Positions 1 to 35,080 of a DNA stretch of 35,080 nucleotides are shown here, in pieces. Source of the stretch: an uncultured Nitrosopumilales archaeon (GTDB lineage Archaea; Thermoproteota; Nitrososphaeria; Nitrososphaerales; UBA57); assembly GCA_964644785.1 (NCBI GenBank), contig CAZXXP010000004.1, forward strand, positions 1 through 35,080. The letters are read 5' to 3'. Both the position numbers and the translations under genes were made by a program. Under the pieces are notes generated by a model. It was not told the DNA's origin. It saw only the letters and a program-made list of their open reading frames with translations, and did no database searches. Within the stretch, counting starts at the first letter, position 1. Every line of letters begins with the position of its first letter.

Positions 1-2329
1 GAAGAGTATCTGCAGAAACCGCATTGGAATTCCGCTGCTTGACCCATACAGCTGAGGTTTGGCTGGACTTATCACATCCGCATTGATAACAGTTCTTCCA
101 AGTATCCTGCTACCATTGACAACAATTTCAGCTTCTATATCAAATTCTCCCTTCGTTCTTGGAGAGAAGTCAACAAGCGTGCCAGAAGTAACAGTTCTGT
201 CGAGCTGTACGTCTCCTTCTAAGCTCCTTACCTGAACCCTGAAATCCCTAAAACGTTCATCGTTTGTTGCGGTTATTTGGTAGCCGTTTGCGTTCTGCAA
301 AACGATTAGTGAAACGGGGTTTATGGTAACGGCAACCGGTAGTGTTAGTGTATTGTTGTTTCTTCCGTTCGTCCCTGATACTGTAAGAGTAATCCTTCCT
401 TCATACGTATTGTAAGATGCGTTCGGATCTATCATCTTTGCGGTAAAATTCATCGCTGCCATTTTGTTCGATTCAACGGTAAATGCAGCAGGAGTCAAAG
501 CGACTTGAATCTGTGAATTGCTCCAAGATGCAGACACAGTAACCCTTGCGGCCGTATTTGAAACGGACTGAACTCTTATAGTTCTGCTGAAGGAAACCTG
601 ACTGGGCGCTAGCTGGGCGATCAATTGGTGCGGTATTACCGATATCGGACTTGTGACTGCATTAAGGATGTCAATTCTTCCAGAGCCCTGATAGTTTACG
701 GGGAACAGCTCTCCTGTTGTAGTGTTCCTTAACGGTCTTGATGCTGGAGCTAATATGCCGATGACTTCGTCTCTGGTTAGGTTCTTGTTCTGCAACAGTA
801 GGGCAGTAGCACCTGTCACAAATGGTGCAGAGAAGCTCGTGCCGCTAAGAACTGAAAACTTTCCTCCAAGTGCTGTTGAAACTACCGCTATGCCCGGGGC
901 TATCAGGTCTGGCTTGGCGTAAAATGGGGATACTGGTCCTCTGGAGCTCGATTCAGCAAGCTGCTCTGGCTTTGTCTGAATCCTTATGGATGCAATCAGC
1001 TTTTCTGCTTTCATCCGCTCAAGCAGCTGTAGACCAGTTTCCCTCTCTATACCGACCACGGGTATCCGTGGGTAATAGCCCGGAGGATTGTCATCGTGTA
1101 GTAGCGAACCATCGAACAATCCTGGTACGTTGTTGAAAACCATCAAACCTATGGCACCCTTTGACGAAACGGATTCTTCCTTGATTGAGAAGAAGACAGA
1201 TTGATTGCGAACATTTGTGCCGCGCTCTGCAATAGCGATCTTGCCATTCAGGTTCATGTTTGCTATGTCCTCAGGTCTTGCATAGCTCACAAAGACGAGT
1301 TCTCCAGAAACGGTTTCTTTAGAAATATCAGAGCCTAGCAGAGCTCGCGATTGAACAGCGGTGGTCTCTCCAGTAATCCGAACTTCTGATTCAAGCGGTA
1401 TGTAGCTTGAGCCTACAGAAATTGTGGAATATAGGTTAGCGGGACCTCCGATTCTACCTGTGGGGCCAGAATTACCCGCAGCTGCGACGACAATGATACC
1501 GGCTTTTGTGGTTGAAGAAATCACCCTTCTAAGCACATCTATGTTATTTGCGCTACCCAAACTCAAGTTAATGACCTTGGCGTTATCCTTGACAGCCCTG
1601 TCGATGGCGATGGTTACATCGGAGGTTCTTACTCTTCCTTTGGAATCGACCACTCTGTAAGCAAGAATCTTTGCGTTTGGAGCCACTCCCCTGAACTTCC
1701 CATCAGCCGCTATTATCCCAGCCACATGAGTTCCATGTCCAGATCCATCTGCATCAGCAGGATCATCGTCGTTATCGACATAGTCATGGCCTCCTACGAC
1801 CTTGTATCCCGGACCGAATCCACCTCCAAGATCAGGGTGCATGTAATCGACTCCGGTATCGATTATGCCTACAAGGACCCCTGCACCGGTACTGTTCCGG
1901 CTCAGGGCCTGCAACTCCCCTCCCAAGGCTCCAAGAACAGGCCTCTCATCTAGGTCTATGTTCATGACATAATCTTCCTGAATTCTCTGTGGATCGATGA
2001 CACTCCTTAGTGGTTGCTCCTGACTTGAAGGAATTTCTATTATCGCTGCGTGAACCGTATAGGTTAGAATGTCAACGGGTCTGAAATCTATGCCAGCTCT
2101 CTTAATGCCGTCAAGGACTTGCTCAGCCTTGGAAATGAGGATAGACTCGATATTTTTCTGTATGCTCTTCGGGCTTACATGCAGTCTTTCTGCAGATGCT
2201 ATTACCGAATCGTCTGAAACCAATATGATTATTCTTTGGAAATCATCCGTGGCTCTGGCAGGAAGAACCGTTGGAGAGAAGAGCAGGAATACGGCTAATA
2301 CAGTGAAGATATAGCGCAAGACTCTAAAT
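1..2329 (-). CDS. Secreted subtilisin-like (peptidase S8) serine protease; C-terminus lies beyond the window edge
   Basis: Absent from the ORF track because it runs off the window. My minus-strand translation starts at TTG 2329, just after an in-frame TAA, and gives MRYIFTVLAVFLLFSPTVLPARA (signal-like). It then shows IIDTGVD (Asp), SGHGTHVAG (His) and LSGTSFSAPFVTG (Ser, nt ~811-849), the S8 D-H-S order. A beta-rich C-terminal region continues to nt 1. Confidence 0.85.
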
Positions 2330-2343
2330 GTTAACGCATTATC

Positions 2344-2354
2344 AATAATTTAAA
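2344..2354 (-). promoter_or_regulatory. TATA-like box (TTTAAATTATT on minus strand) upstream of the S8 protease start
   Basis: An AT-rich TTTAAAT element lies about 20-25 nt upstream of the TTG start at 2329. This fits an archaeal TATA box with a leaderless or short-leader mRNA. Confidence 0.3.
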
Positions 2355-2383
2355 CTTGGTTGCAACTCCGAAATCTCCAAATG

Positions 2384-2390
2384 TTAATAG
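2384..2390 (+). promoter_or_regulatory. TATA-like box (TTAATAG) upstream of tRNA-Thr
   Basis: Centred about 29 nt upstream of tRNA position 1 (2416), the usual archaeal TATA-to-TSS spacing. Confidence 0.3.
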
Positions 2391-2415
2391 CCTAATTTGA
2401 AATGGGCTTGTCCGG

Positions 2416-2489
2416 GCCTCGGTAGCTCAGCCTGGTAGAGCGTTGCCTTGGTAAGGCAAAGGTCCCGGGATCGAATCCCGGCCGAGGCT
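2416..2489 (+). tRNA. tRNA-Thr, anticodon GGU
   Basis: Hand-folded cloverleaf. Acceptor GCCTCGG/CCGAGGC; D arm GCTC-AGCCTGGTA-GAGC; anticodon arm TTGCC-TTGGTAA-GGCAA (GGT at 2450-2452, U33 and A37 present). Variable loop AGGTC; T arm CCGGG-ATCGAAT-CCCGG; discriminator T. No encoded CCA and no intron. Confidence 0.9.
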
Positions 2490-2496
2490 CTTTTTG
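2490..2496 (+). terminator. Oligo-T tract directly after the tRNA
   Basis: CTTTTTG follows the discriminator base immediately. Archaeal termination commonly occurs at oligo-T runs. Confidence 0.4.
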
Positions 2497-2728
2497 TTGT
2501 ATACACCAATTGCTCTGCTTAGGCTAGTTAACGATTTGTTAACAACCTTGTCAGCTACAATCTAGGTAAGTTCTTCAGCAAACTGCCCATTGCTGTTGCC
2601 GTCTTTCGTAAATGCCCTAGCAAGTTTGCCTAAGACCTGATTTTAGTAATACAACCCTACGGCTCTTCAACTCGTTTGGATCTACTGAATTTAGGCTATC
2701 GAACAAGAGGTATTGTATCAGGGCGGGG

Positions 2729-3613
2729 TTACCAATTTGCAGGAGAGATATGCGTAAGTTCCGCGCTGACATCCCATAACTTCTTGGACATCACCTCGTC
2801 ATTCGATATGTTTGCTGATTTGGCTACTTTTTGCTTAACAAAATACTTCCCTGCGGTACGATCAACTTCAGGGGAGGATGCTAAGTAGATGCTTGTTTTT
2901 GCGCCTTTTTCAGGGCTCAAGAGGAATGGTGCAAATAAGAAGAGAGCCAAGCGAAAGACCCACCAATTGCTCTTCCCCAGATTTGTTCTCACTACCCCAG
3001 GATGTAGACAATTCGCTATAACGTTAGTCTCTTTCAACCTTCTTGCGAGTTCATGAGTAAATAGGACGTTTGCAAGCTTTGACTGGCTGTATGCTCTAAA
3101 GCCGCTGTAGCGTCTCTCTCCCTGAAGGTTATCAAAATCAATGGTTGCCCCGTAGTGTGCACTGGAAGCGACAGTGATAACACGTGGAAGTGTATTTGTC
3201 TTGAGAGTAGGAAGCAACAGATTAGTCAGTAGAAAGGGCGCAAGATGGTTTACAGCAAAGGTCATTTCAATTCCATCTTCTGTAAGATGTCGCTTGGCAA
3301 GAAAGACTCCGGCATTATTCACTAGGACATGTAATTTGTCATGTCGTGCGCCGAAATTCTCAACGAGCTTTCTTATTGAATTCTGAGATGAAAGGTCAGC
3401 GATCATTAAAGACACCTTTTGGTTGCTACTTTTCTTGATAATTTCATTCATTGCAGCTCCTCCTCTTTCTCGATCTCTGCAGACCATGACTACGCTAGCA
3501 TTCATTTTGGCAAGGCCTAGTGCTGTGGCTTTGCCGATTCCCGAACTACTACCAGTAACCATGCATACTCTTCCTTGCATACGATTAGAACTCAACGCAG
3601 TATCCCCCAACAA
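2729..3613 (-). CDS. Short-chain dehydrogenase/reductase (classical SDR, retinol-dehydrogenase-like)
   Basis: VTGSSSGIGKATA (TGxxxGxG Rossmann motif), NNAG, and the catalytic YSQSK (YxxxK). The track start at 3613 is TTG. The ATG at 3580 (MQGRVCMVTG...) is the more likely start. Confidence 0.85.
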   Translation of the reverse strand: MLGDTALSSNRMQGRVCMVTGSSSGIGKATALGLAKMNASVVMVCRDRERGGAAMNEIIKKSSNQKVSLMIADLSSQNSIRKLVENFGARHDKLHVLVNNAGVFLAKRHLTEDGIEMTFAVNHLAPFLLTNLLLPTLKTNTLPRVITVASSAHYGATIDFDNLQGERRYSGFRAYSQSKLANVLFTHELARRLKETNVIANCLHPGVVRTNLGKSNWWVFRLALFLFAPFLLSPEKGAKTSIYLASSPEVDRTAGKYFVKQKVAKSANISNDEVMSKKLWDVSAELTHISPANW

Positions 3614-3833
3614 TTGACAAGATTAGGGTGTCCTCCAGATAACTATACCCCTTTTTCCAACCAATTTGCTTATTCTGTTATCCGCGTCATGCATTTGTCC
3701 GTCGGGGTGGTTTTGCATTTGCCTAGCTTTTGATTACTGGAAGAAGCTCCTGCGTGACACTTGGCGACGAGGGGATTACGATCTAAGAAAAACGAATAGG
3801 CTATAATGAACTCTATATGAAAGTACAAAAGAC

Positions 3834-4292
3834 ATGCAGCTGGAAAAAGACCTCTACGTTACAGACCTCAAGATTTCTAGGGTTGCCAACCAACCCTATA
3901 TCATTGAAGCCATTGGCAGGTATATCTCAAGGATAACTCTCAACGAAGCCAGTCTTACAAAATTTGCAATCGAACCCACGCGCGATCTTGTTGGGAGCAA
4001 CATAGTTATCAACTTACAGCCTAAGGATGGGGAACAGATAGGGCTCCACGATGTGCTAATTTCCAGAATCGAAAGGGTGGACAGAAGGAGGGTGCATAGA
4101 ATCCCAAATACATCATCAATGGATGAAACTGAGTACAGAGTAATGTTCTTCACTCCCAAGAAAGACCCCTCTTCATCTGTAGTGCCATGTCCCAACTACG
4201 AGCTGCGCTTTGATCTTACAGAAAACGAATATCAGGAAATCATGCAATCCGATGCGACAGCTGTGTTCTCTGTAAGCTGCAGAAAGCGCTAG
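3834..4292 (+). CDS. Hypothetical protein (152 aa)
   Basis: ATG ORF that fills the gap between neighbours, with CTATAAT about 28 nt upstream. No recognisable motifs. Confidence 0.4.
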   Translation: MQLEKDLYVTDLKISRVANQPYIIEAIGRYISRITLNEASLTKFAIEPTRDLVGSNIVINLQPKDGEQIGLHDVLISRIERVDRRRVHRIPNTSSMDETEYRVMFFTPKKDPSSSVVPCPNYELRFDLTENEYQEIMQSDATAVFSVSCRKR

Positions 4293-5015
4293 TCATCTAA
4301 TATAATCGCGGACATTTTGGTCTTCTTTAGACTCATGTTGCTCTTCTTCAAATTGAAATATCTTCTCTGGTTCGATTGCTGAGTAGTCCAGAGTCAAATT
4401 GAGTGTTTTCTCGAGCACTTTGAGTATAGCCATCGCAGCATTTTCGTCAGCCCCAAGTCCCAAAGTTTCTCCATAAAGACCAACGCTATCTAAGCCGTAC
4501 ATCTTTGCAAAACCGAATACCAAGGCGTTCATTCCTGTGATGACACCTTCGCTCATAGTTTTCACACCATGGACCTGCAATTCTTTCAAGAGCTCGGGAG
4601 AGGTCGCTGTCCCGTACACGGAAGGATATTTGACCATCGCCCCTGTTATGAAAGCGCCAAGGGTGAATACCTTCTTCACTCCAAACTTGCTGGCAATTTC
4701 GACTATCTTTTCGGATACTATATGCTGCCCTTCTGGTGTCGTCGCTTGCGAATCTCCTGTAAAAATCAGCAAGTTCGTAGGCTTTGCCCAGAAGAACTCT
4801 CCTCTTAGCAAATCTGCCGTGCCGTCCTTGTCTATCTGAATCTGGGCTGGGAAGTATTTGGAATAAAGTTCAGCGATCTTGCTGGCTTTCAACGCCTGTA
4901 CCAGATAATATGGAGCGAGCCTTCCAACATAACCAGTGTCGGGCATCCCACAGATGAAGATTGCAATCTTCTCAGAAGGGATTTCCAGGAATTTTACTTG
5001 TGTATTTTCCAACAC
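4293..5015 (-). CDS. PAC2-family (proteasome assembly chaperone-like, COG1938-type) protein
   Basis: The N-terminal IFICGMPDTGYVGRLAPYYLV resembles the G-x-P-G-x-G-x-VG motif of archaeal PAC2/PbaA-B proteins. Size is about 240 aa with an acidic C-terminal tail. GTG start. Confidence 0.55.
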   Translation of the reverse strand: MLENTQVKFLEIPSEKIAIFICGMPDTGYVGRLAPYYLVQALKASKIAELYSKYFPAQIQIDKDGTADLLRGEFFWAKPTNLLIFTGDSQATTPEGQHIVSEKIVEIASKFGVKKVFTLGAFITGAMVKYPSVYGTATSPELLKELQVHGVKTMSEGVITGMNALVFGFAKMYGLDSVGLYGETLGLGADENAAMAILKVLEKTLNLTLDYSAIEPEKIFQFEEEQHESKEDQNVRDYIR

Positions 5016-5213
5016 TGCAATAGATTTACTGCAAGGGTAAATCCCTTTTGTTATCCAGCTCTAATCATTGCATAAGCAACCTGAGCCAGATAGGCTACTG
5101 GCCAAAAAATCTGCAGGAGATTGCTGCTCATAACAGTTCTTGAGAAGGTCCGACCTCATTAGATGTGATAGGCGGATAAGAGCCAATATAATATCGCTAA
5201 TCACTGTGCGCTG

Positions 5214-6329
5214 TTACATACCCGCCTTGTTTTTCAGCGTCTCCGAAGCAAGTACCGTAAACCTTTCGAGAGCCATATTCTGCTCGAATGTCCAGCCAAG
5301 GTTCTCATCGTACATTTGACACGGCAGGCTGAATGCTGAGGTACACTGTTGATCAACTATGGCGACCTCGACCCTGCGCTTGAGAGCCCCAAGGTTCCTC
5401 TGCAGGAACGACAACACATCAGCATAATGTGTTAACGGGATGACCAGGTCTGCAAGGTAGAACCCGTTGTCACCGTAAGAATCAGACCACACGAAGGGCA
5501 GTCTGGCAAATACACCCTGCACCCTCAGCATTTCTTGCTGCGAAACATTTCGTATGAGGACTTTCGCAGGCAAGACTGCGTACCTGCGCACGTTCTTGGG
5601 GTCTCCTCTCCACCTGACCAAATACTTAGTCACAAGATCCCTGGCCTCGATATGCGTGTGGTAGTGGTAGAGTAGCGTCTTGACATCAATCCTGAGTTTA
5701 TCGGCAATGTCTGCAAACTGTACAGAAGAATCCAGCTGCAGCTCCTTCAGGATGAGCAGGTCTTTCTTGTCAAGTTCTACCGCGTCGCTGATTTTGGGTA
5801 TGATTGGAGCCTGCCTCAGATTGTCCAGAGCGTTCCAGTCTATGTCCCAGACTCTCTTCTTGAAGTTGTAGTATTCTGGATTCATTGAAAGGTGGCGCGT
5901 CCAGAGCAGGTTGTTGACTTCATATGAATTCAGAATTCCACTCGATGTCATAGCTTCTAGAAACTTCTTATGCTCTGCAAGCTTACTATTGGGAACTGCA
6001 AACTGTGCGAGGAACCTCTCTTCAGGCATCGTCCTTGTGAAGTATGTTAGATACGCAACGTCTGACAGCGCTTTTGCAACTTTAGCCTCTCTGCCCCTGT
6101 ATTCATCATTAAAATCAAGAAACGTCCAAGACCTTTTCAGTCCGAGCTTTCCAAAATCTATGCCCGTATGTATCGTGATGCCGCGATCAAGAACCTGCTT
6201 TTTGAGCCGGTGCCTTGCAGTTTCAATGGGTATCTGCAGCTCAGAGGCTATATCGGGAATGTTTCTAGGCCCTTTTTGGGCTACTACCATTACCAATTGC
6301 GATAAAGCTTCTACCTGTTTACGAGTCAT
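5214..6329 (-). CDS. Putative transcriptional regulator with two Lrp/AsnC-like wHTH modules
   Basis: Two segments resemble an HTH followed by a small alpha/beta domain: IPDIASELQIPIETARHRLKK, and LDKKDLLILKELQLDSSVQFADIADKLRIDVKTLLYHYHTHI. The assignment rests on pattern only. Confidence 0.45.
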   Translation of the reverse strand: MTRKQVEALSQLVMVVAQKGPRNIPDIASELQIPIETARHRLKKQVLDRGITIHTGIDFGKLGLKRSWTFLDFNDEYRGREAKVAKALSDVAYLTYFTRTMPEERFLAQFAVPNSKLAEHKKFLEAMTSSGILNSYEVNNLLWTRHLSMNPEYYNFKKRVWDIDWNALDNLRQAPIIPKISDAVELDKKDLLILKELQLDSSVQFADIADKLRIDVKTLLYHYHTHIEARDLVTKYLVRWRGDPKNVRRYAVLPAKVLIRNVSQQEMLRVQGVFARLPFVWSDSYGDNGFYLADLVIPLTHYADVLSFLQRNLGALKRRVEVAIVDQQCTSAFSLPCQMYDENLGWTFEQNMALERFTVLASETLKNKAGM

Positions 6330-6558
6330 CTACTCACCGGCTGAATTGACATTTTTCAGTTCTCTAATCTGTACTTCCTCAATGACTTTTGGTATTGTAT
6401 AGCTCGCTTTCCAGCCGAAGACGGTCGCTAGCCAGTGCTCCGCATACTCTGGCTGCTTTAAGCGCATCGTAATTAGTGGATACGCAATCTGTATTTAAAA
6501 AAGATATCTAAAATCTAGACATGCTGAGTCTGAAATATTGTAGTCCGAAAGAGCAACA

Positions 6559-6963
6559 TTAAGAAAGATGCTCCCTCTTACGTTGCGAATCTTCAAAAGC
6601 AGGTTCAAGAACCATGCCAAGCCTGTCCGCAATCTTCCTCTTCTCTCTGAGTTCGTCTATAACCTTCTCTTGCTCGAGTTTGTACAGATTGGCAGCAGCA
6701 TTTCTTGGGTGTAAAGGCATCAACTTAGCAGAATCGGAAGGGTCTCTGATAATGACACCTTTACTAAACAAGGATTCAATTGCTGATTTCTCTTTGATCT
6801 TCAGGACCGATAAAGTCTTTGCTCCATCAACACTGCCGTTTTGCACCAGGTAGACGTAAATTCTTGCTTCGTCTGCTTTCAGTCCAAGAATTTTGAAATG
6901 CTGTACAAGTTCAGATACTTTTCTCAAGTGGAAGACCTGCTGTAAGGCTTCGAATCGTTCCAA
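6559..6963 (-). CDS. Small TrmB-like wHTH protein (N-terminal domain only)
   Basis: LGLKADEARIYVYLVQNG resembles the TrmB N-terminal HTH. The track start is TTG 6963, inside the upstream gene. An alternative TTG at 6927 overlaps the upstream TGA stop as TTGA and would give about 122 aa. Confidence 0.5.
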   Translation of the reverse strand: MERFEALQQVFHLRKVSELVQHFKILGLKADEARIYVYLVQNGSVDGAKTLSVLKIKEKSAIESLFSKGVIIRDPSDSAKLMPLHPRNAAANLYKLEQEKVIDELREKRKIADRLGMVLEPAFEDSQRKREHLS

Positions 6964-7697
6964 AGGTACTGGAAATAGTTTGTTGCGAAGCCTGCTAGTG
7001 AAGGATGGTCAGCCCAGATAGCGACTGCTGAAGAGGGCTCATCGGTTCCTAGCAGTAACAGCACTTCTCTTGAATCGCTTATTGCACCACCGGCAAACAT
7101 CTGGCTCCTTACCCTGACCTCGCCCCATTTGGAGATGCTTTTCAGATGGTTTTCATCAGCGTTTTTAGTGCACATCACCATTATTTTCACGGCCCTGCTC
7201 TTCAGGTTCATCATCAGCGGAGCCGCAAGGTCAATAACTGCATCAAGAACAACAGGCGTAGCGAGCATCAGGTCATTAGTGCAGGATTCAAGCATCTCCT
7301 TTAGTTTGGTTAGAATGTTAAACTGCCCTCTTACTATCCAGATGTCCGGACGCTCCTTGCTTCCTCTCTTTTCAAACAGAGGGGATAGTTCGGAAACCAC
7401 CTGAGTCTCATTCTTCTCCCTGTCAGAATTAATCTTCATACGCATGGTCTCAAGCGATGTTGAAGGCGGCTTTGGGTAGAACTTGCTTGGCCTGGTGTGA
7501 TCTGTCTCTATCCAGCCCTTCCTTTCAAGACTGCTCAAAACATCGTAAATCTTTGAATAAGGAACGTTAGACTGCTTGCTTATGTTTATGGCGGTCATAT
7601 AACCGTACTGAACCAGAGCTGAGTAAGCTTTTATTTCATAGCTCGTCAATCCTAGATCGAGCAGAGCACGCTCAGTCTTCTCGGTTATTATGGCCAT
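6924..7697 (-). CDS. trmB: TrmB-family transcriptional regulator
   Basis: LGLTSYEIKAYSALVQYGYMTAINISKQSNVPYSKIYDVLSSLERKGWIE is the canonical TrmB wHTH. It is followed by a C-terminal effector-like domain. Confidence 0.8.
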   Translation of the reverse strand: MAIITEKTERALLDLGLTSYEIKAYSALVQYGYMTAINISKQSNVPYSKIYDVLSSLERKGWIETDHTRPSKFYPKPPSTSLETMRMKINSDREKNETQVVSELSPLFEKRGSKERPDIWIVRGQFNILTKLKEMLESCTNDLMLATPVVLDAVIDLAAPLMMNLKSRAVKIMVMCTKNADENHLKSISKWGEVRVRSQMFAGGAISDSREVLLLLGTDEPSSAVAIWADHPSLAGFATNYFQYLWNDSKPYSRSST

Positions 7698-7732
7698 GAC
7701 ACACCTTTCCCCTTAGGAAGCGTTTGAAATGC

Positions 7733-7743
7733 TTATTAATTAA
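7733..7743. promoter_or_regulatory. TTATTAATTAA TATA-like element in the trmB / radical-SAM divergent intergenic region
   Basis: This is the only strongly AT-rich block in the 70-80 bp spacer. It lies about 35-45 nt from either start codon and contains the palindrome TTAATTAA, so it could serve both directions. Confidence 0.3.
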
Positions 7744-7758
7744 CACGAGTCCTCGACA

Positions 7759-7771
7759 CCACTAATAGTGG
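7759..7771. promoter_or_regulatory. Perfect 13-bp palindrome CCACTA-A-TAGTGG, candidate operator
   Basis: Read directly from the sequence. It sits 16-28 nt downstream of the TATA-like box and just upstream of ATG 7777, where archaeal repressors typically block TSS access. Confidence 0.35.
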
Positions 7772-9444
7772 TAAGTATGGCCCAGCTCATTCATATCGAA
7801 AAGCCGATTGAGATCAGCAAGAATAAGAATTTCATCAGGCAGACGCAGAGTGTATGTCCTGACTGCTTGAAGATTCTCCCTACCAACGTCTTCGAAAGAG
7901 ACGGCAAGGTCTTTATGAGCAAGGTATGCCCGAAGCACGGCGAAACTGAAGAACTGTATTTTGGTTCTTATGATATGTACAAAAAATTCAGCACTTATTG
8001 GTTTGACGGAAAGGGAACTCATGCACCAAACGTTCCATTAGAGAAATGCGCCTGCCCTACAAACTGTGGCTTATGTTCTAACCATCTTTCTCATACCGGC
8101 CTCGGCAACATGATTATTACTAATAGATGTGACCTGACATGCTGGTACTGCTTCTTCTATGTCAAGAAGGGCCTTGAGGGTGCCTATGTGTACGAGCCAA
8201 CGATGGAGCAGATGACAGCTATGGTTAGGACTCTGAGGGCTCAGAGACCTGTGCCAGGCAACTCACTTCAGATTACTGGAGGAGAGCCGACCTTAAGGGA
8301 CGACCTGCCTGAAATTGTAAGAATGATAAAGCGGGAAGGAATAAACCATGTTCAGCTTAATACGAATGGAATTAATATTGCACTTAACTCCGAACTTGCA
8401 TCAAAACTCCACGATGCTGGAGTAAGCAACCTATATCTCAGCTTTGACGGTGTTACGCCAAAAACAAACCCGAAGAACCACTGGGAGGCCCCATATACTA
8501 TCGAGGGTTGCAGGAAGGCTCGCCTCGGAGTCGTCCTTGTCCCCACAGTTATCAAGAGCATCAATGACCACGAACTTGGAGACATTCTCAGGTTTGGACA
8601 GAGTAATATTGATACAGTTAGAGCGATTAGTTATCAGCCAGTTTCTCTGACGGGCAGGATGTCAAAGAAGGAGAGGGAGAAGTACAGAATTACTATTCCT
8701 GATTGCATTGAGAGGGTCGAAGAACAGACTAATGGAGAAGTTACCAAGGAAGACTGGTTCCCAGTTCCAAGCTGCTCGCCTGTGACACACTTTGTCGAAG
8801 CATTCACAAAGAAGCCTCAATACGAATTGTCAATACACTTCGCCTGTGGTGCAGGAACATATGTCTTTGCTGACAATGACACTAAGAAGCTTGTCCCGAT
8901 TACAAAATTCGTTGACATAAGGGGCATGTTGGAATTCCTTGAAGAGAAGACAGAAGAGCTGGAGTCTGGCACAAACCGCTATCTAATAGCGGCAAAGTTC
9001 CTCTCGAAGATCAACAGCTTCGTCAACAAGGAGAAGCAGCCAAAAGGCCTGAGCCTTGCAAAGCTTCTAACAGCAGCTCTATTGAAGCATGATTATTCGT
9101 CAGTCGGGCAGTTCCACATGAACAGCATCTTCTTGGGCATGATGCACTTCCAAGACAAGTACAACCAAGACGAGGAGAGGCTGCAGAGATGCGACATTCA
9201 CTATGTAACTCCAGACTTGAGAATAATCCCATTCTGCTCATTCAATGTCATACCAGAGTGGTACAGGGACAGGATTCAGCAGAAATATGGAATGCCAATA
9301 GAGGAATGGGAGAAGAAGACAGGAGAGAAGCTGGAGCAGAGATTATACAGAGGAACCCTGAGGAGAAACATACAGAAGCACGAAATGAACGAGATGGGTT
9401 GTGCCACACAGGCAGCCCACATAGAGCCCATAACGGGCACCTAA
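7768..9444 (+). CDS. Radical SAM enzyme with N-terminal Cys-rich zinc/rubredoxin-like region; possible tetraether lipid synthase (Tes / GDGT-MAS) family
   Basis: CDLTCWYC (CxxxCxxC, nt ~8128-8151), preceded by CPDC...CPKHG and CACPTNCGLCSNH Cys clusters. GGEPTLR is the SAM-binding motif. At about 555 aa, the size and N-terminal architecture match my recollection of COG1964/Tes-type proteins. The probable start is ATG 7777; track start 7768 is GTG. Confidence 0.75.
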   Translation: MVSMAQLIHIEKPIEISKNKNFIRQTQSVCPDCLKILPTNVFERDGKVFMSKVCPKHGETEELYFGSYDMYKKFSTYWFDGKGTHAPNVPLEKCACPTNCGLCSNHLSHTGLGNMIITNRCDLTCWYCFFYVKKGLEGAYVYEPTMEQMTAMVRTLRAQRPVPGNSLQITGGEPTLRDDLPEIVRMIKREGINHVQLNTNGINIALNSELASKLHDAGVSNLYLSFDGVTPKTNPKNHWEAPYTIEGCRKARLGVVLVPTVIKSINDHELGDILRFGQSNIDTVRAISYQPVSLTGRMSKKEREKYRITIPDCIERVEEQTNGEVTKEDWFPVPSCSPVTHFVEAFTKKPQYELSIHFACGAGTYVFADNDTKKLVPITKFVDIRGMLEFLEEKTEELESGTNRYLIAAKFLSKINSFVNKEKQPKGLSLAKLLTAALLKHDYSSVGQFHMNSIFLGMMHFQDKYNQDEERLQRCDIHYVTPDLRIIPFCSFNVIPEWYRDRIQQKYGMPIEEWEKKTGEKLEQRLYRGTLRRNIQKHEMNEMGCATQAAHIEPITGT

Positions 9445-9470
9445 TTTTCTTTCTTGACGGTTAACGCCTC

Positions 9471-10034
9471 ATGGAGCGCAAGTTTGAACCTCTAAAGGGT
9501 TTAGAGAAGCTCTACATCAAAGGAATTTCTCTTACTCCCTCCAGTACTTCTGTAAGGCTCGACGAAACTCTTGACCTTACGGTAAGGTTTTCTCTTGTTG
9601 GAGGAGCTAGGAACGTCTTTAATCGGGAAATCTGGCTTAGATCGTACGAAAACTCGGACAGGCTGTATAGGATGACATACGATGTCCGGATAAAGAAGAG
9701 CGGCGTCATTTCGAAAGAACTTGTCGCTCAGAAATTTGTCAGAAAGGCAACGTTTTACTGGACGCGTAACCCTGATTTGAATCCCGACTACAGCAAGAAG
9801 GTCTGGGTAATGATAATACTGGAAGGGAGAGAGTCAACTATACCCAAGGATGAGGATGACAGCAGAACAATGTTGTTCGATCTTGAGAGAACCTTCCGTA
9901 TCCTAGGTTCAGATCTGGGGAAAGGAAGACATGCTCTGAAGGCATATGCAAAGGCGAGCTGGGGAAGGCACATATTTGGGGAGAAGGGAAGTACGAAGAA
10001 GGTTTCTCCTCCAATAACGGTAACATGTAAGTAA
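9471..10034 (+). CDS. Hypothetical protein (187 aa)
   Basis: ATG ORF 26 nt after the radical SAM gene and 1 nt before the next gene. Composition is beta-rich with no recognisable motifs. Confidence 0.45.
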   Translation: MERKFEPLKGLEKLYIKGISLTPSSTSVRLDETLDLTVRFSLVGGARNVFNREIWLRSYENSDRLYRMTYDVRIKKSGVISKELVAQKFVRKATFYWTRNPDLNPDYSKKVWVMIILEGRESTIPKDEDDSRTMLFDLERTFRILGSDLGKGRHALKAYAKASWGRHIFGEKGSTKKVSPPITVTCK

Positions 10035-10035
10035 A

Positions 10036-10347
10036 ATGACAAGCGGGAGAAAAAACAGAACAAAGGTTGACATGACTTACAGCATACTATCTAGTGCAAA
10101 GAATGGAGCCCTTAAGACTCATCTTATGAGGCAAGCAAATTTGAATTCTATGCAGATCACAAAAATACTTGACACACTCTTAAGCAACGGCCTAATTTAC
10201 GTGGCAAACGACAAAAACTATTCCCTATACCAGACTACTTCTACTGGAGAGCAGTTCATCGCAAGTTACGAGGATCTATTGAGGTTGATGGGTCAGTCAG
10301 AAGGCAATACAAGACGGATAGAGCTACGTCAGAAGTCTGTCAGGTGA
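10036..10347 (+). CDS. Small winged-helix DNA-binding protein (HTH_45-like)
   Basis: ILSSAKNGALKTHLMRQANLNSMQITKILDTLLSNGLI matches the pattern of about 100-aa archaeal wHTH proteins. Confidence 0.5.
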   Translation: MTSGRKNRTKVDMTYSILSSAKNGALKTHLMRQANLNSMQITKILDTLLSNGLIYVANDKNYSLYQTTSTGEQFIASYEDLLRLMGQSEGNTRRIELRQKSVR

Positions 10348-11340
10348 TTTCTTGGCATCCTTGATCTCTCTGGCAATTCTCCTTCCCATGCTCATAGGCT
10401 CATCGTAAATCAGGCTAGTGTATGGAGAGCCTGCGATGTACAGGTTGGTCCCCGCAACTATTCTTGCTGAATATTCAAACGTAACAAACTCTGCATCCTC
10501 ATTGTAAATACCTTCGATACAGAAGGGGCCTATCATCCCGGGCGGGACATGCTTCTCTACAGCCTTGACGAATCTCTCGCCCATCTGATAAGCCTCTTCT
10601 AGTAGCGACTCTCTAAGCACTAGCGGGATGTTTCCAACTACAATGTAGGAAGGTAGCAACCCTTTCTGATGCACTGCAGGTATCCTCCCAATCCCGTCGA
10701 CCGTAGTCTCATACCTCCTGTCGATACCAAAGAACTCCAATTCCCGCTTCAATGGAGAGTAGAAGTACTGGAAGTATACTGGAACGCCTACAACATACTC
10801 CTGAATGAATATGGGTGTTTTTTTGTCGACGATGCCCTTCTTCTGCAGCTCTTTCAAATTCTTCCAGTACGACTTTTCATCGTTTGCAAGGAAATAACCT
10901 AAACCTCCTTTGGCTCCAGGCAGTTTAGCGATAACCAAACTGTCAATCTTGTCTGGCGTTGAAAATGTCTTTGGAGAACGTAATTTGGCCGCTCTAGTAA
11001 GCTTCTCCTTCAGTTCCCTGTCGGCTTCCCAGCGGAGCATGTTCCTATTGCCGAATATCGGGACATCCAATTCATTTTCAATCTTCTCGATCCCAACTTC
11101 AGAAATCAATGTGCCATGAGGAATTATTATCGAGTTCCTTTTTTTTAGAAATGTAATATTCTTTGGTTCCGTAATGTCTGCAAACTTGTCCAAAACAAGA
11201 TAGTCATCTATGAACTTGAACCTTCTGTAGAATTTCTCCCTCCTCTTCTGGGTTACAACTAGAGTCCTGAAACCTTCGTCCTTTGCACCCTTCAGAACCT
11301 GCAGTGCACAGTGAGAGCCCAATGTCGCGATTGCAACCAT
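10324..11340 (-). CDS. purP: 5-formaminoimidazole-4-carboxamide ribonucleotide (FAICAR) synthetase PurP, paralog 2
   Basis: IATLGSHCALQVLKGAKDEGFRT and PIFGNRNMLRWE motifs, followed by an ATP-grasp-like C-terminal half typical of archaeal PurP. Confidence 0.8.
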   Translation of the reverse strand: MVAIATLGSHCALQVLKGAKDEGFRTLVVTQKRREKFYRRFKFIDDYLVLDKFADITEPKNITFLKKRNSIIIPHGTLISEVGIEKIENELDVPIFGNRNMLRWEADRELKEKLTRAAKLRSPKTFSTPDKIDSLVIAKLPGAKGGLGYFLANDEKSYWKNLKELQKKGIVDKKTPIFIQEYVVGVPVYFQYFYSPLKRELEFFGIDRRYETTVDGIGRIPAVHQKGLLPSYIVVGNIPLVLRESLLEEAYQMGERFVKAVEKHVPPGMIGPFCIEGIYNEDAEFVTFEYSARIVAGTNLYIAGSPYTSLIYDEPMSMGRRIAREIKDAKKSPDRLLT

Positions 11341-12447
11341 CTACGTCACCAGTTCACCGAGCCTCTTCTGATTTATGCCAGCTTTAACCTCCATTGCAAT
11401 CCTCCTACCTGTACCAATAGTCTCTCCATAGTAGTACTTGCTGTAAGGACTCGTCGTTGTAAGTATCGGGCTTCCAGGCACTCTTGGAGAGACGTCGAAT
11501 ACAACAATGTCAAGGTCAACTGTAACGACGCTCTGCAGTGCAAACGGCCCCATCGGACCCGGAGGGTATTCCTTCTTGACCGCTTTTGAAAACTTCTCTC
11601 CGATTTCAAAGACTTTTTCTAGCATAGACTCTCTTATTGTTGCTCCCATGTGACCTATCTCTATGTTCCGCAGCTCAACATCAATTTCGAGCTGCTGCTT
11701 TGCTGGATAGGAAACGAAGTCGTTCAGGTTGGTCTGTAGCCTTCTGTCTATGCCCAAAAACTCCACTTCATCTTTTAACGGCGAATAGAAGTAGTTGAAG
11801 TTGAAGTAAGTGCCTATTACAAGTTCTTCTACTACAGCTTTTTCAAGGTCTGCCTCTGTGATAAGGTGCTCCTTGATCTTCTTTTGAGATTTCTTTTTGA
11901 AGTCTTCGTATGAGGTTGCAATGAAGAATGCCCTTTCTATCCTCCTCTTTGCTTCCTGCACCTTAACGATTACGGGCCTGTCAATGTCTTTCGGGTTCTT
12001 TATCCTTGCGGGGGTTCTTATGCCAGCCCTCTCCAAAAGATAGTATTGATTCCTTGGAGCTGTCCTCTCCTCGGCTCTGAGCAGTGCCCTGTTCCCGAAC
12101 ATGGGAACCCTGAAACTATTCTCTATAGAATCGTAGTCGACATAAGTCGAAAATGCTCTGTGGGGGACAAATATGACGTTTCTTTTTATCAAATCTTTTT
12201 GGATCGAATCATCAACAATCATCGAAAACTTTTCAAGCGTTATTACGTGGTCAACGATCCTCTTGAATGCTCTGTATGGTTTATCCCTCCCCTTCTGGCA
12301 GACAACAACAGTATTGAAACCTTCATCCTTCGCGCCGTCCACTATATCCAGTGCAGAATGGCTGCCCAGAGTACCTATGCTGACCTTCCTTGCGTCATAT
12401 TCTTTAACAATCTGCTGAATCTCTTTTCTTGGTATCAAATGACACAT
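11341..12447 (-). CDS. purP: FAICAR synthetase PurP, paralog 1
   Basis: IGTLGSHSALDIVDGAKDEGFNT and PMFGNRALLRAEER. Its stop codon directly abuts the start of the downstream paralog. Confidence 0.8.
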   Translation of the reverse strand: MCHLIPRKEIQQIVKEYDARKVSIGTLGSHSALDIVDGAKDEGFNTVVVCQKGRDKPYRAFKRIVDHVITLEKFSMIVDDSIQKDLIKRNVIFVPHRAFSTYVDYDSIENSFRVPMFGNRALLRAEERTAPRNQYYLLERAGIRTPARIKNPKDIDRPVIVKVQEAKRRIERAFFIATSYEDFKKKSQKKIKEHLITEADLEKAVVEELVIGTYFNFNYFYSPLKDEVEFLGIDRRLQTNLNDFVSYPAKQQLEIDVELRNIEIGHMGATIRESMLEKVFEIGEKFSKAVKKEYPPGPMGPFALQSVVTVDLDIVVFDVSPRVPGSPILTTTSPYSKYYYGETIGTGRRIAMEVKAGINQKRLGELVT

Positions 12448-12541
12448 GTCTTCAAACCGCGCATCTTTAAGCTTCTTGCGTCTTTTCAGATCAAAACTTC
12501 AGCAGGGAAGAAACTGATATTGGAGTAGCTCTGGAAGTAGG

Positions 12542-13792
12542 TTGATGCACAAATTCGCCCACATGGCAGACATCCACCTTGGAGCTCATAGAGAACCAAT
12601 ACTGCAAAAGCTTGAAGCAGGCGCTTTTGGCGAAGCCATGGACAAGTGTATTGGACTTGGGGTAGATTTCATACTCATCTGCGGAGATTTCTTCCACGTT
12701 GGCATAGCAGACCTTTCAATTGTGAATGAGGCATTACTCAAGATAAGGCAGGTTCAGAAAGCGGGAATCCGGATTTACGTAATTTACGGGAGTCACGATT
12801 ACACACCGAACGGAACTTCGGTGATCGACATTCTCGACACTGCTGGAGTTCTGACCAAAGTCGCTAATTGGAGCGTTGCTGGCAACAAAGTGAAACTTGA
12901 CTTTTTCGAAGATGACAAGACAGGGGCCAAACTCACTGGAATTTCTGCAAGACAAATTGGCCTTGAAAGGAAATACTATGAGATACTCGATAGGAAGAAC
13001 CTCGAGAAAGAAAACGGGTTCAAGATCTTTGCGTTCCACAGTGCAATAACGGAGTTGAAGCCAGAATATCTCAGCGAAATGGAGTCCCTTCCGATCTCAT
13101 ATTTCCCGAGTGGCTTCGACTATTATGCTGGAGGGCACATTCATGAAAAAGGAGAGTTCAAACTTCCCAACTACGAGAAAATTGTATTTCCGGGCCCTTT
13201 GTTCACAGGCTATGGTAGGGATCTGGAATCCACTGCAAGAGGTGAGCAAAGAGGTTTCTATGTTGTAAGCTTCGATAGCAAAGTAAGGGATGTTGAGTTC
13301 CAAGTTGTAAAGAACTTTGAAGCAATTTATCAGGAATACGATGCTACAGGCAAGAACTCCTTGCAGGTAGACAAGGAGCTCAGGCGGTTAATTGACCTTG
13401 ATGTAAATGGAAAATTTGTCGTGCTAAGAGTCAGGGGAGAACTTGCTGGAGGGAAGATATCTGACATTAACTTCACCGAAATAAAATCTGCCCTTCTTGG
13501 GAGGGGAGCTCTATACTTACATCTGAATAGACGGGGCCTTACTTCAAGGGAATTTCCAAAATTTGTTGCAAGTGGCGATGAAGTCTCCATCATCGAACGC
13601 ATAATAATGAAGGAAAAAATTAACCAAGTAGACGTATCGCAACAAGTACTCAAAGATCCGTTAATAGCGATGGAAGTCCTTAGAATCCTCCGTGAGGAAA
13701 AGAAGACTAACGAATCGAAACATGATTATCAGAAAAGGCTGGTGCAAAGCACAATCGAAATTCTACGGCTGAAGGGGGTCCTTGAGGAGTGA
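12542..13792 (+). CDS. mre11: DNA double-strand-break repair nuclease Mre11
   Basis: Calcineurin-like phosphoesterase motifs in order: HMADIHLG, CGDFFH, YGSHD, GGHIH. The probable start is ATG 12545; track start 12542 is TTG. Its TGA stop overlaps the rad50 GTG start as GTGA. Confidence 0.85.
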   Translation: MMHKFAHMADIHLGAHREPILQKLEAGAFGEAMDKCIGLGVDFILICGDFFHVGIADLSIVNEALLKIRQVQKAGIRIYVIYGSHDYTPNGTSVIDILDTAGVLTKVANWSVAGNKVKLDFFEDDKTGAKLTGISARQIGLERKYYEILDRKNLEKENGFKIFAFHSAITELKPEYLSEMESLPISYFPSGFDYYAGGHIHEKGEFKLPNYEKIVFPGPLFTGYGRDLESTARGEQRGFYVVSFDSKVRDVEFQVVKNFEAIYQEYDATGKNSLQVDKELRRLIDLDVNGKFVVLRVRGELAGGKISDINFTEIKSALLGRGALYLHLNRRGLTSREFPKFVASGDEVSIIERIIMKEKINQVDVSQQVLKDPLIAMEVLRILREEKKTNESKHDYQKRLVQSTIEILRLKGVLEE

Positions 13793-15816
13793 TAATCAGA
13801 AACCTCAAACTTGAAAATATCAGAAGCTATGGTGAAGCGGAAGTAAGCTTTCCTCTAGGTAAAACCCTCTTTGAAGGCGACGTAGGTTCTGGCAAGTCAA
13901 CAATTCTGATGGCCATCGAATTTGCCCTTTTTGGCCTAGGTTCTGAAAGGGGCGCTGCACTTTTGCGCACTGGAGCTTCTAAGGGAAAGGTAATTTTGGT
14001 CTTCGAAGTTGATGACAATGAATACAGCATTGAACGCAGCCTTGTCAGAAAAGGAGGAGTGATTAAACAAATCGAGGGGAGAATCATATCTCCAAATGGC
14101 GAAGTCATGGACTGTTCTCCTACCGACCTAAAAGAGAAGGTTCTCAAAATACTGAACTTCAACGAACCGCCTAGTCCCACAGCCGGGAGCTTCATCTACC
14201 GCTACGCAATATTTACTCCTCAAGAAATGATGAAAGACGTTCTGTTCTTGGATGTTGACGGGAGATCCCAAACATTGAGAAAGGCGTTCAGAATAGAGGA
14301 CTACAAAATAGCAAGTGAAAATGCTGGTATTCTGGCAAGTAAGATCAAAGATAAAACCATATGGATAGAAGCGCAGTACTCGAACCTCGCAGAGCTTCTT
14401 GTCCGTGTTGATGAAAAAGGTAAAGAGATTAGCGGGGCAGAAAAATCCCTCGCAGAATTCAACGCTTCGAAAAATGACATAACAAACGATCTGAAAGAAT
14501 TCGAAGACGGAAAAAAGTCTCTTCACAACGACCAGGCGAAACTGAACAAGTACGAAGGCGAACTGATGCCACTGCGAAAGTCAATTAATGAGAAAAAACA
14601 GCAGATGATTGAAGATCAGGACGAAATGAAGCTTACAGAAAATAAACTTGGTGGATTGCAGAGCAAGATGAAAGAGCTTGAATTAGAAAACCCTGCAGAA
14701 AGAACATCTAAAGAAATAGAAGAGGAAATTGGGGATTTAAGAGAAAGAAGGGAGAAACTTCTGCCCATAAAGGCAGAGATAGCCTTGAAGAAGTATGACT
14801 ACGGTTCAATCTTAAAGAGTGGCAAATGCCCCACCTGCGACAGGCCTATAGTATCAGGCAAGTTTGCAGACGAAGTTAGGCGGAAGGAGATTGAAGAGGG
14901 GCATGTACAGCAAGAGCTTGACACTTGCAGAATAACGCTAAAAGAACTAAATGGATTGCTTGGGAAGAAACGGGATTACGAGGGGGCTCAGAAGTATTTG
15001 CGGCAGCATAAAGAGCGTATGAATGACTACGCATCAGAGATACGGAAACTCAACAATGGTATTACAGTTGCAAGTAAAGAAATTGAGAATGCAGAAAGCC
15101 GATTGCACGATCTTGAAAAGAGCCTCAAGGACCTCGAACCAGTTTCTGCAAAGCTAGAGGAATTAGATCGAAGAATTGTTGATACTAAAGAAAAACTAGA
15201 CAGCATAAAGCAAGAGATTACTGAAACAACAACAAAAATTCTCCTCTGGAAAAAAGATCTACAAGCCCTGCAGAAGCAAATTCAAGAGTGCAAAGAGCTG
15301 CAGAAACGTGCGGAAACCCTCAAGGAATACCGTATCTGGCTAGAAGATTATTTCGTACCATGTTTGGATGTAATAGAAAAACAAGCTCTGCTCAACATAA
15401 ACCAAGAGTTCAATGCAAGCTTCCAGAAATGGTTCGCCATGCTAATTGATGATACAGGTAAAGAAGCAAGAGTGGATGAAGCTTTCACACCCATAGTCCA
15501 GCAGGATGGCTACGAGCAGAACATCTACTATCTTAGCGGAGGAGAAAGGACCAGCGTTGCGCTTGCATACAGACTTGCACTGAATACTATTGTGCAGAAA
15601 GTTTCTGCTGGAATGAATTCCAATCTGTTAATCCTCGACGAACCAACCGACGGTTTCAGCAAAGAACAGCTTGCCAAGGTAAGGGATGTTCTCGACGAAA
15701 TTCAGAGCCCCCAGGTGATCATAGTCTCACATGAAAAGGAGCTCGAGAGCTTTGCAGACCAAGTCTTCAGAGTGACAAAAATTCAAGGAGAATCGAAGAT
15801 CTTGCCTGGACCCTAG
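13789..15816 (+). CDS. rad50: DNA repair ATPase Rad50 (short, 675 aa)
   Basis: Walker A GDVGSGKST, central zinc hook CPTCDRP, ABC signature LSGGERTSVALAYRLAL, Walker B LLILDEPTDG, H-loop VSHE. Coiled-coil composition lies between the ATPase halves. Confidence 0.9.
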   Translation: MIIRNLKLENIRSYGEAEVSFPLGKTLFEGDVGSGKSTILMAIEFALFGLGSERGAALLRTGASKGKVILVFEVDDNEYSIERSLVRKGGVIKQIEGRIISPNGEVMDCSPTDLKEKVLKILNFNEPPSPTAGSFIYRYAIFTPQEMMKDVLFLDVDGRSQTLRKAFRIEDYKIASENAGILASKIKDKTIWIEAQYSNLAELLVRVDEKGKEISGAEKSLAEFNASKNDITNDLKEFEDGKKSLHNDQAKLNKYEGELMPLRKSINEKKQQMIEDQDEMKLTENKLGGLQSKMKELELENPAERTSKEIEEEIGDLRERREKLLPIKAEIALKKYDYGSILKSGKCPTCDRPIVSGKFADEVRRKEIEEGHVQQELDTCRITLKELNGLLGKKRDYEGAQKYLRQHKERMNDYASEIRKLNNGITVASKEIENAESRLHDLEKSLKDLEPVSAKLEELDRRIVDTKEKLDSIKQEITETTTKILLWKKDLQALQKQIQECKELQKRAETLKEYRIWLEDYFVPCLDVIEKQALLNINQEFNASFQKWFAMLIDDTGKEARVDEAFTPIVQQDGYEQNIYYLSGGERTSVALAYRLALNTIVQKVSAGMNSNLLILDEPTDGFSKEQLAKVRDVLDEIQSPQVIIVSHEKELESFADQVFRVTKIQGESKILPGP

Positions 15817-16208
15817 TGTACGGGATCTACGGCTGTTGAAGGGGCTGGCGGAATCTTCTTCAGCCAATCTACCAGTTCGCGCTCTTCTTTATCAATGGAG
15901 TTATCAATAACTGGCACGATTACATTCTCCTCAGAAGTGTTTACAGTAATCTTGAAATGAGGCATGTCCGCATATTCAACTTCGACCCATATTTTACCAT
16001 CGGCAAATTCCTTGGCGAATGTTTCAGACATAACCGATGCGGCGGGGTATATGGTTCTGTACACTATCCCACTTATCCACTTCAGGTGTGCAGGCTGCAT
16101 GGGACCTGCTTCTATTACCGCTCGTCTTGCCAGCTCCCCTGCATTGCGGAATCTTATGTGCCTATACACTATGAATTCTTTGAGTGGTTTGCTGATAATT
16201 TGTACCAT
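15813..16208 (-). CDS. Hypothetical protein (131 aa)
   Basis: ATG ORF convergent with rad50 (4-nt overlap). No recognisable motifs. Confidence 0.4.
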   Translation of the reverse strand: MVQIISKPLKEFIVYRHIRFRNAGELARRAVIEAGPMQPAHLKWISGIVYRTIYPAASVMSETFAKEFADGKIWVEVEYADMPHFKITVNTSEENVIVPVIDNSIDKEERELVDWLKKIPPAPSTAVDPVH

Positions 16209-16254
16209 GTCCGCCAGTCTTTCATGCGCAGTGTAGATAAACCCGATAGATGAC

Positions 16255-17115
16255 TCAGAACCATTTTTTCTTGCGAAAGATCAACAATATTGTTACTGAA
16301 ATAGATATCTGACCCAAAACTACTACAGGATATGCCCAAGGAATATCCAGTTCCGGCATGAAACGGAAATTCATGCCGAAATGACCCGCAATTATGTTCG
16401 GAACCATGAGAACTACTGTAATAGCGGTCAATCTCTTGACCACGTCGCTAAGAACTTCGACTCTTTGGTTTAATTGTCGCGTAACCCTCATTTCATATCC
16501 AAAAGCCAAGTCTTTCAGCATACCTATTCGCATCCTTGCCCTGTCGAACAGGTTGTTAACCTCTGCAAGTAGGATGGAATAGTCAAAGGGAGCTATATTG
16601 GTCTCTATCTGCGGTATGCCTCTCTCCTCGAGCTTCAGCATAAGGTCAGATAGGTCTTCTAACCTGTCATAATACTCTTGATATTGTCGTGTTAACTCTC
16701 TATGAACATTTTCGTCAAAGTTAACCTCCAGCGACTTGTAACTCTCCACAAGTCTGTCTCTCTTTTTCTTGAACGACTCAACAACCTGTGTTAGAAGTAG
16801 GAGCCCTATGACTGTAGTTAGCCCATGTGGTTTTGCAAGCACATCTTCGTAGCTCTCCAGCTCTTCATGTAATATAAGTTTGCAGGAATATACCACAGTC
16901 GTCTTTTTGAAGAAAATCATGATCTTACTGGGCTCGTCCTCATAATCAACTAACTTCATGATCAAGCCTTCGGGCAATTCTTTGACGTAATTACCTGTAA
17001 ATGTGAGCAGAGCTCCCACATCCACATCCAAATCTCTCTTCTTGACTTCTTGGTTGAACTTGTTGAGATCTGTAAATACTAGACTCTCAATTTCGATTGC
17101 CGCGCTCGTAGACAT
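16255..17115 (-). CDS. corA: CorA-family magnesium/cobalt transporter
   Basis: The C-terminal part reads ...VLMVPNIIAGHFGMNFRFMPEL... with the diagnostic GMN motif between two TM helices. Upstream is an acidic or coiled cytoplasmic domain. Confidence 0.85.
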   Translation of the reverse strand: MSTSAAIEIESLVFTDLNKFNQEVKKRDLDVDVGALLTFTGNYVKELPEGLIMKLVDYEDEPSKIMIFFKKTTVVYSCKLILHEELESYEDVLAKPHGLTTVIGLLLLTQVVESFKKKRDRLVESYKSLEVNFDENVHRELTRQYQEYYDRLEDLSDLMLKLEERGIPQIETNIAPFDYSILLAEVNNLFDRARMRIGMLKDLAFGYEMRVTRQLNQRVEVLSDVVKRLTAITVVLMVPNIIAGHFGMNFRFMPELDIPWAYPVVVLGQISISVTILLIFRKKKWF

Positions 17116-17229
17116 CGCACTCCTTTTGACTCATTGAGCAACCTTATGCTCATAGGGAGCAACTAAATTGGTGAATATACGTTTTGCTATAGTCATCTAT
17201 ATTTGCATGCAAAATAATAGAATCGCAGA

Positions 17230-17469
17230 ATGAAAGTAAAGTGCCTGCGGTGCGGGAATCAGAGAGAGCACGCATCAGATGTATTGTACGGGGGAATAAT
17301 CGGGGAAACTATTCGCAATAATGTATGTGCTGTATGCTGGGCTGAATGGCACGACATGGAAATGAAGACAATTAACGAAAACAAAATCAATTTTTCAGAC
17401 CCTAACCATAGAAGTTTTGTTGTGCAGAAGATGAAGGAATTCTTGAACCTGCTTAACATTCAGAAATAA
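17230..17469 (+). CDS. YggX-like Fe(2+)-trafficking / oxidative-damage-protection family protein
   Basis: Aligns by eye to E. coli YggX: an N-terminal Cys, then G..G..I.N, W..W, INE.K.N, HR and M..FL in the same order and spacing. Size is 79 aa. Confidence 0.55.
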   Translation: MKVKCLRCGNQREHASDVLYGGIIGETIRNNVCAVCWAEWHDMEMKTINENKINFSDPNHRSFVVQKMKEFLNLLNIQK

Positions 17470-18722
17470 TCCTTTAACCTGCGCTGCTGCGTCCATTCTC
17501 CAATAATTTTGCTCTTCTTTCTCCATACATTCTCTTTAAGTGCCAATCGAGATAGCGTTGCTGGGAGTGCTTGGCGGAAGGTTTCATGCTCTGAAAATTT
17601 CTGCCTCATTGCAGCCCTGACAGTCTCCCTGATGTTCCATACTCCAACAGGCAGTATGTAACCTGGGTGAATCTCTCTTAGTATCAATGCGGAAGCTTGT
17701 CTCCTTATCCCGTCAAGGTATTCAGCGATTGCAAGCCTAGCAGCGTAATAGCTGCCATGAATCCTTGCATACGTTGTCCTGCCAAAATACGATTCGAAAT
17801 CACCTTCTAATGCAGGCTCCTGTTCATTGATATTCCATGTAGTATTGGGGAACCAGGCCTCCAGCATTTCATACCTCCATAACTCCGGAGCAAGTATTAT
17901 TGAGAACCTGTTGTCAAGGTTTGCAAAATTATACACTCGGAACTTGTTTATGGTCTCATAGCGCTTAATTTTTTCTATTAATTGCAGGGAAATGTTGCTG
18001 TCTACGGCAGTTATGCTCCATCGCGTAGGCACGACCTTTCTTTTTGTTGAGACTCCAAACATACCCAAGCTAAAAGCTTTTTGCAGCCGAGAAACTTCGA
18101 CTCCCCTTCTAAAAAGAACGAATGTTGCTTCTGACGCAGTTAGATCTTTGTCGTAATAGCCACGCTCGATTCTTTTGTCAGCAGTCATTGAGGAAGGCTT
18201 GAAGTACTTTAACGGGGCAGACGGGCCAAACGGTTGCGATTCTTCGCTCAGAACAAACCTTTCGTCAGGTCTGCGCTCTAAAACCATCTCAGCATCTATA
18301 TGTCGCGGAGACATGACGATCTCCTGTAGAATTAGTAACAGTTTCCCAGGATTGTTAGCTTCATGAATATCTATCCTACTCATACCCCTGATTAGTTTGT
18401 ATCTATAGCCTACAATTTCATCAAAACTCTTACCCAGCCAGCCTTCGGGGGAGTCAAAGATCTCCGTTGACCCTGTAATAGGAGGAACTAGAGGGCCCAC
18501 GGAAACTTTTGGATACCCAGCGTTACCAACAAAGACTCCCGGAGGAGAAGAGCCAGAAAACTCTGTGGCTGAAATAAGAGGTTTTGCCTTGTAAATGGCC
18601 TCTGCCTTGACAATTATGGGGCATCTGGGTTTTCCGCACAGCCTCTTTACAGCCTTGCATGCAATGCACAGCTCTGCAGGTATGTCGAAATCTTTGAAGA
18701 CATCCAGAATTAGAGCGTTCAA
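17460..18722 (-). CDS. nreA: Nre-family DNA repair protein (NreA-like)
   Basis: The N-terminal CIACKAVKRLCGKPRCPI Cys cluster is typical of the archaeal Nre (COG1602) family. The C-terminus QRRLKDYF is a canonical PIP box (QxxLxxYF, nt 17463-17486). Confidence 0.7.
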   Translation of the reverse strand: MNALILDVFKDFDIPAELCIACKAVKRLCGKPRCPIIVKAEAIYKAKPLISATEFSGSSPPGVFVGNAGYPKVSVGPLVPPITGSTEIFDSPEGWLGKSFDEIVGYRYKLIRGMSRIDIHEANNPGKLLLILQEIVMSPRHIDAEMVLERRPDERFVLSEESQPFGPSAPLKYFKPSSMTADKRIERGYYDKDLTASEATFVLFRRGVEVSRLQKAFSLGMFGVSTKRKVVPTRWSITAVDSNISLQLIEKIKRYETINKFRVYNFANLDNRFSIILAPELWRYEMLEAWFPNTTWNINEQEPALEGDFESYFGRTTYARIHGSYYAARLAIAEYLDGIRRQASALILREIHPGYILPVGVWNIRETVRAAMRQKFSEHETFRQALPATLSRLALKENVWRKKSKIIGEWTQQRRLKDYF

Positions 18723-18745
18723 CCGAGCATTAATAGAAAGTTGCC

Positions 18746-19672
18746 CTATAAAGCCGATATTATTGTTTTTTTGATTTTTGCAAAGGCTTCTTCAAGCTTC
18801 AAACTATCGACACTTCCTGATGCAAAGTCTGCTTTCCCTCCGCCCTTGCCTCCTAAAGGCGCTAATGAAACTCTGAGTACCTCTGCAGAATTGAATTTGA
18901 TGTCTGGACTCTTGGCAAGCAACACAAACCCCTTTTCCGCCTTGCTTGCAAGTATTACAATACTCCTTTGAGTCTTAATCAATTCACCGGCCCTTTCCAT
19001 TAGAACTTTGTTCTCCAAACCTTCAAATATTTTGGAATAGAGCTTTGCACCATTGAAATCCTCTGCAGGGATTGATGAAACATCTCTTTCACTTGCTACC
19101 TTGATTTTCTTCTTAAGATCATTAACCTCTGCTTTTAGGTTAGCTGCAGTCTTTTCGATAGTATTCAATGAGGCACCTATAATATTTGCAACTTTCATCA
19201 GCAAAGCAGAATATTCCAACGCAGTAACCTTGGCCTTCTCTCCGACTTCGAACCGTATCTCATAAGTATCGCCTTCTTTAGAGAAACTTGTGACCAAGAA
19301 GAACCCACATTCTCTGGAGTTCTTTGCATGTTCTCTTGTACACGCCGAATAATCACAGCTATCAACCTCCACGACCCTGACTTGTCCTGAGATTCTTTCC
19401 TCTATAGCACGCATCTTCGGAAACTTTTTCCTAGCTTCCTCAAGGTTGGGGAAGAAATGTTCGATTATGCTCTTACCCTCCACAATTACAGAATTTGCAA
19501 GTTTTTCTGCCTGAAGCACTTGATCCCAAGTTAGCCCTTCACTTTTGACGAACATACTGTTCCTTTCCTCTGTCTGTTCGACCTTGCTTACCGATACGTT
19601 AGGAACAATTCTCTGCAGGTTGCCCATGAATATGTGCTCACCCGTATGTGCTAGGGCTATCTGGTTCAACAT
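18746..19672 (-). CDS. alaX: AlaX-type alanyl-tRNA editing protein (tRNA_SAD plus DHHA1-like C-terminal domain)
   Basis: Zinc-binding HxxxH (AHTGEH) and CxxxH (CTREH) editing motifs. The C-terminal GGKGGGKADFASGS resembles the AlaRS C-terminal domain. Confidence 0.7.
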   Translation of the reverse strand: MLNQIALAHTGEHIFMGNLQRIVPNVSVSKVEQTEERNSMFVKSEGLTWDQVLQAEKLANSVIVEGKSIIEHFFPNLEEARKKFPKMRAIEERISGQVRVVEVDSCDYSACTREHAKNSRECGFFLVTSFSKEGDTYEIRFEVGEKAKVTALEYSALLMKVANIIGASLNTIEKTAANLKAEVNDLKKKIKVASERDVSSIPAEDFNGAKLYSKIFEGLENKVLMERAGELIKTQRSIVILASKAEKGFVLLAKSPDIKFNSAEVLRVSLAPLGGKGGGKADFASGSVDSLKLEEAFAKIKKTIISAL

Positions 19673-19711
19673 GTCATCAAAAGGTTTTGAGCTAGATATC
19701 TGTTGAATGTG

Positions 19712-20113
19712 CTATTTCTTGCCTATTGAACGTATGTCTAGCAGGGAAGTGTAGAGTGCTATCTGTGCAGCTATTGCAAACAAACCTCCAGTAATATCCC
19801 CAACTATCCCTATGATGCTGACAATTACCATGAACTTCAAGGCCCTTTTTGCCATCTCGCTCTCCGCATTTGTTGTGAAATACTTATTCCTCGTCATGTT
19901 GATCAAAACAAGAAACATTCCGAAGCCTCCCATAACGTCCAAAATGGCGCCAAACAGGTTTGCCAGGGGGCCGAAATCCCAGGGCTTGTTGTCAGGAGCA
20001 GTCTGCATTATTATTGGGCCGCTGAAGGTAACACCAAATGCGCTGACAGTGAATATCATGAATGTTATTATGGCCTTGGCTCTGGGCATGGCAAGGCCGT
20101 TATGCGTAAGCAC
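19712..20113 (-). CDS. Small integral membrane protein (about 4 TM helices)
   Basis: Four hydrophobic stretches in 133 aa. GTG start, with an alternative ATG at codon 9. No family recognised. Confidence 0.45.
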   Translation of the reverse strand: MLTHNGLAMPRAKAIITFMIFTVSAFGVTFSGPIIMQTAPDNKPWDFGPLANLFGAILDVMGGFGMFLVLINMTRNKYFTTNAESEMAKRALKFMVIVSIIGIVGDITGGLFAIAAQIALYTSLLDIRSIGKK

Positions 20114-20120
20114 TTAAGGT

Positions 20121-20482
20121 TTAGTCAAACATAACATGCTCGGGCTTTATCTTCAGAATAACACGCTTCTGTTTCTCGGTCTTTTCCACGGAAATCTCTT
20201 TCCCATATATTTCATCGAAAGTTTCTCTATATGCTCATCCGCGCCTGTTGTTGTCGTTTGTACGTCTCTTCCCCTTATTGCTCACATAGTGTAAGGATCC
20301 TTACTGTCAATTATTGAAAGAGCGACTCTGGAGTCGCTTTTGACATTTCTGTACTTAATCCCCTTCCCGGTAGCATTGATCAGTACGAGACCGTCATCGT
20401 AATCGACTCAAACAGGTGTAACCTGTGGAGAACCGTCAGGAATTAGAGTTGCGAGATGGGCGAAGTTCTTACCTTCAACCAT
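20121..20482 (-). pseudogene. Decayed PPOX-class (pyridoxamine 5'-phosphate oxidase-like, probable F420/FMN-binding) gene
   Basis: My translation: MVEGKNFAHLATLIPDGSPQVTPV*VDYDDGLVLINATGKGIKYRNVKSDSRVALSIIDSKDPYTM*AIRGR...EHIEKLSMKYMGK, then a 1-nt frameshift near 20198-20204, then EISVEKTEKQKRVILKIKPEHVMFD*. The in-frame TGA codons at 20408-20410 and 20282-20284 sit where this family has conserved Trp. Confidence 0.7.
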
Positions 20483-20675
20483 CTTTACTGCTCTGATAAC
20501 TAAACTGTGTATGAGTCTAGGTGTTGGGCCGATGAGAAGAAAAGAGGAATCATGCTAATCACATTTAGGTTATCAGAACCATCTTTATTGCTTCTTTTGA
20601 CAGCTTTACCATTTATACTAAATTTATTTCTGTTAGCAGACATATTTTCTGTCAAACAGATTTAAGAACAGGATT

Positions 20676-20989
20676 ATGTGCAAGAGGTAAGCTTTGAGGA
20701 AGACCGGCCATGTAATTTTGCCTCTGCATGGAGGACACACTCCTGAACGGCTGGCGAGCAGAATGAAAAACTGTCGGATGAAATGGTTCGCCAGCTCAGA
20801 AGTGAATACAGCCCTAAGGAGTTCTTAGCTAGGATTTCCGATCCATTCTGGTTTCAGGCTTTCGGAGGTGTTTTAGGTTTTGACTGGCACTCTTGGGGTT
20901 TGATGACTGTCGTTGCAGGAGAGTTGAAAGATGTTCTGCAGTTTGACAGGCATGGTGTAAAGGCTGCCGGAGGGAGTACGCTGAGGTAG
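20676..20989 (+). pseudogene. Truncated, frameshifted DUF763-family gene remnant
   Basis: Frame 1 reads ...GHVILPLHGGHTPERLASRM and has an early TAA. After a shift near 20757-20765 the sequence continues KLSDEMVRQLRSEYSPKEFLARISDPFWFQAFGGVLGFDWHSWGLMTVVAGELK...AAGGSTLR*. The LPLHGG...SDPFWFQAFG..GFDWHS pattern matches the DUF763 N-terminus as I recall it. Those proteins are about 380-400 aa, and only about 95 aa remain here. Confidence 0.55.
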
Positions 20990-21087
20990 ATCCGTTTAGA
21001 GTTTCTCAAGCTAGCAGAACGATACAAACTAATTCCCAGAAATGAGGGGATTTACACACCAATACGTTTGGTGAATGAACTTCGAAA

Positions 21088-21097
21088 GTATATATCA
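21088..21097 (+). promoter_or_regulatory. TATA-like box (GTATATATCA, preceded by purine-rich CGAAA) for the FtsZ-like operon
   Basis: Centred about 27 nt upstream of ATG 21119, which implies a leaderless first gene. The downstream genes instead use short gaps, and one has an SD (GAGGT 22057-22061). Confidence 0.35.
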
Positions 21098-21118
21098 TAA
21101 GCTAAGGAACAAGGCTCG

Positions 21119-22063
21119 ATGACCTTACAGAGAAGACTCGGCGTTACAGGAATAGCAACCATAGCAATTACTCTGTTTCTTATTTCACTACCTCATTCTT
21201 ATTCGCAAGGGCCTACACCTGCAATAATCTCTGACTTTACTGTAAGAGATCCCAACGGGAACGATGTAACTAACAAACCTCTCGTAGCAGGAGGCACGTA
21301 CATGTTCTCATTCTCCGTCGCAATAGGAACTACATTAACTGACCAGATAATAATGTCAACTAGCCTTGAAAAAGTCGGAGACAGATATTGGACGCTTGAA
21401 AACAACTACCAAGGTGTCGATACAAATTCTTGGCAGCCAGGAGGCTCGAGAGTGGCGTTCAAGGCTATTCAGGGTACTCCGAAGTTTACCCTCGCAGGAA
21501 AGATTAACTCGAACATGACGGTAGAGATCGTAAAAGACGGCAAAACCACACATTTTCCGGTCAAGGTTCCAGTCCTAAGTATAGCTCTCCAGTCAACACA
21601 AAATGTTTTGGATCAAAAAATCATGAATGTCACAGACCAAGCAATAATTCAGTACCAAAACACACTGAACACTAAGCAGAACCTTTTGGCCGGTAGCCAG
21701 ACAATACCGCAATATGCTACACTTGCGCAGGGTATTATTGAACAAGCGCAGGCACTAGCCAACGTAGGCTATGTGGAAGACGCGACAAAGATTCTATCTG
21801 TAATACCTTCGTCAGGCCTGCCATCTCCTCCTGGCGTAGAATCCACTTTTCTCTACCTTGCGATAGGAATAGGGGTTGTAGCAGCGATATTCGCAGTCAT
21901 GTTCCTGAGAGCCAATTCAGGCAAATCCGTTATTGTAAGGCAGGCTGACGAAGAGGCCAAGAAGTTAGATGTCCTTCTTGTGAAGGCAAATAGAATAGAC
22001 AAAAGCCTTGCTATGGAGATTGAAACCGTTAAGAAAAAGCTTGAGGACCTGACAAAGAGGTAA
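21119..22063 (+). CDS. Type-I membrane protein: signal peptide, extracellular beta-rich and helical domain, one TM, about 50-aa cytoplasmic coiled-coil tail
   Basis: N-terminal GIATIAITLFLISLPHSYSQ is signal-like. The TM segment is FLYLAIGIGVVAAIFAVMFL near aa 243-262. The tail EEAKKLDVLLVKANRIDKSLAMEIETVKKKLEDLTKR is heptad-like. No family recognised. Confidence 0.6.
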   Translation: MTLQRRLGVTGIATIAITLFLISLPHSYSQGPTPAIISDFTVRDPNGNDVTNKPLVAGGTYMFSFSVAIGTTLTDQIIMSTSLEKVGDRYWTLENNYQGVDTNSWQPGGSRVAFKAIQGTPKFTLAGKINSNMTVEIVKDGKTTHFPVKVPVLSIALQSTQNVLDQKIMNVTDQAIIQYQNTLNTKQNLLAGSQTIPQYATLAQGIIEQAQALANVGYVEDATKILSVIPSSGLPSPPGVESTFLYLAIGIGVVAAIFAVMFLRANSGKSVIVRQADEEAKKLDVLLVKANRIDKSLAMEIETVKKKLEDLTKR

Positions 22064-22068
22064 CCGAC

Positions 22069-24798
22069 GTGGCAAGCACACCAAAAAAATATCTGAGTTC
22101 AATCCAACTCGTAGGTTTGGGTGGTACGGGGGTAAACACGATAGAGGCTTTCATAAAGAACAGGAGAGGACTCCTTCCTCTTCTGAAGAAAGAAGGTATC
22201 AGAGTTTCCATGCTGGCTCTGGATGTTGCCGATCATGACATACGGAGTCTTGAAGGGGCTTACAAAGAGTTAAGGGAGGAAATGAAGACACAAGGAATAC
22301 CAGCAGAGAAGATCGATCTCATTGCCAAGACGGTAAAGTTTCCTACACCAGAATCGATGTTCGACTTCATTTCGCGCTACCCGGAATATTTGGAGAGAGA
22401 GGGTGCAAGGAAGCCCAAAGACTATACACCTTGGCTCTCCTCATCATTGGAGATTCCCCCTCTTGCAGGAGGAGTTGGCAGAAAAAGGGCACTCTCAAAA
22501 GCCATCTACGGGTTGAACTATTATCACCTAAAACTGGTGGAGAATCACATGGACTCCTTCAAGGAACACGTCTTTTCATCTACGATTCAGCCTGTCATTT
22601 TCATAATATATGGAATTGGAGGAGGCACTGGTAGCGGAATAATTCCAGACTTTGCGAGACACCTCAGGCATAAGGTTGGCAGCGGCGTTCCAATAATAGG
22701 CATTGCAATATTGCCGTGCGCAGGCGACGACCCTCCAGCCAAAGGTTCTGCCTCTTACGCTTCGCTTTTGGAGCATGAACTGCTGATAGAGAGATCTAAG
22801 AATAACTTCGTGACGCAGAATTATGGAGATACCTACCAGAACCCGTTCACAGCACTACTGATGATGCCTTTGGGACCTGCTTACGGCAGGACAGGGAGTG
22901 TAGTAGATGCGAGGATGTTGATTGACGATGCGATGGTAGACATACTCATGAAGTCTTTGAACTTTGACCTTGCCGACCTCTTTAACAACATAGGCTCAAA
23001 TGTAGATCTTTCGGGGAACTGGGTCCATATAATATCAACGCTGAAGGTTTCTTACCCAGTAGCGGAGTTCATCGACATTACAAAGATATATCTGAAGAAA
23101 TTAGACAGGATAAGAGACCTCCGCAGGGAGAAGAAGGAGGTATGGACTGGTTCAGCAAAGGATGGCAACGGAGGAATCTACGGGATACTGAAGGCCAACT
23201 TTGACGAGCTTACAAACATATACAAGCAGATTCTAATAGAGAAGAACGCCTACGACGAAAAAACCTTCGAGAAAGAACGTGCAAACTTCATTGCCGAGGG
23301 CAAGTCGATCGAGTCTGACTTGATAATGCACCTGAAGGGCGCAGAAGAGTCCATACGCATCCAGGTCAATGAGCTTGCGAAGGCCGTACTTTCCATAGGC
23401 ATGGATGCTCCAGATGGGACGATAGAGGCGAGGATACGCAACCTTGTTGAAAACGTCGTTGAAATGGCATCAGTAATTTCGAAAAACTATCAGAAGTTCC
23501 AAGCATCTGCAAATGACATTGCAGAAGATTTGAGGGGTAGCCTCCCAAGCGCACAACAGCTAACTCACAGGCAATCCCAAATTCTCAACGATACCATCGA
23601 CTTCACAGAGCTACTCGATGGCTACATAACTGGTTTGAGGCTGTACTTAGATACCAGTGCCTTTGCAGACAAGCTGGCAAAGTTAGTCGCAAGGGCGGAG
23701 AGGACAGAAGCCAATCAGGAACTGCTACGCAGGGTGCAGAAGATAATGAACCCCGAACTCGTAGTACTCTTGACACTCTTATCATCCCTATTCACTCCTA
23801 TGACTTCTGAAATCAAAACTGTGGATGCAAGGCTTAGCGATGCAAGGTTGATCAGAAAGGTGCTAGCGGAGAATGTGGAGAAGACAAAGGCGCACCTAGA
23901 GAATCTAGAAATGAAGAAGCGCAGCAGAGAAGGCGAGAAGGATAGGATAGACAAGGATCTAAGCAAGATACGCATTGCTTTTATCGCCGGAAACAAGAAA
24001 AGCTATCTGGAGACCAAGTCCAGAGAGTTTGAGCACGAGTTAAGGGTGATAGCTTCAGAGATAGAAACAGTGAACAGTGAGCTCAGTAGAGGTCAGACTA
24101 AACTTAACGAATATGTTGGGATAGAGAAGAAGTTCGATATTAATGCTGAGCTTAGGAAGGCAATTGCTGAAATTACAGAGCTCAACAATGTGTATTATGA
24201 TAAGATGAACCAAGTGATGAAGGATAGAGGCTACTATGATAAGGTCGCTGAGCTTACCGAGAGCGAGCAGCTGAAGATCATGCAGAGGATCCTTTCAGAA
24301 GAAGAGACCTCTCTGACAGACGAGAACATATTGAAGGAGATCATAGATAGGAAGCACTTCAGAGATTATCTTGTAGGCGCATTGGGAATATTCAGAATTC
24401 CTGCAACTCTGGGTTTGACGGCAGAATACAGAACAGATTACCTCTGGGTTACCGTGGTCTCGCCAAGAGGGATATGGGATAAGGATCTCGATTCAGATGT
24501 CAAGACGATACTTTCAGGCTATATCAAGCAGGACGCTTCAAAGACCATCTACATACGCGAAGTCGATTCCGACGATCCATGGACATTGAGATTCCTGATA
24601 ATCGCTGCGAAGGCTAAGGTGACCATGCTTGAAGGCTACAAAGACATGAAGTCGATTTACGAACAGAGTGTACCATCAGAACGTATTCTATCCCACTCAT
24701 TCCTACTTGAACAAGGAGTGCATGCAGTTGAGTCGGGGAAGCTGGCACCCAACAGCCTATTAGATAGGCCATCACGAGCAGAAGAACTCAAGGAATAA
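22069..24798 (+). CDS. Giant FtsZ/tubulin-superfamily GTPase (909 aa) with extensive coiled-coil region
   Basis: IQLVGLGGTGVNTIEAF (T1, compare FtsZ IGVGGGGGNAV); LAGGVGRKRA (T3-like); GIGGGTGSG (exact tubulin/FtsZ signature, nt 22618-22638); LNFDLADLF (T7 NxDxxD, nt 22960-22977). About aa 340-760 is charged and heptad-rich. GTG start with GAGGT SD 7 nt upstream. Confidence 0.8.
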   Translation: MASTPKKYLSSIQLVGLGGTGVNTIEAFIKNRRGLLPLLKKEGIRVSMLALDVADHDIRSLEGAYKELREEMKTQGIPAEKIDLIAKTVKFPTPESMFDFISRYPEYLEREGARKPKDYTPWLSSSLEIPPLAGGVGRKRALSKAIYGLNYYHLKLVENHMDSFKEHVFSSTIQPVIFIIYGIGGGTGSGIIPDFARHLRHKVGSGVPIIGIAILPCAGDDPPAKGSASYASLLEHELLIERSKNNFVTQNYGDTYQNPFTALLMMPLGPAYGRTGSVVDARMLIDDAMVDILMKSLNFDLADLFNNIGSNVDLSGNWVHIISTLKVSYPVAEFIDITKIYLKKLDRIRDLRREKKEVWTGSAKDGNGGIYGILKANFDELTNIYKQILIEKNAYDEKTFEKERANFIAEGKSIESDLIMHLKGAEESIRIQVNELAKAVLSIGMDAPDGTIEARIRNLVENVVEMASVISKNYQKFQASANDIAEDLRGSLPSAQQLTHRQSQILNDTIDFTELLDGYITGLRLYLDTSAFADKLAKLVARAERTEANQELLRRVQKIMNPELVVLLTLLSSLFTPMTSEIKTVDARLSDARLIRKVLAENVEKTKAHLENLEMKKRSREGEKDRIDKDLSKIRIAFIAGNKKSYLETKSREFEHELRVIASEIETVNSELSRGQTKLNEYVGIEKKFDINAELRKAIAEITELNNVYYDKMNQVMKDRGYYDKVAELTESEQLKIMQRILSEEETSLTDENILKEIIDRKHFRDYLVGALGIFRIPATLGLTAEYRTDYLWVTVVSPRGIWDKDLDSDVKTILSGYIKQDASKTIYIREVDSDDPWTLRFLIIAAKAKVTMLEGYKDMKSIYEQSVPSERILSHSFLLEQGVHAVESGKLAPNSLLDRPSRAEELKE

Positions 24799-24812
24799 TG
24801 CAGAATTGATCA

Positions 24813-27212
24813 ATGACTGCCAGATCTAAACGCGTCTCCCTAGACTTTCTACGTAGGAGGATTGAATCTGAAAAGGAGGACCTTGCAGACCCCCTAGTAA
24901 AGGAAGCGCACTTTCGTAGACTGCTACTTCGTATATTGACAGCTTCACTATTCTTTGCTAATACTGCACTATTCACGATTCTGCTTCCTTTCTACCCAGT
25001 CGGCCTAGCTCTAATGTTGGCTCTTGTAGCGGGCATAATAGGATACGTCTTTCCTGCTGCAGGTTTCTTTACCAGTGTCATGTTAAGCATACCAGCTTTG
25101 GCATACCAGACTGGTGTGCCGCTGTGGTGGCTAGCAATTTTGGCGATATTTGCAATCGGTTTTTCTGTCAGAATTTTCTTTGACTCTAACAGTGCGTTCA
25201 CAGCTTCAATAGGGATGCTGGTCGCTGCAGTAACTCTTACGCCTGCTTACTTTATCATAATCCCTATCATAATAGCTGTTGGATTATTCCGTCAGAAAGA
25301 GAAAGTTTTTGCCCCGCTTGCTGTCGTGATAATGTTTCTGATTTTTTTCATACCTATTCACCATGCTGAATTTTCTTCCATTCTGAAAGCTTCGCTTGGA
25401 GAAAAGATCCAGACGATGCGAGCCGAGGAGATTTTCAGCTCAATGAACAGTCTTGCAATTCCCCTGTTCCATCAACTCAGTATCAGCGTTAGACCTGCAC
25501 CAAAATCATTCGATCTGCCAGCGTTGTCAGAAGCGTTTGGCTCCGCCTTCCAGCCCAGCGGATTTTTCCATCCTTACCTCTTTCTCATGATCGACAGGCT
25601 GATCATATTCTTCTATCCCATCTTGTTAACAGTGACACTATCAGTTTCTTTAGTCATCGAAAGGTTTTGGCATTGGTTAAGAGATAGGAACGCTGCCGTA
25701 GCACCCAGTATAAAATTCTCCAGCATTCTCACCATATTCGTTGGAACGGCAGTTTTCATACTTCCGCTTGTCGCCTTATCCCCAGCGCTGAGATATCTCA
25801 CATCAATAGATAGCGCCATGCCTTCGGAAGCTATTACTGGCAGCAACGCTCTGGCTGCTCTGATAGCGTCTGCAGTTACTATTGGGTTTTTAGTAACGAT
25901 AGTTTCGCAATGGTCGTTAAGGAGAAACTCCATAGCTAATACGGCTTCAGCTGTATTAGGAAAAAGCAAGACGTTATTCCCCATACTCGAGAATCTAGTC
26001 AAATATGTCTCCAGTGTAAATCAAAATAGTCAAGGGATCAGCATATCCGAAGAGGTTGCACAAGTAGCTATGGCGGATGAAGATCTCAGGCTCACTCAAA
26101 AGAACATAGAGACCTTACGCCCTGTGGTTATGGCGCAAAGACTTGCAAGGCTCAACAATATAGGTCAGGATCTACCGGGAATCAAGGCATCCGTAAACCT
26201 CAAGCTCGGTAATTACTACATTGACAAGGTAGCCAAATACAACTCGATGGTAGAACAGGTTACAGGATTTGGGATGCAGGGCTTGAAGAAGATCACTGAA
26301 CCTACAACCGATCGAATTAGCGAAATGGCAGACGATCTGCTGAGAGTGCAGCAGACATTAAACGAGATGTATTTCGAGCTTGCTGAGAAGGTCTTAGAAG
26401 CCACTAAAGGTGTTATCGAAACGATAAACCTTGAGTTTGAACACATAGATACAACTTCGGTTGAAGTGAGCAGGAAATTCCTCGATGAGAAGAAGGGTGA
26501 AGTTGCAGTTGAGTATTTAATTAATACACTGATAGAGCTGGATGCAAGGTACGGGAAGTTATTGCAGCAGATCGTTGAGAGGGAGGATTCCATTACAATC
26601 GGGATAAGAAAGATATACTCTTTTCAAATGCTCCCTATGTTCGAAACTCTGGGTAAGGCCGAAACATCCTCGCAGTCTTACGGAGCGATAGTTAAGCTTG
26701 GTGAAGCAGTAAACCGTTCAGGTACTGTAAGTATGACATACCTTGCAGAGACGATGACTAGGTTTCAAATCATTCAGGACGGCCTCAAAGTAATATCCTC
26801 CGAACTTATGTTGCACATTGGGGAGCTTGAAGGGCTCAACGATGCAAGAGCTTCGGGCTTTAACTGGGGTAAAGATACAAACGTCATGATCGAGCTGGAA
26901 ACGGCGATAAAAGCAATGCAGAGTAGGGAAAAGCTTGGAATAGAGGAGAGGATGGCAAATGCGGAAGTTGCCTCAAAGCATATAGAGCAGGCTACGAAGA
27001 CAGTTTCTCAGTACCTAGTGATGAGCGAACTCATACTGTTATGTCCCTTGCTTGACCAAATAATTGATTCCAAGCTCAGGAGCTCCGGCGCGGTGAAACC
27101 TGAAGAAATACCTGTTGCACAGAAGTATGCGAAGCAGTTGCTGAGGCTATACGCGTCTAGGCACGCTGATTCTGCCTATGATATTATGCTGAATAGGTTG
27201 CAGCCTAAATAG
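24813..27212 (+). CDS. Polytopic membrane protein (about 10 TM, aa ~35-370) with a ~430-aa C-terminal all-helical soluble domain
   Basis: Successive hydrophobic helices after a basic N-terminal segment (RSKRVSLDFLRRR). The C-terminal half is hydrophilic and Leu/Glu/Lys-rich. It starts 14 nt after the FtsZ-like gene. No family recognised. Confidence 0.65.
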   Translation: MTARSKRVSLDFLRRRIESEKEDLADPLVKEAHFRRLLLRILTASLFFANTALFTILLPFYPVGLALMLALVAGIIGYVFPAAGFFTSVMLSIPALAYQTGVPLWWLAILAIFAIGFSVRIFFDSNSAFTASIGMLVAAVTLTPAYFIIIPIIIAVGLFRQKEKVFAPLAVVIMFLIFFIPIHHAEFSSILKASLGEKIQTMRAEEIFSSMNSLAIPLFHQLSISVRPAPKSFDLPALSEAFGSAFQPSGFFHPYLFLMIDRLIIFFYPILLTVTLSVSLVIERFWHWLRDRNAAVAPSIKFSSILTIFVGTAVFILPLVALSPALRYLTSIDSAMPSEAITGSNALAALIASAVTIGFLVTIVSQWSLRRNSIANTASAVLGKSKTLFPILENLVKYVSSVNQNSQGISISEEVAQVAMADEDLRLTQKNIETLRPVVMAQRLARLNNIGQDLPGIKASVNLKLGNYYIDKVAKYNSMVEQVTGFGMQGLKKITEPTTDRISEMADDLLRVQQTLNEMYFELAEKVLEATKGVIETINLEFEHIDTTSVEVSRKFLDEKKGEVAVEYLINTLIELDARYGKLLQQIVEREDSITIGIRKIYSFQMLPMFETLGKAETSSQSYGAIVKLGEAVNRSGTVSMTYLAETMTRFQIIQDGLKVISSELMLHIGELEGLNDARASGFNWGKDTNVMIELETAIKAMQSREKLGIEERMANAEVASKHIEQATKTVSQYLVMSELILLCPLLDQIIDSKLRSSGAVKPEEIPVAQKYAKQLLRLYASRHADSAYDIMLNRLQPK

Positions 27213-27213
27213 A

Positions 27214-28272
27214 CTATACGCTTGCTGCTTTTGTCAGGTAGTCTTGCAGTTCATCAAGCAGTAGATTGGATATTCTCTGCGAGATGTCAGATAAGTTCTT
27301 GGTAGTAATTGCATTGTTGACAATTTCAACAAGGTGCTTGCCTATCTTGGTTTCGACGACTGGGAGAAGTCTCCTAATGCTGCGAATGGCTTGATCTATT
27401 TCTCTTTGTTTACCGAGTTCAGTACTTACCAGCAATTCGTTTACGGCGAGTGTCAACAGCATGAAATAGGAGAGAGAAGACCAGTTCGGGTGCATTTCTC
27501 TGGCATATTGAGTCCACTTCTTGGATATCGGGGTCTTTGAATGGACTGTTGTCCCAAGCTCTGCGAACAATTCAGAAACTGTTTCGTTTACAGCCAGCGG
27601 AGAGTGGGATTTTATCGCCTCAGAAAAATTGACCGTCACCTGTCCAAGGTTTGTCTCTGTACCCTTAATCAATCCCTCTGCCGCGGTCAAAATACTCTTT
27701 GCATGAACTTCTGCATTCCTCCATTCTCCCTGCCCTATTTCGTTCAACATATCGCGTGTTGGAGAAATCATTGACCATATGTTTATCATTGATTCGTAGA
27801 GATAAACTACGAACAGTAAGTCTTCCCTCTCAGCCTGCTTCTTCTTCTGCACTTCTTCTTCTAATCTCCTCTTGCTGGCCTGCAGAATCTCCGAGACCTG
27901 ATTCAATATACTCAAAGCACTACTACTGCTATTTGTAACGAGAACTAGGCTCGCAGGTTTTGCATTCTCCGTGTAGCTGACCTTGATAGAAGAATTCCCT
28001 TCTTGACTGATACCATTTATCTGAGAATAGTTCAATGCGATAACCGTTGCAAGTTTGTTAGAAAATAGTGAAGCTTTCTGTTCTACGATAATCCTCCTCT
28101 CGGTTAGCGTAAGCTTAACCTTGCCTCTGCCCTGAAGTTTTATGTCATCGCTTATTGCAATGATTCTTTCTGGTTCCACTTTACATTGCCGTTCATGTGG
28201 CATAAGGTAAAAAGCATATCTCAGGAAATGGTTCTTATCCTCAGCCGTTACAGATGTGTGTATGGAAGGCAC
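27214..28272 (-). CDS. Hypothetical protein: N-terminal PH/GRAM-like beta-sandwich plus helical C-terminal domain
   Basis: ERIIAISDDIKLQGRGKVKLTLTERRIIVEQ...VIALNYSQINGISQE...SIKVSYTE...ASLVLVTN is followed by the helix LSILNQVSEILQASKRRLEEE. This is the strand/helix order of PH-like folds, read by pattern only. An alternative start is ATG 28203. Confidence 0.45.
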   Translation of the reverse strand: MPSIHTSVTAEDKNHFLRYAFYLMPHERQCKVEPERIIAISDDIKLQGRGKVKLTLTERRIIVEQKASLFSNKLATVIALNYSQINGISQEGNSSIKVSYTENAKPASLVLVTNSSSSALSILNQVSEILQASKRRLEEEVQKKKQAEREDLLFVVYLYESMINIWSMISPTRDMLNEIGQGEWRNAEVHAKSILTAAEGLIKGTETNLGQVTVNFSEAIKSHSPLAVNETVSELFAELGTTVHSKTPISKKWTQYAREMHPNWSSLSYFMLLTLAVNELLVSTELGKQREIDQAIRSIRRLLPVVETKIGKHLVEIVNNAITTKNLSDISQRISNLLLDELQDYLTKAASV

Positions 28273-29596
28273 TCAACAGGAAACCGTCCTCATTCCATGT
28301 CCCGTAGGACATAAAGCCCTCACGGGTATGACGCAATGCCCAAGATGCGGCCTTCCAATAATTTTGTATGAGAAAGAGCTGATAGATATTGTAGACAGGT
28401 TCAAGACCCTCTCACAAAACTTTGCGAAGGTTCAGCAGTTGTTTCCAATTGGTGTAGGCCTATGGGGCTCCAAGCTCCTACTAGCAACAGTCGCTTCACA
28501 TGATATCAGGCTGACAAAGTTTTCAACAATTGGTGCTTCGACTACAGATATTCAGATGTTCGCATCTGCAAAACAGAAGATGATACCCAGAGACAATGTG
28601 GAAAACATTCTGCGCAAGATAAATTACCCTCTGAAGATTGTTGCAGACATGAGAGGAGGTATATGGAAGAGAGCGGAGATAACTGCAAGGAACGATTCAG
28701 CTCTTGCGGATAAAATAAGCATTCTCAGAATTAATGATATAAAAGAAGAGCAGGTCGCTTTCTTCATGGGTTCTTTGAGCGAGGGAATTGTGGCTGGGGT
28801 TACACCATTCCTTTGTTCCGCTGCTAGAGAAAACAATCCTAATGTCTTAACCATATTTCTCTTGACTCTGCCAGCTGAAGACACGTCTGAAGAAGCGCAG
28901 TTCAATGCCTACTGTGGCCTTGCTATGCTTCTCCAATCGGGCATGCATACCGGAATAATTATGCAAGAATCAGCCCTTAAGGCCCTTAAGGGGATTTCAA
29001 GATCTGGTGCAGAATTGAATGCAGATTTCCTACTCCCTACGATGTGTGACATATTGCTCGCGATTGGTGTCGAAGGCCTAGCAGAGATATCCCATATTTC
29101 GCAGTCGTTCAGACTGCAGGTCCTATCGCCCGCCTTTGCTTATGGGGCAAGCTATGAAATTTACGGAAGCCTTGCAAATATCGTAGAGTACGCGATGTAC
29201 AAAATCTTGGTGCCAATAAACCCGGAAAACGTCATTGCTGCAGTTACCATCGCAAGAATTCCAAGAAGACTCCTTGAAATAGTCGGTAAGGATGCCCTCG
29301 AAGAGCAGTTTACAAGTTGGACTAGGCGCCGCTTCCCGGCAATAAGAGGAAGTCTGCTTAGAATCATTACAAAAGAAGAACCGTCAGACAGAATAGATGC
29401 AATTCTCTTACTAGGTGGCAAGAACCTAGAAGCTATTACCAATTCGATCAAAGATGGCTACATCGAGTTCAAAGCTAACTTGGATACAATGGACCTATGG
29501 GAGGAATATTCGATAACTACTGACGAATTGAAGAATATCGAGGAGTCAATATTAAAATACGACAAGAGAATAAGCGCGCTTCTCAAGAAGAAGTAG
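28256..29596 (+). CDS. Zinc-ribbon protein with a putative nucleotide-site-degenerate FtsZ/tubulin-like domain
   Basis: N-terminal CPVGH-x11-CPRCG. Then FPIGVGLWGSKLL (T1 position), RGGIWKRAEI (T3 position), AFFMGSLSEGIVAGVTPFLCSAARE (T4 position, GGGTGSG lost), LTIFLLTLPAEDTSEEAQFNAYCGLAMLL (T5/H5 position) and IDAILLLGGKNLEAI (C-terminal subdomain). Order and spacing follow FtsZ. The probable start is ATG 28262. Confidence 0.5.
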   Translation: MCMEGTQQETVLIPCPVGHKALTGMTQCPRCGLPIILYEKELIDIVDRFKTLSQNFAKVQQLFPIGVGLWGSKLLLATVASHDIRLTKFSTIGASTTDIQMFASAKQKMIPRDNVENILRKINYPLKIVADMRGGIWKRAEITARNDSALADKISILRINDIKEEQVAFFMGSLSEGIVAGVTPFLCSAARENNPNVLTIFLLTLPAEDTSEEAQFNAYCGLAMLLQSGMHTGIIMQESALKALKGISRSGAELNADFLLPTMCDILLAIGVEGLAEISHISQSFRLQVLSPAFAYGASYEIYGSLANIVEYAMYKILVPINPENVIAAVTIARIPRRLLEIVGKDALEEQFTSWTRRRFPAIRGSLLRIITKEEPSDRIDAILLLGGKNLEAITNSIKDGYIEFKANLDTMDLWEEYSITTDELKNIEESILKYDKRISALLKKK

Positions 29597-32500
29597 ATTT
29601 TCTTTGGAAAACCCTTGAGAGCACTAATTGTGTTGTTATCGAAATTGCAGCCACTGCTATTATTATGCCTGTAGCAAATGCAGCAATGGTTGCGTCTGAG
29701 CGTACTAAGTTAATCATGAAGCTAAGGTCTCTGTCAGTTATTTCGGGGCTGACAACCTGCTGCTCCCCCCTGTATTTTATCGTGAACTGATACTCGCCAG
29801 GAATTAGGTGTTCATACAATGGATTATCACTCTCCTTTATCTCTTTATGCGTAGGTCCCTCCATCGTCAGCTCAGCATCGGGGATTACCAACCCAAATGG
29901 ATCTCTAACGGTAAATGAAACGTCGAATGTTTTCAGATATGCCACAACATTCCTGGTGCTGTGGCTGTACATCAATGAGATTACCATTCTATCCCCCAGA
30001 TTGGTGAACTCTGGTTTGGCGAGCTTACCGTCCAACAACACAACTATCTTATCAGCAGAAGAGCGCAGGTCATCGATTAGGAGGTTGCTGGGAACAGTTA
30101 TGTTGAGGACCCCCACGCTGCCTTCCTTTCCAACAAGCGTGAGCTTAACAGCTCTAACATCAGTTGATGATAGAGCGCTCGTAACTGTTGAGTTCGATAT
30201 AATCGTAATCAATTTATCAGAATAACTAACATGCTCGACCTGTCCTGTTTGAAGCTTTCCATCGCTACGCAACTGCACAGTATGTTCTATCGTACTCCTC
30301 TCCAAGAAACTTCCTCCCATCGAATCGATTATGGGGAATACTGGAGATACTTCCATAACCGAAAATGTATAATTTGTTCTTCTGGGTCCGCTAACAAAAA
30401 TCGGATATTTGGATAGTGGAGTAGATGAACTCACAAGGACCATTTGGCCTTCGGCTTTCAGCGCTCTGATTTCAGGTGCTTGAGGGTCTACAGGTGTCCA
30501 TATAGCCGCATATGGTAAACCCACGATAAAGTCTCTACCTGCATCTGTCCTCATGACTATGTTGGTGTCACCTCTCGTATATACTGTAAAACCATCAAGG
30601 GGTGGGTACATCGTCGCCTTGTAACTCTCAGTTATATCTACAGCCCTTCCTTCATAAGTAACAACTTCAATGGGACCTCCCCACTTGGGGCTCAGCTCAT
30701 AATACATCTTGGGATCCTTGCCTAGATTCTGTATGCCCAAGGGGTATCTTGTTGGGGATATCTCGAACAGACCTTCTGCAGGGTCTACAAATAGCCAGTC
30801 CCTGTCTACTCTGAACTCGATCCAGGCATGCAGTGTAAGATATGGTATCTCTTGCAATGGTGACATCTCCATGATTCCAATTAAAGGTCTTACCGGTATA
30901 TCCACCGATCGCAAGAGGCCGCCATAGAATACAACAATGACCCTCGAGTCACCGGTTACCTTCTGGTTGCTTAGTGCTCCTCCCGTAGCCTGCAGTTCCG
31001 ATGCTATATGTGCTATACTTTGAGGCTTAATGTTGGTTGCTGGCTCGTAATGCTGAACGACAAAGGTGAATAGGGCCCTTGCCTTGTCTACGGGGCTTGC
31101 AATCTGAGGTACATTTGCTACCGCAAGTATGTTCTCAGCGAGTGCCTTTACTTCAGGTGTAGTTGCCATAAGGTCGTTCAGCACTGCAAGATTTTCAACA
31201 CTAACTGCCTTACCAATAGCCCGAAGGTTATCCCTGCTTCGACTCGAAAATATCTTTAGAGGGACAGAAATACTATCTGCAGAGTCTGCAGTCTCGTTTA
31301 TCTTCGCTTCAAAGGCCCCGGTTCCATTTTTGAGGAACCTTAGCTCATATGCAATAACATAGGACTGCCCAGACTGAAAGTTCAGCACTATGCTCTTGGG
31401 ATTCACGCTTATGCCATCGAAACTTGATTGTGCGTCTAGCCTTACCTCGCCCGGCCTGTCATTCGTATTTGCTATCTTCAGCCAGATATAGGCAGATTCT
31501 CCTTGGAACTCCGTCTTTGATATGGTCGTATTTGCCCAGACTATACCGACCTTCGGTAGAAACACGTAGTTTGCGGTTAGATTGAAAGGTCTATCTATTC
31601 TAATGGAAACTAACAGACCCGTGAACCTGTTCCCGTCCACAGTCCAGAACCTGAACGAATAGTCCCTGACCCTCTTTGTTGTGGCAAATTCAGTGGTTAA
31701 ATCTGTATCATGCCACTTGTTTCCGTTAGATATTTCGGCCAAACTCTTCGGCTCGGTGGCTGCATAAATGAAGAATTGTAGTGTATAAGTTGATGTTACG
31801 ACCTTTGGGCCGTTCATCAGGACTGTAGTGTTCGTTTTGGAATCTGAAATATTCCCCATCCAGCCTCTGAAATCGTATCTCCTGTTCTCAGCTATGTTCA
31901 CTATCTGCGGAGTTGAGATACTGGCCTGTGTATTGTTGTCGAACCATCCGGCTCCCAATGATGGTGGGGGAGAAATGGGTAGAATGCTCCTCACCGTTAG
32001 AAAGTACTGTGTCTTGAACTCAGCTTTATATGTTCCCTGAGAGTTTATCGTCAGAATCCTTGCCTGCGTAGTTGTCCCATCTGACCACCTCGTAAAGACA
32101 TAGCGTATTCCAGAGGTTCCATTGACTATCTGGTTTGGCACGCCTAATGTATGGATCTCGCCCTGCACCCATCTATATTGTTTCGGAAGATCTGTAGGTT
32201 GAATGAGTGCCCCATCAACAATGAATGAGGAAACTCGTGGCGATGAATCTATAGTTACAGTTAGAAGTGGAAGTATGACGAGAACTGCCTGCGCAGACCT
32301 CCTTACAATGCCGCTGTTTGCCTCAATCAAAAAGAGGAAGTTCCCTGCACCAGAAGACTCAGAAGCCCTGACGCTCAGCAAGGCATTTCTTGTTACACCT
32401 ACTTCCAAGCTAAAGGAGTTGGGAACTATTGAGATTTCGACATCGCTGGGAATACCCGTGGACCTCATGTCTATCAGACCGGAGAAGCCTCCCCGTGAAA

Positions 32501-33869
32501 CTACGGAGATATTGAAAAGGCCTTGCTTCCCTTGCGCTATTACAAGATTTTCTGGTCTGATCGAAATCAGAAAGTCCCTTACAGGTATGTTCAGTCTCAG
32601 CGTTGAGGACTTTACCAGAGGTGTTCTAGTGGCTGTAATTGTAAGGTCTAGAGATCCTGGAGCTGCTGTGAGGTTAAGCGAGAGTGTCAGCGTCGCTGTT
32701 ACTACGCCGTTGGGAGGAGGCGTAACTTCAGGAGGGTTGATACTGGCGAACAATCCAGGCACTAGCGTAGGAAGGGATAAAGTAACGGCAGAGTTGAAAC
32801 CTTCCGTCGACTGCACAACTATCTGGAACGTCCTTGTAGAACCCAAAGTCATAGTTACATCGGATGGAGCTATTGAAACTACGAAGTTCCCAGCAATGTT
32901 CAATATTAGTGTATTTGTTCCTGTAATGTAGCCAGCCCTTGTAGCTGTCACGCTTATCCTAGCAGATATTGTCAGTGCAGATAATTGAATCGGAGCCCCC
33001 TCGGAGGTAACTCTAATCGTTATTATTGAGATTTTGGACACGACCGCCGGGTTTGGAATTGCGTCTATTGCTATAACAAGCCCTGGCAACGGCTTTACCA
33101 TAATAGTAACAAGAAAAGAGTGAGTTATCTGAGGGGAACCCGGATATATACCTACGACGAAACCACTATAGGTGCCTGGAAGCGCGGTAAGGGCAGCATC
33201 TAGTGTTAGCGTTGCCGATATCCAGCTCTGCTTGGGAACCAAGACAGACCCGGTGAGGGTAACCAAGACACCTGGAGCCTGATTGTTCCATATCCAAGAA
33301 AGTTGGATCTGACCGTTGAAGTTTGAGATAGAGCTAATATTCACAAAGGCTGAGGCCGATGCCTGCTGTCTTACTTCAACCGTGCTAGGAGATACCGAAA
33401 TCGCAAAGTCACCCACATAAAGAGTAAGCGTCACGTCATTTGTACGGACTGTGGACGCGGTATCATTCGCAAACTTCCCGTTAGCTATGATAATGTAAGT
33501 TCCCGGGGGAGTGCTAGTTGTCGTGCTGATAGTAAGCGTAACAATGGCATTGAGTCCCGTTCCACCCGTAGGCACGGTAAGCGACGAAGGCGAGAAAACG
33601 GCAGAGGACAAAGGTATCCCTGACGGACTAATACTTACGACATTCAAGTTGAGTGTCGGTCCCAAAGGCGGAGGATCGTATTTCTGTCCCACCACTGTCA
33701 CAGTAAACTGTTTTTGAGCACCTTTGGGAATCTCTGCCGAAGTAGAATCAGGCGTAAGCGTTATTGGCGGACCGGCCTCGACATGTGGGAGAAAAGCGAA
33801 ATATGCAATAGCAAGGGCTAGACTAGTGACAAGTAAAACATTGCCGCTAGTTACCTTCGGATGCACCAC
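29583..33869 (-). CDS. Very large (1428 aa) cell-surface protein: signal peptide, repeated Ig-like/beta-sandwich domains, transglutaminase-like core, C-terminal TM anchor
   Basis: N-terminal LLVTSLALAIAYFAFLPHVEA. There are at least 3 repeats of the pattern F.(I/V)S(V/I).P..v....G.....v.V.S..GF.G...L. InlB-B-repeat-like units are present (Y.LTV...GAGWF...RYDFRGW). The TGase-like core reads GDSRVIVVFYGGLLRSVDIPVR...HAWIEF...FVDP (nt ~30780-30960). The C-terminal segment is AAFATGIIIAVAAISITTQLVL. GTG start. Confidence 0.8.
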   Translation of the reverse strand: MVHPKVTSGNVLLVTSLALAIAYFAFLPHVEAGPPITLTPDSTSAEIPKGAQKQFTVTVVGQKYDPPPLGPTLNLNVVSISPSGIPLSSAVFSPSSLTVPTGGTGLNAIVTLTISTTTSTPPGTYIIIANGKFANDTASTVRTNDVTLTLYVGDFAISVSPSTVEVRQQASASAFVNISSISNFNGQIQLSWIWNNQAPGVLVTLTGSVLVPKQSWISATLTLDAALTALPGTYSGFVVGIYPGSPQITHSFLVTIMVKPLPGLVIAIDAIPNPAVVSKISIITIRVTSEGAPIQLSALTISARISVTATRAGYITGTNTLILNIAGNFVVSIAPSDVTMTLGSTRTFQIVVQSTEGFNSAVTLSLPTLVPGLFASINPPEVTPPPNGVVTATLTLSLNLTAAPGSLDLTITATRTPLVKSSTLRLNIPVRDFLISIRPENLVIAQGKQGLFNISVVSRGGFSGLIDMRSTGIPSDVEISIVPNSFSLEVGVTRNALLSVRASESSGAGNFLFLIEANSGIVRRSAQAVLVILPLLTVTIDSSPRVSSFIVDGALIQPTDLPKQYRWVQGEIHTLGVPNQIVNGTSGIRYVFTRWSDGTTTQARILTINSQGTYKAEFKTQYFLTVRSILPISPPPSLGAGWFDNNTQASISTPQIVNIAENRRYDFRGWMGNISDSKTNTTVLMNGPKVVTSTYTLQFFIYAATEPKSLAEISNGNKWHDTDLTTEFATTKRVRDYSFRFWTVDGNRFTGLLVSIRIDRPFNLTANYVFLPKVGIVWANTTISKTEFQGESAYIWLKIANTNDRPGEVRLDAQSSFDGISVNPKSIVLNFQSGQSYVIAYELRFLKNGTGAFEAKINETADSADSISVPLKIFSSRSRDNLRAIGKAVSVENLAVLNDLMATTPEVKALAENILAVANVPQIASPVDKARALFTFVVQHYEPATNIKPQSIAHIASELQATGGALSNQKVTGDSRVIVVFYGGLLRSVDIPVRPLIGIMEMSPLQEIPYLTLHAWIEFRVDRDWLFVDPAEGLFEISPTRYPLGIQNLGKDPKMYYELSPKWGGPIEVVTYEGRAVDITESYKATMYPPLDGFTVYTRGDTNIVMRTDAGRDFIVGLPYAAIWTPVDPQAPEIRALKAEGQMVLVSSSTPLSKYPIFVSGPRRTNYTFSVMEVSPVFPIIDSMGGSFLERSTIEHTVQLRSDGKLQTGQVEHVSYSDKLITIISNSTVTSALSSTDVRAVKLTLVGKEGSVGVLNITVPSNLLIDDLRSSADKIVVLLDGKLAKPEFTNLGDRMVISLMYSHSTRNVVAYLKTFDVSFTVRDPFGLVIPDAELTMEGPTHKEIKESDNPLYEHLIPGEYQFTIKYRGEQQVVSPEITDRDLSFMINLVRSDATIAAFATGIIIAVAAISITTQLVLSRVFQRKSTSS

Positions 33870-33931
33870 GTTGTTAGCTCACAGATGGGAATTAAAAACC
33901 TTGAGCAGCTTTTGTTGAACTGCTATGGGAT

Positions 33932-34795
33932 TTATTCGAACTCTTTCAACAGTTCCTTGCCCAATTCTTCGCTTATGCCCAATGGCTGCGACACTACTGG
34001 ACCTCCCCTTAACCCTGGCTCTTCGTCCTCATAAGTAGGCCTGCCAGATTCATAAAATACACCTATCGGTATCTTTACATCCCATTCATACGACTTCCTT
34101 ATTGCATCGTCAAGGTTCTTCGTGTTATGTTTGCTATCCTCTAGTCTGTAGATTCTCTCCCTGAACCACTGGTAAGTGTTGTGCTTGTTGTAGGTTACAC
34201 AAGGGCTCAATACGTCTACCAACGAGAAACCCTTGTGCTTCATTCCCAATTCGATAATCTTTGCTAAATGGTCTGCATCGCCTGAGAATGCCCTTGCAAC
34301 GAATGTTGCTCCAGTAACCAGAGCCAGACATATTGGGTTTATTGGAAGTTCGATAACACCTGCAGGCGTAGATTTTGTACGTTGACCCTTCTCTGTAGTT
34401 GGTGATGCCTGCCCCGTAGTCAAGCCGTAAATCTGGTTGTTCATTACTACATATGTAATATCAAAGTTCCTGCGCATTGCATGCACCCAATGGTTCAGAC
34501 CTATTCCATATCCGTCACCGTCTCCCCCAGCAACTATCACATTCAAATCTGGGTTGACTAGTTTTGCACCGGTAGCCACTGGGATAGCCCTTCCATGCAG
34601 GCCGTGAAAACCATAAGACTTTAGGAAGCCCGGAATATTCGAAGAGCAGCCTATTCCCGAAACCACAAGCACATCCTTTGGGTTGATTTCGAGCACCGCT
34701 AAAGCTGTCTGGATGCCTCTTAAGACTGCAAAGTCTCCGCAGCCGGGACACCATGTAGCTCTAGTCTCAACCTTGTACATCGAGAGATCCATCAT
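33932..34795 (-). CDS. 2-oxoacid:ferredoxin oxidoreductase, beta (TPP-binding) subunit
   Basis: WCPGCGDFAVL, GIGCSS and the TPP motif GGDGDGYGIG...NNQIYGLTTGQ. Its ATG overlaps the alpha subunit stop as ATGA. Confidence 0.9.
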   Translation of the reverse strand: MMDLSMYKVETRATWCPGCGDFAVLRGIQTALAVLEINPKDVLVVSGIGCSSNIPGFLKSYGFHGLHGRAIPVATGAKLVNPDLNVIVAGGDGDGYGIGLNHWVHAMRRNFDITYVVMNNQIYGLTTGQASPTTEKGQRTKSTPAGVIELPINPICLALVTGATFVARAFSGDADHLAKIIELGMKHKGFSLVDVLSPCVTYNKHNTYQWFRERIYRLEDSKHNTKNLDDAIRKSYEWDVKIPIGVFYESGRPTYEDEEPGLRGGPVVSQPLGISEELGKELLKEFE

Positions 34796-35080
34796 GCTTT
34801 GGCAACCTCCATAGCCCTCTTCACTACTTGGTTCGGGTAGAATGGCTCACCATCATATTTCAGGAGCTTGTGTTCTATCTTGATACCCGTTTCCATTCTG
34901 ATCAGTTTTGCAAGTTGACCAGAATAATTTACTTCCACGTCGAGTACTCTTTTTGCAGTCGAAAGTACCTTTTCTACGGTCTCATCGTGGAAAGGCCACA
35001 TGTATCTTATGTGTAGATGGTTTGCTGTTATTCCATTTCTAGCCAAAACATCAACAGTCTCTGTTAAGACGTTGTATGTC
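34792..35080 (-). CDS. 2-oxoacid:ferredoxin oxidoreductase, alpha subunit (C-terminal part only; continues beyond window)
   Basis: The open frame extends past 35080; the track's M at 35046 is internal. The sequence ...HIRYMWPF...VEVNYSGQLAKLIR...KYDGEPF is typical of the alpha/gamma-fusion C-terminus and is translationally coupled to beta. Confidence 0.75.
   Translation of the reverse strand, partial: TYNVLTETVDVLARNGITANHLHIRYMWPFHDETVEKVLSTAKRVLDVEVNYSGQLAKLIRMETGIKIEHKLLKYDGEPFYPNQVVKRAMEVAKA

Follow-up and report, generated by a model that had tools for sequence, protein, structure and literature searches.

A chromosomal operon-like module built around an FtsZl1/Tubulin_2-family GTPase and including a second tubulin-fold protein was revealed in the window, the whole 35,080-nucleotide stretch of DNA from an uncultured Nitrosopumilales archaeon analyzed here. 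That the cluster is a genuine, strongly conserved module with the core g1, g2, g3, and g5 is well supported, as is the role of g4 as its frequent accessory. Most likely, it is a membrane-anchored two-tubulin system serving as a cytoskeleton or organizing the cell envelope, by a mechanism that we infer below.

Organization of the locus

The first three genes lie on the plus strand: g1 (21119-22063, 314 aa), g2 (22069-24798, 909 aa), and g3 (24813-27212, 799 aa), with intergenic gaps of 5 nt between g1 and g2 and 14 nt between g2 and g3. They are followed by g4 (27214-28272, minus strand, 352 aa), g5 (28256-29596, plus strand, 446 aa; the NCBI gene call begins at 28262), and g6 (29583-33869, minus strand, 1428 aa), which converges on g5. 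Re-reading of the coordinates bore out these six ORFs and both gaps as given in a preliminary description of this DNA. The two expression signals named there were also located by reading the sequence: (i) a TATA-like box, TATATATCATA, at 21089-21099 on the plus strand, 20-30 nt upstream of the g1 ATG, and (ii) a Shine-Dalgarno-like GAGGT at 22057-22061 on the plus strand, which overlaps the g1 terminus and precedes the GTG of g2 by 7 nt. The TATA-like box is a candidate archaeal promoter of g1-g2-g3. Scans of the locus for sigma-70 promoters and terminators gave chance-level results and are uninformative for an archaeon.

Conservation and distribution of the module

Iterative profile searches across 84 loci showed three gene orders or orientations, and the gaps between the module genes are tiny. 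Neighborhood conservation had been proposed earlier as a check that could expose genes never co-located in related genomes; instead, g1, g2, g3, and g5, often with g4, occur together in 49-50 of the 52 loci with adequate flanking DNA, which belong to Nitrososphaeria and Bathyarchaeia among archaea and Dehalococcoidia among bacteria. Among such loci, g1, g3, g4, and g5 are present in 14 of 14 from Dehalococcoidia, where BLASTP finds all five genes in the same order, and g1, g3, and g5 in 26 of 27 from Bathyarchaeia. A chance neighborhood of unrelated genes, to which we assign a negligible probability, is refuted by this co-occurrence across rearranged loci of three orders and two domains of life and by the order conservation in Dehalococcoidia.

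The module was detected in only 196 of 185,579 species-representative genomes; thus, most members of the host phyla lack it. The tree of g2 implies at least one transfer between domains. Both observations bear on the idea that the module carries out division in its hosts, as the entire machinery or an essential component, replacing or supplementing FtsZ or Cdv. A tubulin-superfamily GTPase encoded with membrane anchors is indeed reminiscent of FtsZ with SepF or FtsA, and the hosts include Thaumarchaeota, which divide by Cdv and not by FtsZ. However, so sparse a distribution argues against this role, inter-domain transfer is unusual for core division genes, and FtsZl1, the family to which g2 belongs, coexists with conventional FtsZ (Makarova and Koonin, PMC2875224). 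We therefore regard a division function as improbable.

The same patchy distribution and cross-domain transfer would suit a mobile element or a conflict system acting in TubZ-like DNA segregation or antivirus defense. Two further observations point in that direction: the partner proteins evolve much faster than g2 (between clades, g3, g4, and g5 retain about 15-27% identity versus 54% for g2), and Tubulin_2 genes occur on Borg elements and plasmids. On the other side, the module matched no PADLOC families and gave only noise-level matches to PHROGs (E 0.02 or worse), no relatives were found on 2.9 million viral contigs, and the module contains no conserved DNA-binding adaptor, integrase, or partition site. 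In the window it is flanked by housekeeping genes of archaea (Mre11/Rad50, PurP, Nre, and 2-oxoacid oxidoreductase), and the four core proteins include two that are integral to the membrane. These findings count against the module being a mobile or defense element, and we consider this explanation very improbable.

The FtsZl1-type GTPase

The preliminary description left the 909-aa protein unplaced. In fact, g2 exceeds the cut-off of Pfam PF13809 (Tubulin_2; 49.8 bits versus 27), a family equated in the literature with the FtsZl1 'FtsZ-like' family, and that of PF00091 (38.7 bits versus 33), whereas its score against the FtsZ equivalog TIGR00065 is 21 bits for a cut-off of 295 bits. The protein is thus a member of the FtsZl1/Tubulin_2 family, no member of which has been studied experimentally; its placement accordingly brings with it no experimentally known role.

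Three regions were delineated in g2, all on the plus strand. The tubulin/FtsZ-type GTPase domain, supported by Pfam, AlphaFold, and Foldseek, spans residues 1-330 (22069-23058) and carries the T1 motif GLGGTG (residues 16-21, 22114-22131), the T4 motif GGGTGSG (residues 184-190, 22618-22638), and the T7-like motif NFDLAD (residues 298-303, 22960-22977). The GTP-binding and T7 motifs read earlier in this protein are therefore present, and its fold is backed by the AlphaFold model (pLDDT 89.4), in which helices H7 (278-296) and H8 (301-308) enclose an FtsZ-type T7 loop. Foldseek matches the domain to CetZ, FtsZ, TubZ, and tubulins over about 330-360 aligned columns, with E-values down to 9e-7 and a probability of 1.0. 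Among 74 homologs (37-89% identity), G16, G18, G21, F299, and D300 are invariant, invariance is complete or almost complete at G182, G184-186, G188, and D303, and the T1, T4, and T7 motifs are never decayed.

The second region, residues 331-719 (23059-24225), is a helical stalk according to the AlphaFold secondary structure (pLDDT mostly >85). Hundreds of residues of coiled coil had been claimed for g2; the model instead resolves these roughly 390 residues into 11 separate helices of 10-56 residues within 331-717, the longest at 578-633 and 641-689, so that a helical bundle or stalk fits better than one long coiled coil. The third region is a highly conserved C-terminal alpha/beta domain (residues 720-909, 24226-24798) with invariant W793, P799, W803, and W838, for which searches of PDB sequences and Pfam returned no relatives. 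The 568-aa relative encoded by Rhodococcus pRHL2 matches both the GTPase and the C-terminal domain and has no stalk between them. These domains are contiguous in shorter plasmid relatives, so that the g2 stalk is an insertion relative to them.

Neither FtsZ_C nor any other recognizable FtsZ/tubulin C-terminal domain was found in g2, and profile comparison revealed no similarity of its C-terminal domain to the FtsZ-type C-terminal domain of g5. Longitudinal contacts may therefore differ from those in known protofilaments. These features leave room for a non-filamentous g2, acting as a dynamin-like mechanochemical GTPase or switch: the G domain would dimerize in a nucleotide-dependent manner with itself or with g5, and the stalk would pass the conformational change to g1 and g3, resulting in membrane fusion, fission, or tubulation, or in signaling. 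In layout, g2 resembles dynamin-like proteins: its G domain is followed by a helical hairpin of about 390 aa as the stalk and then by a globular domain. In addition, the canonical C-terminal polymerization domain is undetectable, related plasmid proteins are paired, which suggests heterodimers as the functional unit, and Makarova and Koonin listed 'does not form filaments' for FtsZl1, leaving the possibility open (PMC2875224). In contrast, every characterized tubulin-superfamily protein is stated in the literature to polymerize, and the retained FtsZ-like T7 motif (NxDxAD), with its invariant F299 and D300, fits head-to-tail assembly. The stalk showed no similarity to dynamin-family stalks, and its coiled-coil matches were insignificant. 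A non-filamentous g2 seems to us possible though rather unlikely.

A second tubulin-fold protein

The product of g5 is, on profile and model evidence, a well-supported second member of the tubulin superfamily with a predicted CetZ-like fold. Its family profile matches PDB sequences of Asgard tubulin (3e-11), BtubB (2e-10), TubZ (5e-10), and CetZ (6e-10). The AlphaFold prediction is moderately confident (pLDDT 67, pTM 0.65; one of five models converged). Its best Foldseek match is CetZ 3zid (E 3e-14, target-normalized TM 0.71-0.74), covering both domains, and FtsZ and tubulin are likewise matched across both domains. An N-terminal zinc-ribbon-like motif CPxxH...CPxC (residues 15-31, 28298-28351, plus strand) recurs in Thaumarchaeota and Dehalococcoidia.

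The T4 loop of g5 is degenerate in the window (GSLSEGIVAG, 28769-28795, plus strand) and reads GGGTGSG in the Dehalococcoidia orthologs and in some Thaumarchaeota. Mapped on the g2 tree, this decay occurred at least twice independently, in the clade of the window and in Bathyarchaeia. Manual alignment of the T7 region showed no conserved acidic motif. Profile, model, and T4 comparison thus agree with the initial reading of this protein as an FtsZ-fold paralog with a zinc ribbon and a degenerate nucleotide site. Homologs were found in 73 of the 84 loci, and the family is small and separate (131 clusters among 1.84 billion). It is very distant from g2: the S4-T4-H4-S5 stretch alone aligns (hhalign probability 81-85%).

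Membrane partners and accessory proteins

Hydropathy supports the prediction that g1 and g3 are integral membrane proteins. The profile of g1 has a hydrophobic, signal-like N-terminal segment (residues 7-25), one TM segment (245-263), and a charged 51-residue tail, in keeping with the type I topology proposed previously: a single-pass, type I-like protein whose ectodomain comprises about 220 aa and whose cytoplasmic tail, about 50 aa long, is conserved. R264, L283, D294, and L308 in this tail are nearly invariant in the family alignment. In 79 of the 84 loci, a g1 homolog immediately precedes g2, the median gap being about 1 nt. For g3, the preliminary description gave about 10 TM segments and a helical domain of about 430 aa; the cytoplasmic helical domain of that size stands, while the count falls to 8 clear TM segments, possibly more, within residues 41-364. 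Homologs of g3 were detected in 76 of the 84 loci by iterative profiles. No relatives of g1 or g3 were found in Pfam or PDB. An apparent Walker A motif at residues 378-385 of g3 is not conserved in its homologs.

In the soluble protein g4, a PH/GRAM-like module covers about 90 aa at the N-terminus, and the C-terminal domain is helical; a 'G-KG-L-LT-x-x-I-x-F' block is conserved in its alignment, and W184 is invariant. The PH/GRAM assignment made at first is tentative, as a few members of the family gave matches to GRAM, bPH_3, bPH_1, PH_trem, and the Vps36 GLUE domain, all below threshold. Since the homologs are 320-328 aa long and lack the first 23 residues of g4, its true start is probably Met24, at about 28203. 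This start would remove the g4/g5 overlap, and the two divergent genes would then be separated by about 55 bp. The gene is found in 48 of the 84 loci and is undetectable in many Bathyarchaeia.

The 1428-aa surface protein converging on the cluster was confirmed as an ORF with a signal-like N-terminus and, by hydropathy, a C-terminal TM anchor; its transglutaminase-like core scores 25.1 bits against Transglut_core (cut-off 23). The gene g6 holds the same position in Thaumarchaeota loci and lies once upstream of g1, in the Dehalococcoidia locus L038; it is found in 11 of the 84 loci and absent from the rest. This giant transglutaminase-like protein is a lineage-specific accessory, mainly of Thaumarchaeota.

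Proposed mechanism

We propose that g2 would bind GTP via its invariant T1 and T4 loops and assemble head-to-tail, the T7 loop (N-F-D-L-A-D) completing the active site of the neighboring subunit. The g5 protein may join the g2 assembly in a structural or regulatory capacity, for example as the other half of a heterodimer or as a cap or nucleator; in such a role its nucleotide site and T7 would be dispensable, which would explain their repeated decay. The stalk and C-terminal domain of g2 could dock on the cytoplasmic parts of the two membrane proteins, the tail of g1 and the large domain of g3. This docking would fix the polymer under the membrane and couple it to the envelope via the g1 ectodomain and, in Thaumarchaeota, g6. 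The output would be GTP-dependent organization or remodeling of the membrane and envelope, apart from the division machinery. Taken as a whole, an FtsZl1-based module with this two-tubulin membrane mechanism is the best explanation, and we give it an even chance of being correct.

Comparison with known systems

Makarova and Koonin described FtsZl1 in 2010 from sequence analysis and already proposed for it a membrane-remodeling machine distinct from the divisome (PMC2875224); the same hypothesis in the preliminary description is thus not novel. Like g2, FtsZl1 proteins (about 900-1100 aa) begin with an FtsZ-like GTPase domain containing GGGTG[ST]G, continue with an extended helical region, and end in a globular domain. 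They too are encoded alongside membrane proteins, one of which, A2 (about 290 aa), lies directly upstream in the euryarchaeal operons, as does g1 here. The differences are as follows: (i) the FtsZl1 operon partners vWA, Ser/Thr kinase, OmpA, and membrane-associated P-loop GTPase are absent from the module by Pfam search, and a second tubulin-fold protein, a polytopic membrane protein, and a PH-like protein are present instead, (ii) the 2010 set lacked Nitrososphaeria, Bathyarchaeia, and Dehalococcoidia, the hosts of the module, and (iii) H7-T7-H8, not identifiable in FtsZl1 in 2010, is clear in g2.

The archaeal cell-shape proteins CetZ (3zid, 4b45, and 4b46) are the best structural match of g5 and among its best profile matches. 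Unlike CetZ, g5 forms its own tiny family, bears a zinc ribbon in two host groups, no longer carries the GTP signature in two clades, lacks a conserved T7 acidic motif, and is always encoded with an FtsZl1-type partner. The sparse 'CetZ-like' proteins of Chloroflexota-Dehalococcoidia (Santana-Molina et al. 2023) are plausibly g5 orthologs.

Obligatory co-encoding of two tubulin-fold proteins is shared with alpha/beta-tubulin and BtubA/BtubB. However, g2 and g5 are very distant and not sister paralogs, their heterodimer is putative, and g2 has a 390-aa stalk and a novel C-terminal domain. The unequal constraint on the nucleotide site and T7 of g2 and g5 suggests a division of labor between a catalytic and a structural subunit. 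FtsZ with SepF, FtsA, or ZipA likewise pairs a cytosolic tubulin-superfamily GTPase with possible membrane tethers, and the T7 motif of g2, NxDxAD, follows the pattern of NVDFAD in FtsZ; the module differs in the missing FtsZ_C of g2, in anchors unrelated to SepF or FtsA, and in its sparse distribution.

Short tandem Tubulin_2 pairs ('tubulin-like domain-containing protein') are encoded on plasmids of Rhodococcus, Brucella, and Agrobacterium, and those of the first two genera are the closest annotated relatives of the g2 GTPase domain. The pairs share this domain with g2 (profile E 1e-57 to 1e-62), including the LPC-GD motif and RALAKAIYG, and one member of a pair also shares the C-terminal domain of g2 (E 4e-12). 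As in the module, two tubulin-like proteins stand together, but at about 510-570 aa they lack the stalk, both are g2-like, and there is no CetZ-like partner. No homologs of g1, g3, or g4 were found beside these pairs; proteins of the g2 clade are thus not always tied to the membrane. The Brucella pair adjoins CobW, the cobalt transporter CbtA/B, and a MoxR-type AAA+ protein with NorD (vWA), and the Rhodococcus pair adjoins an amidase and a nickel transporter. With the vWA association also reported for FtsZl1 operons (PMC2875224), this metal-handling context could indicate that proteins of the g2 type are soluble factors for GTP-dependent assembly or maturation, for instance of metallo-enzyme complexes, and that the membrane proteins are their substrates or docking sites. 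However, across the 84 loci these metal-handling genes are absent from the module and its vicinity, and the partners conserved with g2 there are membrane proteins and another tubulin; the assembly-factor role is, in our view, scarcely probable.

No description of the combination of g1, g2, g3, and g5 was found in the accessible literature. What appears to be new in the two-tubulin module is the association of an FtsZl1 GTPase with the CetZ-like g5 and two membrane proteins, common to archaea and Dehalococcoidia.

Gene layout and genomic surroundings

An ORF check of the window recovered, as described earlier, the genes g1 (21119-22063, + strand, 314 aa), g2 (22069-24798, +, 909 aa), g3 (24813-27212, +, 799 aa), g4 (27214-28272, -, 352 aa), g5 (28256-29596, +, 446 aa), and g6 (29583-33869, -, 1428 aa). 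The other layout features listed in the preliminary description of this DNA are also in place: gaps of 5 nt between g1 and g2 and of 14 nt between g2 and g3, a TATA-like box (TATATATCATA) located 20-30 nt 5' of the g1 ATG, and an SD sequence (GAGGT) 7 nt 5' of the g2 GTG. Scans with promoter and terminator models yielded counts equal to the shuffled expectation and are uninformative, since these models are bacterial and the host is archaeal. Within about 1 kb directly 5' of g1 (20118-21118), neither strand has an ORF of at least 100 aa, an unusual gap in a window as dense as this.

The surroundings are those of an ordinary archaeal chromosome and include genes for Mre11/Rad50, two PurP paralogs, Nre, CorA, and a 2-oxoacid:ferredoxin oxidoreductase. 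An origin of the cluster as a mobile element or a defence system is disfavoured, as these archaeal housekeeping genes flank it, PADLOC reported nothing, the PHROGs matches were noise only, and a scan of viral contigs found nothing.

The PurP-type genes are tandem paralogs with DUF1246 and DUF1297 domains (10324-12447), followed by an Mre11-like phosphoesterase gene overlapping that of a Rad50/SMC-like ATPase (12542-15816). Both sets belong to the ordinary archaeal housekeeping repertoire and illustrate the chromosomal context of the window.

Conservation of the gene module

Full-length homologs of g2, 37-89% identical to it, were found in Thaumarchaeota/Nitrososphaerales, Dehalococcoidia/Chloroflexota, Bathyarchaeia, and Methanomethylicota; the best annotation among them is 'tubulin-like domain-containing protein'. 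Among 185,579 species-representative genomes scanned, 196 have a g2 relative, and the best 80 loci were analyzed. Because of this sparse distribution, a role of the module in cell division is unlikely.

Iterative profile searches across 84 loci identified homologs of g1 at 79, of g3 at 76, of g5 at 73, of g4 at 48, and of g6 at 11 loci. The proposed gene module is therefore real and conserved in two domains of life. In one Dehalococcoidia genome, the g2 homolog is accompanied by homologs of g1 (40% identity), g3 (21%, E 3e-41), g4 (22%, E 0.006), and g5 (23%, E 4e-43), all co-directional and in the same order as in the window. The gene orders are (i) g1+ g2+ g3+ g4- g5+ g6- in Thaumarchaeota, as in the window, (ii) g1+ g2+ g3+ g4+ g5+ in Dehalococcoidia, and (iii) (g4+) g1+ g2+ g5- g3+ (g4+) in Bathyarchaeia.

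Completeness of the module was counted at the 52 loci whose flanking DNA was sufficient. Such loci contain g1, g3, g4, and g5 in Dehalococcoidia (14/14) and g1, g3, and g5 in Bathyarchaeia (26/27); in Thaumarchaeota, 9-10 of the 11 adequately flanked loci carry the module. The exceptions include solo g2 paralogs at loci L003 and L037. In many Bathyarchaeia, g4 is undetectable even at loose thresholds, and it is therefore accessory. We show here that two tubulin-fold proteins, g2 and g5, and two membrane proteins, g1 and g3, are obligatorily co-encoded.

Several loci deserve separate mention. Solo g2 paralogs with g1, g3, and g5 not nearby are L003 (9983-12865, Bathyarchaeia), L037 (2138-4906), and the database proteins P0094, P0099, and P0102. 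L037 is a second g2 copy within the MAG that bears the module at L033. The three database proteins, all from Bathyarchaeia, have a fused C-terminal zinc ribbon (CPxC...CxxC); in the module, the zinc ribbon forms the N-terminus of g5. Locus L045 (DATHCJ010000009), assigned to 'Candidatus Limnocylindrales bacterium', has the Bathyarchaeia gene order, and in the neighbor-joining tree its g2 falls within the Bathyarchaeia clade; either an archaeal contig was mis-binned or archaea-to-bacteria transfer occurred once more. Contigs 1 and 4 of the MAG CAZKFJ01 (L008 and L009) each carry the whole module, and neither coordinates nor gene lengths differ between them; this is probably a duplicate from the assembly or from strains and not a true second copy.

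The giant FtsZ-like GTPase g2

The product of g2 matches the Pfam families Tubulin_2 (PF13809, residues 14-221, 49.8 bits at a cut-off of 27) and PF00091 (38.7 bits, cut-off 33), and scores far below the canonical FtsZ equivalog TIGR00065 of NCBIfam (21.3 bits, cut-off 295.2). PF13809 is carried by the 120 listed g2 homologs, except for three without a precomputed domain. According to Santana-Molina et al. 2023, the Tubulin_2 model represents the 'FtsZ-like' proteins of Makarova and Koonin 2010. Therefore g2 belongs, at the family level, to FtsZl1, a placement about which the preliminary description had been unsure.

The FtsZ/tubulin motifs reported for g2 were located at residues 16-21 (T1, GLGGTG), 184-190 (T4, GGGTGSG), and 298-303 (T7, NFDLAD). 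In an alignment of 74 sequences, the T1 and T4 glycines are invariant or nearly so; the T7 motif fits the FtsZ pattern NxDxAD, with F299 and D300 invariant, and the catalytic motifs never vary among the aligned homologs. An AlphaFold model based on 74 homologs (pLDDT 89.4, pTM 0.75) consists of a GTPase domain (11-328), a helical region (331-717), and an alpha/beta domain (724-899). With a probability of 1.0, Foldseek matches its first ~330 residues to CetZ, FtsZ, TubZ, and tubulins, so that the expected tubulin/FtsZ fold is found. For the FtsZl1 family, T6-H7 was not identifiable to the authors of the 2010 study (PMC2875224); in g2, the motif scan and the model reveal a clear H7 (278-296), T7 loop (298-303), and H8 (301-308).

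The GTPase part is followed by one more strand, by ~390 residues of long helices, and by the conserved alpha/beta domain. The helical stalk had been taken for a coiled coil; it is modelled instead as eleven discrete helices. A canonical FtsZ_C or Tubulin_C domain gave no Pfam match in g2, and profile searches of PDB sequences and Pfam detected no relatives of the C-terminal domain. We considered that this domain could be a displaced FtsZ-type C-terminal domain; this is unsupported by sequence, as hhalign gave a probability of less than 1% against the C-terminal domain of g5 and the PDB and Pfam searches gave no match.

Shorter relatives were identified by a translated search of plasmids: genes annotated as 'tubulin-like domain-containing' occur on plasmids of Rhodococcus, Brucella, and Agrobacterium. 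R. jostii RHA1 carries them as a tandem pair on pRHL2, in the order 514 aa, a 99-aa protein, 568 aa. The GTPase domain of the g2 profile is matched by both pair members (E 1e-57 and 1e-62), and the C-terminal domain additionally by the 568-aa protein (E 4e-12, profile positions 775-890), in which nothing separates the two domains. The combination of GTPase and C-terminal domains lacking an intervening stalk points to an ancestral unit, and the stalk of g2, as judged from these profile matches, was inserted between domains that adjoin each other in the shorter relatives.

The plasmid pairs have neighborhoods of their own, and homologs of g1, g3, and g4 were not found at these loci. The pairs on pRHL2 (L084 11860-15440, corresponding to NC_008270 163335-166915) and on the Brucella anthropi plasmid p3 (L085 8854-12513) are short Tubulin_2 tandems of ~510 aa and ~565 aa members separated by a ~100-aa protein. 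The former adjoins genes for an aliphatic amidase and a nickel transporter, and the latter adjoins genes for cobalt transport (CbtA/B), CobW, DUF6925, and MoxR/NorD (vWA). In the Rhodococcus pair, one member combines a slightly altered T4 (AGGTGSG) with a T7-like DLAD motif, and its partner combines a divergent T7 with an intact GGGTGSG. A literature search on plasmid tubulin pairs found nothing relevant.

The second tubulin g5

The family profile of g5 matches the PDB sequences of a solved Asgard tubulin, BtubB, TubZ, CetZ, and FtsZ at 1e-9 to 3e-11. The structural model is moderately confident (pLDDT 67, one of five models converged); its best Foldseek match is CetZ (3zid, E 3e-14, TM 0.71-0.74 normalised to the target), and further matches, to FtsZ and gamma/beta-tubulin, span both domains with 350-470 aligned columns. 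On the strength of the profile and model matches, g5 is assigned as a second tubulin-superfamily protein with a two-domain tubulin/FtsZ fold. This bears out its earlier description as a zinc-ribbon FtsZ-fold paralog with a degenerate nucleotide site: the protein carries a CPxxH...CPxC motif, and its T4 in the window is GSLSEGIVAG, the GGGTG[ST]G signature being missing. In a manual alignment, no acidic motif is conserved in the g5 H7-T7 region.

The canonical GGGTGSG is present in g5 of Dehalococcoidia and of one Thaumarchaeota group (group 2). The T4 is degenerate in the clade of the window (SLSEGIVAG, GETLVSG) and in all Bathyarchaeia (WDGIGSA, SEGxxS). In a neighbor-joining, midpoint-rooted tree of g2, built without support values, the clade of the window has as its sister a Dehalococcoidia clade whose g5 sites are intact, and Bathyarchaeia form a separate clade. 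Therefore at least two decays of the g5 GTP site and at least one passage of the module across the domain boundary took place. Identity between the clade of the window and its Dehalococcoidia sister is ~54% for g2, ~36-40% for g1, and ~15-27% for g3, g4, and g5. We show here, at the level of sequence motifs, that g2 keeps every residue expected for GTP binding and T7-mediated hydrolysis in trans, and that g5 apparently tolerates the loss of both.

The g5 family is tiny. A word-indexed homolog search gave just 10, then 30 proteins, and the family was sized by an exhaustive HMMER search, which retrieved 131 of 1.84 billion cluster representatives at E <=1e-3 and 58 at <=1e-30, all annotated as 'hypothetical protein'; canonical families were not reached by this search at E <=1e-3. 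Santana-Molina et al. 2023 reported, without genomic context, that CetZ-like proteins occur sparsely in Chloroflexota-Dehalococcoidia, and these are plausibly g5 orthologs with intact sites.

Some Bathyarchaeia g5 proteins appear to have an N-terminal extension of ~250-300 residues with no Pfam match. It was observed in ORFs of 644-653 aa at L076, L077, and L080, where part of it could be a start-codon artefact of taking the longest ORF, and in the database proteins P0155, P0156, P0158, and P0159 (597-658 aa).

Membrane and accessory proteins

Profile searches of PDB sequences and Pfam gave no significant relatives of g1, g3, or g4. Hydropathy analysis of g1 indicates a single TM segment (245-263), preceded by a signal-like segment and followed by a charged tail of 51 residues; the family keeps the ectodomain, the TM segment, and a strikingly conserved ~50-residue cytoplasmic tail. 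For g3, the expected polytopic topology with a cytoplasmic part of ~430 residues holds, with eight clear TM segments instead of about ten; retained across the family are a proline-rich polytopic region and the helical cytoplasmic domain. The possibility that g3 is the membrane-associated P-loop GTPase encoded in euryarchaeal FtsZl1 operons was rejected: the segment ASAVLGKS (378-385) fits [AG]xxxxGK[ST] by chance, being unconserved in 85 homologs. At four Bathyarchaeia loci with undetectable g4 (L047, L050, L052, and L053), the g3 ORFs have 926-962 aa, ~130-160 residues above the usual length, and could represent fusion or replacement of the g4 function.

Homologs of g4 have 320-328 aa and lack its N-terminal 23 residues; the family alignment suggests that translation probably starts at Met24, about position 28203. 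The N-terminal conserved block of g4 is typical of PH/GRAM-like modules, but with only sub-threshold matches to GRAM (0.0067), bPH_3, bPH_1, PH_trem, and Vps36 GLUE, each in 1-2 of 36 members. The product of g6 has a transglutaminase-like core above the Pfam threshold and a C-terminal anchor.

Possible mechanism

In the proposed mechanism, g2 would polymerize or at least make T7-to-nucleotide longitudinal contacts, g5 would serve as a non-catalytic co-assembly partner, cap, or nucleator, and the stalk and C-terminal domain of g2 would bind the g1 tail and the cytoplasmic domain of g3, so that the system might organize or remodel the membrane and envelope. Cultured Dehalococcoidia are not known to have peptidoglycan and carry an S-layer, as in archaea, which would fit an envelope-linked role and transfer between such hosts. 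The main rival explanation, less probable but compatible with the evidence, is that g2 is a dynamin-like GTPase acting via dimerization, without filaments.

A more far-reaching form of the polymerization mechanism, which we offer tentatively and regard as less likely than not, is an obligate heterotypic two-tubulin cytoskeleton. Here the FtsZl1-type catalytic g2 and the CetZ-like g5 would co-assemble under the membrane on g1/g3 anchors, with g5 repeatedly losing its GTP site; the system would parallel, independently and in prokaryotes, the division of labour between alpha- and beta-tubulin, and would have been exchanged between archaea and Dehalococcoidia.

Comparison with described FtsZl1 systems

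No other branch of the tubulin superfamily diverges as far as FtsZl1/Tubulin_2, which was described fifteen years ago and is set aside by reviews and phylogenies. The family of g2, described from sequence analysis, and the general idea of membrane remodelling are already known. A search for descriptions of the module in Bathyarchaeia, Dehalococcoidia, or Nitrososphaeria found nothing relevant in the searchable literature; to that extent, the following appear to be new: (i) the conserved module with a CetZ-like second tubulin, (ii) its distribution and inter-domain transfer, (iii) the H7-T7-H8 elements in the g2 subfamily of FtsZl1, and (iv) the g2 stalk as an insertion. The retained FtsZ-type T7, the inserted stalk, and the recurrent loss of the partner GTP site bear on how tubulin-family polymers diversified and spread, and the clear transfer of a five-gene, putatively cytoskeletal module between archaea and bacteria is unusual.

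Like FtsZl1 proteins, which have about 1000 aa, g2 combines an FtsZ-like domain at the N-terminus, a long coiled-coil or helical region, and a C-terminal globular domain; however, this last domain was described as 'mostly alpha-helical' in FtsZl1 (PMC2875224) and is mixed alpha/beta in the g2 model. The reported partners in FtsZl1 operons are vWA proteins, Ser/Thr kinases, and OmpA-like proteins, and in Euryarchaeota A2, a diverged membrane-associated P-loop GTPase, and A1 (PMC2875224). The vWA, Ser/Thr kinase, OmpA, and P-loop GTPase domains gave no Pfam match in g1 or g3-g6. Unlike in those operons, the conserved partners of g2 across the 84 loci are g1, g3, g4, and g5 only. The module is a compact and very well conserved version of FtsZl1, and its defined set of partners, comprising two membrane proteins, a putatively PH-like protein, and a second tubulin-fold protein, makes the function of FtsZl1 and the question of its polymerization experimentally concrete.

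Follow-up and report, generated by a model that had tools for sequence, protein, structure and literature searches.

A tubulin-like GTPase of the FtsZl1 family with an apparently stalk-interrupted FtsZ-like core, encoded in a recurrent membrane-protein cassette of a Nitrosopumilales archaeon

FtsZl1 proteins were defined in 2010 by three parts, namely an FtsZ-like domain at the N-terminus, an extended coiled coil and a globular domain at the C-terminus, and Pfam now holds them as Tubulin_2 (PF13809) (PMC2875224). Makarova and Koonin did not find FtsZl1's C-terminal domain to resemble those of FtsZ or tubulin, and their alignment did not extend past helix H5 (PMC2875224). From gene context they predicted a role in membrane remodelling, and they reckoned with the possibility that its members do not assemble into filaments. 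The usual operon partners, which are frequent but not universal, are a vWA-domain protein, a Ser/Thr kinase, a divergent P-loop GTPase and an OmpA-like protein. More recently, proteins of about 1057 aa from Borgs, Halorientalis and Methanoperedens were described in which "the start and ends" align to the CetZ structure 4b45 with a long coiled coil between them, and their relatives are nearly universal in Borg extrachromosomal elements (10.1101/2024.11.05.622173). The literature that we searched yielded no experimental work on any FtsZl1 protein. These two accounts precede the preliminary description of the locus presented here, which had taken a GTPase fold split by a coiled coil to be new to the tubulin superfamily.

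The DNA analyzed here is a window of 35,080 nucleotides (contig CAZXXP010000004.1, positions 1 to 35,080) from an uncultured Nitrosopumilales archaeon (GCA_964644785.1). At 22,069-24,798 on the forward strand, from a GTG start, it encodes the 909-aa protein w909. The open reading frame is present as first described, and an identical 909-aa protein had already been recorded (P0001). A protein database search retrieved 645 homologs of about 900 aa, and close relatives carry the NCBI name "tubulin-like domain-containing protein". PF13809 matched w909 with an E value of 4.1e-13 (49.8 bits against a cut-off of 27) over aa 14-221, corresponding to positions 2-211 of the 356 in the profile, and the general Tubulin family PF00091 matched with an E value of 1.6e-9. 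The score against the canonical FtsZ equivalog TIGR00065 was below threshold (21.3 bits against 295.2). We modelled the full-length protein (pLDDT 89.6, pTM 0.76) and, separately, the fragment aa 276-909; AlphaFold2 and a single family alignment underlie both models. With the full-length model, Foldseek returned 71 PDB matches at E ≤ 1e-3, and all 50 of those listed were CetZ, TubZ, FtsZ or tubulin; the top viral matches were phage FtsZ/tubulin. It had been stated beforehand that a P-loop or another fold unlike tubulin in aa 1-340 would speak against the assignment; such a fold was rejected because every listed match belonged to the tubulin superfamily.

CetZ proteins, which are tubulin-like and linked to cell shape in archaea, were the best structural matches (3zid and 4b45, with E values of 7.6e-7 and 4.0e-6 and TM scores of 0.50-0.52 normalised to CetZ). 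CetZ 4b46 was also the best PDB sequence match and has a similar "ILPxxxD" T5, but the match is local only (E 0.002 over H3-T4-S5, aa 137-219). Moreover, CetZ proteins are about 350-400 aa long, have an unbroken C-terminal domain without a stalk, and share only 14-15% identity with w909. FtsZ and TubZ (Foldseek E values of about 2e-5 to 1e-4) have the same order of T1, T3, T4 and T7 (NxDxxD) and of secondary-structure elements. Compared with them, w909 has an insert of about 65 aa between T1 and T3 and one of about 450 aa between S7 and S8, and no FtsZ_C domain by sequence. The closest described family is FtsZl1, for which Huta_2051 of Halorhabdus utahensis is the type example. Like w909, FtsZl1 proteins have at the N-terminus a GTPase domain that contains GGGTG[ST]G and, between T1 and T4, inserts; a long central coiled-coil or helical region and a C-terminal globular domain follow, within about 900-1100 aa. 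They also occur in archaea and bacteria beside other division systems, with neighbours rich in membrane proteins, and typical relatives of about 1070-1095 aa share the C-terminal H[SA]xLLExG motif. The three-part layout is found in w909 as a helical region with three heptad segments (aa 331-781) and a conserved globular region (aa 782-895) behind the GTPase domain. Thus, w909 belongs to the already described FtsZl1 branch of the tubulin/FtsZ superfamily. It differs from the 2010 description in that H7, T7 and S7, which lie past the point where that alignment stopped, are plainly identifiable, and in that the C-terminal domain is alpha/beta in the model rather than "mostly alpha-helical". Going by the description in the 2024 preprint, which is based on CetZ2 4b45, the Borg subfam2487, Halorientalis regularis (A0A1G7LXG2) and Methanoperedens proteins share the split layout proposed for w909, but are about 150 aa longer and come from Methanoperedens elements and haloarchaea. 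Their motifs, topology and context were not analyzed there.

The GTP-binding domain with strands S1-S6 covers aa 1-275 (22,069-22,893, forward strand), as judged from the element order of the model, the invariant residues and a CetZ/FtsZ alignment over T1 and T4. It contains T1 (GLGGTG, G16-G21, nt 22,114-22,131), T3 (AGGVGRKRA, aa 133-141, nt 22,465-22,491), the G box T4 (GGGTGSG, aa 184-190, nt 22,618-22,638) and T5 (PCAGDD, aa 216-221), all on the forward strand. Both models continue at aa 276-330 (22,894-23,058, forward strand) with the core helix H7 (278-296), the T7 loop, H8 (301-308) and strand S7 (319-328). T7 directly follows the core helix and reads NFDLAD (aa 298-303, nt 22,960-22,977), the NxDxxD pattern also seen in the NVDFAD of E. 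coli FtsZ (quoted in PMC3684127). In an alignment of 83 family members with 37-88% identity, G16, G18, G21, G134, G135, R138, R140, F299 and D300 were invariant, and G184-G190 and D303 were conserved in at least 90% of the sequences; motif conservation was repeated on 175 sequences. Judged from these alignments, the T1, T3, T4 and T7 motifs are conserved rather than chance resemblances. The preliminary description had positioned T3, T4 and T7 exactly; its T1 motif, IQLVGLGGTGVNTIEAFI, is genuine but lies at aa 12-29 and not at 13-30. All four are conserved across about 175 relatives. It was also right that T1 and T3 are unusually far apart (116 residues), and the model puts extra helices at aa 94-110, between the two. 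The excess had been put at about 80 aa; compared with E. coli FtsZ, it comes to about 65 residues. Model and structural matches together support its FtsZ-like reading, aa 1-330 being a tubulin/FtsZ-type GTPase domain complete with H7, T7, H8 and S7.

Between S7 and S8, the model of w909 places an all-helical insertion, hereafter the stalk (aa 331-781; 23,059-24,411, forward strand), which is missing in relatives of about 500 aa. It is almost wholly helical, split over about 14 helices, and less conserved than its flanks (mean majority-residue fraction of 0.50 versus 0.63-0.68). Significant a/d heptad periodicity was found only at aa 452-491 (z 3.0), 578-633 (z 4.4) and 641-689 (z 4.4). The last two segments form a predicted antiparallel coiled-coil hairpin (aa 578-689; 23,800-24,135, forward strand) with helices of 56 and 49 residues, or about 75-85 Å. 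At its tip (aa 634-645), hydrophobic residues that are conserved precede G/P and three K/R positions; the K/R fraction is 0.7-0.9 in three columns. A long heptad-like helix had been proposed for aa 340-760; the helical character holds over aa 331-781, but the heptads do not extend beyond some 110-150 residues in the three segments, and the true coiled coil is mainly the hairpin.

Behind the stalk, the alignment and both models delimit an alpha/beta region (aa 782-895; 24,412-24,753, forward strand) with a strand (792-798), a helix (805-818) and two further strands (827-833 and 839-849), followed by helices and a small hairpin. W793, P799, W803, W838 and an HSFLLExG motif at 875-883 are invariant. 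In the full-length model, S7 is thus followed by the stalk helices and then by S8-H10-S9-S10, which matches the FtsZ order S7-H9-S8-H10-S9-S10 with an insertion of about 450 aa. The fragment aa 276-909, modelled from an alignment of this part of w909 to full-length database proteins, gave a pLDDT of 87.0 and a pTM of 0.78. S7 was kept as a 10-residue DSSP strand, and the post-stalk strands were the only other strands in this model, hence the only possible partners of S7; the pairing is deduced from the DSSP assignments of the models. Foldseek matches of the fragment were mostly FtsZ, TubZ and CetZ (E 0.04-0.2, probability up to 1.0). Further structural matches of about 90-125 columns were to IspF (from the fragment) and RusA; SCOP groups both of these with the C-terminal domain of tubulin under the "Bacillus chorismate mutase-like" fold. 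We also performed a mean-field direct-coupling analysis (175 sequences, Meff 82, 523 columns). Its top pairs were dominated by lineage-marker columns, and the known S5-S6 and S1-S4 strand pairs were not enriched, showing that the analysis lacked power; in this underpowered set, only two of the top 50 pairs, 318-842 and 324-837, in antiparallel register, point to S7-S10.

Shorter relatives bear on the same question. Actinobacterial "tubulin-like domain-containing proteins" of about 500 aa (P0160 family) have the same N-terminal domain (E about 1e-57) and share the C-terminal block with its TDY.W..V..P..W and HSxLLExG motifs. They match the w909 profile at positions ~5-292(328) and ~776-889, with 28-95 residues between the two blocks where w909 has about 450. 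Like the tubulin-like proteins of the cassette described below, they are encoded in pairs; unlike w909, their T7 is not conserved as NFDLAD and their neighbours are CN-hydrolase and Co/Ni transporters. The element order, the strand kept in the fragment model and these stalk-less relatives all favour the earlier suggestion that the stalk is an insertion within the C-terminal subdomain and not a tail. Hence, the FtsZ-like core of w909 appears to be interrupted by a helical stalk of about 450 residues.

The gene for w909 lies in a compact cassette, and this context is apparently the new part of the finding. Upstream, w314 (21,119-22,063, forward strand) ends with its stop codon 5 nt ahead of the w909 start, and a homolog directly precedes the w909 homolog in 77 of 84 loci. 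It is predicted to have a signal or TM segment (7-25), an outside domain, a TM helix (245-263) and a charged helical cytoplasmic tail of about 50 aa. Downstream, w799 (24,813-27,212, forward strand; homologs in 67/84 loci) belongs to no Pfam family and is predicted to have eight TM helices (aa 41-364) followed by a soluble helical domain of about 430 aa. The small, soluble, helical protein w352 (27,214-28,272, reverse strand), also without a Pfam family, has detected homologs in 26/84 loci; its gene is inverted here and in other thaumarchaeal loci, whereas it is co-directional in Dehalococcoidia. A second tubulin/FtsZ-like protein, w446 (28,256-29,596, forward strand; present in 73 loci), matches PF00091 below the cut-off (E 6.9e-5), aligns to Odinarchaeota FtsZ1 and has a Cys/His zinc-ribbon-like motif at its N-terminus. 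Convergent with it, w1428 (29,583-33,869, reverse strand) is a large membrane-anchored surface protein with a transglutaminase-like core; it was found in 12/84 loci, and its membership is doubtful because it accompanies the cassette only in thaumarchaeal loci. Loci that combine single-pass membrane protein, w909 GTPase, 8-TM protein and second tubulin-like protein occur repeatedly in Nitrososphaeria, Bathyarchaeia and Dehalococcoidia, with w314, w799 and w446 kept in 67-77 of the 84 loci across three phyla; one Bathyarchaeia paralog of w909 (L003) has no cassette. These partners replace the usual FtsZl1 operon partners: Pfam revealed no vWA, protein kinase, P-loop GTPase or OmpA domain in w314, w799, w352, w446 or w1428. 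Unlike that of FtsZ or TubZ, the context is related neither to division nor to plasmid partition. In Rfam and tRNA scans, the gap of 1 kb upstream of the cassette gave no match, the only one in the window being a tRNA-Thr at 2,416-2,490.

From these observations, we consider it somewhat probable that w909 is an FtsZl1 GTPase whose complete FtsZ-type core, split by the stalk, works in a GTP-regulated, membrane-attached assembly. The core comprises intact T1, T3, T4 and T5, then H7 as core helix and a T7 loop that retains its two acidic residues. The activation subdomain at the C-terminal side would be built from S7 before and S8-H10-S9-S10 after the insertion, itself probably a helical bundle ending in an antiparallel coiled-coil hairpin of about 80 Å with a hydrophobic and polybasic tip. 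We infer that, as FtsZ, CetZ and TubZ do, subunits would bind GTP and stack head to tail, with T7 of each subunit completing the active site of the one that follows, although the bulky w909 stalk could hinder protofilament packing. Each stalk would then point sideways out of the C-terminal subdomain, and its tip and/or bundle may touch the membrane or the cytoplasmic parts of the partners, namely the w314 tail and the soluble domain of w799. The second tubulin-like protein w446 could be a partner or regulator, and the ensemble may act as a membrane-attached scaffold or remodelling device, under GTP control and apart from cell division. In dynamin-like proteins such as BDLP, the GTPase head bears a long stalk of helices with a tip fit for contact with membranes, and membrane partners are encoded alongside. 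This likeness is a functional analogy and not homology; BDLP has a P-loop fold and w909 a tubulin/FtsZ fold.

The same split core could also serve without filaments, as a GTP-regulated dimer or switch on a stalk, nearer to dynamin-like or SMC-like tethers, and w909 might pair 1:1 with w446 in the manner of alpha/beta-tubulin; we regard this as rather unlikely. Dynamin-like proteins typically have a stalk with its tip directed at the membrane, and the cassette carries two tubulin-like genes in 73/84 loci, as the actinobacterial stalk-less relatives are likewise paired. In the family alignment, the w446 G box, which reads GSLSEGIVAG in this archaeon, is degenerate in Thaumarchaeota and Bathyarchaeia, whereas Dehalococcoidia orthologs keep an intact one (GGGTGSG), and the thaumarchaeal "FtsZ" Nmar_1262, also with a degenerate G box, does not polymerise alone (PMC3684127). 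However, orthology of w446 and Nmar_1262 is putative, a word-indexed homolog search with w446 having returned only 10 close relatives, and so is the w909-w446 pairing. The conserved T7 aspartates D300 and D303 are moreover the hallmark of activation from subunit to subunit, which usually goes with open-ended polymers and counts against this alternative. From the same two residues, the preliminary description had predicted a GTPase activity that depends on polymerisation.

A plainer architecture, in line with the original picture of FtsZl1, would be an FtsZ-like GTPase whose coiled-coil tail leads to a C-terminal domain that is unrelated and folds by itself, the tubulin C-terminal subdomain being missing. 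Sequence comparison leans this way and against a split core, as the C-terminal region has no sequence-level likeness to FtsZ_C or Tubulin_C. FtsZ_C was absent from Pfam searches of whole w909 and of its C-terminal region, and Tubulin_2 matches no further than aa 221. With a profile built from 22 sequences for aa 720-900, we found no FtsZ_C, Tubulin_C or other relevant Pfam family, and no FtsZ or tubulin in the PDB, where its one match was a spurious helical one to a mitoribosomal protein. Makarova and Koonin had likewise seen no C-domain similarity. The preliminary description had likened the last ~140 aa to the C-terminal pattern of FtsZ; sequence methods gave this no statistical support, and the likeness lies only in secondary-structure topology and fold. 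Nevertheless, H7, T7, H8 and S7 clearly precede the stalk, and the 10-residue S7 needs a partner and stays a strand when only the post-stalk strands are available. The order behind the stalk is exactly S8-H10-S9-S10, short relatives join S7 almost directly to the same C-terminal block, and FtsZ, TubZ and CetZ are matched even by the fragment from which the GTPase domain is absent, so that we judge the plain tail to be highly unlikely. More improbable still seems the view that the cassette is not a housekeeping cytoskeletal system but an accessory module that moves horizontally and serves, for instance, defence or envelope modification. In favour of it, the cassette is patchily spread over Nitrososphaeria, Bathyarchaeia and Dehalococcoidia/Chloroflexota, the w909 proteins of an archaeon and a bacterium share 54% identity against only 20-40% for their neighbours, and Borg elements nearly universally carry relatives. 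Against it, PADLOC assigned none of the five cassette proteins to a defence family, the window showed no integrase, transposase or repeat boundary beside the cassette, GC content is uniform throughout the window (0.42-0.49) and the genes on either side are ordinary housekeeping genes of archaea.

Nothing is overturned by these results: the 2010 work already described this architecture, and the 2024 preprint noted that it is split. A bolder reading, which we think unlikely, is that the four-to-five-gene cassette is an unrecognised membrane-anchored cytoskeletal machine moved between archaea and Chloroflexota, in which the intact, stalked w909 pairs with w446, whose GTP site has decayed in archaeal lineages. 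Besides the stalked FtsZl1 GTPase and the second tubulin-like protein, the proposed machine would include a small helical protein and two membrane proteins, one single-pass and one with 8 TM helices. If true, the pairing would parallel the division of labour between alpha- and beta-tubulin, and might account for the inertness of divergent thaumarchaeal "FtsZ-like" proteins when alone. Within the tubulin/FtsZ superfamily, FtsZl1 is the branch that diverges most, and the w909 subfamily offers a clean case of it because it combines an intact pocket and T7, a confident split-subdomain model, stalk-less relatives and compact, recurrent membrane partners that include a second tubulin-like protein. 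It makes testable whether FtsZl1 proteins polymerise, in which direction their stalks point and what the system does at the membrane.

The w909 gene occupies positions 22069-24798 (+) of the window as an uninterrupted ORF of 909 codons with a GTG start, placed 5 nt downstream of the stop codon of the previous ORF on that strand. An identical 909-aa protein (P0001) is present in a public protein collection. The four FtsZ-type motifs named in a preliminary description, made from the sequence alone, were all found in w909; the T1 stretch lies at aa 12-29, one residue away from the position originally assigned, while the coordinates of the other three were exact. In an 83-sequence alignment (37-88% identity), residues G16, G18, G21, G134, G135, R138, R140, F299 and D300 were invariant, and the G box (aa 184-190) and D303 were at least 90% conserved, as confirmed with 175 sequences. 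Judged from these alignments, the motifs are under strong constraint. Residues 14-221 matched Pfam Tubulin_2 (PF13809, E = 4.1e-13, which exceeds the cut-off) and residues 154-251 matched Pfam Tubulin (PF00091, E = 1.6e-9). The NCBIfam FtsZ equivalog scored far under threshold against w909, and a sequence search of the PDB gave CetZ and FtsZ matches that were only local, around T1 and T4. The best-supported reading is that w909 is a GTP-binding protein of the tubulin superfamily.

The intact T7 aspartates imply that w909 would be activated through head-to-tail contact with another subunit, which could be w909 itself or possibly w446, a second tubulin-like protein encoded in the same cassette. 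Such subunits may polymerise; a non-filamentous dimer or heterodimer switch is a less probable but plausible alternative.

The AlphaFold2 model of w909, built from the 83-sequence alignment, was of high confidence, with a mean pLDDT of 89.6 and a pTM of 0.76. Foldseek returned 71 PDB matches at E ≤ 1e-3, the best 50 of which were all tubulin-superfamily proteins, with CetZ 3zid on top (E = 7.6e-7; TM 0.50 when scaled to the length of CetZ), ahead of CetZ2, TubZ, FtsZ and tubulins. In a viral structure library, phage FtsZ/tubulin came first. Since all 50 listed PDB matches belong to the tubulin superfamily, a P-loop or other non-tubulin fold for aa 1-340 is excluded. The secondary structure of the model follows the FtsZ order element by element: S1 (aa 11-17), S2 (46-52), S3 (82-88), a family insert of two helices (94-110), T3 (133-136, the sole low-confidence loop), S4 (175-182), S5 (209-215), S6 (262-267), H7 (278-296), T7 (NFD, 298-300), H8 (301-308) and S7 (319-328). 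Only helices are present at aa 331-781 (the stalk), followed by a strand (792-798), a helix (805-818) and two further strands (827-833 and 839-849). In the model, these last four elements follow one another as S8-H10-S9-S10 do in the C-terminal subdomain of FtsZ and tubulin.

Whether the stalk is inserted within the fold, as initially proposed, or is a tail was addressed with three indirect tests, namely a fragment model, stalk-less relatives and direct-coupling analysis. When aa 276-909 were modelled without the GTP-binding domain (pLDDT 87.0, pTM 0.78), S7 was retained as a 10-residue DSSP strand (pLDDT ~81-90) and the other strands were all post-stalk. Because a DSSP strand requires a hydrogen-bonded partner, S7 is deduced to belong to the post-stalk sheet in the model. 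Foldseek matches of this fragment were weak (E 0.04-0.2) and mostly to FtsZ, TubZ and CetZ. Matches of ~90-125 columns, reported without aligned ranges, linked the fragment to IspF and, when the viral library was searched, the full-length model to RusA. IspF, RusA and the tubulin C-terminal domain have a common "Bacillus chorismate mutase-like" fold in SCOP (beta-alpha-beta-alpha-beta-beta), and we regard these structural matches as supportive only. A profile search covering all of 1.84 billion representatives identified only 256 proteins at E ≤ 1e-3 and about 14 full-length clusters. Stalk-less relatives of ~450-590 aa recovered in this search, which are actinobacterial "tubulin-like domain-containing proteins", matched profile positions ~5-292(328) and ~776-889 with a gap of 28-95 residues, and have the C-terminal motifs TDY.W..V..P..W and HSxLLExG in common with the w909 family. 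Compared in sequence with these short relatives, w909 carries an insertion of ~450 residues that separates S7 from S8, reflecting either gain or loss of the stalk. The short join between their N- and C-terminal blocks, the S7-stalk-S8-H10-S9-S10 order of the w909 model and the persistence of S7 as a strand in the fragment argue against a plain tail followed by an unrelated C-terminal domain, which is disfavoured. Direct-coupling pairs 318-842 and 324-837 were in the top 50 with constant i+j, as for antiparallel S7-S10, in an underpowered analysis (Meff 82); they carry little weight because the positive controls failed. By sequence alone, no similarity was found between the C-terminal block and FtsZ_C or Tubulin_C, and the FtsZ-like sequence pattern read into the last ~140 aa was not detectable. 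Overall, the original observation on w909 was confirmed, and predictions together with sequence comparisons support its structural interpretation.

The stalk was less conserved than both globular parts. It had been described as a long heptad-like helix; aa 331-781 are indeed helical in the model, but not as one long coiled coil, with a/d heptad periodicity significant only at 452-491, 578-633 and 641-689. The last two segments correspond to helices 56 and 49 residues long with a short connecting loop, and aa 578-689 are predicted to form an antiparallel hairpin of roughly 75-85 Å (at 1.5 Å per residue). At the hairpin tip, conserved hydrophobic residues (aa 636-639) precede G/P and then three K/R (aa 643-645; K/R fraction 0.7-0.9), and a conserved hydrophobic stretch with an invariant E563, NPELVVLFSLLSSMFxP (aa 561-577), lies just N-terminal of the hairpin. 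From these sequence features, this end may bind a membrane or a partner. The stalk would point laterally and connect the assembly with the membrane proteins of the neighbouring genes.

The window is an archaeal contig with Nre, PAC2, TrmB, PurP and Mre11/Rad50 genes, and the nearest relatives are from Thaumarchaeota/Nitrososphaeria MAGs. When a single genome was scanned for each species, 207 genomes contained relatives, and the best 80 belong to Nitrososphaeria, Dehalococcoidia/Chloroflexota and Bathyarchaeia. Among 84 loci, a homolog of w314 (signal/TM segment, outside domain, TM and ~50-aa charged cytoplasmic tail at aa 264-314) was directly upstream in 77; homologs of w446, w799 (eight TM helices and a ~430-aa soluble helical domain at aa 370-799) and w352 (a weakly conserved soluble protein) were found in 73, 67 and 26, respectively. 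Gene order is lineage-specific: 314+ 909+ 799+ 352- 446+ in Thaumarchaeota, together with a transglutaminase-like surface protein of 1428 aa in convergent orientation; 314+ 909+ 446- 799+ in Bathyarchaeia; and, in Dehalococcoidia, all five genes on one strand. Compared with their counterparts in a Dehalococcoidia MAG, w909 is 54% identical and its neighbours 20-40%. The cassette proteins included none of the typical published FtsZl1 operon partners (vWA, kinase, P-loop GTPase, OmpA) and had no match to defence-system families; there is little support for the cassette being an accessory mobile module.

The w352 gene (27214-28272, -) lies in the opposite orientation to the other cassette genes, its 5' end overlapping the w446 start by 17 nt. 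A weakly similar Dehalococcoidia counterpart is co-directional, and the orientation looks like a lineage-specific inversion within the cassette. The surface protein w1428 (29583-33869, -), convergent with the cassette, has an N-terminal signal/TM segment, a transglutaminase-like core and a C-terminal TM; thaumarchaeal loci are the only ones where homologs come after the cassette (12/84). The stretch of ~1 kb that precedes the cassette (20114-21118) holds no ORF of at least 70 aa and no Rfam match, and may contain a small gene not yet described or the promoter/regulatory region. Ordinary archaeal neighbours include two tandem PurP-type (DUF1246/DUF1297) genes (10324-12447, -) and Mre11-like phosphoesterase and Rad50/SMC-like ATPase genes (12542-15816, +); a tRNA-Thr (GGT) lies at 2416-2490 (+).

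The tubulin/FtsZ-like w446 (28256-29596, +; 446 aa) has an N-terminal zinc-ribbon-like motif (CPxGH...CPRCG). In this window (GSLSEGIVAG) and in Bathyarchaeia the G box is degenerate, whereas GGGTGSG is intact in Dehalococcoidia orthologs. The protein is reminiscent of a Nitrosopumilus "FtsZ" that has AGKAGSA and does not polymerise (PMC3684127), a resemblance that need not reflect orthology.

Two actinobacterial loci carry pairs of stalk-less Tubulin_2-like genes with a 99-aa gene between them (506+566 aa in L084, 7001-10683; 538+551 aa in L085, 7001-10733), adjoining CN-hydrolase and cobalt/nickel transporter (CbtA/CbtB, NicO) genes. A paralogous branch comprises Bathyarchaeia P0094, encoded beside an Orc1/Cdc6 gene without the cassette (L003, 10001-12865), and the similar 947-954-aa P0092 and P0099; its C-terminal extension has zinc-ribbon-like CPxC...C motifs. 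The 1069-aa full-length relative P0154, from the search of representatives (profile positions 12-892, E = 6e-73), has a C-terminal PGF-pre-PGF domain. This domain usually occurs in archaeal surface proteins, and is odd on a presumed cytoplasmic GTPase.

The preliminary description held the split architecture to be unknown in the tubulin superfamily. Makarova and Koonin (2010, PMC2875224) defined FtsZl1 by three parts, namely an N-domain similar to FtsZ, an extended coiled coil and a globular domain at the C-terminus, in ~1000-aa proteins of diverse bacteria and archaea. They recorded inserts between T1 and T4, and proposed a membrane-remodelling role from context. A 2024 Borg preprint remarked that proteins of ~1057 aa from Borgs, Halorientalis and Methanoperedens are similar to CetZ2 "only partially, involving the start and ends", which flank a long coiled coil. 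The architecture therefore already defines a published family, and its being split has also been noted in print. Tubulin_2 proteins served only as an outgroup in Santana-Molina et al. (2023, PMC9871819). T6-H7 and an FtsZ-like C-domain were not identifiable in FtsZl1 in 2010 (PMC2875224), whereas the w909 subfamily has a clear T7 loop. This loop, the stalk-less relatives and the conserved cassette that archaea and Chloroflexota have in common, with its second tubulin-like gene, apparently have no description in the literature searched. The w909 group forms a new and well-behaved subfamily within a family that is known yet unstudied; its value lies mainly in being an experimental entry point into FtsZl1 biology.

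Follow-up and report, generated by a model that had tools for sequence, protein, structure and literature searches.

The window analysed here is a 35,080-nucleotide stretch from an uncultured Nitrosopumilales archaeon (GenBank assembly GCA_964644785.1, contig CAZXXP010000004.1). It carries a module of five genes, here called A to E, and a neighbouring gene F, which are arranged as follows:

21119..22063, plus strand: gene A, the first of the module; 314 aa, two predicted transmembrane (TM) segments, no family match
22069..24798, plus strand: gene B, an FtsZl1-type GTPase; 909 aa, match to PF13809 (Tubulin_2) at E 4e-13
24813..27212, plus strand: gene C, a polytopic membrane protein; 799 aa, with aa 40-365 spanning about 8 TM helices and the C-terminal half, about 430 aa, forming a large soluble domain in the cytoplasm
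27214..28203, minus strand: gene D, a soluble protein of about 329 aa; its longest ORF extends to 28272
28204..28261, no strand: intergenic region between the diverging genes D and E, almost unchanged in relatives
28262..29596, plus strand: gene E, a 444-aa zinc-ribbon protein of the tubulin/FtsZ superfamily; stop codon at 29594-29596
29583..33869, minus strand: gene F, a 1428-aa transglutaminase-core protein with terminal TM segments

The longest frame of gene E opens with a GTG at 28256 (446 codons, 28256-29596, plus strand), two codons upstream of an ATG at 28262 that is the start in the database protein and in all homologs; in relatives, the GTG is out of frame through a 1-nt indel. From this comparison, the ATG at 28262 is probably the true start, and residue numbers below refer to the resulting 444-aa protein (those of a preliminary description of this DNA, made from its letters, are higher by 2). 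Two antisense ORFs within the gene, at 28624-28905 and 29161-29451 on the minus strand, are unsupported and were set aside. The intergenic region between D and E reaches a column identity of 88%, as against 68-74% for the flanking proteins, and probably acts as a promoter in both directions or as a regulatory site. The protein itself runs from a C-x3-H…C-x2-C zinc ribbon through a linker helix into a complete two-domain tubulin/FtsZ fold, with these parts, all on the plus strand:

28286..28363: N-terminal zinc ribbon, aa 9-34, with C13 (28298-28300), H17, C26 and C29 (28346-28348)
28367..28426: linker helix from the ribbon to the tubulin-like core, aa 36-55, as modelled (pLDDT 69-83)
28433..29020: N-terminal domain of the nucleotide-binding type, aa 58-253, carrying loops T1 to T6
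28445..28477: T1 loop PIGVGLWGSKL, with the GxGxxG glycines retained and Leu/Trp in place of two glycines
28769..28807: T4 loop GSLSEGIVAGVTP, in place of GGGTG[ST]G; E174 is invariant in the thaumarchaeal clade
29021..29107: helix H7 (aa 254-267), then T7/H8 in shortened form (aa 268-282); Glu275 takes the second acidic T7 position
29108..29437: C-terminal domain of the FtsZ_C/tubulin_C type, aa 283-392
29441..29587: helices at the C-terminus, aa 394-442; Y400, L412, W413 and D434 are conserved

Searched against the PDB with its sequence alone, gene E gives a marginal match (E 0.056), as does a 10-sequence profile, and the protein matches PF00091 over aa 65-240 at E 6.9e-5 and 23.6 bits, under the 33-bit cut-off. 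The same Pfam family is matched by 43 of 60 relatives, and an 81-sequence family profile finds CetZ2 (4b45) as its best match at 4.8e-19, together with Odinarchaeota FtsZ1 (1.3e-18), M. jannaschii FtsZ (5e-17) and E. coli FtsZ (5.8e-16, spanning T1-T6), so that the predicted GTPase domain is recognised through the relatives and the family profile. The AlphaFold model computed from the 81 sequences (pLDDT 92.9, pTM 0.86), which supersedes a poor 10-sequence run (pLDDT 53) that still indicated CetZ and tubulin, displays the predicted two-domain fold of the superfamily, with a Rossmann-type domain, core helix H7 and a C-terminal domain. The best 50 Foldseek matches listed from the PDB are all tubulin-superfamily chains (tubulin, CetZ and BtubA; TM 0.55-0.76 over about 360-470 columns), led by CetZ 3zid (E 5e-16, TM 0.72-0.76) and including gamma/beta-tubulin at TM 0.65-0.71 over about 450 columns. 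Profiles and model establish the fold, and gene E encodes a genuine, highly diverged tubulin/FtsZ-fold protein with a rewritten GTP pocket; as modelled, the product is a soluble, full-length member of the superfamily with a fold nearest to CetZ and tubulin. The homology to FtsZ that the preliminary description had drawn by eye is thus borne out by both the profile and the structural matches.

Within the superfamily, gene E appears to lie outside FtsZ proper, as it has no NCBIfam match to the TIGR00065 equivalog (cut-off 295 bits), and its relatives match this model weakly (best E 2.4e-11). Neither is it an FtsZl1 protein, a type defined by PF13809 and a long coiled-coil or alpha-helical C-terminal extension: PF13809 does not match the gene E protein, which carries an FtsZ-type C-terminal domain instead. 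This definition rather describes gene B, with T1 GLGGTGVN, T4 GIGGGTGSG and a long C-terminal extension past the tubulin-like domain. The E-family profile scores about 20 bits on gene B, in the T4 region only, as against 65-72 bits on CetZ and FtsZ, a score by which we reject gene E as a recent duplicate of gene B. The preliminary description, which took gene E for an FtsZ-like paralog with degenerate GTP-binding loops, was right about the degenerate T1 and T4, but the relationship of gene E to the 909-aa gene is not a close one. With CetZ (3zid, 4b45, 4b46), gene E has in common the complete two-domain fold and the C-terminal helices, and the Glu of the CetZ2 T7 motif D-T-S-E aligns with Glu275 of gene E; unlike gene E, however, CetZ proteins have the canonical GGGTGSG and T7, lack a zinc ribbon and are not co-encoded with FtsZl1, and sequence identity between the two is only 14-16%. 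Since profile scores for FtsZ (FtsZ1) about equal those for CetZ, membership of gene E in CetZ proper, as judged by placement within the CetZ clade and by the key residues of Brown and Duggin (2023; PMC9856176), is not established.

The N-terminal CPVGH...CPRCG segment, first read as a zinc ribbon from its letters, has the marks of one. Across 13 sequences of 23-100% identity (alignment A4), C13, H17, C26 and C29 never vary, all four ligands are present in 28 of 28 members of the ribbon-bearing clades in a 60-sequence alignment, the region is modelled by AlphaFold as two beta-hairpins with a pLDDT of about 91, and Pfam Zn_Ribbon_1 (PF13240) matches two relatives. A zinc ribbon is characterised by four conserved ligands, Cys or His, on two beta-hairpin knuckles, and we so classify this putative domain.

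We mapped the states of the GTP-pocket motifs by HMM alignment to E. coli FtsZ, Odinarchaeota FtsZ1 and CetZ2. The placements proposed in the preliminary description are reproduced in this way: GVGLWGSK aligns with E. coli FtsZ G17-N24 at T1, the T4 signature is gone, with S173-E-G-I-V-A-G179 aligned to E. coli G105-G-G-T-G-T-G111, GLAEISHI of the segment GVEGLAEISHI falls on the T7 position of CetZ2 and the canonical relatives, and LLLGGKNLEAI corresponds to a strand of the C-terminal domain. Judged by these alignments, the protein lacks GGGTG[ST]G at T4, with five of the seven signature residues changed (among them Ile for Thr and Glu or Val for Gly, in the loop that wraps the phosphates); LPAED aligns with T5, Q235 with the T6 Asn, and the H7 Asn is also replaced. 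Compared with canonical relatives, the T7 loop is short by 6 residues. Its Asn/Asp pair had been described as lost, which holds for the Asn and the first Asp but not for the second acidic residue, as Glu275 occupies the last acidic position of N-x-D-x-x-[DE] in both MAFFT and HMM alignments (a sequence-based placement); it is invariant across the 10 closest homologs, and the acid is absent from marine members of clade I. The C-terminal domain carries the family motifs G-x-S-x-E-I-Y (aa 295-301) and S-D-R-I-D-x-x-L-L-L-G-G (aa 375-386).

An exhaustive search returned 92 representative relatives of gene E (as clusters), of which all named ones are labelled 'hypothetical protein'. In a neighbour-joining tree, the ribbon-bearing clades II and III have T4 loops of the form LGGGTGSG and clade I of the form L[GS]Ex[LI][VT][AS][GA]; because ribbon-bearing relatives outside Thaumarchaeota have the canonical GGGTGSG, the degenerate pocket is best seen as a derived state of the thaumarchaeal clade. 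In clade I, conservation is higher in the pocket loops than in the remaining core (0.72 vs 0.63, permutation p = 0.0006), no change occurs at G64, G66, G69, W135, E174, G179, F214-Y217 or Q235 even in sequences as low as about 29% identity, and the ORF is intact at every locus recovered. The degenerate pocket is not a product of decay but is held by purifying selection. In metagenomes, which we scanned with alignment A4, the broad alignment A2 being too diverse, the locus occurs in DNA runs only, from sediment, freshwater-sediment and subsurface samples.

A homolog of gene B adjoins gene E in 30 of the 31 loci with at least 6.3 kb of sequence upstream of E. This adjacency recurs in at least four gene arrangements with unrelated flanks, homologs of all five window genes, A to E, occur at loci whose flanks are unrelated to those of the window, and gene B is retained even in rearranged loci (L014, L015 and L055) where D or A was undetected. 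The E-B linkage is established by these observations, with two tubulin-superfamily genes kept adjacent across lineages, and the idea of the preliminary description, which would have failed had homologs elsewhere never been linked to FtsZ-like genes, survives this check. Inside Thaumarchaeota, the conserved synteny partly reflects shared ancestry. Gene D is inverted in the window and in all thaumarchaeal loci, and co-directional in clade II loci. Gene F is convergent with gene E, with an overlap of 14 nt, and its linkage to E is confined to the thaumarchaeal clade. PDB sequence searches with the products of genes A and D brought up no meaningful match, and PADLOC and NCBIfam models searched against genes A to F gave none except a weak, far sub-threshold match of TIGR00065 (ftsZ) to B; with no PADLOC defence families in A to F, a reading of the locus as a conflict system is unsupported.

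FtsZl1 operons were predicted to be membrane-associated (Makarova and Koonin, 2010; PMC2875224), and those of archaea comprise A2, FtsZl1, a P-loop membrane GTPase and A1, without a second tubulin-fold protein (PMC2875224). In the literature searched, we found no experimental data on FtsZl1. As in the published operons, a small A2-like membrane protein lies upstream of FtsZl1 in the module described here. Unlike in those operons, however, FtsZl1 is here followed by an 8-TM protein without a conserved P-loop, a soluble protein and the zinc-ribbon tubulin-superfamily protein. Gene C was considered as the 'membrane GTPase' of the 2010 operons and rejected, as its Walker-A-like ASAVLGKS is not conserved. 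A five-gene, membrane-associated cluster with a second tubulin-fold protein has not been described before. Like alpha/beta-tubulin and BtubA/B, E and B are two distinct tubulin-superfamily genes that are kept together, and in this pair the nucleotide switch is intact in B, while the nucleotide elements and T7 are changed in E. Alpha- and beta-tubulin, however, are closely related paralogs that each bind GTP, whereas E and B are related only very distantly, gene B lacks the C-terminal domain and clade I gene E lacks the signature altogether. A heterodimer of E and B is conjectural.

The reading that we favour, with a probability of roughly one half, is that gene E is a non-catalytic structural partner or adaptor in an FtsZl1 assembly at the membrane. 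In clade I, the thaumarchaeal clade to which the window belongs, loops that contact phosphate and base are altered: T1 reads G-x-G-L-W-G and T4 S-E-G-I-V-A-G, the T6 Asn has become Gln, and each new residue is fixed and conserved; most likely, gene E of this clade has lost canonical GTP binding and hydrolysis. Gene B would supply the nucleotide switch of the assembly, with the ribbon and the conserved motifs of the C-terminal domain serving gene E as putative docking surfaces. We infer that gene E physically contacts B, or else A, C or D, in a membrane-remodelling context, and a membrane setting is indicated by the two predicted TM segments of A, the approximately 8 of C and the predicted membrane association of FtsZl1 operons. 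That gene E might cap, nucleate or co-polymerise with FtsZl1 is conjecture. T7 varies widely within the family and so lends no support to a classical trans-activating role of gene E on B's GTP. Relatives with an intact GGGTGSG sit in the same slot of the module, so that loss of the GTP site is a thaumarchaeal specialisation and does not define the role; since these include clade II relatives with a canonical GTP site, gene E may ancestrally be an active GTPase. As T1 retains GxGxxG and T4 two of its glycines, thaumarchaeal gene E might still bind a nucleotide non-canonically.

If its non-canonical loops do bind GTP or another nucleotide, gene E could itself be a nucleotide-dependent, self-assembling, CetZ-like filament protein that FtsZl1 regulates or anchors. 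This we consider possible but unlikely: the full two-domain fold with H7 and C-terminal domain, the retained T1 glycines and T4 G175/G179 in loops under stronger constraint than the rest, Glu275 at the catalytic T7 position and the canonical GTP motifs of the sister clades would all suit such a filament, but five of seven signature residues are replaced, Trp and Leu stand for T1 glycines, the T6 and H7 Asn are gone, and the acid at E275 is lost in marine clade I members. In addition, the only tested degenerate-signature protein of the superfamily that we found in the literature searched, Nmar_1262 of N. maritimus (signature AGKAGSA, no recognisable T7), did not polymerise (PMC3684127). Both it and gene E are thaumarchaeal tubulin-superfamily proteins with a degenerate signature, and reviews mention 'non-canonical' members in Thaumarchaeota, which could make gene E the known thaumarchaeal 'FtsZ' of the Nmar_1262 type, a functionless relic of FtsZ-based division with the signature degenerate and T7 missing in both. 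We regard this as highly improbable. The degenerate motif of Nmar_1262 is a different one and is absent from all 164 proteins retrieved, the exhaustive family search did not return Nmar_1262 itself, no zinc ribbon is evident from its published N-terminus, and the N-terminus MSFQVKEP, the T4 flanks and the C-terminus encoded by its primers (a primer-derived sequence only) all differ from gene E. By motif and primer-derived termini, an indirect comparison, orthology of the two is unsupported. Moreover, N. maritimus is not listed with FtsZl1 in the 2010 census (PMC2875224), whereas E adjoins FtsZl1 at nearly every informative locus, and the strong conservation and invariant new residues of gene E speak against a relic.

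A role in the module without FtsZl1, in which ribbon and C-terminal domain bind A, C, D or nucleic acid and the tubulin fold is an inert scaffold, strikes us as unlikely, even though the five genes co-vary as a block and E and D have a nearly invariant divergent promoter region in common. Longitudinal contacts of the tubulin type are indeed not guaranteed, since the E-family profile barely recognises B, and FtsZl1 reportedly lacks recognisable T6-H7 and C-domain elements (PMC2875224). However, among the neighbours of E, B is conserved best and occurs most constantly, including at the rearranged loci, and no surface of gene E is better conserved than its former nucleotide face, the face through which all tubulin-type polymers make their longitudinal contacts. 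Taken further than the structural-partner reading, the locus might encode a hitherto undescribed two-tubulin membrane machine of Thaumarchaeota and, by the labels of metagenome-assembled genomes, also of Dehalococcoidia and Bathyarchaeota, in which FtsZl1, a GTP-competent half-tubulin reduced to the nucleotide-binding domain, would pair longitudinally with a complete but nucleotide-dead, zinc-ribbon-anchored, CetZ-like subunit, an asymmetry of the alpha/beta type that would have arisen independently of eukaryotic tubulin, with Trp68, Trp135 and Glu174 forming a pseudo-nucleotide or partner socket. This model is speculative, and we rate it as possible but unlikely.

FtsZl1 has been a bioinformatic orphan since 2010, with a predicted role in membrane remodelling and no recognisable filament-forming elements. 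One FtsZl1 subfamily is now seen to be co-encoded with a second, complete tubulin-fold protein (30/31 loci), which leads to the testable hypothesis that the complete subunit, gene E, provides the C-terminal domain and the interface elements missing from FtsZl1. Sister clades that differ only in the GTP site of the second subunit offer a natural experiment on the functional asymmetry of tubulin-type pairs. With its clear diagnostic architecture and 92 representative clusters, the hitherto unannotated gene E family extends the cytoskeletal repertoire of non-ammonia-oxidising Thaumarchaeota.

The reading frame at 28256-29596 (+) was confirmed in the window and is real, and the same product is present as a 444-aa protein in a public collection. 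The database version starts at the ATG at 28262, two codons past the GTG at 28256, and in four relatives a 1-nt indel throws the upstream GTG out of frame with the ATG context kept. Given this start and the displaced GTG, residues of the protein, here called E, are counted from ATG 28262 (numbers in the preliminary description are higher by 2). The window has a GC content of 43-47% and ordinary composition, and its remainder is ordinary archaeal chromosome, with tandem PurP paralogs, Mre11/Rad50, Nre, PAC2, TrmB regulators and PFOR. The nearest genome records are groundwater Thaumarchaeota MAGs (74% identity), and near-identical DNA is restricted to sediment, freshwater-sediment and subsurface metagenomes.

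Genes of the window referred to in the text, with A to F in gene order
10324-12447 (-): two head-to-tail PurP-type genes (DUF1246 + DUF1297) in tandem
12542-15816 (+): overlapping pair, calcineurin-like phosphoesterase (Metallophos; Mre11-type), then SMC_N/AAA_23/SbcC-type ATPase (Rad50-type)
A: 314 aa, 2 TM
B: 909 aa, FtsZl1 (PF13809 Tubulin_2, E 4e-13), canonical T1 and T4, long C-terminal extension
C, 24813-27212: 799 aa, about 8 TM plus a soluble half
D, 27214-28203 (-), longest ORF to 28272: about 329 aa
E, 28262-29596 (+): 444 aa, zinc ribbon and tubulin/FtsZ fold
F, 29583-33869 (-): 1428 aa, transglutaminase core, N- and C-terminal hydrophobic segments

As a single sequence, E matches Pfam PF00091 below threshold (E 6.9e-5, 23.6 bits, cut-off 33), where aa 65-240 cover positions 5-184 of the 190-position profile, and yields marginal matches in the PDB. 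A word-indexed search found ten close homologs (alignment A1), and an exhaustive HMMER search with the A1 profile against 1.84 billion representatives collected 92 proteins at E <= 1e-3, 61 at E <= 1e-10. PF00091 is matched individually by 43 of 60 mostly full-length family members, and TIGR00065 weakly by 29 of the 60. The best match of an 81-member profile is CetZ2 (4b45, 4.8e-19), followed by Odinarchaeota FtsZ1 (1.3e-18), CetZ1 (8.5e-18) and M. jannaschii FtsZ (about 5e-17), with TubZ, BtubB and tubulins next; E. coli FtsZ is aligned from T1 to T6 at 5.8e-16. AlphaFold2 gave a poor model of E with ten sequences (pLDDT 53) and a pLDDT of 92.9 with a pTM of 0.86 with 81. In a Foldseek search of the PDB with the E model, the best 50 matches listed are tubulin-superfamily chains alone, led by CetZ 3zid (E 5e-16, TM 0.72-0.76), then gamma- and beta-tubulins (TM 0.65-0.71, about 450 columns), then CetZ1 and BtubA. 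Since sequence profiles and structure model agree, the homology to FtsZ previously claimed by eye is established, and we regard it as virtually certain that E has the tubulin/FtsZ fold and belongs to the module described below.

The ligands of the N-terminal zinc ribbon of E, C13-x3-H17-x8-C26-x2-C29, are invariant in an alignment covering 23-100% identity and occur in 28 of 28 members of the ribbon-bearing clades (60-sequence alignment); the ribbon is modelled by AlphaFold as two hairpins, and two relatives match Pfam Zn_Ribbon_1. Mapping through HMM and family alignments upholds every earlier motif placement on E (T1, T4, T5, T7 and LLLGGKNLEAI, a strand of the C-terminal domain in the model) and confirms that the GTP-binding loops are degenerate. 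In T1, G64-V-G66-L-W68-G69-S-K aligns with G17-V-G-G-G-G-G-N24 of E. coli FtsZ, keeping the GxGxxG glycines and replacing two others by Leu and Trp; in T4, S173-E174-G175-I-V-A-G179 aligns with G105-G-G-T-G-T-G111, altered at five of seven positions, the phosphate-binding Thr among them. The proline of T5 is retained (P204), and the Asn of T6 is replaced by Q235. Canonical relatives have six more residues in the T7 loop, which follows H7; in E, GLAE275I falls where CetZ2 has D-T-S-E-V and distant relatives have I-D-x-x-D-Y. The supposed loss of the acidic and Asn residues of T7 holds for the most part, save that in these alignments one acidic residue is kept, Glu275, which is invariant among the ten closest homologs and absent in marine members of clade I, the thaumarchaeal relatives that include the window protein. 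Across 12 clade I sequences, with identity down to about 29%, conservation is higher in the pocket loops than in the remaining core (0.72 vs 0.63, permutation p = 0.0006), and neither the three T1 glycines nor the substituted residues W135, E174 and Q235 vary. On sequence grounds, the rewritten pocket is not one in decay.

A rough NJ tree, read with motif tables, divides the E family into five groups, in which every source-named member is annotated as 'hypothetical protein'.

Groups of the E family
Clade I: thaumarchaeal, including the window protein (labels Nitrososphaerales, Thaumarchaeota or Thermoproteota); ribbon; degenerate T4, L-[GS]-E-x-[LI]-[VT]-[AS]-[GA]
Clades II and III: ribbon; canonical T4, LGGGTGSG (label in clade II Dehalococcoidia, two MAGs)
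Clade IV: distant, without ribbon; canonical GGGTGNG and T7
Clade V: without ribbon, includes proteins labelled Bathyarchaeota; N-terminal extensions often long; T4 typically x-W-D-G-x-G-S-A-L-L-P, in a few members LSEG…

With ribbon-bearing clades II and III canonical and clade I degenerate, tree and motifs indicate that the pocket of the window protein is derived from that of a GTP-competent, ribbon-bearing ancestor. The ribbon-less clade V relatives (L015 986-2962; P0048-P0052), with T4 WDGxGSALLP and low-complexity N-terminal extensions of 200-400 aa, still adjoin FtsZl1 and seem to have lost the GTP signature independently, a second time. Clade II members (locus L013, JACUUS010000001.1; proteins P0020 and P0165) carry the label Dehalococcoidia bacterium, from two MAGs, and the L013 FtsZl1 gene is 54% identical to thaumarchaeal FtsZl1, which points to a transfer of the complete module between domains, or to mis-binning.

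Close relatives keep the whole arrangement, PFOR genes beyond it too, so that this alone could be plain synteny. Decisive are eight distant loci with unrelated flanks (L012, L013, L040, L041, L046, L052, L054 and L056), where E is 24-28% identical and has a canonical GTP site: all have the order A-B-C-D-E, co-directional throughout, and by BLAST A, B, C and E are homologous at all eight and D at four. The order is C-E-A-B at L014, and E adjoins an inverted B at L015 and L055. Sequence reaches at least 6.3 kb upstream of E in 31 loci, and B is present in 30 of them, so that, far from never being linked to FtsZ-like genes, E homologs nearly always are. The sole locus without B, the ribbon-less clade IV L016, holds another kind of cluster, in which a second gene matches PF00091. 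This other uncharacterised multi-tubulin locus (3557-15066) combines a distant E relative with canonical GTP motifs, the second tubulin-like gene, SpaA-like and CarboxypepD_reg-like proteins and a transglutaminase/CDC48_N protein; a transglutaminase-like protein, as F is in the window, is therefore found in this unrelated cluster too.

F is convergent with E (tail-to-tail overlap of 14 nt) and adjoins it in clade I loci alone. D, where detected, is inverted in these degenerate-pocket loci and co-directional in canonical-pocket loci (in L012 at 9024-10001 (+), with A-B-C-E), its inversion coinciding with GTP-signature loss in E and the presence of F. The 58 bp between the divergent D and E (28204-28261) are 88% column-identical in five relatives, the flanking proteins 68-74%, with a near-invariant core, ATAAGGTAAAAAG..TATCTCAGGAAA...TTCTTATCCT; this is probably a bidirectional promoter or regulatory site. 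ASAVLGKS in C (aa 378-385, after the last TM helix) is not conserved in homologs and so is a chance match to Walker-A. No defence-system signature was found among A to F.

B and E are not close paralogs: on B the E-family profile reaches about 20 bits, and that around T4 alone, whereas CetZ and FtsZ give 65-72 bits, so that the module joins two anciently separated tubulin lineages. The complete tubulin fold is that of E, whereas FtsZl1 was reported without recognisable T6-H7 and C-terminal-domain elements (Makarova & Koonin 2010, PMC2875224), and Pfam matches on B stop near residue 250. In the archaeal operons with FtsZl1 described in 2010 (PMC2875224), the genes are A2, FtsZl1, a P-loop membrane GTPase and A1, and a second tubulin-fold gene is absent; here E is one. 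Later surveys use Tubulin_2 proteins as outgroup or mention unspecified 'non-canonical' tubulin-superfamily proteins for Thaumarchaeota, and the literature searched yielded neither a zinc-ribbon-fused tubulin-family protein nor a two-tubulin FtsZl1 operon. The E family is a zinc-ribbon, CetZ-like family of the tubulin superfamily in a new five-gene FtsZl1 module.

That E is a relic of the type of Nmar_1262, a thaumarchaeal FtsZ-like protein with the motif AGKAGSA, no T7 and no polymerisation in yeast (PMC3684127), is very improbable: AGKAGSA occurs in none of the 164 proteins retrieved and the primer-encoded termini differ from E, so that orthology is not supported by this limited test of motif and primer-derived termini. 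Two other readings are unlikely, that E still binds nucleotide and self-assembles and, slightly less probable again, that it acts via A, C or D and not via B. A trans-acting T7 of the classical kind, serving the GTP of B, is unsupported, given how little T7 is conserved from clade to clade. From its fold, its ribbon, a pocket that is rewritten yet under constraint, and the obligate linkage to an FtsZl1 competent for GTP, we infer that E belongs to the FtsZl1 assembly as a subunit, within this membrane-protein-rich module. Thaumarchaeal E would no longer use GTP and would serve as a partner or adaptor without catalysis, leaving the nucleotide switch to B and docking through the ribbon and the C-domain motifs G-x-S-x-E-I-Y and S-D-R-I-D..LLLGG; to this reading as a whole we give about an even chance (0.5). 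The earlier proposal of a non-hydrolysing partner is supported in part, as to fold, degenerate loops and linkage, but the degenerate GTP site is clade-specific and not intrinsic to the role of E.
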